Below the pieces are notes generated by a model. The model searched no databases and was not told the DNA's origin. It saw only the letters and a list, made by a program, of their open reading frames with translations. A stretch of 64,000 bases of DNA. Origin: an uncultured Acidobacteriota bacterium. GTDB taxonomy: Bacteria; Acidobacteriota; Thermoanaerobaculia; Multivoradales; UBA5704. Shown here piece by piece: positions 1 through 64,000 of this stretch (position 1 is the stretch's first letter; the number at the start of each line of letters is the position of its first letter). The stretch covers positions 4,512,001-4,576,000 of the forward strand of contig CAVYRF010000002.1 in the NCBI GenBank assembly GCA_963770895.1, read 5' to 3'. The position numbers were made by a program, and so were the translations under genes.

Positions 1-35
1 TAAAGCTGATCTCCGGGGCCTCTTTTCTGGCGCAT
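1..35 (-). CDS. 5' fragment of an unknown gene divergent from lexA (runs off left edge)
   Basis: ATG at 35 (MRQKRGPGDQL...) preceded by GAAAGGAGG Shine-Dalgarno and a sigma70-like promoter; only 11 codons visible. Confidence 0.55.
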   Translation of the reverse strand, partial: MRQKRGPGDQL

Positions 36-63
36 CTCGAGCCTCCTTTCTCCAACTAGCGGC

Positions 64-92
64 AGTCTACTACCTGCCCGCGTCTGCTTCAA
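64..92 (-). promoter_or_regulatory. sigma70-type promoter for leftward gene
   Basis: TTGAAG-N17-TAGACT on minus strand. Confidence 0.55.
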
Positions 93-129
93 GCCAGCAG
101 CGACTCCAAGGCCTGTCGCGAGTCGGGGC

Positions 130-158
130 TTGCATTACGCTGGGTTACCGCCTATGCT
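130..158 (+). promoter_or_regulatory. sigma70-type promoter of lexA (likely leaderless transcript)
   Basis: TTGCAT-N17-TATGCT; ATG follows after a 6-nt gap, no SD. Confidence 0.6.
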
Positions 159-164
159 GTGCCC

Positions 165-812
165 ATGACCTACCTCACCGAGCGCCAGAAAGCGATCCTT
201 GAGTTTGTGCACGAGTACCGGCGGGAGCGGGGCATCGCGCCGACCCATCGCGAAATCTGCGACCGCTTCGGCTACTCCTCCTACGGCACCGTCTACAAAC
301 ACCTCAAGCTGCTGCAAGACAAGGGCTTCCTGCGGCGGGACTGGAACCAGAAGCGCGGCATCGAGCTGATCCGTGCCATTCCGGGCGGGCCCGGCGACGG
401 TCCTCCGGGCAGCGACCACGACCTGCCCTTCTTCGGTCGCATCGCCGCCGGCAGGCCGATCGAAGCGGTCACCGGGAACGAACGGGTGACGGTGCCGGCG
501 CACCTGCTGTCTTCGCGCACCGGCATGCCAGGCGTCCCTTCGGAGCACTACGTCCTGCGCGTGGTCGGCGACTCGATGATCGAAGACGGCATCCACGACG
601 GCGACTTCGTGATCGTCCTGCGGCGAGAAGTGGCCGAGCCAGGCGAAATGGTGGTGGCCCTGGTCGGCGACGAAGCAACCCTCAAGCGCTTCTACCCGGA
701 AGGGGAATTCGTCCGCCTGCAGCCCGCCAATCCCAACATGCAGCCCTTCCGCGTCCCCGCTCGCGACCTCCGCGTCCAGGGAGTCGTCGTCGGCCTGATG
801 CGCAAATTCTGA
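165..812 (+). CDS. lexA: SOS repressor LexA
   Basis: N-terminal wHTH (LTERQKAILEF), Ala-Gly cleavage site GRIAAGRP, catalytic GDSM and ATLKRF, C-terminal QGVVVGLMR. Confidence 0.96.
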   Translation: MTYLTERQKAILEFVHEYRRERGIAPTHREICDRFGYSSYGTVYKHLKLLQDKGFLRRDWNQKRGIELIRAIPGGPGDGPPGSDHDLPFFGRIAAGRPIEAVTGNERVTVPAHLLSSRTGMPGVPSEHYVLRVVGDSMIEDGIHDGDFVIVLRREVAEPGEMVVALVGDEATLKRFYPEGEFVRLQPANPNMQPFRVPARDLRVQGVVVGLMRKF

Positions 813-946
813 CGCCCCGGCGCCGTCGCAACCCCGGCCTGGAATGCCGGCACAGGGGCGTTCACGGCGCGGGCCAGGTGAAGTCAGGAAGGTGCCAGGG
901 CTCCGCGACGTAGGCGGGGTTGCGGCGAGCCAAGTGGGCAGGTAGG

Positions 947-1142
947 CAAAGAGGCGGACCATGTAGTCGGGTAGGCAAGGTCGGCTGCTCAGCAGGCAGG
1001 TAGGCAAATTGACAAGGCGCCCCGGGACCACAAGGCCGGCTGACCAAAGAGGCGGACCATGTAGTCGGGTAGGCAAGGTCGGCTGCTCAGCAGGCAGGTC
1101 GGCAAGTCGACAAGGCGCCCCGGGACCACAAGGCCGGCTAAC
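947..1142. repeat. 98-bp tandem duplication (2 copies) with internal GGTAGGCAA motifs
   Basis: CAAAGAGGCGGACCATGTAGTCGGGTAGGCAAGGTCGGCTGCTCAGCAGGCAGGT... starts at 947 and 1045, few mismatches. Confidence 0.9.
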
Positions 1143-1328
1143 GCGATTTGGGCGCCGCCGCCGACGTCAGGCGAGCGCCCATGGCTCCGTGCGGGAGTCC
1201 GGCGAGATGGTGCAGGTCCGTAGGCCGCCGGTACCAGCGGGCGCCGGGTATGCCGGCCCCACTGGCTTGCGCAGGGCCGGCGGGTACCCGCCAGGTAGAC
1301 GGCGAGCCCTGAGGGCGGCGACTTCCTG

Positions 1329-2663
1329 TCAGGTGAGCTGGCGCAGGGCGTCGGCCAGACGGGGCAGGGCGGCGTCGATGTCGGATTCGCTGGCGGCGCC
1401 GACGCTGAGGCGGAACCAGCCGTCGTCGTGGGGGAAGCCGAAGGCTTGGAAGGGCACGACGCCGATGCCGGAGGCGTCCAGGACGTAGCGTCGCACGTCC
1501 TCGTTGGTGCGCAGCTCGGCGCCTTGCGGCGTGCGCCTGCCGAAGGGCTGGATGCGGGCGGTCAGGTAGATGGCTCCCATGGGCGGGATGCTGTCGACCG
1601 GCAGGCCCGCGGAGCGGAGCGCCTGCATGCCGGCGTGCAGGCGGGACAGGCGCGATTCGATGCCGCGCAGGAATCCCGTCAGGTAGCTGTCCATCGCCGG
1701 TTGATCGTCCAGCAGCTTGATCGTCGCCACCTGTTCGGCGCGCGGCGCCCAGGCTCCCACGTGGCCCAGGACGGCCGACATGCGGGCCATGACGTCGGCG
1801 GGCCCCACGCCCCAGCCGACCCGCAGGCCGGTGGCCGCAAAGCACTTGCTGATGCCGTCGATGAAGATTGTGTAGCGGGCCATCTCGGGAATCAGGGCCG
1901 GCGGCGTGATGTGCTCGGTTTCGCCGAAGCAGAGCTGCCAGTAGATGTGATCGAACATCAGGTAGAGCGGGCGCTGGCCGGTGCGCTCGCGCTGCTCGTT
2001 TTCGCCCAGCACCGCTTCGCAGATCTGCTCCAGCACGTCCGGTTCGAAGGCGGTCCCGGTGGGATTGAGCGGCGAGTTGAGGCACAGCAGGCGCGCCCCG
2101 GCGAGCTGCCCGCGCAGGTCGCCCGCGGTGGGCAGAAAACGCTGCTGCGGGGTGCATTCGACCGGCACGCCGACGCCCTGGACCAGGTGCACGTAATGGT
2201 TGTTGTTCCAGCTGGGGACGGGATAGACGATGCGGTCGCCGGGGTCGCAGAGGGTGCGGAAGGTGCAATAGATCAGCGGCCTGGCGCCGCCGGCTATCAA
2301 CACCGATTCCACCGGATATTGCAGCCCCAGCCGGCGGGCGTAGAAGCGCAGCACCGCCTGGCGCAGCTCGGGCATGCCGGTGGCCGGCGGATAGTTGGTT
2401 TCGCCCTGTTCCAGGGCGCTGGTGACGGCCGCGCACAACCGCTCGGGAATCGGGAACTGGCGCGGATCGAAGTCGCCCACCGTCAGGTCGCAGATGGTGC
2501 GCCCGGCGGCCCGCAGGGTGCGCATCTCGGCAGCGATCTTGAGGATCTCGGAGCCGATCAGACTGGCGGCGGATGCCGAGATCCGGCTGCGGGGGTTCGC
2601 GCCCGCTTCGCGGGCCAGGACGGTCAGGTCGGCAGTCCCGGTCTCTACTCGCTGGGTGGCCAT
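1329..2663 (-). CDS. PLP-dependent class I/II aminotransferase (aspartate aminotransferase-like)
   Basis: NSPLNPTG, DHIY, GISKCFAATGLRVGW (PLP lysine), WFRLS; start MATQRVE chosen at 2663. Confidence 0.9.
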   Translation of the reverse strand: MATQRVETGTADLTVLAREAGANPRSRISASAASLIGSEILKIAAEMRTLRAAGRTICDLTVGDFDPRQFPIPERLCAAVTSALEQGETNYPPATGMPELRQAVLRFYARRLGLQYPVESVLIAGGARPLIYCTFRTLCDPGDRIVYPVPSWNNNHYVHLVQGVGVPVECTPQQRFLPTAGDLRGQLAGARLLCLNSPLNPTGTAFEPDVLEQICEAVLGENEQRERTGQRPLYLMFDHIYWQLCFGETEHITPPALIPEMARYTIFIDGISKCFAATGLRVGWGVGPADVMARMSAVLGHVGAWAPRAEQVATIKLLDDQPAMDSYLTGFLRGIESRLSRLHAGMQALRSAGLPVDSIPPMGAIYLTARIQPFGRRTPQGAELRTNEDVRRYVLDASGIGVVPFQAFGFPHDDGWFRLSVGAASESDIDAALPRLADALRQLT

Positions 2664-2728
2664 GTTTGAACTATGCCATAAAGTGCAGCCGGTTGTCGGA
2701 GCGCCGCGGACCCCCGCCCGCCGGCGGC

Positions 2729-2805
2729 GGCTTCCCACCTGGGAAGCCTTCGATGGACAAGCGCCGCGGATCGCGGTCCTGGCGCTGGCTTCCCACCTGG
2801 GAAGC
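2729..2805. repeat. two copies of palindrome GCTTCCCA-CC-TGGGAAGC
   Basis: copies at 2729-2748 and 2787-2805, each preceded by GCGCCGCGGA (2701, 2761). Confidence 0.8.
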
Positions 2806-2978
2806 GTCTGGGGGGCCGGGACGTGTTGCTGCTGTGGCTGCCGTCCAGGGGTCCCCGTCGGAAGCTTTGGCGGGCGACGGCGCCGCGCCTGCGTGTGTCT
2901 CGGCCCTTCCTTCTCTCAGGTGTCGCCAGCGATCGTTTTCGCTACCGATCCCGGTGGGGGCGGCGGGCGGCCAGGGTC

Positions 2979-3530
2979 TTAGAGCGGCAAGGCGAGCTGC
3001 TGGCGCGCCGCGACGCGCGCGGCCGGGACCACGCCTTCCAGGCCGAGCAGGTAGCGCTTGAGGTCCAGGCCGCCGCCGTAGCCGGTGAGCGATCCATCCG
3101 AGCCGATGACGCGGTGGCAGGGGATGACGATCGGAATCGGGTTGCGGCCGTTGGCCCGGCCGACCGCGCGGCAGGCGTCGGGCCGGCCGATGGTGCGGGC
3201 GATCTCGGCGTAGGAGCGGGTTTCGCCGTAGGGAATCGCCACCAGCGCATCCCACACGCTGCGCTCGAACAGGGTGCCGCGTGGGGCAAGGGGCAGCTCG
3301 AACGCGCGCAGCCGTCCGGCAAAGTAGGCCGCAACCTGGCGCCGCACCTCGGGCAGCGGCGCCAATTGGGGACGGTGCGCCGCTCCCTCGGGCACCGCCG
3401 CCAGCGCGGCTGCCGCATCGCGGTAGAAGGTGAGCTCCACCAGCGCGCCATCGTCCGCCACGGCCAGCAGCATGCGGTTGCCGTATCCGTCGTCCAACGG
3501 CATGGCAACCAGGTCGTATCCCAAGCTCAT
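2979..3530 (-). CDS. ogt: methylated-DNA--protein-cysteine S-methyltransferase
   Basis: IPYGETRSY, RAVGRANGRNP, IPCHRVIG active site, GYGGGL. Confidence 0.95.
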   Translation of the reverse strand: MSLGYDLVAMPLDDGYGNRMLLAVADDGALVELTFYRDAAAALAAVPEGAAHRPQLAPLPEVRRQVAAYFAGRLRAFELPLAPRGTLFERSVWDALVAIPYGETRSYAEIARTIGRPDACRAVGRANGRNPIPIVIPCHRVIGSDGSLTGYGGGLDLKRYLLGLEGVVPAARVAARQQLALPL

Positions 3531-3741
3531 CCTGCACGCCTCCCGCGGATCGCCCTCCGCAGGTCCATGCTAGTGCCCCGCACCCGCAAAATCCAGGTTG
3601 CCTGCCTTTCCTCGCCTGCTGCCTTGCCGGCAAAGGGCGCCCGGTCGAGGCGCTGAGATGAGAAATCGCGTTCGGCGGCCGTCCAACGGGTAAAGGTGGG
3701 GCGCGCGCCTGACTCGGCGCGGGCCCGTATGGAGGTGCTCC

Positions 3742-4311
3742 ATGGACGCTCGCGCCGGGCTCAAGGCTGTCTGCCTGTGTTCGCTGTCTGTTCTGGGTTC
3801 GTCCGCCGCGTGGGGCGCCGGCGCGATACTGCCTCAATACCATCCATCCGAGATCCACTTCGGGACGCACGACCTCGGCACCGTGACCACGCCGGTCCAG
3901 GTGAGGATCGACAACCCGGAGCCCCTCCAGCGCGAATTCGGGCGAGGGCGCAACGCTCAGGACTGCCGCGAAGCGCTCTTTTTCGATCCAGCTGACCGGC
4001 ACAGGCCATAAACCCGAGCTCGGCGTCTCACCGCCTCACCTCTGGTTTCCCTGCCGGAGTGCCACCGAGCCCGGCGCGGCGCAGACGCTGGTCCTCCGCA
4101 ACGACCGCGCCACCAGCCTGTCCATCGACGACGTGATCGTCGTCGGCGACTATGCCGTCTCGGCGCCGAAGCTGCCGCGCGCGTTGGACCCCGGCTCGAC
4201 CGTGGTCCTGCCGGTGCGGCGCAGAAGGCGACCGCCTCCGGCACCTTCACGCTGATCGTTAATGCTGCCGCGGCGGCGCCGGCAGTCGAGCAGAATCCCG
4301 ACAAGCGGTGA
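3742..4311 (+). pseudogene. frameshifted/deleted secreted protein with ASH (choice-of-anchor D)-like Ig domains
   Basis: signal peptide + PSEIHFG..VQVRIDN in frame 1; continues in frame 2 as SFSIQLTGTG..VSPPHLWF..QTLVLRND..LDPGSTVVLPV; ends in frame 1 as ATASGTFTLIV..stop 4311. Confidence 0.6.
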
Positions 4312-4488
4312 CCGGACGGTCCGCCGCGCAGGCTTGCCCGGCCGGTCCTTGCCGGCCTGGCCGGCGGCGATGGCGCCGCCAGGGCGCAGGCGCGGGCGGG
4401 TCGTATATGCTGGCGCGGCGTTCGCGGCGCGCGCCCGCGGATGGTGCGCCGCGCGCCGCGGCGGTTTGCTCAGGGAGGCTGGAACGGG

Positions 4489-6162
4489 ATGGCTTCGGAC
4501 ATCGAAATCGCACAGCAGGCGAAGCTTTTGCGCATCGCGGACGTGGCCCGCGACAGGCTGGGGATTGCCGAGGAGCACCTGGAACCGTACGGGCATTTCA
4601 AGGCCAAGCTGTCGCTCGACGCCATCGAGGGCTTGCGGGAGCGGCCCGACGGCAAGCTGGTGCTGGTCACCGCGATGACGCCGACGCCGGCGGGGGAGGG
4701 CAAGACCACGACCACCATCGGCCTGGGCGACGCGCTCCACCAGATCGGCAAGCGGGCGCTGATCTGCGTGCGGGAACCGTCGCTGGGGCCGGTGTTCGGC
4801 ATGAAGGGCGGCGCGGCGGGCGGCGGCCGGGCGCAGGTGGTGCCGATGGAGGACATCAACCTGCACTTCACCGGCGATTTCAATGCGATCGCGCTGGCCA
4901 ACAACCTGCTGGCGGCGATGCTGGACAATCACCTGCACTTCGGCAACGCCCTGGGCGTCGATCCGCGGCGGATCGGCTGGCGGCGGGTGATGGACATGAA
5001 CGACCGCGCGCTGCGCGAGATGGTGATCGGCCTGGGCGGGGTCGCCAACGGCTATCCGCGCCAGGACGGCTTCGACATCGTCGCCGCCTCCCAGGTGATG
5101 GCCGTCCTGTGCCTGGCGACCTCGCTTGCCGATCTCAAGGAGCGGTTGGGCAATCTCGTCGTCGGCACGACGCGCGAGCGCCGGCCGGTGCGGGCGCGCG
5201 ACCTGGCGGCGCACGGCGCGATGACCGCGCTGTTGCGCGACGCGATCAAGCCGAACCTGGTGCAGACGCTGGAAAACAACCCGGTCTTCATCCACGGCGG
5301 CCCGTTTGCCAACATCGCGCACGGCTGCAACTCGGTGATCGCCACCCGCGCGGCGCTCAAGCTTGCCGACTACGTGGTCACCGAAGCCGGTTTCGGCGCC
5401 GACCTGGGCGCCGAAAAGTTCGTCGACATCAAGTGCCGCAAGGCAGGCCTGAAGCCGGCCGCGGCGGTGGTCGTCGCCACCGTGCGGGCGCTCAAGTATC
5501 ACGGCGGCGTGGAGCTGCCGGACCTGCAACGCGAAGACCTGGCGGCGCTCGCCAAGGGCATGGCCAACCTGGAGCGCCACCTCGACAACGTCAGCGGTCA
5601 CTTCGGTCTGCCCTGCGTCGTGGCGATCAATCGCTTTACCTCGGACACGGCGCAGGAGCTGGCGTTGATCGAATCGCAGCTGGCCCAACGGTCGGTCTCC
5701 GCCGTCGTCGCCGACCATTGGGCGCACGGCGGCAAGGGCGCCGTCGATCTGGCGCACCGGGTCGTCGAGCTGTGCGAGCGGCCGGGTACCGTGCGGTTTG
5801 TCTACGAAGACAGCGACACCCTGTGGGAAAAGGTCGAGAAAGTCGCGACCAACATCTACGGCGCCGCGCACGTCACCGCCGAAGCCAAGGTGCGCGAGCA
5901 GATCACGCGCCTGCAGGACGACGGCTACGGCAGGTTTCCCATCTGCGTCGCCAAGACCCAATATTCGTTCTCAACCGATCCGCGCCGCCGCGGCGCCCCG
6001 TCCGGTCACACCCTCGACATCCGCGAAGTCCGCCTGTCCGCCGGCGCCGAATTCGTCGTCCTGCTCTGCGGCGACATCATGACCATGCCGGGCCTGCCGC
6101 GCGTCCCGGCAGCCCAGTCGATCGACGTCCTCGACGACGGCCGCGTCACCGGACTGTTTTAG
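4489..6162 (+). CDS. fhs: formate--tetrahydrofolate ligase
   Basis: [65 protein letters not shown]. Confidence 0.98.
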
Positions 6163-6228
6163 TCGCAGGATCGTCACCTGGTCGCCAGCCACTGCGAATT
6201 TCACTGGTTCAGGCCGCTGGCGCCAGCT

Positions 6229-7116
6229 CTACGCGACGGGGCGCGCTGCCCGCTCGGTGGCCTCGACGGTGTGGGTGAGGAGGGTGGCGATGGTGATCGG
6301 GCCGACGCCGCCCGGCACCGGCGTGTAGGCGGCGCAGCGGTCGGCCGCGCCTGCCAGGTCGATGTCGCCGACGCCGATGCCGGCGCCCATGCCACCGCCG
6401 CCGGGCTGGGGGTGGTAGCCGGCGTCGACGACCACGGCGCCGTCGCCGATCCAGGCGCCCTGTACGCAGTGGGGGATGCCTGCCGCTCCGACGACGATCT
6501 GCGCCTGGTGCACCAGGTCGCGCAGGTCGCGGGCGGCGGGATCGCAGAGCGTGACCGTGGCGTCGGCGGCCAGCAGCATCAGGCCCATCGGCCTGGCCAG
6601 GATGGTGTTGTTGCCGACGACCACCGCCAGCCTGCCGGCGACCTCGATGCCGTGGTGGGAGAGCAGGCGCAGGATGGCCGCCGGCGTCGCCGATGGAAAG
6701 GCATCCGCCCGTCCCACCGCTCGCCAGCCCAGCCCCAGGCAGGTGTCGCCGCCGACGTCCTTGGCAAGGGCGATGCGGTCGAAGCAGCGGCGCTGGTCGG
6801 CGCGGCCGGCCACCGGGTGCTGCAGGAAGATCCCCTGCACGCCATCGTCGTCGTTCAAGCGGTCGATCGCGGCCACCACCTCCGCGGTGCCGGCGTCCGC
6901 CGCAAAGCGCAGCTGGAGCGCGGCGATGCCGACCCTGCGACAGGCGCTCTCCTTCATCCGCGCGTAGGTTTCCGCGGCGCCGTCGGCGCCGACCAGGACG
7001 ATCGCCAGCCGCGGCGCCCGGCCGCCCGCCGCCGCGGTCACTGTTGCGACCCGGCGGGCCAGCGGCGCTTCCAGCTCCCGCGCCAGACTCCTGCCGTCCA
7101 GGACCAATGCCGCCAT
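6229..7116 (-). CDS. folD: FolD-family methylene-THF dehydrogenase/cyclohydrolase (divergent)
   Basis: YARMK, GIFLQHPV, SATPAAI, VVVDAG, TPVPGGVGP; GGAGG SD before ATG 7116; KDVDG and GRS motifs altered. Confidence 0.85.
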   Translation of the reverse strand: MAALVLDGRSLARELEAPLARRVATVTAAAGGRAPRLAIVLVGADGAAETYARMKESACRRVGIAALQLRFAADAGTAEVVAAIDRLNDDDGVQGIFLQHPVAGRADQRRCFDRIALAKDVGGDTCLGLGWRAVGRADAFPSATPAAILRLLSHHGIEVAGRLAVVVGNNTILARPMGLMLLAADATVTLCDPAARDLRDLVHQAQIVVGAAGIPHCVQGAWIGDGAVVVDAGYHPQPGGGGMGAGIGVGDIDLAGAADRCAAYTPVPGGVGPITIATLLTHTVEATERAARPVA

Positions 7117-7240
7117 CGTGCCTCCCCGCCGCCGCCGGGTTTGCGGCGGCTGGCTCCCGATCATGCCCCGAAACGACGCATGCAGTGGTCGGGCGCGCTG
7201 TCCGGCTCGGCCTTGCCCTCATCCTATGACGCGATGTCTG

Positions 7241-7407
7241 CTAGTGTCCCGAGTCAGAAATTCGCGGCATAAGTCGGCGAGTCGTCCGCGCTCCTGGCCA
7301 GGCGCGCCGCCGCAGGCATAGTCGAACCTATGTCGAGGAGGCGCAACGCCGCCAGGGGCGTGGAGGGCCGCCGAATGATGGTGTGAATTTATGACTCGGG
7401 GCACTAG
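7241..7407. mobile_element. 167-bp palindromic MITE/REP-like element bounded by CTAG
   Basis: terminal inverted repeats CTAGTGTCCCGAGTCAGAAATTC / GAATTTATGACTCGGGGCACTAG with nested inner inverted repeats. Confidence 0.75.
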
Positions 7408-7526
7408 CCTCCGCCGCGGACGATGGGCCGGACCCCCGGTCCTGTGCCTGGACTTGGCCCGGAGCTGGGCTTGGAGGCACCGGGACTCGAACTCGAACCT
7501 GGCGGCAGGCGTTGGTGAGAATGACG

Positions 7527-8825
7527 ATGCGTGATGGGACCCCGGCAGAACCTGTGGCGATACCGGCTCCCAGACCGGCTGCGATATCGGCTCCCGCCCC
7601 GGCCGCGATGCCGCCTGCCGTGCCGGCGGCGGTCGCTCCGGCGGTGCCGCGGCCGGCGGGGATCGATCGCGGGCTGGTGTGGGTGATGGCGGTGGGTTGC
7701 GGTGTGGCGGTGGCCAACCTGTATTACATCCAGCCGTTGCTGGCCGAAGTCGGGCGGGCGCTGGCGGTGGATGCGCGGCACATGGGCGGGGTGGCGGCGG
7801 CGTCGCAGATCGGCGTGGCGGTGGGGATGTTTCTGTTCGTGCCGCTGGGGGACATGTTCGAGCGGCGGCGGCTGGTGGTGACGGTCAGCTGCCTGGCGGC
7901 TCTGGCGACCGCGGGGATGGCCGCGGCGCAGGGGCCGCGGACGCTGCTGGCGGCGAGCCTGACGGTCGGGCTGGCGGGGATCGTGCCGCACCTGCTCATC
8001 CCGTTCGCGGCTCGGCTGGCGGCGCCGGCCGAGCGCGGGCGCATCGTCGGCCAGCTGCTGGCGGGCCTGTTGACCGGGGTGCTGCTGGCGCGGACGGTGA
8101 GCGGCCTGATCGCCCAGGCCTTTGGCTGGCGGGCGGTGTATGTGTTTGCCAGCGGCGCGATGGTCGCTGTCGGCCTGGCGCTGGGCCGGCGGCTGCCGGT
8201 GAGCCCGCCGGTGGCGGACCTGTCGTACCCGGACCTGCTGCGTTCGCTGGTCCGCCTGGTGCGCGAACAGCCGCAGCTGCGCGAGGCGGCGCTGACCGGC
8301 GCCATGCTGTTCGGTGCCTTCAGCGTGTTCTGGTCGACGCTGGTGTTCCGGCTGGGCGCGCCGCCTTTTCACTACGGCAGCCGCGAGGCGGGCCTGTTCG
8401 GGCTGGTCGGGGTGATGGGGGCGGCGGCGGCGCCGCTCGCCGGCCGGCTGGCGGACCGCGCGAGCCCGCGCCTCACCGTCGGCCTGGGCATCGCCGTCGC
8501 CGTCGCGAGCTTCGCGGTGTTCTGGCAGCTGGGCGCGAGCCTCTGGGGGATCGGCGCCGGTGTCATCCTGCTGGACCTGGGGGTGCAGGGAGGCCACGTC
8601 GCCAACCAGACCCGCATCTACACGCTGGTGCCCGACGCCGGCAGCCGCCTGAATACCGTCTACATGGTGTCGTACTTTGTCGGCGGCGCCTGCGGCTCGG
8701 CGCTCGGCACCTACGGTTGGAGCGTCGGCGGGTGGCGCGGCGCCTGCGCCGCCGGCGCCGGCCTGCTGGCGGTGGCGCTGGCGGTCCAGGCGGCCAGCGC
8801 GCTGCGCGCCCGGCGGGCTGAGTAG
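7527..8825 (+). CDS. MFS transporter (YnfM-like); start uncertain (7512-7608)
   Basis: ANLYYIQPLL, PLGDMFERRR, GRLADR, about 12 hydrophobic segments. Confidence 0.9.
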   Translation: MRDGTPAEPVAIPAPRPAAISAPAPAAMPPAVPAAVAPAVPRPAGIDRGLVWVMAVGCGVAVANLYYIQPLLAEVGRALAVDARHMGGVAAASQIGVAVGMFLFVPLGDMFERRRLVVTVSCLAALATAGMAAAQGPRTLLAASLTVGLAGIVPHLLIPFAARLAAPAERGRIVGQLLAGLLTGVLLARTVSGLIAQAFGWRAVYVFASGAMVAVGLALGRRLPVSPPVADLSYPDLLRSLVRLVREQPQLREAALTGAMLFGAFSVFWSTLVFRLGAPPFHYGSREAGLFGLVGVMGAAAAPLAGRLADRASPRLTVGLGIAVAVASFAVFWQLGASLWGIGAGVILLDLGVQGGHVANQTRIYTLVPDAGSRLNTVYMVSYFVGGACGSALGTYGWSVGGWRGACAAGAGLLAVALAVQAASALRARRAE

Positions 8826-8871
8826 GCGGGCAGCCTGGGGTCTTGTAGAATGAAGCGCGATTGAACCGACC

Positions 8872-10287
8872 ATGGAACTAGACCGCCTCCTCAAGGTAAT
8901 GACGGACAAGGGGGCTTCAGATCTGCATCTGAAGCCGACGCGGCCGCCTCTGCTGCGCATCAGCGGCAAGCTGATCCCGATCGACCTGCCGCCGATCACC
9001 GTCGACGAGCTGTCGCAGATGCTCATCGGCGTCCTCAACGCGCCCCAGCGCGCCAAGCTGGAGGAGCGCCTGTCGGTCGACATCGGCTACGGCGTCAAGG
9101 GGCTGGCGCGCTTCCGCGGCAACATCTACGTGCAGCGCGGCAACCTGGCGGCGTGCTTCCGGCGCGTGCCCTACCAGATCAAGACCCTGGAAGACCTGGA
9201 CCTGCCGGCCGTGATGGATGAATTTTGCGAGCTGCCGATGGGCCTGGTGCTGGTGACCGGACCGACGGGCAGCGGCAAGTCGACGTCGCTGGCGGCGATG
9301 GTGCGGCGGATCGCCACGACGCGGCCGGTGCACATCATCACCATCGAAGACCCGATGGAGTTCCTGTTCACCGACGACATGGCCTCGATCTCCCAGCGCG
9401 AGCTGGGGACCGACACCATGGCGTTTTCCGAAGCGCTGCGCAACGCGATGCGGCAGGACCCCGACGTGATCATGGTCGGCGAAATGCGCGACCGGGAAAC
9501 GGTATCGACGGTCATGACCGCCGCCGAGACCGGCCATCTGGTGTTCTCGACCCTGCACACCAACAGCGCGCCGCAGACCGTCGACCGGATTCTCGACACC
9601 TTCCCCGCCGACCAGCAGGGACAGATCCGGGCGCAGCTGGCGCAGGTGCTCAAGGGCGTCGTCTCGATGAAGCTGGTGCAGCGCCAGGACGGCCAGGGAC
9701 TGGTGGCGGCGCTGGAGATCATGCGCGCCTCCCCCAAGATCTGTAAGTTGATCGAAGAGGGAGAAACGGCGGCGCTGCACGAAGAGCTTGAGTCGTCGGT
9801 GGGCTACTACCGCATGCAGTCGCTCAACCAGTGCCTGCTGTCGCTCTTGGTGCACGGCACGATCACCTACGCCGAGGCGATGCGCCAGGCGTCCGATCCC
9901 GAAGACCTCTCCCTCAAGCTGCGCAAGATGTTCCCGATGATCGAAGAACGAGGAGGCGACATGAGCCCGGTGACGTCGGATTTCTCACAGATCGTCGAGC
10001 TCCAGCAGTTCAAGCGGCTGTACGAAGAGCAGGAGGAAAAGACCCGCCTGCGCCTGGGTGAAAAGGATGAAGAGATCGAGCACATGCACGGCCTGATCCG
10101 CACTCGCGACCAGCAGATCGAAGAGATCCAGGCCCGCCTGCAGGAGATGGGGCAGGATCGCGAGCGCGTGCGCGGCGACTACAACCGCCTGCGGCAGGAA
10201 GCCCAGGAAAAGATCGACAAGCTGATGGAGCGCATCAAGGAGCTCAACCAGCGCCTGATGGGCGCACCCGCCAGCGGCCCGCGGTAA
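8872..10287 (+). CDS. pilT: PilT/PilU-family type IV pilus ATPase with C-terminal coiled-coil extension
   Basis: ASDLHL, GPTGSGKST, TIEDPMEF, RQDPDVIMVGEMRD, AETGHLVFSTLHTN. Confidence 0.88.
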   Translation: MELDRLLKVMTDKGASDLHLKPTRPPLLRISGKLIPIDLPPITVDELSQMLIGVLNAPQRAKLEERLSVDIGYGVKGLARFRGNIYVQRGNLAACFRRVPYQIKTLEDLDLPAVMDEFCELPMGLVLVTGPTGSGKSTSLAAMVRRIATTRPVHIITIEDPMEFLFTDDMASISQRELGTDTMAFSEALRNAMRQDPDVIMVGEMRDRETVSTVMTAAETGHLVFSTLHTNSAPQTVDRILDTFPADQQGQIRAQLAQVLKGVVSMKLVQRQDGQGLVAALEIMRASPKICKLIEEGETAALHEELESSVGYYRMQSLNQCLLSLLVHGTITYAEAMRQASDPEDLSLKLRKMFPMIEERGGDMSPVTSDFSQIVELQQFKRLYEEQEEKTRLRLGEKDEEIEHMHGLIRTRDQQIEEIQARLQEMGQDRERVRGDYNRLRQEAQEKIDKLMERIKELNQRLMGAPASGPR

Positions 10288-10422
10288 CGCCGGCAGCCGC
10301 CGGCGGCTGAGGCCGGGCAGCCGGCCGGCCGGCGCCTGGCGCGGCTGCGGTCTGGTCGCGCCTCTTCCGGCACGTCACACACCCACCGTCCGATCGACGT
10401 CCTGAAGCGCTTCCGCGCTGCC

Positions 10423-11967
10423 TCAGCTCGACGGGTCGGGCGCGGCCGGCCCGGCGTGCCGCAGCACGTAGGCCAGGGCTTCGTCGCGGCTGCGCACCAG
10501 GCCGTCGATCTGCGCCGCGGTGACGCCGGCAAGGGCGCTGCCGACGCGCGGGCCGGGCGGGATGTCGAGCAGGTGCTGGACGTCCTGGCCGCTGATCAGC
10601 TTGGGCGGGGCGATCAGCGCCGGGCCGTCGCGGAGCGCCACCTGGCACAGCGCCGTGGCCGCGCGCCGCCAACGCGCGGCGGCAGCGTCTCCCCGCACCG
10701 CGGCCGCGGCGCCGCAGGAAACCGCCGCGGTCAACCAGCGCCGCCCATGCTGGTGCAGGAACCGGCGCCGGCCGATCTGCGTCCCCGGCAGGTGCGCCGG
10801 CATCGCCAGCACAGACCGGACGTCGGCGGCCGTGCGGGCGGTGACAAATCCAGCCTCCGCCATGCGGTCGAGCGCCGCGGCGGCGGTGCCCGGGTGCCTG
10901 GACCGGGCAGCGTCCTTTCCTGTGGCCCCTGCGTGCGGGCGATCTCCAGCAGCTTGTCGCGGGTCCGGCAGGTGGCGAAACGTTGCGGCATAGCGCGCGA
11001 TCGTCAGGTTCACCGCGTCCCAGGCGGCGGTGGGTGCGCCGGCCGCGGCCAGGCAGGCGGCAAGGTGATGGGCGCAGGCTGGCAGGGCCGCCATCTCTTG
11101 GGCGGTGCGTTCGGCGGCGGCCACGCCCAGGTCGCTGGGGGAAGCGGCGGCCGCGGGATCGCCGGCGGCGCCGCCAGGGGGGGCGGGGGGGCCGCCAGGA
11201 GGCGCGGAGACCGAGCCGAGCCAGAGCGCGGGGTAGACGTCCAGGTCGGCGAGGGCGAGCAGAGCGGCGTCGGCGCGCTCATGCGACAGCATCAGCCCGA
11301 TCTCGTCGCGGATGCGTTCGACGCTCACCTGGCCCAGGTGCGGCGCGGCGGCACGCGCCAGCTCGCGGGTTTCCTCCTGGGCGGTAAATCCGGGCAGTCG
11401 CTGCAGCAGGCGCGCCAGACGCAGCACGCGCAGCGGGTCGCCGGTGAAGCCGTGCTGCGTGGTGGCCCGCAGGACGCGCGCGTCCAGGTCGGCGAGGCCG
11501 CCGAAGGGATCGACGGTCACGTTACGGCGCGGCTCCCAGGCGATCGAATTGATGGTGAGGTCGCGGCGCGCCAGGTCGTCGTGCAGCGACATGTCCTGAC
11601 GGTCCCAGATGTCGACCATGGTGAAGGTGTCCGCCGCTGGCTCGGGTGCCGTACCATGGTCGCGGCTGGCGCCGGCATCGGCACCGTCGCCGCCGGCCGC
11701 GCCGGGCAGCAGGACCAGGCGAAAGGCGGCAAATTCCTTGCCGCCCAGGAGCACCAGGCGGGCCGGCAGGGTCCTGGCCAGGACCTGAGCGATCTCGCTC
11801 CCCCGGCCCGCCACCGTCACGTCCAGGTCGTGCGTCGCCAGGCCCAGTGCGCGGTCGCGCAGGACGCCGCCCACCAGGTGGCATGGGGTGTCGCCGCAGG
11901 CGGCAAGCAGCGCCTGCACCACCGGGTCGCGGCGCAGCGCGGCGAAAGCCTTTGGCGGCGCGGACAT
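10423..11967 (-). CDS. CCA tRNA nucleotidyltransferase / poly(A) polymerase family
   Basis: LVGGVLRD..DLD, DLARRDLTIN, DPLRVLR, VSVERIRDE, C-terminal ISGQDV..PPGPRVG. Confidence 0.9.
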   Translation of the reverse strand: MSAPPKAFAALRRDPVVQALLAACGDTPCHLVGGVLRDRALGLATHDLDVTVAGRGSEIAQVLARTLPARLVLLGGKEFAAFRLVLLPGAAGGDGADAGASRDHGTAPEPAADTFTMVDIWDRQDMSLHDDLARRDLTINSIAWEPRRNVTVDPFGGLADLDARVLRATTQHGFTGDPLRVLRLARLLQRLPGFTAQEETRELARAAAPHLGQVSVERIRDEIGLMLSHERADAALLALADLDVYPALWLGSVSAPPGGPPAPPGGAAGDPAAAASPSDLGVAAAERTAQEMAALPACAHHLAACLAAAGAPTAAWDAVNLTIARYAATFRHLPDPRQAAGDRPHAGATGKDAARSRHPGTAAAALDRMAEAGFVTARTAADVRSVLAMPAHLPGTQIGRRRFLHQHGRRWLTAAVSCGAAAAVRGDAAAARWRRAATALCQVALRDGPALIAPPKLISGQDVQHLLDIPPGPRVGSALAGVTAAQIDGLVRSRDEALAYVLRHAGPAAPDPSS

Positions 11968-12049
11968 GACGGGATTGTAGCGGTGGGCCGGCACCTGGCG
12001 CGGGATTTGCGTTCCAGCGCGAGCAAGGCTAAACTTTCACTTGAGAACC

Positions 12050-12374
12050 ATGGCCCTAACCATCGACGATGTAAGGAAGATCGCGACTTTGGCCCGTCTC
12101 CGTCTGACCGCCGAAGAGGAGGCGACGTTCACCGGGCAGCTGGGCACCGTGGTGGAGTATATCGACCAGTTGCAGGCGTTCGACGCCGGCCAGGCCAGCG
12201 GATCCGGCCATCCCGGGCTTTCCGGTGACAGCGACAGCGGCGTCGCGGCCGGCGACTCGCGCGAGGCCGCGGACCAGACGGTGCCGTGCCTGGGGCGCCA
12301 GGAGTTTCTGCGCAATGCGCCGCAGGCGCTGGACGCCTTCCTGGTGGTGCCGGCGGTCAAGGCGGGGGGCGGCG

Positions 12375-12391
<17 letters not shown>
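12050..12391 (+). CDS. gatC: Asp/Glu-tRNA amidotransferase subunit C
   Basis: LTIDDVRKIATLARL..FLRNAP..FLVVPAV; directly upstream of gatA. Confidence 0.92.
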
Positions 12392-13870
<1,479 letters not shown>

Positions 13871-13871
<1 letters not shown>

Positions 13872-16549
13872 TGCGCCCCGCCGCCCGCCCTCCAGGCCGC
13901 CGGTGCACCGGCGTTTCGGCGGCGGCGGTGCTCCTTGCCCGCGCCACCCTGGCGATTGCCGGAGCCGCCGGGGCCGCGGCGGTGGCCACGATCGCCGCGG
14001 GCTCGCTGATCGCGGCGCCGGCGGCGATCGCGCTACCGGCGGTGATGGCGGAGCAGGATGCCCTGGCGCCGGCCGCGGGTGCTCCCGGCGCGGCTGCCGC
14101 GCCAGCCGCTGCCGGTGGGACAGCCGGATCCGGCCGTCCGGCGGCCGCTCGCTCCGGCCCCTGCCGAGTGCCCGCAACGTCCGCGTTCCGGCTTGCCGCT
14201 TTGCGCTCGGGCGTCGCATCTGGGGCGGCGCCTCCGTCTGCTGCGCTCGGCCCAGCTTCTGCCGCGCGCGTGGTGAGCTTGGGCGGACCACCTGCCGTTC
14301 CGTCACGCGTTGGCGCGGCAGCGCCTTGCGCTGCTTCGTCAAGGCTGGGCATCGCGCCGGTTCCTGCTGCGTTCAGAATCACGGCGTGCGCTGAGCGTTT
14401 TGCTGGGTCGCCTGCCGCTCCGTCACGCGTTGGCCCGGCAGCACCTTTCGCTGCATCGTCAAGGCTGGGTGTTGCGCCGGTTTCTGCTGCGCTCGGATTT
14501 GCGGCGCGTGCGGTTGGGTCCTCGGCTGGGGGCGGGCATGGGGCGGCGCCTGCGTCTGCTGGATCGTCTACGGCTGGCGGATCGTCGTCCCGCGGTGCCA
14601 CAGCCGCTGGCGGCGCTGACGCCGGCAACGGCGACGACGATGCCGAAGCCGACGGCGGCGATCCGGCGACCGGCTCAGCGACCGCGCCGGCGCCGGCAGG
14701 TCCGGTCGCCAGCGGCCTGGGCGCACCGGGCAAGGGCGGTGGGGCGGCGGCGCCCGCCACCTCGCCAGGCCGATCCCCGTCGGCCGCGGCGCGGCACACG
14801 ACGAGCGCCGGCGGTCAGCCGGGCGGTGCGGCCCAGGGGAGCGCGGCGGCGGCGCGGACGGTGCGGCTGGCGGCGGTGCCCGCCAAGGGGATGCGGGTGC
14901 GGCTGGAGGAGGGGGTCGAGGCGTTTGTCAGCGGCGAGGGGCAGCTGGAGATCCAGGCGAGGCCGCGCCGGGGCGAGGGTTTCACCGTCTTCGCGCAGCG
15001 CCTGTGCGGCGATGCGCGGCTGGTGCCGCAGGTGTTGGAGGCCAATCGCCTGCGCGCCGGCGCGCGGCCGCTGACCGGCGTGCGGTACCACTTTCCGTTC
15101 GAGATCCTGTCGGCCGCCTGGCAGCTCAAGGTGGAGCAGGCGCTGTACCCGGAAGACCGCGGCGACGCCACCGGCTGGCGCCACCAGGTGCGCGGCCTGG
15201 GCGCGCTGCACCAGGAGAACCTGTGGCAGCTTTCGGAGTGGTTCACCGGCAAGGGCGAGAACTTCCGCGCCATCCGCGAATACAACAAGCTGCGCGACGA
15301 AGACGTGGCGCAAAACGCCGTGCTCACCATCCCGTCGGAGCTGCTGCGCCCGGCCTTCGGCGCCGCGCTGCCGGTGCCGCAAAAACCGTTCACCCTGGGG
15401 TACGGCAAGGACGAAACCGGCGAGTACGCCGTCTACCGCCTGCGGCCCGGCGAGGCGCTCTATTCGGGGGTCGTGGTGCGCTTCACCGGCCGCATCTACG
15501 CCGCCGACGTCAACGCCCTGGCCGCGGAGATCGCCCACCGCAACGGCATCGAGGACGTGACCGCGATCCCGGTCGGCTTCCGGGTCAAGATCCCCCTGGA
15601 CCTGCTGCAGCCCGAGTTCCTGCCCGACGGCGATCCGCGCCGCAAGGAGTACGAAGCCGGCCTGCGCGCCAGCTCGCAGTTCAGCAACCAGGTGCACGCC
15701 CGCGGCCTGGAGGGGATCACCGTCATCCTGGACCCCGGCCACGGCGGCCTGGATTCGGGGGCCACCATGGCGGGGGTGTGGGAGAGCCTGTACGTCTACG
15801 ACATCGTGGTGCGGCTCAAGCGCCTGCTGGAGGCGCACACCGCCGCCGCGGTCCAGGTCACGACGCGCGACGGCGACGACTATCACGTCGTCGACGCCGA
15901 CGTGCTGCCGGCGTCGCGGCGCCACGCCGTGCTCACCAATCCGCCCTATCCGATCGAAGATCCGGTGGTCGGGGTCAATCTGCGCTGGTACCTGGCCAAC
16001 AGCTATTTCCGCCGCGCCATGAACGCCGACAACGATCCGCAGAAGGTGGTCTTCCTGTCCATCCACGCCGATTCGCTCCACCCATCGCTGCGCGGCGCCA
16101 TGGCCTACATCCCGGCCGCCCGCATGCGCGACGAGAGCTACGGCAAGAGCGGCCCGCTCTATGAAGCGCGCGAGGAGTTCCGCGAGAGCCCGCGCGTGGA
16201 GTTCCCCTGGAACCAGCGGGTGGAAAGCGAAGGCCTGTCGCGCGAGCTGGCCAAGCAGATCATCGGCGCCTTCGAAGAGACCGGCCTGCCGGTCCACCCC
16301 TTCACGCCGGTGCGCGACCACATCATCCGCAAGCGCAGCGAATGGGTCCCCGCCGTGCTGCGCTACAACTCCGTCCCGGCCAAGATGCTGCTGGAAGTCT
16401 GCAACCTGAACAACGACCTGGACCGCAACCTGCTGAAGACCCGCGCCTACCGCCAGAGCGTCGCCGCCGCCATCCTGGACGGCCTGCTGGCCTACTACGG
16501 CCAGAACGCCGCCCAACCCGCCGTCCGCGTCGCCCGCGCGGCGAAGTAG
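13871..16549 (+). CDS. N-acetylmuramoyl-L-alanine amidase (Amidase_3) with LysM-like segments and long low-complexity N-terminus
   Basis: ILDPGHGG, FLSIHAD, MLLEVCNLNN Zn/catalytic motifs; YRLRPGEALYS..IAHRNGI..VGFRVKIP LysM-like; TGATG overlap with gatA. Confidence 0.85.
14291..14520. repeat. 120-bp in-frame tandem repeat (40 aa) inside amidase N-terminus
   Basis: CCTGCCG(T/C)TCCGTCACGCGTTGGC...TCGTCAAGGCTGGG at 14291 and 14411. Confidence 0.85.
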
Positions 16550-16589
16550 ATCTGCCAGCGGCGCTTGGCGGTACGCCGATCGCGCAGGA

Positions 16590-16640
16590 GGTCTGTGTTG
16601 CAGACTGATTGACAAGGAAGATAAGTCTGAGGCACAATGG
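16590..16640 (+). promoter_or_regulatory. sigma70 promoter with palindromic operator candidates
   Basis: TTGACA(16609)-N18-CACAAT(16633); palindrome GTCTG-N5-CAGAC at 16591-16605 and a degenerate copy AGTCTG-N5-CAATGG over the -10. Confidence 0.6.
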
Positions 16641-16660
16641 CGGTTGGGAGGGCGGCTTCG

Positions 16661-17359
16661 ATGAACCAGCATGACCTGCGGCGGATCGACTTCGTAACGC
16701 GCAAGTTCAAGGCACTGCAAGGGCTCCGCATGTTTGTCCCGCTGGGCTTGTTACTCCTCGGCGGCGGGCTCACCTCGGCCGTGCGTCCCCAGTCTCTGGT
16801 GGGGGGACTTCTGGCGGTGCTGCTGATCAACGGGCCTGCCTTGTTTCTGATGTGGCGTGCGCCCGCCTACTATGCCAAGCGGTTTGGCGTGGTCCTGCCG
16901 TTGCCTGCTACGGGATCCATCCGCAAGCTCTCGCTTTCAACCTCTCGCCGGCTCGCGGTGGGGGAGTTCCAATTCCTGTCCAGATCCTCTCCGGGCCTGC
17001 GCATCGTGGTCGCGCTGGGGGCGGGTGTTGCCATCCTCGTCGCCCTGATCTGGTCGCACCCGGACCACGTGGCCTTGGCCCGCTTCACCTACCTGGTCAT
17101 GGGCTCAAGTCTGCTCTTCCTCTGGTGGGCCGATCGAGAGCACCGTCTCTCGCAGGGGTACCCGGCGCTGCTTGGGTTGCTGCTGATTGCATTTGCCGGA
17201 CTCAACGGCCGGGCTGGAGCGTTGCATTGGGAAGCGTCCAGGATCGTGGTAGGTGGGGCGATGCTCCTATGCGGCCTGCTTGACCACCTGCAGCTGGTCA
17301 GGGTGCTGGGTCCGGCGCCCTCGGATGTTGCAACGTACGCGGAGGAAGCACAGCGATGA
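16661..17359 (+). CDS. hypothetical multi-pass membrane protein
   Basis: about 6 hydrophobic segments, GGGAGG SD, lower GC than flanks, ATGA overlap with downstream regulator. Confidence 0.75.
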   Translation: MNQHDLRRIDFVTRKFKALQGLRMFVPLGLLLLGGGLTSAVRPQSLVGGLLAVLLINGPALFLMWRAPAYYAKRFGVVLPLPATGSIRKLSLSTSRRLAVGEFQFLSRSSPGLRIVVALGAGVAILVALIWSHPDHVALARFTYLVMGSSLLFLWWADREHRLSQGYPALLGLLLIAFAGLNGRAGALHWEASRIVVGGAMLLCGLLDHLQLVRVLGPAPSDVATYAEEAQR

Positions 17360-17706
17360 CAACGCCGTTCGAGCAGCTGGCAAACCTGGACCGCACGATC
17401 CACGAGCCGACGCGGCTGGCGATCCTGACCGCGCTGGCGGCTTGCGACGCCGCCGATTTCCTCTTCCTGCAGCGCATCACCGGCATGACCAAGGGGAACC
17501 TGTCGTCCCACCTGTCGAAGCTGGAAGAGGCGGGGATGGTGGAGATCGAAAAGAGCTTCGTCGACAAGAAGCCCCACACCCTGGTCCGCCTGACCCGCCC
17601 CGGCCGCGGCGCGGTGGACGGCTACTGGCGCGAGATGGAAGGGGTGCGCAAAAAGGCCGCCCGCTGGGGCGTCAAGCACGCCGCCCCGGCGCCCTCGCGA
17701 GGGTAA
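17356..17706 (+). CDS. winged-helix transcriptional regulator (HTH_34-like)
   Basis: LDRTIHEPTRLAIL..FLFLQRITGMTKGNLSSHLSKLEEAG..KKPHT..LT..G. Confidence 0.9.
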   Translation: MTTPFEQLANLDRTIHEPTRLAILTALAACDAADFLFLQRITGMTKGNLSSHLSKLEEAGMVEIEKSFVDKKPHTLVRLTRPGRGAVDGYWREMEGVRKKAARWGVKHAAPAPSRG

Positions 17707-17770
17707 GCCCCCCTACCGCGGGACTGGCGTGGCCGCGTAAAATCGCGGCACGGCGGCGGGCGGGGCAGCA

Positions 17771-17799
17771 GGAACTTTTCCGCTTGGGCGCCGGTCCAA
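17771..17799 (+). promoter_or_regulatory. ECF (RpoE-like) autoregulatory promoter
   Basis: GGAACTT-N16-GTCCAA directly upstream of the ECF sigma gene. Confidence 0.75.
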
Positions 17800-17842
17800 C
17801 TAAGATGAGCGGGAAGGGTCCTCGACGCGGAAGGGGGGGACC

Positions 17843-18541
17843 GTGAAGGCAGCGACGTTTGCCGGTGCGGTACCGCACGACCACGATTGCGACCTGGAGC
17901 TGGCGCAGCGGCATTGCGCCGGCGACCCTGGCGCCTTCGACGAGGTGTATGCGCGGTACGCCGCGATGGTCTACAACCTGGCGCTGCGGCTGGCGGGGGA
18001 TGCAGACGAAGCGGCGGACCTGACGCAGGAGGTGTTCCTGCGGGTGCATCGCGGCCTGGGCGGCTTCAGCGGCCGCTCGGCGCTCAAGACGTGGATCTTC
18101 CGCGTCGCGCTCAACCACTGCCGCGAGCGCCTGTCGCGCTTCCGTCCCATCCTGCGGCCGATCGCCGAAGACACCAACCTGGCCCATGACGGCGGCAGCT
18201 CCTGGGGGCACGCCGGCGCCGCCGATGATGGCGGTGGTGGCGGCAGGGGCGGAGGCGGCGGCTGGGGCGGCATGGGCAGCTGGCGGGCCGAGCCGCTGGC
18301 CGATCCCGGACGCGACCCCGAGGCGCTGGCGATCGCCGCCGATTGCGGCAGGCAGGTTGCCCACGGCCTGGCGCTGCTGCCGCCCGCCTTTCGCGAGGCG
18401 GTCGTGCTGCGCGACCTGCAGGGGCTGTCGTACCAGGAGATCGCCGCCGTGCTGCAGGTCCGCGTCGGCACCGTCCGCTCGCGCATCGCACGCGGCCGGG
18501 AACAGCTGCGCATCTGGCTGGACCAAGGAGAGCGCGCATGA
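17843..18541 (+). CDS. ECF RNA polymerase sigma factor
   Basis: AADLTQEVFLRV, KTWIFRVALNHC, LSYQEIA..VGTVRSRIARGR. Confidence 0.93.
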   Translation: MKAATFAGAVPHDHDCDLELAQRHCAGDPGAFDEVYARYAAMVYNLALRLAGDADEAADLTQEVFLRVHRGLGGFSGRSALKTWIFRVALNHCRERLSRFRPILRPIAEDTNLAHDGGSSWGHAGAADDGGGGGRGGGGGWGGMGSWRAEPLADPGRDPEALAIAADCGRQVAHGLALLPPAFREAVVLRDLQGLSYQEIAAVLQVRVGTVRSRIARGREQLRIWLDQGERA

Positions 18542-19473
18542 GCCGCCACGTCTCGTCCGAAGCGCTGTCGGCCTTCCTGGACGGTGAAAGCGCCAGCTCC
18601 GATGGCCCCGCCATCGCCTTCCACCTGGCTTCGTGTGCCGCCTGCCGCTCGCGGCTCGACTCGATGCGCCGCCTGGTCCGCGGTCTGGGCCGCCTGACCC
18701 CGGTCGCACCGCCGGCGGATCTGGAGCGCCGCGTCCGCGACACCCTGGCCGCCCGCACGGCCACGCGCCCGGCGCACACCGCCGGGGGCGCCGCCCCCCA
18801 GCCCGCCGTCCTGTCGCTGGCGGCCGCGCCGCCGCCGGTGCCGCCCGGTCGGGTCGCCGCCTCGCCGGTCCCCATGGCCGTCGCGCCCATGTCTTCCCTC
18901 GCGTCCGTCGCGCCCCTCGCGCCGCGCGGAATGTCGCGTCCGTCGCGCAGCGGTGTTGCCGCGGACTGGCTGGCGCCGGCACGGCGGGTGCGGGCCTGGT
19001 GGGCGCGGGTGTCGCTGCCCAGGTTCTCGGGACCGCCGCGCCTTGCCGGTGCGCCGCTGGGCGTCGGCTTGGCTTTCCTGCTGACCCTGGTGGTCCTGCA
19101 ATACGGCGGCGGTGGCGGCGCCGGTGGCGGCCTCGGCGTGCTGCACCTGTCCACGGCGCCGGCGGCAGGCGGCTCCCGGATCGAACGGCCGGAGTTTCGG
19201 GTGAGCGAATTCTTCGGCGACGCCCCGGTGGTGCCGCCGCAGACCACCAGCGAGGTGGCGGGGCGGGTCTTCGTGCTCAGCGACGACGTCTGGGTGCAGC
19301 GCGGCCTGGACGCCACCGACACCGCCCAGCCGCATGCCCTGATCAGCGCCCGCAGCCCCCGCGGCCGCCGCCTGCTGGCCCGCTATTCCGACCTGGGCGT
19401 CCTGCTCGCCGACGGCTCCCGCGTCGTCCTGCGCGACCACCTGCAGACGCTGGAACTGTCCAACGACTCCTGA
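18538..19473 (+). CDS. zinc-finger (zf-HC2/ZAS) transmembrane anti-sigma factor
   Basis: H..LSAFLDGE..HLASCAACR (HxxxCxxC), one TM helix, ATGA overlap with sigma gene. Confidence 0.88.
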   Translation: MSRHVSSEALSAFLDGESASSDGPAIAFHLASCAACRSRLDSMRRLVRGLGRLTPVAPPADLERRVRDTLAARTATRPAHTAGGAAPQPAVLSLAAAPPPVPPGRVAASPVPMAVAPMSSLASVAPLAPRGMSRPSRSGVAADWLAPARRVRAWWARVSLPRFSGPPRLAGAPLGVGLAFLLTLVVLQYGGGGGAGGGLGVLHLSTAPAAGGSRIERPEFRVSEFFGDAPVVPPQTTSEVAGRVFVLSDDVWVQRGLDATDTAQPHALISARSPRGRRLLARYSDLGVLLADGSRVVLRDHLQTLELSNDS

Positions 19474-19509
19474 GTCGGCCGCCCGGCACCAGGCGCCGCG
19501 CGGCGGCGA

Positions 19510-20439
19510 TCAGGCACCGGCGGTGTGGGGGTGGGGGTGGTCGTGATGATGGTAGACGCCGGCGAAGTGCGCGGCCCAGGTTTCCAGGGTGGTGCCGGTG
19601 GTGTTCTCCGGCAGGCGCGGCTCGGCGGGGCGAATCTTGCCGGCGTTGAAGGCGCGGTTCATCTCCAGCATCATGTCGATCATGTGCGGCGGCATGCCGT
19701 GCGCTGCCATCGCCTGGCGCGCCTGGTCGTCGGTCACCTGCACGTAGGGGAGCTCCGGCTTGCCGATGGCGGTGCCCAGGATGGCGGCCGCTTCCGTCAG
19801 GGTGTAGTCGCGAGGCCCCAGCAGCTCGCGCGTGGACGTGTCGCCAAATTCCAGGCCGGCGAGCAGGCGCGCGGCCTCCTGGGCGATATCGGCGGTAGCG
19901 ATCATGGGCAGCTGCAGGTCGGCGCGCAGGGTGCCCGCGTACACCCCCTGGCCGTGGATGGCGGGGATCGCGTGCAGGTGGTTTTCCATAAAGAAGGTGG
20001 GCCGGAGGTGCACCATGGCGACGCCGGTGAGCCGGTCGAGCCGCTCTTCGTGGTCGTGCAGGCCGGCGATCGGCCCGGTGCCATAGGGCACTTCGGCGCC
20101 GATGCTGCTCAGGTTGACGACGAAGGGGACGCCCGCCTGGGCAAGCCCGTAGGCGATGGCTTCGGAGACGCGGTTCTGCCAGCCGCGCAGGTCGCGGTCC
20201 GCCATCGGCGTCGGCAGCATCGTGAACGCGGCGTGCGCGCCGGCAAAGGCCTGGCGCAGGAAGTCCGCATCGTGCAGGTCGCCGGCCGCCACCTCGGCGC
20301 CCTGGTCGCTGAGCGGGCCGAGGCGCTCCGGGTTGCGGGCCACGACCCGCAGCCGCCGGCGCCCTTCCAGCAGCAGCGTCGCCACCCGCCTGCCGATGTT
20401 GCCGCTCGCGCCTGTCACCACAATCAGTTGCTCGCTCAC
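19510..20439 (-). CDS. NmrA-like NAD(P)-binding atypical SDR
   Basis: VVTGASGNIG, VNLSSIGA, LRPTFFMEN, IATADIA. Confidence 0.9.
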   Translation of the reverse strand: MSEQLIVVTGASGNIGRRVATLLLEGRRRLRVVARNPERLGPLSDQGAEVAAGDLHDADFLRQAFAGAHAAFTMLPTPMADRDLRGWQNRVSEAIAYGLAQAGVPFVVNLSSIGAEVPYGTGPIAGLHDHEERLDRLTGVAMVHLRPTFFMENHLHAIPAIHGQGVYAGTLRADLQLPMIATADIAQEAARLLAGLEFGDTSTRELLGPRDYTLTEAAAILGTAIGKPELPYVQVTDDQARQAMAAHGMPPHMIDMMLEMNRAFNAGKIRPAEPRLPENTTGTTLETWAAHFAGVYHHHDHPHPHTAGA

Positions 20440-20730
20440 CCTGGCCTCCCTTTCAGCAGGTGGTTGCGGCGCCGCCGTTGCGGCCGCCGCCGTCCCCGCA
20501 ACCGCGGTGTATCGCCGCCCATCATAGATGAGAGGGGGGAACGGCCGCTGTGCAGGCGGGCCGGCGGGAGGTGTGCCGGGGCAGGCACGGTTTCCGAGAC
20601 CGGCGGCCGGTGCGTTGGGGCTGGTGCACCGCCCGCTCCGCTCGGTGGGCGATCTGCTAGCGGACGTAGGTGAACCAGGGGGTGGGATAAGAGCTGGAAA
20701 TATCGCACTCTCTGCGCCACCGGCAGCCGG

Positions 20731-20756
20731 CCGGCGCCAGGGGTTGCCTGGCGCCG
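20731..20756 (-). terminator. GC-rich hairpin downstream of coxL
   Basis: CCGGCGCCAGG-GTTG-CCTGGCGCCGG; no clear U-tract. Confidence 0.35.
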
Positions 20757-20781
20757 GGGGTGGCGGGGCGGCTTTGCCGGA

Positions 20782-23148
<2,367 letters not shown>

Positions 23149-23162
23149 GGTTCCGTCTCCTC

Positions 23163-23645
23163 TCACGCTACCTTGGAGCGCAGCTGCGCCGCGGCGTGCT
23201 GGACCGCCTTGACGATGTTGACGTAGCCGGTGCAGCGGCAGAGATTGCCCGAGATCGCCTGGCGAATCTCCAGCTCGCTGGGGTCGGCGTTTTGCTGCAG
23301 CAGCGCGTAGCTGGTCATCATCATCCCCGGCGTGCAAAAGCCGCACTGCAGGCCGTGTTCCTGGAAGAAGCCTTCCTGGATCGGATCGAGCTTGCCGTCC
23401 CGCTCCAACCCTTCGACCGTCGTCACGTCGTGGCCGTCGGCCTGGACCGCGAGCACCGTGCACGACTTGACCGGCCGGCCGTCGAACAGCACGGTGCAGG
23501 CGCCGCAGTGCGTGGTGTCGCAGCCGATATGGGTGCCGGTCATCCCCAGCACCTCGCGCAGCAGGTGTACCAGCAGCAGGCGCGACTCCACGGTCACCGC
23601 GTGCTCGACGCCCTGGACCTTGACCTTGATCTGATGTTGGGCCAT
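23163..23645 (-). CDS. coxS: CO dehydrogenase small (2x[2Fe-2S]) subunit
   Basis: GCDTTHCGACTV, KSC, QCGFCTPG, GNLCRCTGY. Confidence 0.96.
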   Translation of the reverse strand: MAQHQIKVKVQGVEHAVTVESRLLLVHLLREVLGMTGTHIGCDTTHCGACTVLFDGRPVKSCTVLAVQADGHDVTTVEGLERDGKLDPIQEGFFQEHGLQCGFCTPGMMMTSYALLQQNADPSELEIRQAISGNLCRCTGYVNIVKAVQHAAAQLRSKVA

Positions 23646-23647
23646 GT

Positions 23648-24520
23648 CTAGTGCTCCTCGGCCCGTTGGAGGGCCCGTTTGAGGGCTCGCGCCGTCAGCA
23701 CGCGCGACATCTCACGTTTGTATTCGACCGCGCCGCGGCGGTCGGCGCTGGGGGTGGCGGCGGCGGCGGCCAGGCGTGCCGTTTCGGCGATCGTTTGGTC
23801 AGTCGGGCGCTTGCCGGTCAGGTACCGCTCGGCCTCCATGGCGCGCACCGGCATCGGTCCGGCGTTGGTGAGGGCGATGCCCGCCTGGGCGACGGTGCCG
23901 TCCGCCGCCAGGGTGAGCTGCACGGCGCTGGCGGCGGTGGCGAAGTCGCCCACCTTGCGCTCCAGCTTCTGATAGGCGCCGCCGCTGCGCGGCGCCGGCT
24001 GCGGCACGCGGATCTCGGTCAGGATCTCATCGGGCGCCAGGGCGGTGGCGAACAGGCCGACGAAGAAGTCGTCGATGGGGATCTCGCGCCGGCCGCCGGG
24101 ACCGGTGGCGACCACCGTGGCGCGCAGCGCCAGCATCGTCGCCGGATGGTCGTTGGCCGGATCGCCGTGCGCCAGGTTGCCGCCGACGGTCGCCATGTTG
24201 CGCACCAGCGGGTCGGCGATGACCTCGGTCGTTTCGACCAGCAGCGGGTAGCGCCGGCGCGCCACCTCGGAGCGCTCCAGGTCCGCCTCGCGGGTGCGGC
24301 CGCCGATGGCGAGCACCCCTGCTTCCTCGCGGACGTATTCGAGGCCCGGAATGCGCCCGATGTCGACCAGGTGGCCGGCCACCCCCAGCCGGAGCTTGAG
24401 CAGCGGCAGCAGGCTCTGGCCGCCCGACAGCACCTTGGCGTCGTCGGGGTGAGCTTGCAGCAGCGCCACCGCTTCCTCCAAGGTCTGGGGAGCGTGATAG
24501 TCAAACGCGGCAGGAATCAT
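23648..24520 (-). CDS. coxM: CO dehydrogenase medium (FAD) subunit
   Basis: MIPAAFDYHAP, SGGQSLLP, ATVGGNLAHGDPAND, KLERKVGDFA. Confidence 0.96.
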   Translation of the reverse strand: MIPAAFDYHAPQTLEEAVALLQAHPDDAKVLSGGQSLLPLLKLRLGVAGHLVDIGRIPGLEYVREEAGVLAIGGRTREADLERSEVARRRYPLLVETTEVIADPLVRNMATVGGNLAHGDPANDHPATMLALRATVVATGPGGRREIPIDDFFVGLFATALAPDEILTEIRVPQPAPRSGGAYQKLERKVGDFATAASAVQLTLAADGTVAQAGIALTNAGPMPVRAMEAERYLTGKRPTDQTIAETARLAAAAATPSADRRGAVEYKREMSRVLTARALKRALQRAEEH

Positions 24521-24566
24521 CAGCAAAACTCCTTTCCACCGGTGCGCCGGCCCTGCGGCGGCGCCC

Positions 24567-25640
24567 CTAGCGATGGGAGAACCAATAGATCAAGACCAGA
24601 GCGACCGCGACCGCCAGCCAGAACCCCGGCCGCCGCAACGTCCGCCCCGCGGCCCGCGCCATCGCCCTGGAGCCGATCGCGCCCACGTCCAGCACGTCTT
24701 CGTGACTCGTGGTCGGCAGTTGCGGCGGCGCGGGCGCGGCGCCCGCGCCGCGGCCAGTGTTTGGGGCCGCCGCCGCGAGTGCCGCAGGCGCTACCGTGCC
24801 CGCCGCCGGCAGCGATGGCGTGCCAGTGCCGGCCGGCACTGCATTCGCGGTTGCAGCGGCGCCGGCGGACGTTGCGGCCGTGTTGGCGGGCAGCGCTGCC
24901 GCAGCTGCGGCGGCGTGTGCGTCCGTCGCGCCAGCACCGCCTGTCGCTCCCGCCGCGCCAGGTGCCGCTCCGGTGTCGCCGGTCGCGCCTGCGGGACCTG
25001 GCCGCGAGGCGGCGGCTGGCGTCACGGCGGCACCGCCTGTCGCGTCCGCCGTGTCAGGTGGCGCAAGTGCGGCGCTGGTCGCGCTCGTTGCGCTTGCGGG
25101 GACTGGCTGCGAGGCGACAGCTGCCGTCGCGCCGGCGCCGGTTATCGCTTCCGCCGCGCCAGTTGTCGGTCGCGCGGCGGTGGCGGCGCCTTCCAGTTCG
25201 CGGCGCATGGCGTCGCTGAATTTTTGGAAGAGCTGGTCGCTGACGTCCTGGATCATGCCGCGGCCGAACTGGGCGAGGACGCCGACGACGTTGACGTCGG
25301 AGCGGACGGTAACTTCGCTTTCCGTGGGCGAGCGCTCTACGATGCGGCTGTGCATGCGCATGTCGGCGCCGCCCTTGCCGCGGGTCTCCTGGCCGGTGCC
25401 GCTGAGCTCGGCTTCGCGCGCTTCGGGATCGAGGCGATCGAAGCGCAGCTTGCCGCGGTAGGCGGCGGTCACCGGACCGACCTTGACGGTCATGGTGCCG
25501 GCGTAGGTCTTGTCGTCCACCTGCTCGGTGATCGCCGCGCCGGGCAGGCAATGTGCCACCCGCCGCGGGTCGGTCAGGAAGTCCCAGACGGCGCCGGCCG
25601 GGGCATTCACCACGAAGCTCTTTTCGATCGGGATACCCAA
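24567..25640 (-). CDS. coxG: CoxG (SRPBCC) with Ala-rich linker and C-terminal membrane anchor
   Basis: VWDFLTDP..CLPGA..VKVGPV..LAQFGRGMIQDVS; C-terminal TM FWLAVAVALVLIYWF; TTG start. Confidence 0.9.
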   Translation of the reverse strand: MGIPIEKSFVVNAPAGAVWDFLTDPRRVAHCLPGAAITEQVDDKTYAGTMTVKVGPVTAAYRGKLRFDRLDPEAREAELSGTGQETRGKGGADMRMHSRIVERSPTESEVTVRSDVNVVGVLAQFGRGMIQDVSDQLFQKFSDAMRRELEGAATAARPTTGAAEAITGAGATAAVASQPVPASATSATSAALAPPDTADATGGAAVTPAAASRPGPAGATGDTGAAPGAAGATGGAGATDAHAAAAAAALPANTAATSAGAAATANAVPAGTGTPSLPAAGTVAPAALAAAAPNTGRGAGAAPAPPQLPTTSHEDVLDVGAIGSRAMARAAGRTLRRPGFWLAVAVALVLIYWFSHR

Positions 25641-25650
25641 GGCTCTCCCT

Positions 25651-27036
25651 TCACGCCGCGAGCAGCGGCAGCAGCCGCGCCAGCGATTCCAGGTTGTGCG
25701 CCGGCAGCAGGTGGTCGAGGTACGGCAGCGCCGCCGCCATGGCGCGGGCGGTGGGCTGGTAGCGCTGGTCGCCGGCCAGCGGATTGAGCCAGACGATGCG
25801 CCGCGCCCGCGCCCGGATGGCCGCCAGCGCCCCCGGCAGCCGGTCGACGTCGCCGCGATCCAGGCCGTCGCTGAGGATCAGCACCACCGTTCGGCTGTCG
25901 ACCAGGTGCAGGTAGGTGTCCGCGAACTCGGCAAGGCAGTCCGCGATGCGCGTCCCTTCCGACCAGTCGGGGATCTGGCGCGCCAGGCGGTCCAGCATCG
26001 CCGCGATGCCGTGCGGCCCGTCCAGCCCTTCCGGTCGCATGCCACCGGAGCGCAGCCAGCCGGTGAGCCGTACCAGCGAAGTGTTGAAGGCGAAGACTTC
26101 GCTGTGCCGCGCCGCCCGGCGCAGCGCCAGCACGAACGCCAGCAAGAACCGCGAATGCGGGTCCATCGAGCCGCTGGTGTCGCACAGCACCACCAGCCGC
26201 GCCTCTTCGATCGGCCGCGCCCGCCGCGCCAGCACCGCCAGGTCGCCGTCCAGGGCCGCCGCCCGCCGCAAACTGCGCCGCAGGTCAGGGTCGCCGCGGC
26301 CGCGCACCGGCACCCGCCGCCGGCTGCGCCGGGTGGCGAGGCGCTGCGCCAGCCGCGCGATCAGCGGCTCCATCGCGGCGCGCTCCGCCGCCGTGCACTC
26401 CTCGAACGGCTTGCGGCGCAAGATCGCCTCGGGGCTGTAGCCCGGCTGTTCGCCGTCGGCCAGGGCCGGCGCCGCCGCGTCGTCGGCCTCCTGCCGCCGC
26501 TGGTCCGTTGCCCGCGCCGCAGCCTGCCGCGCCGGCGCCGGCCCTGGCCGCGCGTCGGCGCGGCCCGCCTGTGGCGGCCGGGTGGGGTCGATCACCGGTG
26601 GATTTTGCGACGGCGGCGCGGCCGCCTGCCGCCGCTCCTCGGCAGGCGGGTCGTCCAGCCGCCCGTCGCTGGCCGCTCCCACAGCGTCGTCGGCCCCACG
26701 CCACATCTCCGCAAACAGCTCCTCGAACGCCGCCGCGTCCCGCGGCCGGATCTTGAGTGCCACCCGCAAGGCGCGCCTCACCTCGTCGCGGTCACCCACG
26801 TCGACGAACGTCAGCGCCGCCAGACCGTCCGCTTCATCGCTCAGCGTGACTGCGACGCCGCGCGGCCGCAAGGCACGCCCAAACCGAGCCAGGTGCCACA
26901 CCAAGCCGCTGGAAAGAGGTCCGGCCGTCGCCTCTGGCGACGGCGCGGTCTGGTTAGCCACCCACAACCCAGGGCCGGCCCCTGGCGCCGTGGCGCGGCC
27001 GGCCTCCGCCTCGCCGCCCGCGTCCCGCTCGCTCAC
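25651..27036 (-). CDS. coxE: CoxE-like VWA-domain protein
   Basis: FGRALR, LCDTSGSM, GTRIADCL, LSDGLDRGD, WLNPL; GTG start overlaps coxD stop. Confidence 0.9.
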   Translation of the reverse strand: MSERDAGGEAEAGRATAPGAGPGLWVANQTAPSPEATAGPLSSGLVWHLARFGRALRPRGVAVTLSDEADGLAALTFVDVGDRDEVRRALRVALKIRPRDAAAFEELFAEMWRGADDAVGAASDGRLDDPPAEERRQAAAPPSQNPPVIDPTRPPQAGRADARPGPAPARQAAARATDQRRQEADDAAAPALADGEQPGYSPEAILRRKPFEECTAAERAAMEPLIARLAQRLATRRSRRRVPVRGRGDPDLRRSLRRAAALDGDLAVLARRARPIEEARLVVLCDTSGSMDPHSRFLLAFVLALRRAARHSEVFAFNTSLVRLTGWLRSGGMRPEGLDGPHGIAAMLDRLARQIPDWSEGTRIADCLAEFADTYLHLVDSRTVVLILSDGLDRGDVDRLPGALAAIRARARRIVWLNPLAGDQRYQPTARAMAAALPYLDHLLPAHNLESLARLLPLLAA

Positions 27037-27926
27037 GCTGGCACCTCTTCGAGGGCGACGGCCAAGGTGGCGGCGAGGGTGGCGCCGGTGAGGTCGTGGA
27101 GGTCGTGGCGGTCTTTGAGGATGCAGCCCAGGGTTTGCTCGACGGTTTCGAGGTCGAGGTGGTCGCGGTGGAGGTGGAGCAGGGCTTGCGCCCAGTCGAG
27201 GGTTTCGGCGACGCCGGGGGTTTTGTTGAGGCGGCGCTGCCGCAGGGACTGCATGAAGCGGCCGATCTGGGCTGCCAGGCGGGGGGCTGCCTGGGGCACC
27301 CGCGCCGCCAGGATGCGGACCTCTTTTTCGAGGGTGGGGTGCTCGATGTAGAGGTAGAGGCAGCGCCGGCGCAGGGCGTCGCCGATCTCGCGGCTGCGGT
27401 TGGAGGTGAGGACGACGTGGGGGATGTGTTCCGCGCGCAGGGTGCCCAGCTCGGGGATGGTGACCTGGAAGTCGGACAGGATCTCGAGCAGGAAGGCTTC
27501 GAAGCCGTCGTCGGCGCGGTCGATCTCGTCGATGAGCAGCACCGGCGCGCCGTCCCGGCGGGTGATGGCGCGCAGCAGCGGCCGCTCCAGCAGGTAGTCG
27601 CGGCCGAAGATCAGCTCTTCGGTTTCGGCGGCGCTCTTGCCCTGTTGCTCGGCCAGGCGCAGGCGCAGGATCTGGCGCTGGTAGTTCCACTCGTAGAGCG
27701 CGGTCGAGACGTCGAGCCCTTCGTAGCACTGCAGCCGGATGAGGTCGGTGGCCAGCAGGCGCGCCCAGACCTTGGCGATTTCGGTCTTGCCGACGCCGGC
27801 GTCGCCTTCGACGAGCAGCGGGCGGCGCATCTTCTGGGCCAGAAAGAGCGACGTCGCGATCGCCGGGTCGGCGACGTAGCCCGCGCCTTCCATCGCTGAC
27901 TGGAGCTGCGCGATCTCCTCCCTCAC
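27033..27926 (-). CDS. coxD: CoxD-like MoxR AAA+ ATPase
   Basis: EGDAGVGKTE, RLQCYEGLD..LYEWNY, LIDEIDRAD, DALRRRCLY; GTG start overlaps upstream stop. Confidence 0.92.
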   Translation of the reverse strand: MREEIAQLQSAMEGAGYVADPAIATSLFLAQKMRRPLLVEGDAGVGKTEIAKVWARLLATDLIRLQCYEGLDVSTALYEWNYQRQILRLRLAEQQGKSAAETEELIFGRDYLLERPLLRAITRRDGAPVLLIDEIDRADDGFEAFLLEILSDFQVTIPELGTLRAEHIPHVVLTSNRSREIGDALRRRCLYLYIEHPTLEKEVRILAARVPQAAPRLAAQIGRFMQSLRQRRLNKTPGVAETLDWAQALLHLHRDHLDLETVEQTLGCILKDRHDLHDLTGATLAATLAVALEEVPA

Positions 27927-28957
27927 GCGACCCCTCCCACCGCCGCGTGGTGCTCGGGCGCCGCCACGAAGCGGGCGCGGCAGCCGGCGCAGCAGAAATA
28001 GAAGACGCGCCCGGCGTGCTCGGCGGTGTGCCGCGCGCCGGCGATCTGGACCGTCATGCCGCAGATCGGATCGATGGCCTGGCCCGCCGCGGGCGGCGAG
28101 TGCTGCGTGTCCGTTTCCGCCGGCCCGGCGGCGGCGGTGCTGGCGGCGAGCGCGTGGCGCCGCTCGACGATTTCGGCCAGCACGCTCAGGGCGATCTCTT
28201 CGGGGGTCTGGGCGTGGATGGCCAGGCCGGCGGGGCTGCGGATCGTTGCCAGCTGCGCTTCCGAGATGCCTTGCTCGCGGAGAGTCGGCCGCATTTGCGC
28301 GAAACGCCGCGCGCTCGCCACTACCCCGAGATAGGCCGGAGCGAGGGCCAGGGCGGCGCCGATCGCCGCCTCGTCGTCTTCTCCCATGGTTGCCACGACC
28401 GCGAAGCATTGCGCTCCGCCTGTCGCCGCTACGGCGCCGATGATGGTCCGGCTGGTCCCGGTCGCCGCGCTGGCCTGGCCTTCGGCCGTGGCTGCCGCAG
28501 CGCCGCCTGCCGGCGCCGCCGCGGCGCCCGGGACGGGCGTCACGTGGTAGCCCATGGCGGCGCCCAGGCGGGCGAGGGCTCGCGCGGTGGGGGATTCCCC
28601 GAAGACTGCCAGGCGCGGCGCCGGTTGGATGGGTTCGAGGTAGATTTCCACGCTCCCTCCGCTGTGGCAGGTCATGGGAAAGACGGCGACGCCCGGCCGC
28701 TGCTCGGTTTCGGGGTCGGGGGTGAGGGCGAGCAGGCGCGGCTTGCCGCTGGCGAGCACGCGCCGCGCTTCGCGCAGCACGGTGGGCTGGATGCAGCTGC
28801 CGCCCAGCCAGCCGTGGAAGTCGCCGCCGGCGGTGATGATCGCCATGTCGCCGGCCTGCGCCGAGCTGGCGGGCCGCCGGCGCACCACCAGCGCCAGCAC
28901 GAAGGGCTCCTGCCGGCGCGTAAGATCCGCTGCCATCTGCAGGAGCTCGGCGTGCAT
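27923..28957 (-). CDS. coxF: XdhC/CoxF-family maturation factor fused to C-terminal YHS domain
   Basis: GWLGGSC, MTCHSGG, SPAGL..TPEEIALSVLAEI; C-terminal DPICGM..FYFCCAGC. Confidence 0.88.
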   Translation of the reverse strand: MHAELLQMAADLTRRQEPFVLALVVRRRPASSAQAGDMAIITAGGDFHGWLGGSCIQPTVLREARRVLASGKPRLLALTPDPETEQRPGVAVFPMTCHSGGSVEIYLEPIQPAPRLAVFGESPTARALARLGAAMGYHVTPVPGAAAAPAGGAAAATAEGQASAATGTSRTIIGAVAATGGAQCFAVVATMGEDDEAAIGAALALAPAYLGVVASARRFAQMRPTLREQGISEAQLATIRSPAGLAIHAQTPEEIALSVLAEIVERRHALAASTAAAGPAETDTQHSPPAAGQAIDPICGMTVQIAGARHTAEHAGRVFYFCCAGCRARFVAAPEHHAAVGGVA

Positions 28958-28984
28958 GGTCGCGATGCCTTTCCCTTGCTAGTC

Positions 28985-29737
28985 CTAAGGTTCCGAAGGT
29001 TCCGTGTCGCCGCGCGCGGTGGACGGTGGTCCGGCCAGGACCGGGAGCGGCACCGCCGGTACGGTGGGCGGACCGGGGGCCGGGGCCAGCGACGGCGCCG
29101 TGTGGCGCAGCCGCTCCAGGTCGGCCGGCAGGTCGAGATCGGCGAGCGCGGTCACCGGCCAGTGCAGCACGACGGCGGTGCCGCGGTGGCGCTTGACCAC
29201 CTGTTTGCCGCAGCCGGCGCCGCCCTTGGCACTGGTCATGCTGAGGATCTCATGAAAGAGCGAGCGATCATACAGCGTCGGCGGCGCGTTCACGCCTTCG
29301 TAATCCGAGATCACCAGCGCCGCGCCGCTGTCGCGGTAGCGCGCCACCAGGTCGGCGACCATGGCGCCGGTGACGAAGGGCATGTCGGCCAGCATCACCA
29401 CCGCCGCTCCCACCGTGGGCGCCGACCGCGCCAGGGCTGCGACGCCGGCTTGCAGCGAGGTGGTGATGCCGTGCTGGTAGTTGGGGTTGACCACCACCTG
29501 GCAGGCGCAGCCCAGAAGCTCGCGCCGCGCGCTTTGGGATTCATGCCCCAACACCACCAGCAGCGGCGCCAGGCCGCCGCCCAGCGCCTGGCGCACCGCC
29601 CGCCGCAGCACGCTTTCGCCGTCCAGCTGCAGCAGCATCTTGTTGCTGCCCATGCGGCTGGAGGTGCCGGCGGCGAGCAGGATGCCGGCGACCGGCACGG
29701 CGTCGCCGGCCCGCGGCGGTGCGGCCTCAGCCGACAT
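28985..29737 (-). CDS. mocA: molybdenum cofactor cytidylyltransferase (MocA-like)
   Basis: ILLAAGTSSRMGSNK, MLADMPFV, DLDLPADL; within the cox cluster. Confidence 0.88.
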   Translation of the reverse strand: MSAEAAPPRAGDAVPVAGILLAAGTSSRMGSNKMLLQLDGESVLRRAVRQALGGGLAPLLVVLGHESQSARRELLGCACQVVVNPNYQHGITTSLQAGVAALARSAPTVGAAVVMLADMPFVTGAMVADLVARYRDSGAALVISDYEGVNAPPTLYDRSLFHEILSMTSAKGGAGCGKQVVKRHRGTAVVLHWPVTALADLDLPADLERLRHTAPSLAPAPGPPTVPAVPLPVLAGPPSTARGDTEPSEP

Positions 29738-30926
29738 GGATGGCCTCGCGGCGTTCGCTCAGGTGGCGCGGCAGGCGGCCGGCGGAAAAGGCGAGCAGTT
29801 CCGCGACGATGCTGATCGCCACCTGCTGCGGACCGTCGGCGCCGAGGTCGAGCCCCACCGGGCCGAACACCCGCCCGCCGTCGTCGCCTTCGCCGATCAG
29901 CCGCAGGATGGCGTCGGTGCGCGCCCGCGGCCCCAGGACGCCGACGTAAGGGAGGCCCGCGGCGAGCAGTCTTCGCACCCATTCGCGGTCGTGTGCCAGC
30001 GAGTGCGTCTTGACGACCGCCAGCGACCGGGCGGCCGGCGGCAGGGCGAGCTGCGGCTCGTCGGGGCGCGCCAGGATGCGCTGCGCCGCCGCCGGGAACG
30101 CCTGGGCGGCCAGAAACGCCGGCCGGTGGTCGACCAGCGTGACGCGAAAGCCGGCGTCGGCGGCGTAGGCGACCAGCGGCCGCGCGTCGTCGCCGGCGCC
30201 GCAGACGACCAGGTGCGGCGGCGGCGCCAGGACTTCGAAGAAGACCTCCCGGCCGGCGACCGTCTCCACCCGCGAAGCGCCGGTTGCCAGCCGCACGCGC
30301 GCCCTGTCGATGACCGCCCGGCGAAAGGCTGCGTCCTCAGGCGTGCCGGTGCCCGCCGCATCCCCCGCCGGTGCCACCGCGCCGCCGTGGACCACCAGGA
30401 GCATGCCGCCACCGTCCCGGCGTCCGCCGCCCGCGGCGCTCGCCGCTGCCGCGCCGCTCGGCGCGGTCCCAACGTTGGCGCTTGCCGCGGCGCCGGCCGG
30501 AACGTCGCCGCCGTCGAGCGCCGTGGCGAGCACGAACGGCGCGTCGCCCGCGAGCAGCTGCCGCAGGGATCCGGCGAGCTGCGCCAGCGGGCCTTCGGAC
30601 GCGGGTTGGACGAAGATGTCGACGTGGCCGTTGCAGCCCAGGCCCAGGCCCCACACCACGTCTTCGTCGCCGGTTTCGTAGTGGCGCAGCCAGGGATTGC
30701 CGGTTTCGAGCACCGCCCCGGCGATCTCGCGCACGTCGGCTTCGAGGCAGCCGCCGCTGACGCTGCCGACCGTGTCACCCGCCTGTTCGATCAGCAGCTT
30801 GGCGCCCGGCCGCCGGTAGGCCGAGCCGGCGATGCGCACCACCGTCGCCAGGGCCGCGCGGCCGCCGGCGGCTTCGACCGCGGCCAGCCGCAGGAGGATG
30901 TCGGCGCTTTCCTTCCAATGGATCAT
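29727..30926 (-). CDS. XdhC/CoxI-family molybdoenzyme maturation protein
   Basis: GSAYRRPGAK, GSVSGGCLE, GLGCNG, GAGDDARP, GPVGLDLGADGP. Confidence 0.92.
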   Translation of the reverse strand: MIHWKESADILLRLAAVEAAGGRAALATVVRIAGSAYRRPGAKLLIEQAGDTVGSVSGGCLEADVREIAGAVLETGNPWLRHYETGDEDVVWGLGLGCNGHVDIFVQPASEGPLAQLAGSLRQLLAGDAPFVLATALDGGDVPAGAAASANVGTAPSGAAAASAAGGGRRDGGGMLLVVHGGAVAPAGDAAGTGTPEDAAFRRAVIDRARVRLATGASRVETVAGREVFFEVLAPPPHLVVCGAGDDARPLVAYAADAGFRVTLVDHRPAFLAAQAFPAAAQRILARPDEPQLALPPAARSLAVVKTHSLAHDREWVRRLLAAGLPYVGVLGPRARTDAILRLIGEGDDGGRVFGPVGLDLGADGPQQVAISIVAELLAFSAGRLPRHLSERREAIHVG

Positions 30927-30960
30927 CGGCCACCGGGCCAGTCACTTTTGGTCCTCTCGA

Positions 30961-30989
30961 ACCATACCTCCGGCCGGCGCCGGTTTCAA
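30961..30989 (-). promoter_or_regulatory. sigma70-type promoter heading the cox cluster
   Basis: TTGAAA-N17-TATGGT on minus strand. Confidence 0.55.
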
Positions 30990-31056
30990 GGCGCCGGAAC
31001 CTGGCTGCCGGAGAGACGGATCGGAAAGACCTGAAGTGGGAGGCGGCGGGCGCGGC

Positions 31057-33132
31057 TCAGTTATAGGGCGCGATCGCGGTGACCGTCCACGTTTCGCCGC
31101 CGATCTGGACGGTGCCGCCGACCGGCTGGTCGAGCAGCTGCTTGCCGAGATCGGCTTCGTAGGACAGGATGCCGTCTTCGGGGCGGCTCTCCCACGGACC
31201 GAGGATGGTGATGGTGCGCCTTTGGCCGCCGGCGCTGGCCAGGTGGACGCGGGCACCGATGCGCACCGCCGACAGGTCCATGGAGGTGGTGTCGATGGGA
31301 CGCACCCGCGACAGCTCGCCGTTGAGCGCCGCGGCGCGGGAGTTGAGGTATTCGTGGCGCGCCCGCGCCGATTTGTATTCGAAGTTCTCGCGCAGGTCGC
31401 CCAGGGCGCGGGCTTCTTCGATCGCCTTGCGATTGGCCGGGATCTCGACTTTCATGATCTGGTCGAGCTCGGCGCGCTTGGTGGTGATCGAATCGAGCGT
31501 CGCGTAGAGCGGCATTTCGATCTCTCGCCGCAGCGAGCGGAAGCGCAGCTCCAGGGCAGCCAGGAGCTGTTCGCGCTGGTAGGGCTCCAGGGCGGCGGCC
31601 CGCCGCACGGCGTCTTCGGCCTGCGGCGCCTGGTCTTCGGTCAGGTGGTTGAGCACCCGCGGCACGGTGCCGCCCGATTCGGCCAGCGCCAGCAGACGCA
31701 GCCGGAAGGTGGCGAATTCGTCGCGGTTCAGACTGTTGAGGATCTGCTGCAACAGGCGCAGCGGGTTGCGTCCGCGCAGCTCTTCGTCGGTGGCGGCCCG
31801 TTCGGCCAGCCAGGTGAAGGCGGACGGCTGCCGGTGTGGCTGGGTGACGAGGGTGTCGTAGAAGCGTTCCAGTTCCCGCGGCGCGCCCGCCGCCATGCCG
31901 GCCGCCAGGGTGTCCAGGGCGCGCGGGTCGGTTTCGCGCGCCAGGGCGTCACGGTAGACCGCCGGCCAGTCGGTGCGTCGCTCGCGCACCATCTGGTACG
32001 CCCGCTCGCGCAGCAGCCGCTCGTCGATGCCTTCGAACAGCCGGCCCAGGTCGCGCGCGGCGAGCAGCTGCTCGGGCGCCCACTCCAGCTGCAGCAGGTC
32101 TTCGGGCACGCCGCCGCTGCGTTCCAGGCCGAACCAGATCTCGAAGGCGAGGCCGGGGTCGCTGTCCACCGCGCCGGCGGCGACGCCTTCCAGATTGGCC
32201 GCCATGCGGTCGCGCAGGCCGCGGTCGCGCGCCCCTTCGCGCCGCAGCAGCTCCAGCTTGCGGCGCGGCGCGGCGCGCTCGAAGGCGCGCCACACGCTGT
32301 CCTGGGCGTCGCCGCTGCTTTCGGCCCAGGTGTAGGTCTGGCGCGCGCCGCTGCCGGCGGCCAGCACCTGCGGATGCTTGCGCGCCGCCCCCCACCACGA
32401 CGTCCATTGCCCCTCGCTGACGATGCCCGCCAGCACGTCGCGCACTTCCCCGGCGGTGAGCGGGCGGTCGAAGCTGCGCAGGGTGACGTGCAGCAGGTCG
32501 GGAGGCGACAGCGTCTTGAGGCCGGCCGGGTCCTCCAGCTTGCGCCGCAGCACGTGCGAGGTGGCGAGCGGGCGCAGCAGCTTCGCCGCCGCCTTGAACC
32601 CCACCATCAGGCCGCGGTGGCGCTCGAAATCGACCTTGAAGCTTTCCAGCCCCAGGTTGGCTTCGACGACCCGGCCCACCCCCTTGCCTTCCATCGCCAC
32701 CACGGTGCCGACGTCGAAGGCCAGCAGGTTTTCCAGGCGCTCCACCTTTTCCCAGGTCTTCGGCAGGTCGTGGGTGGCGCGCTGCAGGCCCGCCGCCTCG
32801 GACAGCCCTTTGAAGGTGGTGCGGTCGCCGTAGAGCTTGCTCAGCGTCGAAACGATCGCCGAATGGATCTTGTCCGCCGGCAGCAGCAGCGCCGCCGCCC
32901 GCCGCAGCAGGTCGAGGCGCACCGCCCAGCGGCCGTCGCGCAGCTGCTCGTCGAGCATCTCAAGCAGCGTCCGGGCGCGCTTTTCTTCGCCGTTGCCGGC
33001 CAGGGCGCGCGCCACGCCGACGAAGTAATCGAGGTCTTCGGGATTGTCGCCGATGCGCGCCAGCCAGTCGTTTTCGACGGCGTCGAAGTCGCCCTTGGCG
33101 AGGTGGTTCTGGGTCGTACGCGAGATCGCCAT
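31057..33132 (-). CDS. greA: long GreA/GreB-domain transcription elongation factor (~690 aa)
   Basis: C-terminal EIPANRKAIEEARALGDLRENFEYKSAR..TILGPWES..ILSY; ~530-aa N-terminal extension. Confidence 0.85.
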   Translation of the reverse strand: MAISRTTQNHLAKGDFDAVENDWLARIGDNPEDLDYFVGVARALAGNGEEKRARTLLEMLDEQLRDGRWAVRLDLLRRAAALLLPADKIHSAIVSTLSKLYGDRTTFKGLSEAAGLQRATHDLPKTWEKVERLENLLAFDVGTVVAMEGKGVGRVVEANLGLESFKVDFERHRGLMVGFKAAAKLLRPLATSHVLRRKLEDPAGLKTLSPPDLLHVTLRSFDRPLTAGEVRDVLAGIVSEGQWTSWWGAARKHPQVLAAGSGARQTYTWAESSGDAQDSVWRAFERAAPRRKLELLRREGARDRGLRDRMAANLEGVAAGAVDSDPGLAFEIWFGLERSGGVPEDLLQLEWAPEQLLAARDLGRLFEGIDERLLRERAYQMVRERRTDWPAVYRDALARETDPRALDTLAAGMAAGAPRELERFYDTLVTQPHRQPSAFTWLAERAATDEELRGRNPLRLLQQILNSLNRDEFATFRLRLLALAESGGTVPRVLNHLTEDQAPQAEDAVRRAAALEPYQREQLLAALELRFRSLRREIEMPLYATLDSITTKRAELDQIMKVEIPANRKAIEEARALGDLRENFEYKSARARHEYLNSRAAALNGELSRVRPIDTTSMDLSAVRIGARVHLASAGGQRRTITILGPWESRPEDGILSYEADLGKQLLDQPVGGTVQIGGETWTVTAIAPYN

Positions 33133-33230
33133 GCGGAGAAGGAAGATAGCAGATTGAGTTCTATAAGCTAGCCTCCCGGCCAATCGCGGGCCGGTCGCCG
33201 GGGGCCGGCGGGGAGCTGGAGCACAGACCG

Positions 33231-33968
33231 ATGGAGACCGGCGACGTCGAGCGCCGCCTGCTCGAGGCGGGCACCGAAGAGCTGCTGGCGCTGGTGCGCG
33301 AGCTGGGGGCCGCGCTGTCGCCAGCCGCCGCCCGCCAGGCGCTGCGCAACCCCTACGTGAGCGCCGAGGTGATCGCGGAGGTGGCGGCGCAGCCGCGCCT
33401 GGTGTCGTACTACGAGGTCCGCCGCGACCTGGCGCGGTGCCGCGTCACGCCCGAGCCGCTGGCGCTGCAGCTGGTCGCCGGCCTCTATTGGGCCGACCTG
33501 CTGGCGATCGGCCTGGACGCGCGCCTGCATCCCCGCCTGCGGCGTGCCGCCGACCAGTTCCTGCTGGCGCGCCTGCCGGGGATGTCGGTGGGGGAGAGGG
33601 TGGCGCTGGCCCGCCGCGCCAACCCGGCGGTCCTGGCGGTGCTGCGCCACGACCCGACGCCGCGGGTGATCGCCGCGCTGCTCGACAACCCACGCCTTAC
33701 CGAAGGGACGCTGGCGCCGGTGGTGGCCGCCGAACGCACCCCGGCGCCGGTCCTGGAGCTGATCGCCGCCGATCGCCGCTGGGGGGTGCGCTATCCGGTG
33801 CGCCTGGCGCTGGCCCGCAACCCCGCGACGCCGCCCGCGACCGCGCTGCGCCAGCTGGCGGCGCTGCGCAAGCCGGACCTGCGCGCCGTGGCGAGCGACC
33901 CGCGCCTGGCCGAACCGCTGCGCCGCCGCGCCCGCCTGCTGCTGGGAGACCTGGCCGGTGACGGATGA
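33231..33968 (+). CDS. hypothetical helical-repeat (LRV/HEAT-like) protein
   Basis: two copies of Y.VR..LA....TP...AL..(L/V)..L...DL motif. Confidence 0.75.
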   Translation: METGDVERRLLEAGTEELLALVRELGAALSPAAARQALRNPYVSAEVIAEVAAQPRLVSYYEVRRDLARCRVTPEPLALQLVAGLYWADLLAIGLDARLHPRLRRAADQFLLARLPGMSVGERVALARRANPAVLAVLRHDPTPRVIAALLDNPRLTEGTLAPVVAAERTPAPVLELIAADRRWGVRYPVRLALARNPATPPATALRQLAALRKPDLRAVASDPRLAEPLRRRARLLLGDLAGDG

Positions 33969-33989
33969 GGCCGCCTCGCCGGTGAGCAC

Positions 33990-34005
33990 CGGCACGAAAT
34001 CTGCA
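33990..34005 (+). promoter_or_regulatory. sigma54 -24/-12 promoter
   Basis: CGGCACGAAATCTGCA (GG-N10-GC) upstream of the beta-helix gene. Confidence 0.55.
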
Positions 34006-34089
34006 ATTTGAGCGGGCGACGGCGCAGGCGATGGCGCATGCGTGGTGCATGCGCCGGTGCACAGTGCATACAACATGGACGGCCTGACG

Positions 34090-36990
34090 ATGGCACACCG
34101 CACCCGGCACACCGCACCTCTCCCCGGCAAGGCACTCCTGGCCATCCTGCCGGTGCTCCTGGCGATCCTGATCGCCCCTGCCAGCGCCGGCGCCGCCAGC
34201 TCCAACCAGCTGATCCAGGTGCCGCAGCAGGTCGCCACCCTGCCGCTGGCGATCTCGCGGGTTGCTGACGGCGGCACGATCGAGCTGGCCTCCGGCACCT
34301 ACGACGCGCCGGCGGGCGGTTTCCGCATCGGCAACGCCAACAAGGGCTTCACCGTCCGCGCCGCGCTGGGCGCCACGGTGGTGCTCGGCGGCCAGGGCGC
34401 CCACCCGATCCTGGTCTTTCACAATACTTCGCTGGCCCACGGCGGCCTGGTGATCTTTCAGGGTCTGACCTTCCGCAACGGCGCCGGCGGCTCGTCCACC
34501 ACCTCGCCGGGGGTGACGATCGACACCGCCGCGGCGCGCTTCGTGGGCTGCAACTTCGACGGCAACGGCGGCGGCACGGGAGCCGCCGGCGGCGGTGCGG
34601 TGCTGGTGCGCGGCGGCTCGACCGCCACCTTCATCGGCTGCAACTTCACTGACAACAGCTGCGCCATCCAGGGCGGCGCGATGATGGTCCAAGCCTCCTC
34701 GGTGCAGGTCCTGGGCGGCAGCTTCGTCGCCAACCATGTCAACCTCGCCGACGGCATCCCGTCGTCGCACGGTGGCGCCGTCAGCGTCCTCGACGGCACG
34801 TTCCTGGTGTCGGATGCGCTCTTCCAGGGCAATCAGGCCGGCTGGGTGGGGGGCGCCATCTACGCCTTCGGCGACTTTACCGCCACGCCGGCGACGCCCA
34901 GCTCCTACCTGTCGGTGACGCGCTCGACCTTCCAGTCCAACGCCATCGCGCCGCAGCCCTGCTGTGCACCCCCCGGACCCGCCACCGGCGGCGCCATCCA
35001 CGTCGAAGACCAGACCACCCTGGACGTGCAGGGTTCGTGGTTCACCGGCAACCAGGCGCAGGACGGCGGCGCCCTCAGCTCCTACCGTGCGCAGATCGAC
35101 GTCACCGGGTCGGTCTTTCAGGGCAACGGCGGCAGCCTGACCGAAGGCGACCTGGCGGTCGGCGGCGCCATCTGCGCGCTGTCCAACGACGCCGTTGACG
35201 CCTCGACCGCCAACGGCCAGAACCCGCCGCCGGCGGCGGTGAGCGTCGCCGGATCGCTCCTCCAGGGCGGCACCGGCGGCGCGGTGGGCAACGCCGGCGG
35301 GTGCCTGTTCGCCGCCGGCGACGCCCCCCACCTCTACGGGCAGGACGGGCTCACCCCTGACGGCACCGTCGCGAGCAACAGCGCGCCGGTCGCGATCAGC
35401 GGCTCGGTGTTCGCCGACTGCGCCGTGCTGCTCGACGCCGCCACGGCCGGCGGCGGCCAGGGCGGCGCCGTCAACGCCTCGCTGGTGGCGCTGACCATGG
35501 CGAATTCCATGGTGCTGGGCTCGACCGCCGCCGGCGACGGCGCCGGCGGCGGGGTGTTTCTGTCAGGCGAATCCAACGCGCAGATCTCGCAGACGATCTT
35601 TGCCGGCGACAGCGCCGACACCGCCGGCGGGGCGCTGTACGCCACCGGCTCCAACCTGAACGTCAGCGGTTCCGACTTCATCGCCAACCAGGTGGGCGGC
35701 TCCTCCCGCGGCTCGGCGCTGTACACGCAGCCGCTGGGTGCGACCCAGCCGCACGTCGGCAACGGCGACGCGAGCGGCCTGGTGAGCCAGTCGATCTTCA
35801 GCCAGAACGGCGGCCTGGCGGTGTGGGACGCCGATGCCGGCGGCGCCACCTTCATCAACACGATGCAGTATGGCTCCGACAGCTTCTTTGCCGGCTCCTT
35901 CGGCGGCAACGTCTACGACGATACCTATGCCGACCCGAGCCACGCCGGATTCAGCGTCGCCGGCCTGGATTCGCTGGTGGTGCGGCGCCCCTCGGGCGTC
36001 GCCACGGTCAAGGCCGCGGCGGCCAACCTGGCGCTGGGCGCGGCGCCGGCCGTGGGGTCGCTGGTGGCGTTCGCGCCCGCCGGGTCGCCCACGGCGCGGT
36101 CGGCGCCGCTGCTCGCCTACGCCTGGTCGGGGAGCACCGCGACGCTGGGCGGCGCGCCTCTTGCCGCGCACCAGGGGCTGATCGACAACCCCGCCCCCGG
36201 CGCCTACTCGCTGATCGCCAACGGCGCGCTCCTGGGTGCGGCCAGCGTCGCCGCCGCCCAGTGCACCACGGACCCGGTACTGTGCCTGGCGGGCGACCGA
36301 TTCCGCGTCCAGGTGGCGTGGCAGCTGCCGACGGGGCAGCGCGGCGACGGCCACCCGGCGGCGCTGTCGGACGACACCGGCACGTTCTGGTTTTTCGACG
36401 CCTCGCAGGTCGACCTGGTGGTCAAGATCCTGGACGGCCGCGCGGTGAACGGCTGCTTCTGGGTGTTCTACGGCGCGCTGTCCAACGTGCAATACACGAT
36501 CACGGTGACCGATACCGTCACCGGCGCCGTCCAGGCCTACGTCAACCCCGCCGGCACCATGGCCAGCGTCGCCGATACCACGGCGTTCCTGGGCACCGGC
36601 AACGCTCCCGCCGCGCCGCCGGTCGTGGCGCCCACCCCGCCGGCCACCGGCTCGTGCGCGCGGCGCGCCGGCGACCTGTGCCTGGCGGACCGGTTCCGCC
36701 TGCACGTCGCCTGGAAGACGTCCACCGCCAGCGGCACCGCCACCGGCACGGCGCTCGCCGCGGACAGCGGCACCTTCTGGTTCTTCAGCAGCGGCGACGT
36801 CGAGCTGGCGGTGAAGATCGTCGACGGGCGTGCCGTCAACGGCCACTTCTGGGTCTTTTATGGAGCGCTGTCGAACGTCCAATACACCCTGACCGTCACC
36901 GATACCCAGACCGGCAGGAGCAAGACCTACGTCAATCCGCAGGGCGCCATGGCGAGCGTCGGCGACACCTCGGCGCTGCCCGGAAGTTGA
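34090..36990 (+). CDS. secreted right-handed beta-helix (pectin-lyase-like) protein with two C-terminal 'FWFF/KILDG' domains
   Basis: signal peptide; repeated FxxN..GGA(I/V) motifs; two copies of CL..RF...V.W..GTFWFF..KI.DGRAVNG.FWVFYGALSNVQYT. Confidence 0.85.
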   Translation: MAHRTRHTAPLPGKALLAILPVLLAILIAPASAGAASSNQLIQVPQQVATLPLAISRVADGGTIELASGTYDAPAGGFRIGNANKGFTVRAALGATVVLGGQGAHPILVFHNTSLAHGGLVIFQGLTFRNGAGGSSTTSPGVTIDTAAARFVGCNFDGNGGGTGAAGGGAVLVRGGSTATFIGCNFTDNSCAIQGGAMMVQASSVQVLGGSFVANHVNLADGIPSSHGGAVSVLDGTFLVSDALFQGNQAGWVGGAIYAFGDFTATPATPSSYLSVTRSTFQSNAIAPQPCCAPPGPATGGAIHVEDQTTLDVQGSWFTGNQAQDGGALSSYRAQIDVTGSVFQGNGGSLTEGDLAVGGAICALSNDAVDASTANGQNPPPAAVSVAGSLLQGGTGGAVGNAGGCLFAAGDAPHLYGQDGLTPDGTVASNSAPVAISGSVFADCAVLLDAATAGGGQGGAVNASLVALTMANSMVLGSTAAGDGAGGGVFLSGESNAQISQTIFAGDSADTAGGALYATGSNLNVSGSDFIANQVGGSSRGSALYTQPLGATQPHVGNGDASGLVSQSIFSQNGGLAVWDADAGGATFINTMQYGSDSFFAGSFGGNVYDDTYADPSHAGFSVAGLDSLVVRRPSGVATVKAAAANLALGAAPAVGSLVAFAPAGSPTARSAPLLAYAWSGSTATLGGAPLAAHQGLIDNPAPGAYSLIANGALLGAASVAAAQCTTDPVLCLAGDRFRVQVAWQLPTGQRGDGHPAALSDDTGTFWFFDASQVDLVVKILDGRAVNGCFWVFYGALSNVQYTITVTDTVTGAVQAYVNPAGTMASVADTTAFLGTGNAPAAPPVVAPTPPATGSCARRAGDLCLADRFRLHVAWKTSTASGTATGTALAADSGTFWFFSSGDVELAVKIVDGRAVNGHFWVFYGALSNVQYTLTVTDTQTGRSKTYVNPQGAMASVGDTSALPGS

Positions 36991-37007
36991 CCGGACGGGC
37001 GGGAAAT

Positions 37008-37036
37008 TTGACCCGGGCGATAGCCCCGCGTACAGT
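37008..37036 (+). promoter_or_regulatory. sigma70-type promoter for rodZ-like operon
   Basis: TTGACC-N17-TACAGT. Confidence 0.55.
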
Positions 37037-37059
37037 TACAACCGTTTTGTGCGAGAGCC

Positions 37060-38343
37060 GTGCCTAGACGACAGAGATTTCCACCGCACCAGACCCACCT
37101 CGAGGGAGTGCCCAATTTGGAGGCGCGCCCGCCCGCGGTAGGTGTCTCCGGTGACGATGGCGAAGAGCTGTCGCCGCCGTCCGACGCCGCCGGGCCGCTG
37201 GGGGTCGCCGGTGCGCCGGGCTCGCCCCACCCGACACCCGCCGCCACATCCGCTTCCTCCTCCCACCCCGGCTCACTCCCACCGACCCAGCTGCCGTTGG
37301 CCCCCGTAGCGCCGGTCGCCTCGCTGCCGTCACTGCCGCCTCCGGCGGCCGCGACGTCGATGGCAGCGGGGGCGCCGACGCCGATCGGGCCGGCGATGCC
37401 GGGCGCCGGGCCGCGGCGCACCCTGCTGCGGCCGCCGCCTTGGGACAAGAGCGCCGACGTGGACGCCGGCGCCTCCTTCGGGGGCTGGCTGCGGCGGCAG
37501 CGCGAAGCGCGCCAGATCGGCCTGCGCGAGATCGCGGAGCGCACCAAGATCAGCCTGCGCTACCTCGAAGCCATGGAAGAGGACCGCTTCGAAGTGCTGC
37601 CGGCGCCGGTCTTCGCCAAGGGTTTCCTGCGCGAATACGCCCGCTACGTCGGGCTGTCGCCGGACGAGGTGGTCAACCACTGGCTGTCGTCGGTGCAGGC
37701 CGCCCAGGGCAGCGACGACGCGGCGGCCGGCCACCATGCCGGCGCGGCCCATCCGGCGCACGCCGCCAAGACCGGCAAGCTGAAGAGCCGCGCGGCGCGC
37801 GCCGCCGCGGCGACCCCGCGCCCGGCGCCGGCCGGCCACGGCCTGTCCGTCAGCCCGGCCGCGCGGTCGTTCCCGCGCTGGCTGGGCCTGCTGCTGGGCG
37901 TCGTCGTGCTGCTGGGACTGGTGGCGGTCCTCGCCTACCTGTCGGAGGGCTGGCGCCAGCGCCGCACCCTCCGCGGCGAAGACCGGCCGGCCATCGTGGC
38001 GCCGGTCGCGCAGGTCGTGCCGCCGCCGCCCGCCGCGGCGGCGCCGCCCAGCGTGCCGCTTGAAGTGGTGGTCGATTTCAACCAGGAGTGCTGGGTCGAA
38101 GCGGTGGTGGACGGCGGCAGCCGGCGCGCCGAAATGCGCGAACAGGGCGAATCGATGCAGCTGGAAGCCAAGCAGAGCGTGGTCTTCGCCAAGCTGGGCA
38201 ATGCCGCGGCGGTGGAAATCCAGGTCAACGGCTACCCCTACCCGCTGGACAAGAAGCGGGGCGAAGTGCTGCACGACCTGAAGATCGACCTGGACACGGT
38301 GCGGGCGTTAAAGGCGAAGAAAGAGCAGCCCGAGGGGCATTGA
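37060..38343 (+). CDS. rodZ: RodZ-like protein (HTH_25 + TM + DUF4115-like); start uncertain
   Basis: FGGWLRRQREAR..IAERTKISLRYLEAMEE..LPAPVFAKGFLREYARYVGL; TM; CWVEAVVDG..LGNAAAVEIQVNG. Confidence 0.82.
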   Translation: MPRRQRFPPHQTHLEGVPNLEARPPAVGVSGDDGEELSPPSDAAGPLGVAGAPGSPHPTPAATSASSSHPGSLPPTQLPLAPVAPVASLPSLPPPAAATSMAAGAPTPIGPAMPGAGPRRTLLRPPPWDKSADVDAGASFGGWLRRQREARQIGLREIAERTKISLRYLEAMEEDRFEVLPAPVFAKGFLREYARYVGLSPDEVVNHWLSSVQAAQGSDDAAAGHHAGAAHPAHAAKTGKLKSRAARAAAATPRPAPAGHGLSVSPAARSFPRWLGLLLGVVVLLGLVAVLAYLSEGWRQRRTLRGEDRPAIVAPVAQVVPPPPAAAAPPSVPLEVVVDFNQECWVEAVVDGGSRRAEMREQGESMQLEAKQSVVFAKLGNAAAVEIQVNGYPYPLDKKRGEVLHDLKIDLDTVRALKAKKEQPEGH

Positions 38344-38347
38344 GGGC

Positions 38348-39364
38348 GTGGCCGTCCCGAATCCCCTGGTGCAGGAGATCCTCTCCGGCCGTAACCGGCA
38401 GCTGCTCGAGCTGGCCGCCGAAGGGCTGGTGCCGCTGCCGCCCGACCAGCTGCTGCCGGTGCAGGTCACCCTGGCGGGCAGCGCCGATGCCGACATCAGC
38501 GGCCGCGCCGCCTCAAGCCTGCGCACGACCGAGCCCAAGGTGGTGGCGCTCTACCTGTCCGGCGTCGCCGGCCCGGTCGAGCTGGCATACTTCGCCGCCC
38601 AGGCGACGCACGCGCTGATCGTCGAGACCCTGGTGCGGCGGCGCGACGTGCCGCGCCAGCTGCTGGCGGACCTGGCCCGCCGGCTGCCCGGCGACCTGCA
38701 GGAGATCCTGCTGCTGCGCCAGGACGCCATCGTCGAGGAGCCGGCGATCCTCGACGCCCTGAGCGAAAACCCCCAGCTCACCCAGTATTCGCAGCGCCGC
38801 ATCCTCGAATACCGCCAGCACCTCCTGCCGCAAAAGGCGCCCGCCGTGCGGGCGGCGATCGAGGAGGCGGCCGAGCGCATCACCCCCGAAGAGCTGTCGG
38901 CGGCGATCGACGCGGTGCGCGCGGTGCCGACCGCCGGCGAGGTGGAAGACAACACCGGCTTGAGCGAGGGGCAGATCCGCATGCTGACCGTGCCGCAGCG
39001 CCTCAAACTGACGCGCGGCGCATCGCGTACCATGAAACAGATCCTGCTGCGCGACCCCAACGCCCAGGTGGCGGTCGGGGTGCTGCAGCACAACAGTTTT
39101 TCCGAGCAGGAGATGGAACAGGTGGCGCGCAGCCGGTCGGTGGTCGAGGAGGTGCTGCTGGAGGTGGCGCGCAAACGCGAATGGATTTCGCGCTACACCG
39201 TCTGCCGGGCGCTGGTGATGAACCCCAAGACGCCGGTGTCGATCGCGGTGAAAATGCTGCCCAAGATGTCGGTGCGAGAGCTGAAGCTGGTGGCGCGGGA
39301 CCGCAATATCGCGGACGCGGTGCGCTCAAGCGCCACGCGATTGTATACAATCAAACAAAAGTAG
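38348..39364 (+). CDS. hypothetical helical-repeat protein related to 33231-33968
   Basis: C-terminal W..RYTVCRALVMNPKTP..L..RELK..ARDRN. Confidence 0.8.
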   Translation: MAVPNPLVQEILSGRNRQLLELAAEGLVPLPPDQLLPVQVTLAGSADADISGRAASSLRTTEPKVVALYLSGVAGPVELAYFAAQATHALIVETLVRRRDVPRQLLADLARRLPGDLQEILLLRQDAIVEEPAILDALSENPQLTQYSQRRILEYRQHLLPQKAPAVRAAIEEAAERITPEELSAAIDAVRAVPTAGEVEDNTGLSEGQIRMLTVPQRLKLTRGASRTMKQILLRDPNAQVAVGVLQHNSFSEQEMEQVARSRSVVEEVLLEVARKREWISRYTVCRALVMNPKTPVSIAVKMLPKMSVRELKLVARDRNIADAVRSSATRLYTIKQK

Positions 39365-39410
39365 GGCCATTTCACCAGGGAGCCGTTTGGGACCTCGACA
39401 GGACGCGCCC

Positions 39411-40043
39411 ATGGCCAGAGATTTCTATGCCATTCTCGCGGTGGCGAAGACCGCCAGCGAAGATCAGATCCGCCAGCGCTTCCGGCAGCTGGCGAGGGAG
39501 CGCCATCCCGATCGCTACTCCGGGGACGAAAAGCAGGCGGCCGAGGTTGCCTTTCAGGAGATTACGCAAGCTTTCAACGTGCTCACCGACCCCGATCGCC
39601 GCCGCCAGCACGACATGGACATGGCGCGCCGGCAGGAGGTGCCGTCCGACCCCAAGCAGGTCGCCCGCGTCTACCTGCAGCGCGGCGTCAAGGCATACAA
39701 CGAGCGCAACCTGATCGATGCCGCCGACAACTTCGACCGCGCCACCCGCGCCGACCCCGGCAGCGCCCTTGCCTGGTACGACCTCGCCCAGGCCCGCAGC
39801 CAGCTGCCCAACGGCCTGGGGCAGGCGGCGATGGCGATCGAGCGGGCCTGCGAGCTGGAGCCCATGAACGCCGGATACTGGAAACAGGCAGGACGCATCC
39901 TGGCGCTGGCCGGGCGCTCCGAGCGCGCCGTGGCGGCCTATCGGAAAGCGATGGAATGGGGCGAAGACGATCCGGCGGTGCCGCGCGCCATCGAAGACCT
40001 GTCGCGCGCGCCGCGCCGCTCGCTGTTCGGGAAGAGCAATTGA
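39411..40043 (+). CDS. J-domain + TPR protein
   Basis: DFYAILAV..FRQLARERHPDR (HPD motif), followed by TPR-like helices. Confidence 0.9.
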   Translation: MARDFYAILAVAKTASEDQIRQRFRQLARERHPDRYSGDEKQAAEVAFQEITQAFNVLTDPDRRRQHDMDMARRQEVPSDPKQVARVYLQRGVKAYNERNLIDAADNFDRATRADPGSALAWYDLAQARSQLPNGLGQAAMAIERACELEPMNAGYWKQAGRILALAGRSERAVAAYRKAMEWGEDDPAVPRAIEDLSRAPRRSLFGKSN

Positions 40044-40915
40044 TGCTGCGGGTCAAGGCCTGCGGGCTCTCCGACGTCGGGTTGACGCGGGTCCACAACG
40101 AAGACTACTTCGAGATCGACGCGCGCCACCGGCTGTATGTGGTCGCCGACGGCATGGGCGGCCACAGCTTCGGCGAGGTGGCGGCGCAGATCGCGGTCAA
40201 GGCGATCCACGACTTCGTCGAGAGCTCGAGCGGCCGCGATCTTCCCGCCGGCCGGAGCGATGGGGAGCGCGGCACGCAGCCGGTGCCCCAGGGCGGCGCG
40301 GCGGCCAGAGCGCCCCAGCCGAGCCGCGACGACGAAGAGCTGGCGCGCCATTCGCGGCTGCTCAAGATGGCGGTCTGCAAGGCGCACGACAACGTGCTGA
40401 CGGCGATCCGCAAGGACGGTTCGCTGCACGGCATGGGCACGACCGTGGTCGGCCTGCTGCTGTCAGGTCCCACCGCGGCGGTCGCCCACGTCGGCGACAG
40501 CCGTGCCTATCGGCTGCGCAACGGCCGCCTGGACCAGCTCACCCAGGATCACACCTGGGTGCACGAGCAGGTGGTGGCGGGCCTGCTGTCGCGCGAGCAG
40601 GCGCGCTCCCACCCGCTCAAGAACGTGGTCACCCGCGCCCTGGGCGGCGAAAGCGAAGTGGTGGTCGACGTGCGCGAAGTGCAGGTGCAGCCCGGCGATC
40701 TCTACCTGCTGTGCTCGGACGGCCTCACCGGCATGCTCTCCGACAGCGAGATTCGCGAACGGCTGGGCTCCGGGCGCGGCTTGCACGAGATCTGCCGCTC
40801 GCTGGTCAACGAAGCCAACGCCCGCGGCGGCCTGGACAACGTCACGGTGGTCCTGCTGGCGGTCGAAGACGCCGCCGACGCCGACGACGGCGAAGACGAC
40901 CTGATGCTGCGCTGA
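40043..40915 (+). CDS. PP2C-family Ser/Thr phosphatase (Stp1/PrpC-like)
   Basis: NEDY, VADGMGGH, GMGTT, HVGDSRAY, TRALG, LCSDGLTG, GGLDNVT; TGATG coupling. Confidence 0.95.
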   Translation: MLRVKACGLSDVGLTRVHNEDYFEIDARHRLYVVADGMGGHSFGEVAAQIAVKAIHDFVESSSGRDLPAGRSDGERGTQPVPQGGAAARAPQPSRDDEELARHSRLLKMAVCKAHDNVLTAIRKDGSLHGMGTTVVGLLLSGPTAAVAHVGDSRAYRLRNGRLDQLTQDHTWVHEQVVAGLLSREQARSHPLKNVVTRALGGESEVVVDVREVQVQPGDLYLLCSDGLTGMLSDSEIRERLGSGRGLHEICRSLVNEANARGGLDNVTVVLLAVEDAADADDGEDDLMLR

Positions 40916-40945
40916 CGCCCCCTCCCGTCCCATAGAATGGCGACC

Positions 40946-42079
40946 ATGCGCGACGACGCCCCACGCATCGCGGTCGTGGGGGGCGGCCCCGCCGGTGGCT
41001 CGGCCGCCCTGGCGCTCGCCCGCGGCGGCGCCTCGGTGGTGCTCTACCTTCCCGAGCGGCCGGGCGAAAAGCCCTGCGGCGGCGCGGTGCCCGAGCACCT
41101 GCTGCCGGCGATCGAGGGTTTCGACTCCGCGACGCTGGATGCCATCGTGTCGCCGGCGGTGCACCTGGAAGACGGCGCCGGCAGCGGCCTGGACAGCACC
41201 CTCGAAGGCATCCGCATCTTCCGCCGGCGCGATTTCGACCAGACCGTGGTCGCCGCGGCGCAGGCCGCCGGCGCGCGCATCGAGCCGCGGCGCGTCCAGG
41301 CGATCGAGCCGCTGGGCGGCCCGCGCGACGCCGCGGGCGTGCGCGTCGAAGCCGACGGCTGTCCCCCCCGCACCTTCGACTGGGTGGTCGGCGCCGACGG
41401 CGCGCGCGGGCTGTCGCGCCGTGTGGCCGGCCTGGCGCCGCAGGGCGAAAGCGTCGGCCTGGGGGCCACCCTGCGCGGCCTGAGCGCGGCGCGCCTGGTG
41501 CTCAGCTTTCCCTACCTGGGCGACTCCTATTCGTGGATCTTCCCGCGCCCCGGCGGCGCCTCGGTGGGGATCGCCTACTCGCCGCTCGACGTCGGCGAAG
41601 CGGCGGCGCGCGCCGTCCTGGACGCCCTGCTCGACCGCTACCTGCCGGCCGACTGGCGCCGCCTGCCGGGCTCGCGCTATCGCTATCCGATCCCGGTCTA
41701 CGGCCCCTGGACCGTGCCCGGATTGCGCCGCGCCGCGCGGCGCCGCCTGCTGCTGGTGGGCGACGCGGCCGCACTGGCCGACCCGCTCACCCGCGAAGGC
41801 ATCCGCTACGGGATGCTGTCGGGTTTGTGGGCCGCGGAGTGCCTGCTGGCCGGCGCTCCCGAAAGCTACCCCGACCGCCTGGCCGCCGAGCTGGGCGAAG
41901 AGATGGAACGTGCCGACCGCGCCCGCAGCCTGTTCTTCGCCGGCCCGGTCGGCCGCTGGATGCTGCCCGCCGCCCGCCTGCACCGCGGCGTCCGCCGCGT
42001 CCTGTCCGACCTGCTGGCCTGCCGCCAGTCCTACCGCACCCTGGAAAGCCGGCTGCTGCGCGAAGCCCTCCGCCCCTGA
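40946..42079 (+). CDS. geranylgeranyl reductase-like FAD-dependent oxidoreductase
   Basis: VVGGGPAG, EKPCGG, VGADG, YSWIFP, LVGDAA..DPLTREGI. Confidence 0.88.
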   Translation: MRDDAPRIAVVGGGPAGGSAALALARGGASVVLYLPERPGEKPCGGAVPEHLLPAIEGFDSATLDAIVSPAVHLEDGAGSGLDSTLEGIRIFRRRDFDQTVVAAAQAAGARIEPRRVQAIEPLGGPRDAAGVRVEADGCPPRTFDWVVGADGARGLSRRVAGLAPQGESVGLGATLRGLSAARLVLSFPYLGDSYSWIFPRPGGASVGIAYSPLDVGEAAARAVLDALLDRYLPADWRRLPGSRYRYPIPVYGPWTVPGLRRAARRRLLLVGDAAALADPLTREGIRYGMLSGLWAAECLLAGAPESYPDRLAAELGEEMERADRARSLFFAGPVGRWMLPAARLHRGVRRVLSDLLACRQSYRTLESRLLREALRP

Positions 42080-42181
42080 TCCGGGCGGTCTGGATGGGTG
42101 GTTGCGGGGGGCGCTGCGGGCGACGCGGCGGCGCGCCGCCTTGGCAGACGGCGCGCCGTTGGAGAGGGCCGCGGATGGGGA

Positions 42182-42625
42182 TCAGGCGGTGGTGATGAGG
42201 CGGTCGAGCACGGCCAGGTGTTGCTGCTGCCTGGTGGTGAAACCGCGCAGGAGCTGCTTGACGTCGGCGGGGACATCCTTGTCGTCGAGCGCGCTCTGAT
42301 ACTGCTTGACGCCGTGCTCCTCGCCTTCCTTGAGGGCCTTCAGGGCGGCGGCGTTGCCGAACACCTTCGCCGTGCCCTCCACGGCCTTGGCGAAGCCGCC
42401 CCAGGCGCCGGAATCCTGCGCCGGCTTGTCACCCTTGCGGCCGACGTGGTTCTTGAGGGCTTCGACGGCTTCGCGGTGATCGCGCTCGATGGCCCTGATC
42501 TGCTCGACGCCGGCGTGCTGGCCGACCTTTTCCAGCGCTTGACGGTAGGTTTCGACGGCGGAGATCTCACCCCGCAACAGGCTGTTCAGGGTGTCGGTTC
42601 CGCTGGCTGTGGTCGTCGTCTGCAT
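42182..42625 (-). CDS. DUF2383/PA2169-family ferritin-like four-helix bundle protein
   Basis: LNSLLRGEISAVETYRQA..H..SGAWG..LKEGEEHG..Y. Confidence 0.85.
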   Translation of the reverse strand: MQTTTTASGTDTLNSLLRGEISAVETYRQALEKVGQHAGVEQIRAIERDHREAVEALKNHVGRKGDKPAQDSGAWGGFAKAVEGTAKVFGNAAALKALKEGEEHGVKQYQSALDDKDVPADVKQLLRGFTTRQQQHLAVLDRLITTA

Positions 42626-42706
42626 GGCTGCCTCCTGGCAAGTGGTCTCTCGGATGTAGGGTGCCGCCGGCGAAAGCCCGGCGGCGCTGCAGCTCCCAGA
42701 GCCATG

Positions 42707-42722
42707 TGCAAGCGACGTGCCG
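42707..42722 (-). promoter_or_regulatory. sigma54 -24/-12 promoter
   Basis: CGGCACGTCGCTTGCA upstream of the DUF2383 gene. Confidence 0.7.
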
Positions 42723-42797
42723 TTGGGCAGCGGCAGCCCCTGGAGGGTGCCGCTGCCTGCGCGAACCTGGCCGCGCGGTGAGGAGGGCTAGTGGCCA

Positions 42798-44057
42798 CTA
42801 GGGCAGGTTGCCGGGATGGGCGGACGGGCCGGCGGCGGGGGTGCCGGCGGCGGTCGGGGCCCAGGCGTAGCCTTTGCGGGTGCGCAGCTTGAGGTCGGGA
42901 TTGGCGGTGGTGACCTGGACCTGCTGGAAGCCGGCGCTGCCGGCGGGGTGCTCGCTGCGGTAGCTGAGCAGGTAGTAGCCGTTGTTCTCGGTCGAGATGT
43001 CGGTCAGGGCGGTGCGGAAGTTGGTGAAGTTGTAGAGGTATCGCCCGCCGGTTTCCGTGGACAGCAGGTTGAGCGAGTTGGCCATGACGTGCTCGGTGCC
43101 GGGGAGCACCTCGTCCACCGAGTAGACGGCGACGTTGTTGCTGTTGAGCGCTTCCATCGTCGGCGTGTAGTAGCGCGGATCGGGCACGTATTGGGCGAAC
43201 GGGTTGATGTGGCCGAAGCCGTTGGTGAACATCACCAGGTTTTTGCGCGCGGCGATGGCGCCGGCGGAGCGCGCCAGGGTTTGCAGCGCCTGGTAGATGG
43301 TGGGCGTCTGGTCGCGCAGCTCGTTGCCGTGCGGCAGGCCGCGCAGCAGCGACGGCGCGGCGTCGGTCGCGGGCGGCATGCGCGACGGCCAGGTGTTTTC
43401 GACCTCCTTGCCGGCGACCGCGGCGTCGATGCCCGCGCCCAACTGCGTGCGGTCGCGGGTGAAGTCCTGGTGCACCTTGAGCTTGGTGTCGTAGCTGAGC
43501 ACCGCCACCCAGTCGTTGGGCAGCAGCTCGTGCGCCACCCACTCCTTGGCGAAGCGGCCGGCCTGCACCTGCTGCGTCAGCAGCGCCGGGATCTCCACCG
43601 CGTTGACCTTCTGGTCCTGGAAGAGCAGCAGGAAGTAGCGGTCCTCGGGCACCTGATCGATGCGCAGGCCCTTCTTGGCCAGCACGTCGGAGCCTTCCAG
43701 GCTGCGGCGGTTGCTGTAGAAGGTGACGCCGGTCAGCTCGACCGGCTTGCCGTTTTCGCGCACCACGAAGTCCGGCTTGCCCAGCCCGACGATGACGTGG
43801 CCCGCGGGGTCGGTGACCAGCACGTCCAGCAGCACCTCCCGCACCTCGATCGCCTCGCCGAAGCGCGGGGTCTCAGCCGTCGGGGCGGCCGCCGCGGCGG
43901 GCTGCGGCTGGGCCGCGGCCGGGGCGATGACCGCCGCCGGCAGCATCAGCAGGGCCAGGGCCAGGGCGGCGCTGCCGGAGAGCGTGGACCGGCCGGAACG
44001 CATCGGAGCTGCGGTCGGGGTCGGAGTCGGGGTCGCGGTGGGGGGGTGGTGGTGCAT
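42798..44057 (-). CDS. acidobacterial VWFA-related exported protein
   Basis: FGEAIEVREVLLDVLVTD..GLGKPDFVVRENG, RKNLVMFTNG, ETGG, YYLLSY, LRTRKGY; AGGAGG SD. Confidence 0.88.
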   Translation of the reverse strand: MHHHPPTATPTPTPTAAPMRSGRSTLSGSAALALALLMLPAAVIAPAAAQPQPAAAAAPTAETPRFGEAIEVREVLLDVLVTDPAGHVIVGLGKPDFVVRENGKPVELTGVTFYSNRRSLEGSDVLAKKGLRIDQVPEDRYFLLLFQDQKVNAVEIPALLTQQVQAGRFAKEWVAHELLPNDWVAVLSYDTKLKVHQDFTRDRTQLGAGIDAAVAGKEVENTWPSRMPPATDAAPSLLRGLPHGNELRDQTPTIYQALQTLARSAGAIAARKNLVMFTNGFGHINPFAQYVPDPRYYTPTMEALNSNNVAVYSVDEVLPGTEHVMANSLNLLSTETGGRYLYNFTNFRTALTDISTENNGYYLLSYRSEHPAGSAGFQQVQVTTANPDLKLRTRKGYAWAPTAAGTPAAGPSAHPGNLP

Positions 44058-44097
44058 GGACCTACCTCCTGACTGCCGGCTGCCCTGGGCACAGGCC

Positions 44098-46254
44098 TTA
44101 TGGGAAGCGGCGGTAAAATCCTCCGGCTTCGGCGGTGGCGCGCAACGCCGGCGAGGGCTGATAGCGGGGACCCACGGCGCTTTCCAGGCGCTCCAGCGTG
44201 GCGATGAGGCTGGGCAGTCCCTGCTGGTCGGCCCAGCGGCAGAGGCCGCCGCGGAACGGTGGGAAGCCGGTGCCGAAGATGAGCGCCAGGTCCAGGTCGG
44301 CGGCGCTGCGCACCACCTTCTCTTCGAGGCAGCGAGCGGCTTCGTTGACCATCGGCAGCACCATGCGGTCGACCAGCGCCGACGGATCGGCGGCGGACGC
44401 GTGGGATTCGGGGTGGCCCTCCAGGCCCAGGGCCGCATAGATTCCGGGGTCGGGCTCCTGGCGCTCGCGGCCCTCGTACAGGTAGATGCCCTTGGCCGCC
44501 TTCACCCCCAGCCGTCCGTCCGCCGGCAGGCGGTCCAGCCACGTGGGGAGCTGGACGCGGTCGGCGAAGGCGTCGGCCAGGATGTGGGCGACCTTGCCCG
44601 CGACGTCGATGCCCACTTCGTCGTTGAGCGCCAGCGGCCCGATCGGCATGCCCCAATCGACCATCGCGCGGTCGACGTCTTCGATGCGGTGGCCGTCGTC
44701 GAGCAGCCAGAAGGCCTCGATCGAGTAGAACATCAGCAGGCGGTTGACCAGGAAGCCGGGGCTGTCCTTGACCAGGATGGGGGTCTTGCCCAGCTCGCGG
44801 GTGAAGGCGAACACGGTGTTGACCGCCGCCGGGTCGGCGCCTTCGGGCGCGATCACTTCGACCAGCGGCATCTTGTGCACCGGGTTGAAGAAGTGCATGC
44901 CGACGACGCGCTCGGGGTGCGGGGTGCTGGCGCGGATCGCGCCGATGGGCAGCGACGAGGTGTTGGAGGCCAGGACCGCCGCGTCGGACACGTGCTTGGC
45001 CAGCTCGGCGAACACCGCCTGCTTGACGTCGAGCTTTTCGACGATCGCTTCGACCACCAGGTCGACGCGCTTGAAGCCGCTGTAGTCCAGGGTCGGCCGC
45101 AGCAGCGCCATCTTGCGGCGCAGGCCGGGAACGTCCAGGCGGCGGCGCTTGACCTGGCGATCGAACAGGCCGGCGGCGTGCCCCATGCCGGCGGCGAGCG
45201 CGGCGTCGTTGACGTCCTTCATGCGCACCGGCAGGTCGGTCTGGCCGGCGATCAGCTGGGCGATGCCGCCGCCCATGGTGCCGGCGCCCAGCACCGCCGT
45301 TTCGCGCACCGGCCGCGGGTCGCCGCCGGGCAGACCCGGCTCGCGCTTGGCGTCTTCCGACAGGCGGAAGACGTGCATCAGGTTCTTGGCAACCGGCGAC
45401 GGCGCCAGGTCGGAGACGGCGCGCGCTTCGGCGTCGAAGCCGGCGCTTTCGCCGTGTTCGACCCCCACCCGCACCACCTCGATGGCGCGCAGGGCCGCCG
45501 GATAGTGGCCGTGGGTCTGCTCCAGGGTCTTCTTGCGCGCCTGGTCGAAGACGATGTGGCGGCCGATGGGGTTGCCCTCCAGCAGCGCGCCGCGCAGGCC
45601 GCCCGGACGCTTGCGCTCGTCGCGGCGGGGGGGCGCCGCCAGCACGCGCTCGCGCGCGAAGTCACGCACCAGGTCGAGGAAGCGCGCGTCGGGGAGCAGC
45701 GCGTCGACCAGCCCCATTTTGAGCGCCTGACGCCCGGACACCATCTTGCCGGTGAGGATCATGTCGAGCGCCGCGGCGATGCCGACCCGCGCCGGCAGGC
45801 GCGTCGAACCTCCCCAGCCCGGCACGATGCCCAGCCGGACTTCCGGCAGGCCGATGCGGGTCGCGGCGCTGTCGCTGGCCACGCGCCAGGTCGAGGCCAG
45901 AGAGATCTCCGTGCCGCCGCCGACCGCGACGCCGCGGATCGCCGCCACGGTGGGGAAGGGGAGCGCCGCCCAGGCCGAAAACAGGCGGTGGCCGACGCGC
46001 GACCCCGCTTCGGCTTCGACCGGGTCGGTGACGCGCGCGATTTCGTCGACGTCGGCGCCGGCGATGAAGCCGTTGGGCTTGCCCGACAGCAGGATGAGGC
46101 AGCCGATGTCGCGCCGCGCCGCCACTTCATCCAGAACCTGCTCCAGCTCGACGATGGCGGCGCGCCCGAAGACGTTGACCTTCTTGTCCGGCAGGTCGAA
46201 GGTCAGCGTTGCCAGACGGTCGTCTCCGACCTGCAGACGGAAGATGGGTGCCAC
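44098..46254 (-). CDS. fadJ: fatty acid oxidation complex alpha subunit (enoyl-CoA hydratase / 3-hydroxyacyl-CoA dehydrogenase)
   Basis: FIAGADV, GGGTE, GLPEVRLG, GAGTMGGGI, SNTSSL, GMHFFNPV, GTGFPPFRGG. Confidence 0.92.
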   Translation of the reverse strand: MAPIFRLQVGDDRLATLTFDLPDKKVNVFGRAAIVELEQVLDEVAARRDIGCLILLSGKPNGFIAGADVDEIARVTDPVEAEAGSRVGHRLFSAWAALPFPTVAAIRGVAVGGGTEISLASTWRVASDSAATRIGLPEVRLGIVPGWGGSTRLPARVGIAAALDMILTGKMVSGRQALKMGLVDALLPDARFLDLVRDFARERVLAAPPRRDERKRPGGLRGALLEGNPIGRHIVFDQARKKTLEQTHGHYPAALRAIEVVRVGVEHGESAGFDAEARAVSDLAPSPVAKNLMHVFRLSEDAKREPGLPGGDPRPVRETAVLGAGTMGGGIAQLIAGQTDLPVRMKDVNDAALAAGMGHAAGLFDRQVKRRRLDVPGLRRKMALLRPTLDYSGFKRVDLVVEAIVEKLDVKQAVFAELAKHVSDAAVLASNTSSLPIGAIRASTPHPERVVGMHFFNPVHKMPLVEVIAPEGADPAAVNTVFAFTRELGKTPILVKDSPGFLVNRLLMFYSIEAFWLLDDGHRIEDVDRAMVDWGMPIGPLALNDEVGIDVAGKVAHILADAFADRVQLPTWLDRLPADGRLGVKAAKGIYLYEGRERQEPDPGIYAALGLEGHPESHASAADPSALVDRMVLPMVNEAARCLEEKVVRSAADLDLALIFGTGFPPFRGGLCRWADQQGLPSLIATLERLESAVGPRYQPSPALRATAEAGGFYRRFP

Positions 46255-46296
46255 CGCTACGTCTCCTTTGTGCCCGCTCCCGCTGCGCCCGGAGCG

Positions 46297-48093
46297 TCAG
46301 CCGCGATGTTGCGCGTCTGCCGCGGCGTACAGCCGGTCGATCAGGTCGCCGTATTTCTGATTGATCACCCGCCGCTTCACCTTCTGGGTCGGCGTCAGCT
46401 CGCCGGTTTCCAGGGTGAACTCCGCGGGAAGCAAGTCCCAAGCCACGATCTTTTCGTAGCCCGGCAGGTGGGCGTTCACCTTGTCGACCTCCTGCTTGTA
46501 GAGCGCCCGCACCTTGGCGTCGGCCAGCAGCGCCGCCACGTCGCCGGCCGGCACGCCCTGCTTGGCCGCCCAGCCCTTCAGGTGGTCGAACTCAGGCACC
46601 AGCAGCGCCGCCAGGAACTTGCGGCGGTCGCCCAGGACCACCGCCTGGCCGATGAACGGGCTGCCCTTGAGGTCGTTTTCGATCGGCGCCGGCGCCACGT
46701 TCTTGCCGTAGGCGTTGACGATCAGCTCCTTCTTGCGGTCGGTGATGTGCAGGAACCCCTCATCGTCCACTTCGCCGATGTCGCCGGTGTGGAACCAGCC
46801 TTCGCCGTCGATCGCTTCGGCGGTGGCGTCCGGCAGGTTCCAATAGCCGCGCATGACGTTGGGACCGCGCGCCAGGATCTCGCCGTCGCCGGCGATCTTC
46901 ACTTCCACCCCCGGCACCACCTTGCCGACCGTGCCCAGCTTGACGCCGGCCTTGGAATTGGCGGAGATGACCGGCGAGGTTTCGGTCAGGCCGTAGCCTT
47001 CGTAGATCGGGATGCCGGCGCCCCAGAAGAATTCGGCGACGTCGCGTCCGAGCGGCGCGCCGCCCGACACCGCGAAGCGGAAACGCCCGCCCAGGCGCGC
47101 CTTGATCTTGCTGAACACCAGCTTGTCGGCCAGCGCCACCTTGATGCCCAGCAGGCCCGGCGGCGAAGCCAGCTTGAGCCGCCAGGGCAGCGCTTCGCGC
47201 CCCACGCCGACCGCCCAGGCAAACAGGCTCTGCCGCCACCCCGCGCTGGCCGCGACGTTTTCCTGCACGCGCGCCAGGACCTTTTCGTAGACGCGCGGCA
47301 CCGACACGAACACTTCCGGCCGCACCGTCAGCATGTCCTGCGCCACCGTCGCCACCGACTCCGCGTAGGCGATCGGGCAGGCCTGCAGGAAATAGCAGTA
47401 GTCCACGGCGCGCTCGAACGAGTGCGACAGCGGCAGGAACGAGAGCGCCAGCTGCCCCTTTTCGATCGGCAGCACTTCCAGGCCGGCGGTGATGTTGGAG
47501 GCCAGGTTGCCGTGGGTGAGCATCACCCCCTTGGGCTGGCCGGTCGTGCCGCTGGTGTAGACCAGCGTCGCCAGGTCCTCGGGTTTGACCGCCCGCGCGG
47601 TGGCTTCGAACCCCGCCACGTCGGGATCGGCGCCGCGCGCCAGCAGATCTTCGAGCGTCATCGCCCGCGCGTCGGCGCTGGCGCCGCGGATCAGCACGAA
47701 CTGCGCGACGTCCGGCAGCTCGCCGGCATGCGCCAGCAAACCCTCCAGGTGCGTCGTGGTTTCGGCAAACACCACCTTGGCGCCGCAATCGCGGGCGATA
47801 TACGCCGCCTGGTCGGGCAGCAGCGTCGGATAGATCGGCACCGTCACCGCGCCGATGCACAGGGTGGCAAAGTCCACCGTCGGCCAGTGCGGCCCGTTTT
47901 CCGCCATCAGCGCCACGCGGTCGCCGTGGCCCACGCCCAGGCCGCTCAACGCCTTGGCCAGCCGCCGCACCCGGTCCACCAGCTCGGCGGTGGACATCGG
48001 CTGGTAGCTGCCGCCAACCTTGTACAGCAGGCAGTCCGCCCGTCCATAGCCCGCGGTCTGCAAAAACAGCTCTGTAAGCGTCTTCACCACCAT
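46297..48093 (-). CDS. fadD: long-chain fatty acid--CoA ligase
   Basis: YTSGTTGQPKG, FLPLSHSFER, EGYGLTET, FHTGDIG, LTPTQKVKR. Confidence 0.94.
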   Translation of the reverse strand: MVVKTLTELFLQTAGYGRADCLLYKVGGSYQPMSTAELVDRVRRLAKALSGLGVGHGDRVALMAENGPHWPTVDFATLCIGAVTVPIYPTLLPDQAAYIARDCGAKVVFAETTTHLEGLLAHAGELPDVAQFVLIRGASADARAMTLEDLLARGADPDVAGFEATARAVKPEDLATLVYTSGTTGQPKGVMLTHGNLASNITAGLEVLPIEKGQLALSFLPLSHSFERAVDYCYFLQACPIAYAESVATVAQDMLTVRPEVFVSVPRVYEKVLARVQENVAASAGWRQSLFAWAVGVGREALPWRLKLASPPGLLGIKVALADKLVFSKIKARLGGRFRFAVSGGAPLGRDVAEFFWGAGIPIYEGYGLTETSPVISANSKAGVKLGTVGKVVPGVEVKIAGDGEILARGPNVMRGYWNLPDATAEAIDGEGWFHTGDIGEVDDEGFLHITDRKKELIVNAYGKNVAPAPIENDLKGSPFIGQAVVLGDRRKFLAALLVPEFDHLKGWAAKQGVPAGDVAALLADAKVRALYKQEVDKVNAHLPGYEKIVAWDLLPAEFTLETGELTPTQKVKRRVINQKYGDLIDRLYAAADAQHRG

Positions 48094-48243
48094 GCCGTCC
48101 TCCCGCGGACCCCGTAGGTGGGCCAGATCGCGGATTGTATCCCACGGCCGGCAGGGAGCGGCGCCGACCGGTAGCCGGTTGGGGTACAAACGGCGAGAGC
48201 GGCCATGCGGCCGCTCTCGGTCCTGCTTTGCTACCTGCTTGAA

Positions 48244-48615
48244 CTACTGCCAGTAGGGCTTGTATCCGTAGTAGGTGTAGATCGAGGTACCCCAGGTACG
48301 GTCGGCCACCTTCGGCCAGTTGCTCTTGTCGAAGCCGGGAGCGTTCTTCAACTTCTCCTTGTCGACGTCGAGCGAGAAGTGGTGACGGTTGGCGTCGAGC
48401 TTGAGCGCCTCGAAGGGGATCGCGAAGAGCTTTTCCCCCATGCCCATGAAGCCGCCGAACGAGAGGACCGCATAGGCGACGCGGCCCTTCTCGAGGTCAA
48501 GCATCAGCTCCTCGATCTTGCCAAGGTTCTCGCCACTGCGGTTGACGACTTCGTCGCCAATCATCTTGCTGGCCGAAAGGACGTTCGGACGAGCTTCAAG
48601 TGTCGTATTTGTCAT
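48244..48615 (-). CDS. PRC-barrel domain protein
   Basis: LSASKMIGDEV.N..GENLGKIEELMLD..VAYAVLSFGGFMGMGEKLFAIP; AAGGAGG SD. Confidence 0.92.
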   Translation of the reverse strand: MTNTTLEARPNVLSASKMIGDEVVNRSGENLGKIEELMLDLEKGRVAYAVLSFGGFMGMGEKLFAIPFEALKLDANRHHFSLDVDKEKLKNAPGFDKSNWPKVADRTWGTSIYTYYGYKPYWQ

Positions 48616-48722
48616 GGTGATGTGCCTCCTTGTCGTGGTCAACCGCGCAGCGCCGATCAGGCGCCTACCTCGTGCAGGTGAGTACAGGTGCTGGCGATTG
48701 CCCGTGCATCCCATTGACGGGG

Positions 48723-48738
48723 TGCACTAACCGTGCCG
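48723..48738 (-). promoter_or_regulatory. sigma54 -24/-12 promoter
   Basis: CGGCACGGTTAGTGCA (GG-N10-GC) upstream of the PRC-barrel gene. Confidence 0.55.
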
Positions 48739-48792
48739 TCGACAGACAGCCAGAGCGCGAGGGCTGGTGGCGTCCCACCCGGGCTGTCTCCC

Positions 48793-48822
48793 TTGACCCC
48801 GGCGCGGGCGGGACGGTATTCT
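48793..48822 (+). promoter_or_regulatory. sigma70-type promoter for tRNA-Pro
   Basis: TTGACC-N18-TATTCT about 80 bp upstream of the tRNA. Confidence 0.5.
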
Positions 48823-48904
48823 CCACGTTCTTGTGCGCGCAGGGGCGACCTCGTCGGTCGCGTGGTGGGGATGGGCGGTGCGCGCCAGGAATTGCGGCAA
48901 CCGT

Positions 48905-48981
48905 CGGGGCGTAGCTCAGCTTGGTAGAGCGCACGGTTCGGGACCGTGAGGCCGGAGGTTCAAATCCTCTCGCCCCGACCA
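48905..48981 (+). tRNA. tRNA-Pro (anticodon CGG)
   Basis: CGGGGCG acceptor stem, D-arm, CACGG-TTCGGGA-CCGTG anticodon arm, GGTTCAAATC T-loop, encoded CCA. Confidence 0.97.
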
Positions 48982-49141
48982 CTTCTCGAAATGGCGGCTT
49001 GCGGGACCCCTCCCGCGCCAGGCCGCCCACCTTCCTGAATCGACGTACGGATCTCCCTCCAAGTGGTCTGCTCGGCGCGGTCGCCGGCGCTCGGGTGCAC
49101 GCGGCGGGCCGGATGGGATCGGGCGGCCCGACGGCTGGCCG

Positions 49142-49561
49142 TCAGGGCGGGTCGGGGTCGATGCCGTGCACCAGCCAGTCGTGGGCGGCGCGGTCCCAGT
49201 CGGGGCGGCGGGTGGTGTCCAGGCAGCGGCTCCAGGCCAGGGTGCCGGTGTCGCGGGCCAGACGGCGGGTTTGCAGGGTGGCGATGGGGCTTTCCAGGGC
49301 GACGGCGATGCGCTCCATGCCGCGCTGCTGGCAGAGCAGGATACAGCGCTTGAGCACGGCCTGGGTGTCGGCCGGATAGGCGCGCGCCCGGCGCGAATCG
49401 ATCAGCACGCCGAAGCGGCCGCCCGGCTTGGGGAGCTTCCTGCCGAGCTCGGCCAGGAGGTCTTCGGCCTGGGCGGCGGTCAAGGGACCGCCGATGACGA
49501 TCTGCACGCCGTAGGTGGTGATCTGGACGCGCGCCGGCGCCGGTGTTCGAGATTGCGTCAT
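49142..49561 (-). CDS. hypothetical small alpha/beta protein (STAS/SEC14-like)
   Basis: FGVLIDSR..GMERIAVAL..W pattern; GAGGG SD before ATG 49561. Confidence 0.6.
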   Translation of the reverse strand: MTQSRTPAPARVQITTYGVQIVIGGPLTAAQAEDLLAELGRKLPKPGGRFGVLIDSRRARAYPADTQAVLKRCILLCQQRGMERIAVALESPIATLQTRRLARDTGTLAWSRCLDTTRRPDWDRAAHDWLVHGIDPDPP

Positions 49562-49584
49562 CGCGCCCTCTGGACAATAGACAA

Positions 49585-49636
49585 CAAGAGACCGGCCCTG
49601 GGTGAGTTTCCCCACCCGCCCAGGGGCCGGTCTTTG
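49585..49636 (-). terminator. strong hairpin with U-rich tail (terminator or attenuator)
   Basis: CAAAGACCGGCCCCTGGG...CCCAGGGCCGGTCTCTTG followed by TTGT on minus strand. Confidence 0.6.
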
Positions 49637-49685
49637 ATTGCGATTCTATGCGATGATGCTTATTTTCAGCAAATTGGCGCGCGGC

Positions 49686-51908
49686 TTACCAGACGGTACA
49701 GATGTTTTCCGAAGCGCCCGCCGTCGAAGGCGCCGCGGCGGGTGCCGCTGTCGCGGACCTGGCGCCGGGCGCGGTGCCCTGTGCCGTGGCGGTGCCCGCT
49801 GCGGACGGCAGGGGGCCCATGGGCGCCATCTTGGTGCCGGCCGTGCAGCGGAAGGCGTTGGCGAACTCGGGCATGTTGACCATGACGCCGTCGACGCGGA
49901 AGCGGCCGGTGGAGTGGGGGTTGGTGAGCACCTGCAGGCGCTCGCCTTCGGGGGTGTAGGCGGAGCACCAGACGTCGGCATAGCCCAGGAAGAAGCGCTG
50001 TTCGGGGGTGAAGCCGTCCAGCGTCTGGCGCGGTTTGCCGGCCTGGCTGGCCTCGTAGGCCCTGTAGGCGATGCGCAGGCCGCCATTGTCGGCGGTGTTT
50101 TCGCCCAGGGTGAGGCGGCCGTTGAGGTGCAGGCCCGACGGGGTGACAAAGCCGGAGTATTCGTCGGCGATGCACTGCGTGCGCTTTTCGAATTCGGCCT
50201 TGTCTTCCGGCGTCCACCAGTTGGTCAGGTTGCCCTTGGCGTCGAAGTGGGCTCCCTGGTCGTCGAAACCGTGCGTCATCTCGTGGCCGATCACCGCGCC
50301 GATGCCGCCGTAGTTGGCGGCGTCGTCGCGCTTGGGGTCGTAGAACGGCGGCTGCAGGATGCCGGCGGGAAAGTTGATGTCGTTCATCGCCGGATTGTAG
50401 TAGGCGTTGACCGTCGGCGGGGTCATGGTCCACTGCTGGCGGTCGACCGGCTGGCCGATCTTGCTCAGGCGCCTTGCGAACTCCAGGGCGTCGGCGCGCT
50501 CGACGTTGCCGGTCAGATCGCCGCGGCGGATGACCAGTTTGCCGTAGTCGCGCCAGGTGTCGGGATAGGCGATCTTGTTGGCGATGGCGGACAGCTTTTC
50601 CTGCGCCCGCTGCTTGGTCTGCGGAGTCATCCACGACAGGCTCGCGATGTCCTTGGAAAGGGTGGCTTCCAGCTCCCTCACCATTTCCAGGGTGCGCTGC
50701 TTGGCGGAGGGGTCGAAGGCCACGGCGACGAACTCGCGCCCCAGCGCATCGCCGATCGCCCGGTCGGTCTCCTCGACGCAACGTTCCCAGCGTGGGCGCA
50801 GCTGCTTGGCGCCGCTCAGCTCGCGGTCGTAGAAGGCGAAGTTCTCCTGCTCGAACGCGGGTGCCATCCACGGTGCGTATTTGTGCAGCACGTGCCAGCG
50901 CAGGTAGGTCTGCCAGGCCTCGACGGGCTCGGAGTGCAGCAGCGCTTCGACTGCCTTGGCGAACTCCGGCTGCCCCATGGTGACCGTGGTGACCGGCGGC
51001 GCGTGCAGCGCGGCCAGGTAGGCGTCCCATGAAAACGACGGCGTGAGCGCCGCCAGCTGCTGGCGGTCCATCGGGTGGTCCAGGTTGCGCGCGTCGCGAT
51101 GGCTCACCCGGTCGAGCGTCGCCCGCGCCAGCGAAGTTTCCAGCGACAGCACCGTGGTGGCGTCGGTGGCGGCGCGGTCCGCCGGCTCGCCGGCGAGCAC
51201 GAACATGCGCTGCACGTGGTCGGCGTACTGCTTGCGCTGCTGGACCGAGGCGTCGTCGGTTTTCAGGTAGTAGTCGCGGTCCGGCAGGCCCAGGCCGCCG
51301 GCGTCGACCTGGGCGACGACGCGGGTGGCGTCGTGCAGGTCCTGGCCGGCGCGCACGTTGAACAGGACGTCGATGTTCTGGGCGTTCAGCTCGCCGGAGA
51401 GCTTTGCCAGGCCGGCCGGCGAACGCAGCGCCGCGATCTTGTCGAAGTCGGGCTTGAGCGGGGCGGTGCCGGCGGCGGCAACGGCGCCCTCGTCCATGCA
51501 GCTCGAGTAAAAATCGCCGATCTTGCGCCGGTCGGTGCCCGCCGCGGCGGTCTTGATGGCATCCGACTCCAGGATCTGGCGCAGGGTTTCGCGGTTGCGG
51601 CGGGTCAGGGCGTCAAAGGTCCCCCAGCGCGCGCGGTCGGACGGGATGGGGTTTTTGGCCACCCAGTTGCCGCAGGCGTACTGAAAGAAATCGGCGCAGG
51701 GGTCGACGCGCGGGTCCAGCGACTCCAGGCTGACCGCACTGACCGCGCCGGCCGCGGACGGGACGGCGGGCGCGGTCGCCGGCGCGGTGGCGGGGGCCGT
51801 CGCGGGCGCGGTCGCCGGCGCCGCGGTGGCGGCATCGGCCGGAACGGTTGGGGCACAGAGCAGCGCGAGGGCCGCGGCCAGGCCGCAGGATGCTGCGAGC
51901 TTCTTCAT
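49686..51908 (-). CDS. M13 family zinc metallopeptidase (neprilysin/PepO-like), exported
   Basis: DPCADFFQYACGNW, VNAYY, IGHEMTHGFD, GENTADNGG; signal peptide plus ATAP repeats. Confidence 0.96.
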   Translation of the reverse strand: MKKLAASCGLAAALALLCAPTVPADAATAAPATAPATAPATAPATAPAVPSAAGAVSAVSLESLDPRVDPCADFFQYACGNWVAKNPIPSDRARWGTFDALTRRNRETLRQILESDAIKTAAAGTDRRKIGDFYSSCMDEGAVAAAGTAPLKPDFDKIAALRSPAGLAKLSGELNAQNIDVLFNVRAGQDLHDATRVVAQVDAGGLGLPDRDYYLKTDDASVQQRKQYADHVQRMFVLAGEPADRAATDATTVLSLETSLARATLDRVSHRDARNLDHPMDRQQLAALTPSFSWDAYLAALHAPPVTTVTMGQPEFAKAVEALLHSEPVEAWQTYLRWHVLHKYAPWMAPAFEQENFAFYDRELSGAKQLRPRWERCVEETDRAIGDALGREFVAVAFDPSAKQRTLEMVRELEATLSKDIASLSWMTPQTKQRAQEKLSAIANKIAYPDTWRDYGKLVIRRGDLTGNVERADALEFARRLSKIGQPVDRQQWTMTPPTVNAYYNPAMNDINFPAGILQPPFYDPKRDDAANYGGIGAVIGHEMTHGFDDQGAHFDAKGNLTNWWTPEDKAEFEKRTQCIADEYSGFVTPSGLHLNGRLTLGENTADNGGLRIAYRAYEASQAGKPRQTLDGFTPEQRFFLGYADVWCSAYTPEGERLQVLTNPHSTGRFRVDGVMVNMPEFANAFRCTAGTKMAPMGPLPSAAGTATAQGTAPGARSATAAPAAAPSTAGASENICTVW

Positions 51909-52075
51909 CGAGGTGTCTCCTCTTTCGGTTGGTCGACGACCTTGTTCGATCGCAGGAGCCGGGGCGCGCGGCGGTTGCGGGTCGAGGCTCGAAGAGCCTA
52001 TCCTACGGCAGCACCTTGCAGCTCAGGAGCGCATCCGGCCGGCTTTTTTGGGCAAGGTCGGCCCGCGAGGATCGA

Positions 52076-53926
52076 ATGGATCGAGACAGCACGGCCGCGG
52101 ACGCCCCGGACGCCCCATCCCGGGGCGCACCGGCATCACCGCCGGCCGCGGCAACCGCGGCCGGGCTCGCGGGCGCTGCGTCGCAAGACGCGGCGGCCCT
52201 TGCGGATGCCGCGGCGGCCCCGCCGCCTGCCCCGGCGGTCCCGCCCGCAGGCGCGGCCGGCGCGGGCGTGGCCGCCGAGGCGGGCGCCGGCGCCGGCGTT
52301 GGGATCGCGCCGCGGCGCGGCGGCGACGTCGCCCTGGCGGGATGGCTGCTGCTCGCGGGCCTGGTGGTGCTGGGCGTGGTGCTGCTCGGCGTGGCGGCGG
52401 CGCAGGGCGCGCCGGCGTGGCCGGCGTGGACGCTGGCGGGGGTGGGTGCGGCGGCGCTCGCCGCCCACGGCGGCCTGGTGCTGCGCTTCTTCCGCCGCCT
52501 CGAACAGCGCCTGCCGGCCCAGCAGGAGCGGCGCGAGCGCCTGGACGTCAGCCTGAGCGCCGCCTTTCAGCTGCTGGGCGCCGGCGACCTGGTGCGGGCG
52601 GCGGCGTCCAGCCAGGCGCTGCCGGGGCATCTGGCCGGCGTCTTCGCGGCGTCGGCCGAAGCGCTGTCGCGCCTGGCGCAGCAGATCCAGGACAGCTCGG
52701 TCGAAGTGGCGTCGACCGCCGACTCGGTCAACCAGGTCGCCTCCGACCTGGCGGCCGGCTCGGCGGAGCAGGCGGCGTCGGTGGTGGAGATCACCGCCGC
52801 CATGGAGGAGCTGGCGCGCACCGCCTCGCAGATCGCCGACAGCGCCTCGCGGCAAGCGGAAATGGCCGCCGCGGCGGAGGTGAGCGGCGACGCCGGCGCG
52901 GCGGCGGTGGGAGAAGCGGTGGCGGGCGTCGAGCAGGTGCAGCAGCGCATCAGCGCCATCGCCAGCCGCGCCGACGCGCTGGGCACGCGGTCCAAGGAGA
53001 TCTACCGGGTGCTCGACCTGATCACCGAGATCGCGCAGGAGACCCACATCCTGTCGCTCAACGCCGCCATCGAGGCGGTGGCGGCGGGGGTCGACGGGCG
53101 GCGTTTTTCGGTGGTGGCCGAAGAGGTGCGCCACCTCGCCCAGCGCTCGCAGGACTCGGTGAATTCGGTGCGCTCGCTGCTCGACGAGTTCGCGGGGTCG
53201 ATCCGCACCACGATCGTCGCCACCGAGGAGGGGAGCAAGGAGGCGAGCCGGGTGCTGGAACGCTCGCGCGCCGCGGCGGCGGCGATCGTCGAGCTGCGCC
53301 ACGCCTCCGCCGACACCTCGCGCGTGGCGCGCCAGATCTCGCTCGCCACCCAGCAGCAGAACGCCGCCTCCGACGAGGTGGTGATGACGCTGCGCGAGGT
53401 CAGCCTGGTGGTGCAGCGCATGACCGGCGGCCTCAAGGACCTGTCGGCCACTTCCGATCGTCTCAACGCGCTGGCGCTCAAGATCCAGCTGCTGGCGCAG
53501 TCGTTCCACCTGGATTCGCCGCGCTCGCTCAAGCACATGGTGGAGGCGTGGGCGGAGCGCACGCAGGCGGTGCCGGTCGCCGGCCGCCAGGAGGTGCTGG
53601 ACGAGCTGGTGCGCCGGACCCACTTCGTGGACCTGGCCTACTGGGTGGACGACCAGGGAATCATGAGCGCGCTGGCGGTCAATCCGGAAACCCTGGGCGC
53701 CCGGCCGGTGCTCGACCTGGCGCAGCTGCAGGACGTCGACCTGCGGCGGCGGCCGTGGTTCCGCAACGCCGAGCGCGAGCGCCGCACCGGCGTCACGGCA
53801 CCCTACCCTTCGATCCTCACCGGCGAGCAGTGCTTCACCGTCTGCGCCTGCATGACCCTGCCCGGCGGCGGCTTTGGCGGCGTGCTGGCCGTCGACATCA
53901 ACGTCACCGGCTGGACGCGGATCTGA
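52076..53926 (+). CDS. methyl-accepting chemotaxis protein 1 (2 TM + signalling domain + C-terminal Cache-like domain)
   Basis: ETHILSLNAAIEA..VVAEEVRHLA tip; C-terminal RPWF..APY..TG..GVLAVDI. Confidence 0.9.
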   Translation: MDRDSTAADAPDAPSRGAPASPPAAATAAGLAGAASQDAAALADAAAAPPPAPAVPPAGAAGAGVAAEAGAGAGVGIAPRRGGDVALAGWLLLAGLVVLGVVLLGVAAAQGAPAWPAWTLAGVGAAALAAHGGLVLRFFRRLEQRLPAQQERRERLDVSLSAAFQLLGAGDLVRAAASSQALPGHLAGVFAASAEALSRLAQQIQDSSVEVASTADSVNQVASDLAAGSAEQAASVVEITAAMEELARTASQIADSASRQAEMAAAAEVSGDAGAAAVGEAVAGVEQVQQRISAIASRADALGTRSKEIYRVLDLITEIAQETHILSLNAAIEAVAAGVDGRRFSVVAEEVRHLAQRSQDSVNSVRSLLDEFAGSIRTTIVATEEGSKEASRVLERSRAAAAAIVELRHASADTSRVARQISLATQQQNAASDEVVMTLREVSLVVQRMTGGLKDLSATSDRLNALALKIQLLAQSFHLDSPRSLKHMVEAWAERTQAVPVAGRQEVLDELVRRTHFVDLAYWVDDQGIMSALAVNPETLGARPVLDLAQLQDVDLRRRPWFRNAERERRTGVTAPYPSILTGEQCFTVCACMTLPGGGFGGVLAVDINVTGWTRI

Positions 53927-53951
53927 CGGAGCCAGCGGAGCGCTGCGGACG

Positions 53952-54464
53952 ATGATGGCCAGCAAGCCCTTACGCCCCGCCGATCCCGACCGGCCTGCCG
54001 CCGCCGGCGCCGGCGGTGTGCCAGGGGCGGCCGCGGGCGAATCGCGACAGGGTGAGGCGACCCACCTGCTGGTGCGGGCCGGCGAATACGTCTGCGCGCT
54101 GCCGCTGGCGGCGGTGCGCCGGGTGATGCGGGCGCTGCCGCTGCACCCGCTGCCGGGGTCGGCGCCCGAGCTCAAGGGATTGGCGGAGTTCAGCGGCGAC
54201 CCGCTGCCGGTCCTGGACCTGGCGCGGTTGGCGCGGGCGCCGCAGGGCGCCAACCCGGCCTGGCCGGTGACGGTGATCGCCTGGGCGGGGGCCGGCGCGA
54301 CGCGCGAGCTGGTCGGTCTCGCCGCCGACGCGGCGCTGGCGGTGACCCGCCTGGAGCCGGCCGACGTGGTGGGCGGCGACGGGCGCCTGGTGGCCGGCGA
54401 GGCGCTGGTGGCGGGCGAGCTGGTGCGGGTGATCGACCTGCAGGGGTTGGGGGAGGGATCGTGA
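53952..54464 (+). CDS. cheW: CheW adaptor
   Basis: ALPLAAVRRV..LPGSAPELKGL..GDPLPVLDL..VGLAAD..VIDL. Confidence 0.85.
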   Translation: MMASKPLRPADPDRPAAAGAGGVPGAAAGESRQGEATHLLVRAGEYVCALPLAAVRRVMRALPLHPLPGSAPELKGLAEFSGDPLPVLDLARLARAPQGANPAWPVTVIAWAGAGATRELVGLAADAALAVTRLEPADVVGGDGRLVAGEALVAGELVRVIDLQGLGEGS

Positions 54465-54823
54465 GCGGTGACGGCATCGGCATCGGCGTCCTGGTGTTGC
54501 GGCGCGACGGCGCCACCTGGGGGGTGGCGCACGGCGACGTGCGGGGGCTCGGGCGCGGCGCGGGCGGGGGGTTTGAGGTGACGGTGGCGGCGGGCGCGCT
54601 GGCGGCCGACGAGATCCTGGGGGTCGCGGCGCTGGCGTCGCCGCCGCTGCCGGCCGGTCCGGTGCTGCGCCGCTTCTGGCCCGAGGCGGCGCGCGGCCTG
54701 GCGGTGCACGGCACCCTGCCGCTGGTGCTCATCGACCCGGCGGCGCCGCCCGCCGCGCTGCGCGCCGGCGCCGGCCCCGGCGACGCCACCCGGCGGGAGG
54801 GAGATCGACGTGATGGCGACTGA
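54461..54823 (+). CDS. truncated/degenerate CheW-like protein
   Basis: WGV...V..ALAADEILGV..GLAV..LVLIDP; overlaps both neighbours. Confidence 0.6.
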   Translation: MSGDGIGIGVLVLRRDGATWGVAHGDVRGLGRGAGGGFEVTVAAGALAADEILGVAALASPPLPAGPVLRRFWPEAARGLAVHGTLPLVLIDPAAPPAALRAGAGPGDATRREGDRRDGD

Positions 54824-56444
54824 GCGGAGAGCGGACCCCACCGGCCGCGCCGTGGCCGGGCTCGGCCTGGCCTTTGGCGTCGCGGCGCTGGGCTACCTGC
54901 TGCTGGTGGTGGCGCGGGCGGCCGGGGCGCCCGGCTGGCTGCAGGACGTCTACCTGCTGGTGGCGGTGGCCGGGTTGTGGGTGTATTACGCCTTCGTCTA
55001 CCAGCCGCAGCTGGGACTGTGGGACCGCGTCGAGGCGGCGGAGCGGCGCAACCAGAGCGTCGAAACCAACCTGGCCGAGGCGCTCGACCTGCTGCGCAGC
55101 GGCGACCTGGTGGGGTCGCAGGCGCACTCCGAGGCGATGCACGACCAGCTGCGTCCGGCCTTCGCCAGCGCCACCGCCGCCCTGGACATGCTGGCGCAGC
55201 AGATCCAGGAGAGCTCGACGGAAGTCGCCGCCGCCGCCAATTCCGTCAACCAGATCGCCTCCGAGCTGGCTTCGGGCTCGTCGCAGCAGGCGGCGTCGGT
55301 GGTCGAGATCACCGCCGCCATGGAGCAGCTGGCGCGCACCGCTTCGCAGATCGCCGACAACGCCTCCAGCCAGGCCGAGCTGACCGGGCGGGCCGAGGAC
55401 AGCGGCGACAAGGGGGCGGAGGCGGTCGAAGAGGCGGTGGCCGGCATCGCCGAGGTGCAGAAGCGCATCGCCGGCATCGCCAGCCGCGCCGACATGCTGG
55501 GGGCGCGCTCGCAGGAGATCTACAGGGTCCTCGACCTGATCACCCACATCGCCGGCGAAACCCACATCCTGTCGCTCAACGCGGCGATCGAGGCGGCGGC
55601 GGCGGGCGACCACCACCGGCGCTTCACGGTGGTGGCCGAGGAGGTGCGGCGCCTGGCGCAGCGCTCGCAGGAGTCGGTCGAGTCGGTGCGCACGCTGCTC
55701 GACGAGTTCGCCGGCTCGATCCGCACCACCGTGGTGGCGACCGACGAGGGGAGCGTCGAGGCGGCGAGGGTGCTCGACCGGGCGCGCACCGCGGCGGCGG
55801 CGATCGAGCGCCTGCGCGGCGGCTCGGGCGACACGGCGCGGGTGGCGCGCGAGATCTCGCTCGCCACGCAGCAGCAAAACGCCGCCTCCGACGAGGTGGT
55901 GCTGACGCTCAAGGAGGTCAGCCAGGTGGTGCAGCGCATGGCCGAAGGCCTCAAGCGCTTCACCGACACCGCCGAGCGCCTCAACCGGCTGGGCCTGGCG
56001 ATCCAGATGGTGGCGCAGTCGTTCCACCTGGATTCGCCGCACTCGCTCAAGCACCTGTCGGAGACCTGGGCGCGCCGGGTGCAGCGCCGGCTGGGCAACT
56101 GGGACGCCATCGAGCGGCTGCTGGGCGAGCTGGTCAACCAGCAGCCCTATATCGAGTGCCTGTACTTTTTCGACGGCCGCAACAACCAGGTGGCGCTCAC
56201 CGTCAACCGCCAGCTGATCGGCGAGCGCGAGGTGCTCGGCGGGGTGAAGACGGGAGAGGGCTTCGCCAGCCGCCCCTGGTACCTGGCGGCGGTGCGCGAG
56301 CGGCGCACCGTGCTGACGCCGCTGTTCGACTCGCTGATCTCGGGCCAGTCGATCTTCACCGCCGCGACGCCGATCTACCACCGCGGCGAGCTGGCGGGCG
56401 TCCTCGGGCTGGACGTGAACGTCGACAGCTGGACCAAGATCTGA
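54810..56444 (+). CDS. methyl-accepting chemotaxis protein 2 (paralog of MCP1, C-terminal Cache-like domain)
   Basis: ETHILSLNAAIEA..VVAEEVRRLA; C-terminal RPWY..TPLFDS..TAATPI..GVLGLDV. Confidence 0.92.
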   Translation: MMATERRADPTGRAVAGLGLAFGVAALGYLLLVVARAAGAPGWLQDVYLLVAVAGLWVYYAFVYQPQLGLWDRVEAAERRNQSVETNLAEALDLLRSGDLVGSQAHSEAMHDQLRPAFASATAALDMLAQQIQESSTEVAAAANSVNQIASELASGSSQQAASVVEITAAMEQLARTASQIADNASSQAELTGRAEDSGDKGAEAVEEAVAGIAEVQKRIAGIASRADMLGARSQEIYRVLDLITHIAGETHILSLNAAIEAAAAGDHHRRFTVVAEEVRRLAQRSQESVESVRTLLDEFAGSIRTTVVATDEGSVEAARVLDRARTAAAAIERLRGGSGDTARVAREISLATQQQNAASDEVVLTLKEVSQVVQRMAEGLKRFTDTAERLNRLGLAIQMVAQSFHLDSPHSLKHLSETWARRVQRRLGNWDAIERLLGELVNQQPYIECLYFFDGRNNQVALTVNRQLIGEREVLGGVKTGEGFASRPWYLAAVRERRTVLTPLFDSLISGQSIFTAATPIYHRGELAGVLGLDVNVDSWTKI

Positions 56445-56496
56445 GGCAGTCAGGCGGCCCCACCGCCCGCTGCCAGGCCACCCGCGAGCCCAGCTC

Positions 56497-58746
56497 ATGG
56501 AAGAGGAATTTGCCGATCTAGTCCCGCTCTTCATCGAAGAGTCGCGCGAACGCCTCGACCGGCTGGCGCTGCTGCTGCCGCGCCTGGCGGACGACGAGCA
56601 GGCGGCGGTCGAGGCGCGCCGCGAGCTGCACACGCTCAAGGGCGCCGGCCGCATGATGCGCCTGGGCGCCTTCGCCGAGCTGTGCCACGCCGCCGAAGAG
56701 CTGCTGCACGGCGCGCGCGCCGGCACCTTGGCCGTGCCGGGGATCGTGCCGCTCCTGGTGCGCGCCCTGGACCGGCTGAGCGCGATGCTGGACGCCGTGG
56801 GGCAGGGGGACGGCGATCCGGCGCAGGACGCCGAGCTGATGGCCCAGCTGGCCGCGGCGCTGCCCGCCGCCGGCGCCGCCACCGCTGCCGGACCTGCCGG
56901 CGCTGCCGCGCCGCCCGCGGCGACCGTGGCGCCACGATCGCCAACATCGCCAACATCGCCAACATCGCCAACGTCGCCCGCAACGCCGGCACCGCTGGTA
57001 CCGCCAGCCGCGGCGGCCCCTTCGCCGGCGGCGGCCCCGGCCCTGGCGCCACGGCCGGCTGCGGTCGGGGGAGGGCGGCGCCTGGCCTCGGGCGAGGTGC
57101 GCATCGAGGCCGCGGCGCTCGACGAGGTGGCGGAGCGCGCCACCGAGGTGCGCATCCTGGCGCTGGCGTCGCGGCCGGTGGTGGAGCGGCTGTACGAGCT
57201 GGCGCGCTTGGCCGAAGAGGGGGTGCGCGAGCCGCAGCCGGCGCAGGTGCTGGCGGTGCTTGCGGCGGTGCTGCGCCGCACCGGCGTCGACCTGGAAGGC
57301 GGGCAGCACCGCCTGCTGCGCGCCGCCGAGGAGCAGCTGGACCGCGTGCTGCGCCTGCAGCTGCAGCCGCTGCGCGGGTCGCTGCTCGGTCTGGCGCGCT
57401 ACGCCCGCGAGCTGGGCCGCTCGCTCAAGCGCGAGGTCGAAGTGGTGGTGGAGGGAGAGGACACGCGCCTGGACCGGCGGATCGCGCGCGGCCTGGAGGA
57501 GGCGCTGCTGCACCTGGTGCGCAACGCCGTCGATCACGGCATCGAGGCGCCCGACGTGCGCGAGCGGCGGGGCAAGCCGCGCGCCGGGCGCATCCTGCTG
57601 CGCGCCATCGGCGAAAGCACGCGGGTGCGGCTGGAGATCGCCGACGACGGCGGCGGCATCGACCTGGCGCGGGTGCGCGAGCAGGCGGTGCGGGCGGGCC
57701 TGCTGGACAGCGCGGCGGCGGCGGCGGCCGCGGCGCCGCAGGAAGTGCTGCGGCTGCTCTTCGCCGCCGGCTTTTCGACGCGCGACAAGGTGTCCGAGAT
57801 CTCCGGCCGCGGCGTCGGGCTCGACGTCGTGGCCACGGCGGTCAACCGCGTCGGCGGCGAGGTTGCGCTCACCTCCGAGCCGGGCCGCGGCACCACGGTG
57901 GTGCTCGACGTGCCGGTGGCGCGCCGCGGCGAGCGGGTGCTGCTGGTGCAGGTCGGGGCGCTGCGCCTGGCGCTGCCCTCGGCCGGGGTGCGGCACGCCA
58001 GCCGCGTCGAGGCGGCGGCGGTGGTCGAGCGCGACGGCAGGACCCTGGCGCGCCTGGGCGACCGGCTGGTCCCCTGCGTGCCGCTCGGGCGCCTGCACGG
58101 GCAGGCGCCGGCGATCGCCCCGACCGCCGCGCAGCTGCTGCTCGAGGGCGTCGCTTCGGGGCTGCCCTTTGCCGTCCTGGTGGACGCCGTTTTGCAAGAA
58201 CAGGAAGTGCTGGTGCGCCCGATCACCCGCAAGGTGGCGACGGATCGCCTGCTCGACGGGCTGGCGCTGCTCGCCTCCGGCGAACCGGTCGGCGTGCTGT
58301 CGCCGGCCGTCCTGGCGCAGCGTGAATACCTGCGCGCCCTGCCGGCGGTCGAGGTGCGGGCGGCGCCGCGGCAGCGCCTGCGCGTCCTGCTGGTGGACGA
58401 TTCCTTGGTGACGCGCGAGATGGAGCGACGGCTGCTCGAAGACGCGGGCTTCGAGGTGGCGGCGGCGGGCGACGCCCTGGACGCGTTGTCGCGGCTGGGG
58501 GAGGAGAGCTTCGATTGCGTGGTGACCGACATCGAAATGCCCGGCATGGACGGTTTCGAGCTGACCGCGCAGCTGCGCGGCATGGAGCATTTCGCCCAGC
58601 TGCCGATCGTCGTGGTGTCGACCCGCGACCGGCCCGAAGATCGCCTGCGCGGCCTCAAGGCGGGCGCCGACGCCTATCTCACCAAGCAGAGCCTGGACGC
58701 CGGCGAGCTGGTCCACCTGGTGCGGCGCCTCAGCGGGCGCGGCTGA
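56497..58746 (+). CDS. cheA: hybrid CheA-REC histidine kinase (WspE/FrzE-like)
   Basis: Hpt RELHTLKG, HLVRNAVDHGIE, DDGGGID, GFST..SGRGVGLDVV, CheW-like domain, C-terminal REC (LVDDS, TDIEMPGMDG). Confidence 0.95.
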   Translation: MEEEFADLVPLFIEESRERLDRLALLLPRLADDEQAAVEARRELHTLKGAGRMMRLGAFAELCHAAEELLHGARAGTLAVPGIVPLLVRALDRLSAMLDAVGQGDGDPAQDAELMAQLAAALPAAGAATAAGPAGAAAPPAATVAPRSPTSPTSPTSPTSPATPAPLVPPAAAAPSPAAAPALAPRPAAVGGGRRLASGEVRIEAAALDEVAERATEVRILALASRPVVERLYELARLAEEGVREPQPAQVLAVLAAVLRRTGVDLEGGQHRLLRAAEEQLDRVLRLQLQPLRGSLLGLARYARELGRSLKREVEVVVEGEDTRLDRRIARGLEEALLHLVRNAVDHGIEAPDVRERRGKPRAGRILLRAIGESTRVRLEIADDGGGIDLARVREQAVRAGLLDSAAAAAAAAPQEVLRLLFAAGFSTRDKVSEISGRGVGLDVVATAVNRVGGEVALTSEPGRGTTVVLDVPVARRGERVLLVQVGALRLALPSAGVRHASRVEAAAVVERDGRTLARLGDRLVPCVPLGRLHGQAPAIAPTAAQLLLEGVASGLPFAVLVDAVLQEQEVLVRPITRKVATDRLLDGLALLASGEPVGVLSPAVLAQREYLRALPAVEVRAAPRQRLRVLLVDDSLVTREMERRLLEDAGFEVAAAGDALDALSRLGEESFDCVVTDIEMPGMDGFELTAQLRGMEHFAQLPIVVVSTRDRPEDRLRGLKAGADAYLTKQSLDAGELVHLVRRLSGRG
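56938..56973. repeat. 9-bp tandem repeat x4 (SPT repeats) in CheA linker
   Basis: TCGCCAACA x3 + TCGCCAACG. Confidence 0.85.
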
Positions 58747-58784
58747 CGCGCGTCGCGGCGCGGTGAAGCGGTGAAGGAGTCCTG

Positions 58785-59891
58785 GTGATCCGCGTCCTGC
58801 TGGTAGACGATTCGCCGTCGGTGCGCGCGGTGGTGCGGCGCTTCCTGGCGCGCACCCGCGACATCCAGGTCGTCGCCGAAGCGGTCGACGGCGCCCAGGC
58901 GGTGCAGGCCGTGCTCGACCACCTGCCGCACGTGGTGCTGATGGATCTGCAGATGCCGGTCATGGACGGCTACGCGGCGATCGAACGCATCATGGAGCTG
59001 CACCCGGTCCCCATCGTCGTGCTCTCCACCCGCGCCAACCGCAACCAGATGCGCACCGCCTTCGAAGCCATCCGGCGCGGCGCCATCGAAGTGCTGCCGA
59101 AGCCCGAGGACACCGGCAGCTGGGAAGGCCTGGCCGCCAGCCTGCCCGAGACGGTGCGCGCCGCCGCCGTGGCGCGCCCGCGCGTCATCGCGCGGCCCGG
59201 CGGCATGCCGGCGGCGGCGCCCCTGGCTGCCGCCGCGCGGCGGCCGCGCGCGCCGGCCGTCGCCGAGCGGGACTTGGGCGGCGGTGCCCCCGCCGTCGTG
59301 GTCCGCGCCGCGCCGCTGCGCTGGGTGCTGATCGGCGCTTCGACCGGCGGCCCGGCGGCGCTGCGCGAGCTGTTCGACGAGGTGGAGGCCGAGCCGCCGG
59401 TCAGCTTTCTGGTCGTGCAGCACATCGCCGCCGGCTTCGAGGCGGCGATGGCCGAATGGCTCAACAAGGAGCTGCCCCTGGACGTGCGCCTGGCGCGCGA
59501 CGCCGAGTCGCCCCGGCGGGGCGCCGTGCGCCTCGCCCCGGCCGGCGCGCACCTGCGCCTGGCCGCCGGCGGCGTCGTGCACCTCGACAGCAGGACGCCG
59601 GCGCGGCGCGGGCATCGCCCCTCGGTCGACGAGCTGTTCCTGTCGGCCGCCGCCAACTTCCCGCACGCGGCGGCCGGGGTGCTGCTCACCGGCATGGGCA
59701 CCGATGGGGTGGAAGGGCTGGAAGCGCTGCGCCGTGCCGGCTCCCTGACCCTGGTGCAGGACGAAGCCAGCTCGGTCGTCTACGGCATGCCGCGCGTCGC
59801 CCTGGAACGCGGCGCCGCCGACCTGGCCCAGCCGCCGCGCCAGCTGGCGCGCACCCTGGCGCTGCACTGGCGACAGCGGGAGCGCACCTGA
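58785..59891 (+). CDS. cheB: chemotaxis methylesterase (REC + CheB)
   Basis: VLLVDDS, MDLQMP, IGASTGGP, VVQHI, RPSVD, LTGMGTDG, VYGMP. Confidence 0.96.
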   Translation: MIRVLLVDDSPSVRAVVRRFLARTRDIQVVAEAVDGAQAVQAVLDHLPHVVLMDLQMPVMDGYAAIERIMELHPVPIVVLSTRANRNQMRTAFEAIRRGAIEVLPKPEDTGSWEGLAASLPETVRAAAVARPRVIARPGGMPAAAPLAAAARRPRAPAVAERDLGGGAPAVVVRAAPLRWVLIGASTGGPAALRELFDEVEAEPPVSFLVVQHIAAGFEAAMAEWLNKELPLDVRLARDAESPRRGAVRLAPAGAHLRLAAGGVVHLDSRTPARRGHRPSVDELFLSAAANFPHAAAGVLLTGMGTDGVEGLEALRRAGSLTLVQDEASSVVYGMPRVALERGAADLAQPPRQLARTLALHWRQRERT

Positions 59892-59902
59892 ACGAAGCGC
59901 GC

Positions 59903-61369
59903 ATGGCCAATATCGATCCCTTGGTCAACCAGCTGGCAGCGCTCATCCACAAGCGCACCGGCAACCTGGTGCCGGCGCCGCGCTTCGACTTCCTGGCCGA
60001 GCTGGCGGTGCGCCGCGCCCACGCCGTCGGCGCCAGGACCGCCGCCGACTACGTGCGCGCCCTGGCCGCCGGCGACCTGGCCGGCGAATGGGGCCACCTG
60101 GTGTCGCTGATCACCATCAAGGAGTCGTACTTCTACCGCGCCCCGCAGCAGTTCGAGGTGCTCACGCGCCAGCTCCTGCCGCGCCTGATCCGCGCCCGCG
60201 CCGCCACCCGCCGCCTGGTCGCCTGGTCCGCCGCCTGCGCCCGCGGCGAAGAAGCCGCCACCCTTGCCATGGTCCTGGCCGAGCACCCCGCCCTCGCCGG
60301 CTGGGACTGGAGCATCCTGGCCACCGACATCGACGAAGAGGCCCTGGCCGGCGCCCGCCGCGGCCTCTACGGTGAGCGCGCCGTCGCCCTGGTGCCGCCG
60401 CCCCTTGCCGCCCGCTACCTGATCCGGCGCGGCAAGCTCTTCGAGCTGGCGCCCCAGCTGCTGGCGCGCATCGACTACCGCCCGCTCAATCTCGCGCGGC
60501 CGCCCTTCGACCTGCCCGCCGAAGAGTACGACCTGATCCTGCTGCGCAACGTCCTGATCTACTTCGACCGCGCCCTGCAGAGCCGCGTCATGGCCCACGT
60601 CGCCCCCCGCCTGGCACCCAAGGGCCTGCTCTTCCTGGGAGCCTCCGAGACCCTGTGGCAGATCCAGGACGAGCTGGAAGCCCTGGACCTGGGCACCTGC
60701 TACGCCTACCGCCACCGCCGCGCGCGCCCCGCCCCCGGCGAGCCCGCCCCGCCGGCCCTCGCCGCCCCCCCGGCCGCGGCCGCGCCCGCGCGGCGGCCCC
60801 CGGTAGCGGGTGCTGCCGGCGCAGCGGGCGCGCCAGGCGACCTGCGTCCACCCGCCAGCGTCACGGTGGCCCGCAGGGCCGCGCCGCCGGCGGGCCGCGC
60901 GCCAAGCGGCCCCGCCGCCCCCGCGATCGGCGGAGCGCCCCCCGGCGCCGGAATGCCCGCGGCTCCCACCACCCCCGAGCTGCTGATCGCCGCCGCCCGC
61001 GAGCTGGTCGCCAACCGCCTGGATCCAGCGCGGCGCGCCGCCGACCTGGCCCTGAGCGCCGATCCCTCCGAACCTGCCTGCCACGTCCTGGACGGTTTCC
61101 TGCACGACCTGGCCGGCCAGACCGAAGAAGCCGTCACCGCCTACCGCGCCGCCCTCTACCTGGATCCGTCGCTCTTCCAGCCCCGCCTGCTGCTCGCCGA
61201 CTGCCTTCTCCGCCTGGGCCGCCGCGATCGTGCCGAGCACCAATACCGCGAGATCCTGGCCGCCCTGGACGCCGGCCGCGAACGCCAGCTCGCCCTGTTC
61301 GACAACCTCCCCCTGCCTGACCGCGACCGCGCCCTCCACCGCTGCCGCCAGGTCCTGAAAGCAACCTGA
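59903..61369 (+). CDS. cheR: chemotaxis methyltransferase with C-terminal TPR (WspC/FrzF-like)
   Basis: TIKESYFYR, WSAACARGEE, ATDID, RNVLIYF, LGASE; TPR with YRAALYLDP. Confidence 0.94.
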   Translation: MANIDPLVNQLAALIHKRTGNLVPAPRFDFLAELAVRRAHAVGARTAADYVRALAAGDLAGEWGHLVSLITIKESYFYRAPQQFEVLTRQLLPRLIRARAATRRLVAWSAACARGEEAATLAMVLAEHPALAGWDWSILATDIDEEALAGARRGLYGERAVALVPPPLAARYLIRRGKLFELAPQLLARIDYRPLNLARPPFDLPAEEYDLILLRNVLIYFDRALQSRVMAHVAPRLAPKGLLFLGASETLWQIQDELEALDLGTCYAYRHRRARPAPGEPAPPALAAPPAAAAPARRPPVAGAAGAAGAPGDLRPPASVTVARRAAPPAGRAPSGPAAPAIGGAPPGAGMPAAPTTPELLIAAARELVANRLDPARRAADLALSADPSEPACHVLDGFLHDLAGQTEEAVTAYRAALYLDPSLFQPRLLLADCLLRLGRRDRAEHQYREILAALDAGRERQLALFDNLPLPDRDRALHRCRQVLKAT

Positions 61370-61373
61370 CAGT

Positions 61374-61592
61374 ATGAGCGGCTTGACGGTTTTCGGGTTT
61401 TGCGCGGTGACCTTGATGTTGGTTTGCTACGCGTTCGAAGCGCGCGGGCGCGGGTGGATTCTGGGTTTTGCGGTGGCGTGCGCGCTCGGTTCTGCCTATG
61501 GATTTTTGCAAGGGGCGTGGCCCTTCGGCTTTGTGGAGGCCGTCTGGTCGGTGGTGGCGCTGCGGCGCTGGCAGAAGGCGGCGGGCGCGTAG
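61374..61592 (+). CDS. small hypothetical membrane protein
   Basis: 72 aa, 2-3 hydrophobic helices, YGFLQGAWPFGFVEAVW. Confidence 0.7.
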   Translation: MSGLTVFGFCAVTLMLVCYAFEARGRGWILGFAVACALGSAYGFLQGAWPFGFVEAVWSVVALRRWQKAAGA

Positions 61593-61596
61593 GTGA

Positions 61597-61977
61597 TCAG
61601 TCGCGGGCGCGAAACTGTTCGAAAAGAAGGTGAGCGGAATCGCGTGCTGCGGTCGGTGCGGTGATGGTGAGCCGAACGCTGTCCGCTTCGTTGTCGATCT
61701 GGAAGGTGAAGAACGGACAGCATTGCGCTTCGCGCTGCACCAGCTGGCGCACCTTCTCCGCTGCTTCAGCCGCATAGGTCAGCTCAAGCCGCAGGTCCTG
61801 GTGTCGATCGGCGCGCAGCGCCCTGCGGTTGAGATCGGCAATCCAGCGGACGCGCTCCTGATAGTCGGCCGCCCCCAGGCTGCACGCGATGGGTGGGCGG
61901 TGGGGTGGCTGAGGTTCCGTGCCGGACCCTGTTCCCGGCGGCGTGATTTCATTGTCGATCATCGAGAATTCGCCCAT
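61597..61977 (-). CDS. small Cys-motif protein (PIACSL...E..CCPFF), probable metal-binding
   Basis: motifs resemble the C-terminal domain of some MerR-type regulators; TAATG overlap with upstream caspase gene (alternative start 61962). Confidence 0.7.
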   Translation of the reverse strand: MGEFSMIDNEITPPGTGSGTEPQPPHRPPIACSLGAADYQERVRWIADLNRRALRADRHQDLRLELTYAAEAAEKVRQLVQREAQCCPFFTFQIDNEADSVRLTITAPTAARDSAHLLFEQFRARD

Positions 61978-64000
61978 TATTTTGTCCTCATGTTGTCAAA
62001 GTCCAATTCGCCGGTTGCAGCATGTGCGGTGCGTAGCTCGAAGTCGGCGAAGTCAAAGGTCGCAGTGCCGTTGTCGGCTTCGACGAAGATGCCCGCAAAC
62101 CCTGAGCGCCAGCTGGTTTTTATGGGAAAGCGATCGACTTGCTGGTCATTGATATAGGTGAAGATCTCATCACCTTTGCCTATGACGACCAAAGCATTGG
62201 TCCTCCCAGGTGGATGTATGGCCGTGCTGACAGTGAAGGGGCGGCGCAGGGTGTACTTCGGCCCGCCATCCGACACCACGCTGGAGACCTTGCCTGTGCT
62301 CAGTGCCACTTTGTAGACGTGACGGAAATCGTGACGCCAAAAGAACAGGCCGCCGACGGCACCTTGATTCCCTACGATCTGCGTAAGGTTCACTCTCAGA
62401 TAGAAATCGTCGCCTATCGCTGGAAGCGCCAAAGCCGTATCGTGTGCATCGCGATCTTTGGTTATAGAGAATCGCAGCACCCCGTCCGCAACGGTCGAAG
62501 ACACATAGGTGTTGTTCACCAGGTCCCATCCAGCGGCGAAGCCCTTCGCCAAGCCAGCGGCATCGGGAAATGAGAGCTGCCAGGACCGGGCTTCGGCCAG
62601 GAGCGCCTGCGCCGTTTCCTTGGTCCGTGCATTCTGCGACGCACTCGACGTTTGCGGCCCCGGCAGTTCCCCTTCGCGTTGTGATACCGCGTTGGTGCGT
62701 GGCGGCGGGGGTAGACCCTTGGCAAGACTGGCATCCTTGGTCCCTGCATTTTGCGACGTACTCGCCGTCAGCGGCCTTGCCGGTGCATCCTTTCGTTGTG
62801 ATTTCTCCCCGGTGCCTGGCAGTGGCAGAGTCCCGGCCGGACTGGCATCCGTGGGCGCGGCAAGCAATCTGGCCACTGGCGGTGAAAACCAGGAAACCAC
62901 AGTTATCAGGCCCATGGAAGCGGCCCAGACGACGATGCCGAAGATCAGGCATTTGAGCATCACCTGTGCAGCCTGGGTCGGAGATTGTTTTGCTCTCAAG
63001 TAGGTCAGACGGTCGGCGGGGAAGAGATCGAGCGGTGGACGGATCGGTGGGTGTTTCGCGGCGGCTGGTGCCGGAGCTTGAGTGGGCGTTGCGCCCGCCG
63101 ACGCCGGCGAGGTGGTGGGTACATTTACGGTCAAGGCTACGGCATCTGTGGCTGCCGCAGCCACCCCAGCGGACGTTGCTTCGGCGGTCTTTGCGGCGGC
63201 GGTTGTCGCGCCGGCCAGCACCTCGGCGGCGGCGGTGGCGACCCGCTTGCTGTCGTCGTTCAGGGCGTGCTGGGCGGCGATGCGCGCGGCGTCGCGGAGG
63301 GTGGGGTCGGGGCCGAGCAGGTAGCGGGGGAGCTCGCGGAGGGCGCCTTCGCGCACGCCGGCGAGCGAGCTGTCCAGGGCCTGGCGCAGCTCGACGGGCA
63401 GATCGGGAAGCGGCGGGCGCCAGCCGGGGCGCTGGGCGATGACCAGGGTGCCCTGCTGCTGGTAGGACCAGCGGCGGGGGTTCTGGCGCGGGTTCTCCTG
63501 CACCACCTGTTTGTGGACGTAGTTGTAGAGCTCGTCCAGGGTGACCTGACCGTCGTTGTCCAGGTCGGCTTCGCCGGTCTCCAGGCCGTGGATGAGGTGG
63601 CGGGTGAAGACGGACATGGTGAGCGCTTGGCCGGCGGCGACGACGTCTGCGGGCTCCCAGGCGCGTTCGGTGGAGCTGCTGGCGGTCAGGACGTAGCGGC
63701 CCAGGCCGTTTCCTTCGAAGGTTGTCGCGGGTATGGCGGATTGGCCCTTGGCGCCACGTTCGAAGGCGCCGCTGTAGCAGCAGTCGAGGATCAGGATCTG
63801 CCGGCGGGAGCGGCATTGGTCCATTTCGGCGGTGACGAAGCCGGCGGGGATGGCGGTGGCGGACAGAAAGTCGCTTTCGGTGTCCCGCACCGCCAGGTGC
63901 AGGGCGCCGCGGTCGTCGAGCAGGCCGTGGCCGGTGAAGTAGAGCAGCAGCAGGTCGTCGGGCGTGCGCTTGGCGAAGAAGCGCGCGACCTCGCGGCGGA
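61977..64000 (-). CDS. caspase-like (peptidase C14) protein with HEAT-like segment, TM helix and extracellular beta-rich domain; 5' end outside window
   Basis: open frame to the edge: LLLYFTGHGLLD (His) and ILILDCCYSG (Cys), SVFTRHLIHGL, QNP; TM CLIFGIVVWAASMGLITVVSWF; C-terminal ..TYINDQQV..GFAGIF..FDFADF. Confidence 0.88.
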   Translation of the reverse strand, partial: RREVARFFAKRTPDDLLLLYFTGHGLLDDRGALHLAVRDTESDFLSATAIPAGFVTAEMDQCRSRRQILILDCCYSGAFERGAKGQSAIPATTFEGNGLGRYVLTASSSTERAWEPADVVAAGQALTMSVFTRHLIHGLETGEADLDNDGQVTLDELYNYVHKQVVQENPRQNPRRWSYQQQGTLVIAQRPGWRPPLPDLPVELRQALDSSLAGVREGALRELPRYLLGPDPTLRDAARIAAQHALNDDSKRVATAAAEVLAGATTAAAKTAEATSAGVAAAATDAVALTVNVPTTSPASAGATPTQAPAPAAAKHPPIRPPLDLFPADRLTYLRAKQSPTQAAQVMLKCLIFGIVVWAASMGLITVVSWFSPPVARLLAAPTDASPAGTLPLPGTGEKSQRKDAPARPLTASTSQNAGTKDASLAKGLPPPPRTNAVSQREGELPGPQTSSASQNARTKETAQALLAEARSWQLSFPDAAGLAKGFAAGWDLVNNTYVSSTVADGVLRFSITKDRDAHDTALALPAIGDDFYLRVNLTQIVGNQGAVGGLFFWRHDFRHVYKVALSTGKVSSVVSDGGPKYTLRRPFTVSTAIHPPGRTNALVVIGKGDEIFTYINDQQVDRFPIKTSWRSGFAGIFVEADNGTATFDFADFELRTAHAATGELDFDNMRTK

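Follow-up and report, generated by a model that had tools for sequence, protein, structure and literature searches.

The window (the whole 64,000-nucleotide stretch of DNA analysed) carries a chemosensory operon of seven intact reading frames at positions 52076-61369, all on the forward strand, in the order MCP1-CheW-CheW'-MCP2-CheA/REC-CheB-CheR/TPR; ORF coordinates and a domain scan agree with the order given in the first-pass annotation. The source is described as a soil Acidobacterium. The start codon of MCP1 (52076..53926; 616 aa) is uncertain, with an ATG at 52076 in a frame open from 51848. Its product consists of an Ala/Pro-rich N-terminal tail, a transmembrane (TM) hairpin, a HAMP-like linker, an MCPsignal domain (92.1 bits, residues 262-443) and a C-terminal Cache-like domain (dCache_1, E=0.012, residues 511-610). 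MCP2 (54810..56444; 544 aa) possesses a TM hairpin, a HAMP-like linker, MCPsignal (96.2 bits, residues 194-373) and a Cache-like C-terminal domain with a dCache_1 match of 34.8 bits (E=1.7e-8, residues 435-539), the window's Cache matches lying under the Pfam cut-offs (34.8 against 45 bits and 26.2 against 27). The two receptors are paralogues, with 56% identity across 533 residues. Between them are located CheW (53952..54464; 170 aa; PF01584, 54.6 bits) and CheW' (54461..54823; 120 aa), with a 4-nt overlap between its start and the stop of CheW. The hybrid CheA (56497..58746; 749 aa) is a succession of Hpt (51.6 bits), an Ala/Pro/SPT-repeat linker, HATPase_c (64.4 bits), a CheW-like P5 domain (32.9 bits) and a C-terminal REC (92 bits). 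It is followed by CheB (58785..59891; 368 aa), with an N-terminal REC (76.6 bits) and CheB_methylest (189 bits), and by CheR (59903..61369; 488 aa; CheR 151 bits), which has C-terminal TPR matches at residues ~376-455, each under its own cut-off. The translated CheA shows the Asp, Thr and Lys of its REC domain, and the translated CheB the GASTGGP motif.

In MCP2 the hydropathy profile reveals hydrophobic segments at residues 13-42 and 46-65, which form a membrane hairpin (54846..55004, residues ~13-65) with a loop of ~10 residues. MCP1 exhibits a single strong hydrophobic segment (TM1, ~81-115); the stretch that aligns with MCP2 TM2 is weakly hydrophobic (~1.3 Kyte-Doolittle by hand calculation, under the 1.5 threshold), and from this alignment we infer that it is the second helix of a hairpin at 52331..52492 (residues ~86-139; loop of ~8 residues). 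Neither receptor has a Pfam match to HAMP, the linker being only HAMP-like, and a hydropathy scan found no further membrane segment between the signalling and C-terminal domains of either. The N-terminal hairpin with almost no periplasmic loop and no later TM segment, as originally proposed, is thus upheld by hydropathy. The proposed cytoplasmic location of the C-terminal domain holds as well, because no TM segment follows the signalling domain and homologues without TM segments show an unchanged domain order; 41 of 84 distant homologues of at least 300 aa lack any hydrophobic segment, some of them perhaps as N-terminally truncated fragments. An undetected membrane segment would instead place the domain outside the cytoplasm, where it could sense external ligands like an ordinary Cache domain; PMC4822843 puts the predicted extracellular share of Cache domains at 78%, and the top 19-residue hydropathy beyond the N-terminal region of MCP1 peaks at 1.50. 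This arrangement is extremely improbable, given that the 1.50 segment is a predicted β-strand inside the Cache domain and not ahead of it, that the corresponding value for MCP2 reaches only 1.11, that hydrophobic segments are wholly absent from many homologues, and that the domain directly continues the C-terminal helix of the bundle.

The last 150 residues of MCP1 (53474..53923, ending GWTRI) are 39% identical to the equivalent domain of MCP2 (55992..56441; P0001, 150 aa, ending SWTKI). An AF2 model of the latter (pLDDT 90.2, pTM 0.86) gave Foldseek matches to Mlp24, PctA/B/C, Tlp3, CtaA and KinD, with E-values from 6.7e-8 and TM-scores of 0.53-0.74, the best PDB matches being dCache_1 ligand-binding domains. 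Profile comparison returned PctA (E=2.4e-12), KinD (2.6e-12) and YkuI (structure 2bas; 3.9e-4). The Cache/PDC fold first suggested from motifs is borne out by these three lines of analysis, and the last ~150 residues of both MCPs are predicted to fold as a single Cache/PDC module. The motifs in question (RPW[F/Y], Y/F-x-S and GVL..D[I/V]) are present, with their R, W, S and D retained in 61/61 MCP1 and 77/78 MCP2 orthologues.

For the pocket we used the amino-acid motif of dCache_1 sensors (PMC8915833). The equivalents of PctA R126, W128 and D173 are kept in all 61 MCP1 and in 77 of 78 MCP2 orthologues. That of Y144 is Y in every MCP1 (61/61), and F (63/78) or Y (14/78) in MCP2, while that of D122 is D in 60/61 MCP1 and G in 77/78 MCP2. 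The Y121 equivalent is absent, being T, I, V or R in MCP1 and deleted in MCP2. Since the conserved Arg/Trp/Asp trio binds the ligand's carboxyl and amino groups in the dCache_1 amino-acid sensors (PMC8915833), we infer that the modules bind small cytoplasmic metabolites. MCP1 and MCP2 probably bind different ligands, because two positions in the motif region, including one residue of the motif itself, differ systematically between them. Between the paralogues of one locus, divergence is faster in the Cache domain than in the signalling domain (identity 0.39 vs 0.77, n=60), yet the former is conserved among orthologues (0.55 for MCP1, 0.69 for MCP2). In fold and in the R126/W128/D173 equivalents the module resembles PctA, Mlp24, Tlp3 and CtaA, specifically the membrane-distal module of dCache_1. 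It differs from these sensors in being one module rather than two, in being cytoplasmic, in being attached through N-terminal helices where theirs is attached through a C-terminal TM helix, and in missing the Y121 equivalent, so that the published amino-acid motif is not fitted.

The extreme C-terminus is also highly conserved (GWTRI in 48/61 MCP1, SWTKI in 66/78 MCP2). Like NWETF-type pentapeptides, these termini have a Trp at -4 and finish with a hydrophobic residue, and the CheR of the operon bears TPR repeats. The domain might accordingly be a protein-interaction module and not a ligand sensor: either a docking site for CheR-TPR or CheB, as a built-in counterpart of the NWETF tether, or an element of array packing. 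We consider this unlikely. The W-T-K/R-I residues lie within the folded domain (predicted helix 144-148, pLDDT 89 for the last block), align with the PctA helix after the last strand and are preceded by no flexible linker. Soluble homologues end differently yet retain the R/W/S/D pocket positions, and the conserved positions are the ligand-contact residues of solved dCache_1 sensors.

The architecture is widespread. Pfam scanning covered 68 of the 84 distant homologues, those with a C-terminal match, and in 64 of the 68 MCPsignal is followed by a dCache_1 or MCP-like_PDC_1 match; membrane-anchored and soluble forms both occur, in several phyla. YkuI_C co-matches were found among the scanned proteins. 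YkuI_C and Diacid_rec are described in PMC4822843 as principally intracellular Cache families, a precedent for the location predicted here. Sensor domains placed C-terminally on MCPs are in print for Tlp1 (PilZ), DcrH (hemerythrin), and TlpD and McpA (CZB) (PMC3604760, PMC9388753, PMC13001251). In these, as here, the signalling domain is followed in the same protein by a cytoplasmic sensor domain; the domain itself is Cache/PDC here and not PilZ, hemerythrin or CZB. The legend to Fig. 8 of PMC3604760 includes Cache_1 among the drawn domains and does not state on which side of MCPsignal it lies. Our literature search found no paper describing a C-terminal Cache domain on an MCP.

CheW' has no Pfam or NCBIfam match, and its hhalign probability to CheW is 5.6%. 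Among its 258 homologues, the 120 listed are without a Pfam domain and those with names are called "hypothetical protein." Its predicted structure (pLDDT 83.5) tells otherwise: the best 18 Foldseek matches listed are all CheW or CheA entries (CheA chains holding P5), and structural Z-scores to CheW or CheA-P5 are 9.7, 9.6, 9.3, 7.6 and 6.2, the next being 2.7. CheW' is, by this model, a compact CheW-fold protein with a minimal fold of ~95 residues; the label it was originally given stands by fold (Z 9.7) and fails by sequence, where no family is matched.

The operon contains no output gene, as had been claimed: the spacer between the CheB stop (59891) and the CheR start (59903) is 11 nt long (59892..59902). 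Among the 61 loci in which CheB and CheR are both visible (60 related loci and the window), 51 carry a WspR-like REC-GGDEF gene of ~1.45 kb between the two. One example (L010:14848-16284) encodes a 479-aa product with REC (80.9 bits) and GGDEF (141 bits) domains; its translation contains GGEEF, an RxxD five residues upstream and the REC Asp, Thr and Lys residues. In the relatives ~190 residues link REC to GGDEF. Wsp-like ACF pathways are defined by a REC-GGDEF response regulator as their output, and the presence of such a gene in the operon at 51/61 loci identifies the family as Wsp-like and ACF-type, a class judged here from domain content and not from CheA phylogeny. The MCP2 subclade of the window (8 rows, support 99) is nested, in a FastTree tree with midpoint rooting only, among lineages with the REC-GGDEF gene, and its three members with a visible junction (the window, L003 and L071) all lack it. 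The missing output is, on this distribution, a secondary loss in the window's subclade and not a design feature. Nor was a REC-GGDEF gene found in the rest of the genome, where none of 42 REC matches lies within 1.5 kb upstream of any of 15 GGDEF matches on the same strand and the linker region of the relatives' protein has no match; the best six GGDEF proteins have multi-TM, GAF, FHA or other N-termini. We surmise that c-di-GMP synthesis was the ancestral output of the pathway, as in Wsp. Seven loci of a deep-branching single-MCP clade likewise lack the REC-GGDEF gene, so c-di-GMP output may not be ancestral to the core module.

As the operon lacks an output gene and no REC-GGDEF gene was found in the genome, the seven genes could be a functionless remnant, decaying after loss of the diguanylate cyclase. 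This is quite unlikely, since the reading frames are intact, CheA has its REC residues and CheB its GASTGGP motif, the pocket residues are retained, and the separate seven-locus clade holds the same core without a cyclase gene. Furthermore, dN/dS for every gene across the three cyclase-less lineages is 0.20-0.51 (window vs L003 or L071), a rough estimate in which dS is perhaps depressed by the extreme third-position GC bias; on these ratios all seven genes are under purifying selection.

The first-pass annotation had proposed the PilT of the window as one candidate output, whereby the pathway would steer type IV pilus motility. No FliG was found in the genome (95% complete), which thus appears to be without flagella, and it has 10 matches to T2SSE-family ATPases, one of them at about 8854-10287 in the window. 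That gene lies ~42 kb upstream of the operon, with unrelated genes between, and no T2SSE-family gene occurs in the scanned flanks of six related loci. The output encoded by relatives is a GGDEF protein, and motility could be served by a second complete che cluster of this genome, which has a CheY of its own. The proposal is not borne out, and a role of this ATPase is very unlikely.

The anticipated Wsp/Frz-like layout is supported by gene and domain content. With Wsp of Pseudomonas (WspA-F and WspR) the operon shares the CheA-REC fusion, CheB, CheR with TPR and two CheW-fold couplers, and the in-operon REC-GGDEF regulator is shared by the majority of the related loci; PMC3447774 links CheR-TPR to ACF pathways and to multidomain response regulators. 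Unlike Wsp, the receptors are not WspA-like, being two paralogues that have no periplasmic domain and bear a Cache module in the cytoplasm at the C-terminus; the genes are ordered differently, CheW' as second coupler is of minimal size with no sequence match, the relatives' cyclase has its long linker, and the window itself has no cyclase gene. The operon, once put forward as a candidate for an undescribed system, therefore matches a characterised chemosensory class in part, through the REC-GGDEF gene of its relatives. That Wsp-like output, the wide occurrence of the MCPsignal-Cache architecture and the published C-terminal MCP sensors together argue against its being undescribed. HtChe2 of Halomonas titanicae is a Wsp-like cluster controlling a diguanylate cyclase, and its receptor Htc10 has a Cache-type ligand-binding domain with purine ligands (bioRxiv 10.1101/2024.04.09.588698). 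As described there, the double Cache of Htc10 is periplasmic, between two TM helices, whereas here it is single, C-terminal and cytoplasmic. For a version working without an in-operon output, the best analogy is Che3 of Myxococcus xanthus, which has two MCPs, CheW, CheA, CheB and CheR with no CheY in the cluster (PMC3147164), a likeness of gene content that leaves receptor domains aside. The Che3 partner is known: as output this system uses the NtrC homologue CrdA, a response regulator that does not belong to the core set (PMC3147164).

Taken as a whole, the locus is best explained as a Wsp-like ACF-type pathway with cytoplasmic Cache receptors from which the cyclase has been lost, a reading to which we assign a probability of roughly two in three. 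A TM hairpin that leaves hardly any loop in the periplasm would anchor each of the two paralogous receptors in the membrane, and one Cache/PDC module would be joined to the C-terminal helix of each signalling bundle. Since such a bundle is built as an antiparallel hairpin, the module would lie on the cytoplasmic side, close to the membrane and at the input end. That helix would relay ligand occupancy and so control CheA-REC, held in the array by CheW and the compact CheW-fold protein, with methylation-based adaptation supplied by CheB and CheR-TPR. In the window's subclade the REC-GGDEF gene would have been removed cleanly with the pathway still maintained, the output being an orphan response regulator encoded elsewhere, as Che3 acts on CrdA, or CheA's own REC. 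C-terminal sensor domains on MCPs, Wsp-like pathways and intracellular Cache domains are already known; the pathway described here is, judged on sequence, conserved in Thermoanaerobaculia and Holophagales-labelled Acidobacteriota.

Seven co-directional genes, abutting or overlapping one another, fill positions 52076-61369 of the window. Gene calls and Pfam domain assignments bear out the order proposed in the first-pass annotation: MCP1-CheW-CheW'-MCP2-CheA/REC-CheB-CheR/TPR. The two receptors, MCP1 and MCP2, are 616 and 544 aa in length, and CheW and CheW' 170 and 120 aa. CheA is a hybrid kinase in which Hpt, HATPase_c and CheW-like P5 domains are accompanied by a C-terminal REC (92 bits, residues 630-742); its linker (window 56938-56979) is rich in Ala and Pro, with SPT repeated four to five times. 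CheB combines REC and methylesterase domains, and CheR (151 bits) carries C-terminal TPR repeats, recognized at residues 376-455 by several Pfam models that each score below their own cut-off. NCBIfam returned just generic CheA, CheB, CheR and MCP matches, all below equivalog cut-offs and without information on the class of pathway. A promoter and terminator scan of the operon on the + strand gave nothing above shuffled expectation.

The window occupies C2:4512001-4576000 of its source genome (G000), which measures 8.16 Mb in three contigs, with ~72% G+C, and the nearest relatives of the window are labelled Thermoanaerobaculia, in the phylum Acidobacteriota. Upstream of the operon lies a divergent gene for an M13 peptidase, the leader of which contains APAT repeats (near 51800, - strand). 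Downstream of CheR is a 637-aa reading frame without a Pfam match (window 61977-63890, - strand), in a region (62-64 kb) where the G+C content falls to 65%. Among the related operon loci, CheR is followed on its 3' side by Memo-like and AMMECR1 genes in L010 and by a Memo-like gene in L003; the downstream neighbourhood in the window therefore differs from that in these two. Elsewhere in the window (31057-33444, - strand), the N- and C-terminal domains of GreA/GreB occupy only residues 648-789 of a 795-aa frame, and the ~640 residues that precede them match no Pfam family.

Both receptors are MCPs: with a cut-off of 34.6, the MCPsignal model scores 92.1 bits in MCP1 and 96.2 bits in MCP2. The two paralogues are 56% identical overall: 74% in the signalling bundle, 33% in the N-terminal membrane and linker part, and 40% over the last ~145 residues. 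Hydropathy analysis of MCP2 reveals two adjacent hydrophobic segments (residues 13-42 and 46-65). MCP1, in which a tail of ~85 residues rich in Ala and Pro precedes the hairpin (window 52076-52330), has one strong segment and one weak, and from the alignment of the latter to TM2 of MCP2 we infer that a second TM helix is probably present here too. Past the N-terminal region the 19-residue Kyte-Doolittle mean never exceeds 1.50 in either protein, and this maximum falls within a predicted β-strand of the C-terminal domain. The postulated N-terminal TM pair, with no further TM after it, is thus upheld, by hydropathy in MCP2 and with a probable TM2 in MCP1. No HAMP domain was matched by Pfam between membrane and bundle in either MCP at E≤0.1; the translation shows a linker of ~60 residues with a visible G-D-L motif, and the bundle spans ~275 residues, or roughly 40 heptads as estimated from its length only. 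Contact with CheA and CheW requires the signalling domain to be in the cytoplasm, and since no TM separates it from the C-terminal domain, the latter is cytoplasmic as well.

That this C-terminal domain is Cache-like had been proposed from residue motifs. Its Pfam matches are sub-threshold: dCache_1 (cut-off 45) gives 34.8 bits for MCP2 and 15.7 bits for the other MCP of the window, and MCP-like_PDC_1 (cut-off 27) gives 26.2 and 15.8 bits, respectively. Distant homologues of the MCP2 domain exceed the Cache-family cut-offs, for example P0144 with 58.7 bits and P0243 with 61.9 bits. An AlphaFold2 model built from an alignment of 35 C-terminal domains (pLDDT 90.2, pTM 0.86) displays three N-terminal helices followed by strands, which is the PDC fold. 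Searching the PDB with this model by Foldseek produced 114 matches at E≤0.001, the best being the dCache_1 ligand-binding domains of Mlp24, PctA/B/C, Tlp3, CtaA and KinD (E from 6.7e-8, query TM-scores 0.53-0.74). The profile of the same alignment, run against PDB sequences, retrieved PctA (E=2.4e-12), KinD (2.6e-12) and the intracellular PAS-like domain of YkuI (3.9e-4). Predicted fold, structural search and profile therefore agree on a Cache-like domain; because the match spans the membrane-distal module only, it represents a single Cache module. Its placement is not the typical one. Most members of the superfamily (78%) are predicted to be extracytoplasmic, typically between two TM helices (PMC4822843), whereas the domain described here follows the signalling bundle on the cytoplasmic side; in this it resembles the intracellular families YkuI_C and Diacid_rec (PMC4822843).

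The combination is not confined to this operon. A scan of the 150-aa MCP2 domain against 1.84 billion representatives matched 151 clusters at E≤0.001. Pfam was applied to 68 of the 84 matches of at least 300 aa, the 16 left out having their match mostly in the N-terminal part. MCPsignal was present in 67 of the 68 and absent in one; it was followed by dCache_1 or MCP-like_PDC_1 in 64 and stood alone in three, and several of the 68 also matched YkuI_C. A hydrophobic segment is lacking altogether in 41 of the 84, some of which may be fragments, from which it follows that hairpin-anchored and soluble forms both exist; soluble forms occur in Desulfarculus, Thermodesulfovibrio hydrogeniphilus, Thermodesulforhabdaceae and a Pseudomonadota MAG. 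One homologue of 902 aa (P0256) has a periplasmic dCache_2 and a Cache-like domain C-terminal of MCPsignal, and would have one Cache sensor on either side of the membrane. Within a sample of Acidobacteriota, 11 of 401 genomes, including that of the window, were matched at E≤1e-10, and few families hold most of these.

Other sensor domains have been reported C-terminal of the MCP domain, namely PilZ in Tlp1 (PMC3604760, where the receptors bearing other C-terminal domains are put at "several hundred"), hemerythrin in DcrH (PMC9388753) and CZB in TlpD and McpA (PMC13001251). In a literature search that reached few subscription journals we found neither a Cache module in this position on an MCP nor its use in a Wsp-like pathway. 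The MCPsignal-Cache architecture is widespread and apparently uncharacterised.

The amino-acid motif of PctA assigns the carboxyl to Y121, R126 and W128 and the amino to Y144 and D173 (PMC8915833). We mapped these positions onto 61 MCP1 and 78 MCP2 orthologues via HMMER alignment to PctA. The equivalents of R126, W128 and D173 are invariant in MCP1 (61/61 each) and retained in 77/78 MCP2 sequences each. The Y121 equivalent is T, I, V or R, never Tyr, in MCP1 and is deleted in every MCP2, so that the dCache_1AA motif is incomplete in 139/139 sequences; despite this the Arg/Trp/Asp core trio is kept. In this region the two receptors differ systematically at D122 (D in 60/61 MCP1, G in 77/78 MCP2) and at the motif residue Y144 (Y in 61/61 MCP1; F in 63/78 and Y in 14/78 MCP2, that of the window having F). 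To judge from these residues, MCP1 and MCP2 may be sensors of related but different small metabolites bearing a carboxylate or an amine.

The second coupler, CheW', matches nothing in Pfam or NCBIfam, including the CheW family PF01584, and comparison of its profile with that of CheW gave an hhalign probability of 5.6%. Its homologues number 258 at E≤0.001; the 120 listed are all without a Pfam domain, and where source names are given they read "hypothetical protein". Its AlphaFold2 model (47 sequences, pLDDT 83.5) is all-β, and each of the best 18 Foldseek matches belongs either to CheW or to CheA, in the latter case to chains that contain P5. A structural search against representatives placed CheW/P5 chains at Z 9.7, 9.6, 9.3, 7.6 and 6.2 over 90-95 residues (the first being CheW 2qdl, rmsd 2.6, 91 residues), as against Z 2.7 for the next chain. 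By its predicted structure CheW' is a minimal CheW-fold protein, and the name it was given holds by fold only, sequence matches to CheW being absent. With CheW recognized by sequence and CheW' by fold, the operon has two couplers of CheW type.

In domain content the operon agrees with the Wsp/Frz-type layout suggested for it: CheA-REC, CheR-TPR, CheB and two CheW-fold couplers are shared with the Wsp-like pathways of the ACF class. Genes for CheR-TPR are reported mainly from ACF clusters with multidomain response regulators, REC-GGDEF among them (PMC3447774). Such a regulator is present in most relatives of the operon, but it is missing from the operon itself and was not found in G000. We mapped the seven operon proteins onto 80 related loci. 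The commonest order, seen in 44, is MCP1-CheW-CheW'-MCP2-CheA-CheB-X-CheR, where X is a gene of ~1.45 kb. In L010 its product, 479 aa long, scores 80.9 bits for REC and 141 bits for GGDEF; the Asp/Thr/Lys residues of REC are visible in the translation, as is a GGEEF motif preceded, at a distance of five residues, by an RxxD site. Both CheB and CheR are visible in 61 sequences (60 loci and the window); this cyclase gene lies between them in 51 and is absent from ten. Seven of the ten (L058, L061, L062, L070, L072, L074 and L077) form a single-MCP group with the order CheW-CheW'-MCP-CheA-CheB-CheR and no REC-GGDEF gene, the remaining three being the window, L003 and L071.

The window operon indeed has no output gene, as first noted, there being just 11 nt, and no gene, between the stop of CheB and the start of CheR. 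Contigs from four public runs over 58500-61400 did not bridge this junction with 31 letters on each side (the pieces measure 41-635 nt, and the one closest to the junction ends at 59898), so the evidence for it consists of the assembly and the identical adjacency in L003 and L071.

In a FastTree phylogeny of 139 MCP1 and MCP2 sequences (midpoint rooting, SH-like supports), the MCP2 of the window falls in a subclade of eight rows with a support of 99, five of which are short contigs where the CheB-CheR junction is not visible. This subclade is nested among cyclase bearers, namely L053, then a clade of 51 rows, then L059 and its kin; the single-MCP group is the deepest branch among the MCP2 sequences. 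The simplest reading of this topology is that the cyclase gene was lost once, secondarily, in the subclade of the window. All seven reading frames are intact. Comparison of the window with L003 and with L071, both also without the cyclase gene, gave NG86 estimates of dN/dS of 0.20-0.51 in every gene. These values are rough, dS being unreliable under so extreme a GC bias at third positions, but none of them suggests relaxed selection on the cyclase-less operon.

A relocated cyclase was sought elsewhere in G000. The L010 cyclase had no full-length match there, and the best GGDEF match was rejected as a multi-TM protein with a GAF-like stretch (by eye) and no REC; another five of the top GGDEF proteins begin with GAF, FHA or other regions, again without REC. 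When the L010 protein was split into its REC, linker and GGDEF parts, tblastn gave 42 REC and 15 GGDEF matches and none for the linker, and in no case did a GGDEF match follow a REC match on the same strand within 1.5 kb. The closest counterpart in G000 to the REC of the cyclase is part of an OmpR-type regulator. Nor was a replacement found adjoining the cyclase-less operons, where FadL-like porin, DUF4388-TPR, CHAD, Memo, peptidase and TIR-PIN genes were considered and none is shared; the first three, neighbours of the single-MCP group, are not common to its members.

G000 has three MCP and two CheA genes in all. A second, complete che cluster (G000:C2:4763437-4773395, L087) lies outside the window, ~200 kb downstream. 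It comprises a CheA without REC, a 410-aa CheW with a long N-terminal extension, 148-aa and 692-aa genes without Pfam matches, an MCP with HAMP, CheR, CheB and a divergently transcribed single-domain CheY. No match to FliG was found in the genome (completeness 94.95%), and both chemosensory systems thus sit in an apparently non-flagellated organism. There are ten matches to T2SSE-family (PilB/PilT/GspE-type) ATPases, one of them at window ~8854-10287.

The peculiarity of the window itself is that the c-di-GMP output has apparently been lost secondarily while the rest of the operon is maintained. The first-pass annotation put this forward as a candidate for an undescribed system; with REC-GGDEF in 51 of 61 loci, the operon of the relatives is Wsp-like, and we regard that of the window as a variation on a system type already described. 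What stands of that interpretation is the cytoplasmic, C-terminal Cache fold and the Wsp/Frz-like layout. A two-MCP cluster without CheY has a precedent in Che3 of M. xanthus, the output of which is reported to lie outside the core set (PMC3147164). In Halomonas, a Wsp-like pathway is described with a purine-binding receptor whose Cache domain is periplasmic (bioRxiv 10.1101/2024.04.09.588698), whereas those of the window receptors are C-terminal and cytoplasmic. According to the same source, the Halomonas receptor, Htc10, is the first in any Wsp-like pathway to have a ligand reported, and WspA continues to be regarded as stimulated by surface sensing in which its ligand-binding domain plays no part.

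A bolder and less likely reading, at a probability of about 0.3, is that MCPsignal with a C-terminal Cache is a general, unstudied array reader of internal metabolite pools. Ligand binding would then act on the kinase-controlling bundle by way of its C-terminal helix, and not by the TM2-HAMP route. The receptor pair of Thermoanaerobaculia, each member with a pocket of its own, would govern c-di-GMP in Wsp-like fashion, and in the lineage of the window this core, having lost the cyclase, would have come to serve another output. The Cache module is compact, soluble and confidently modelled, can be expressed alone for ligand screening, and in most relatives could be read out directly as c-di-GMP. 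Operons that have the cyclase gene and operons that lack it form a natural series, a comparative handle on the change of output in chemosensory cores. A predicted Arg/Trp/Asp pocket of dCache_1 type would here be used inside the cell, at the end of the bundle opposite the usual input, a placement that bears on how chemoreceptor bundles take in signals.
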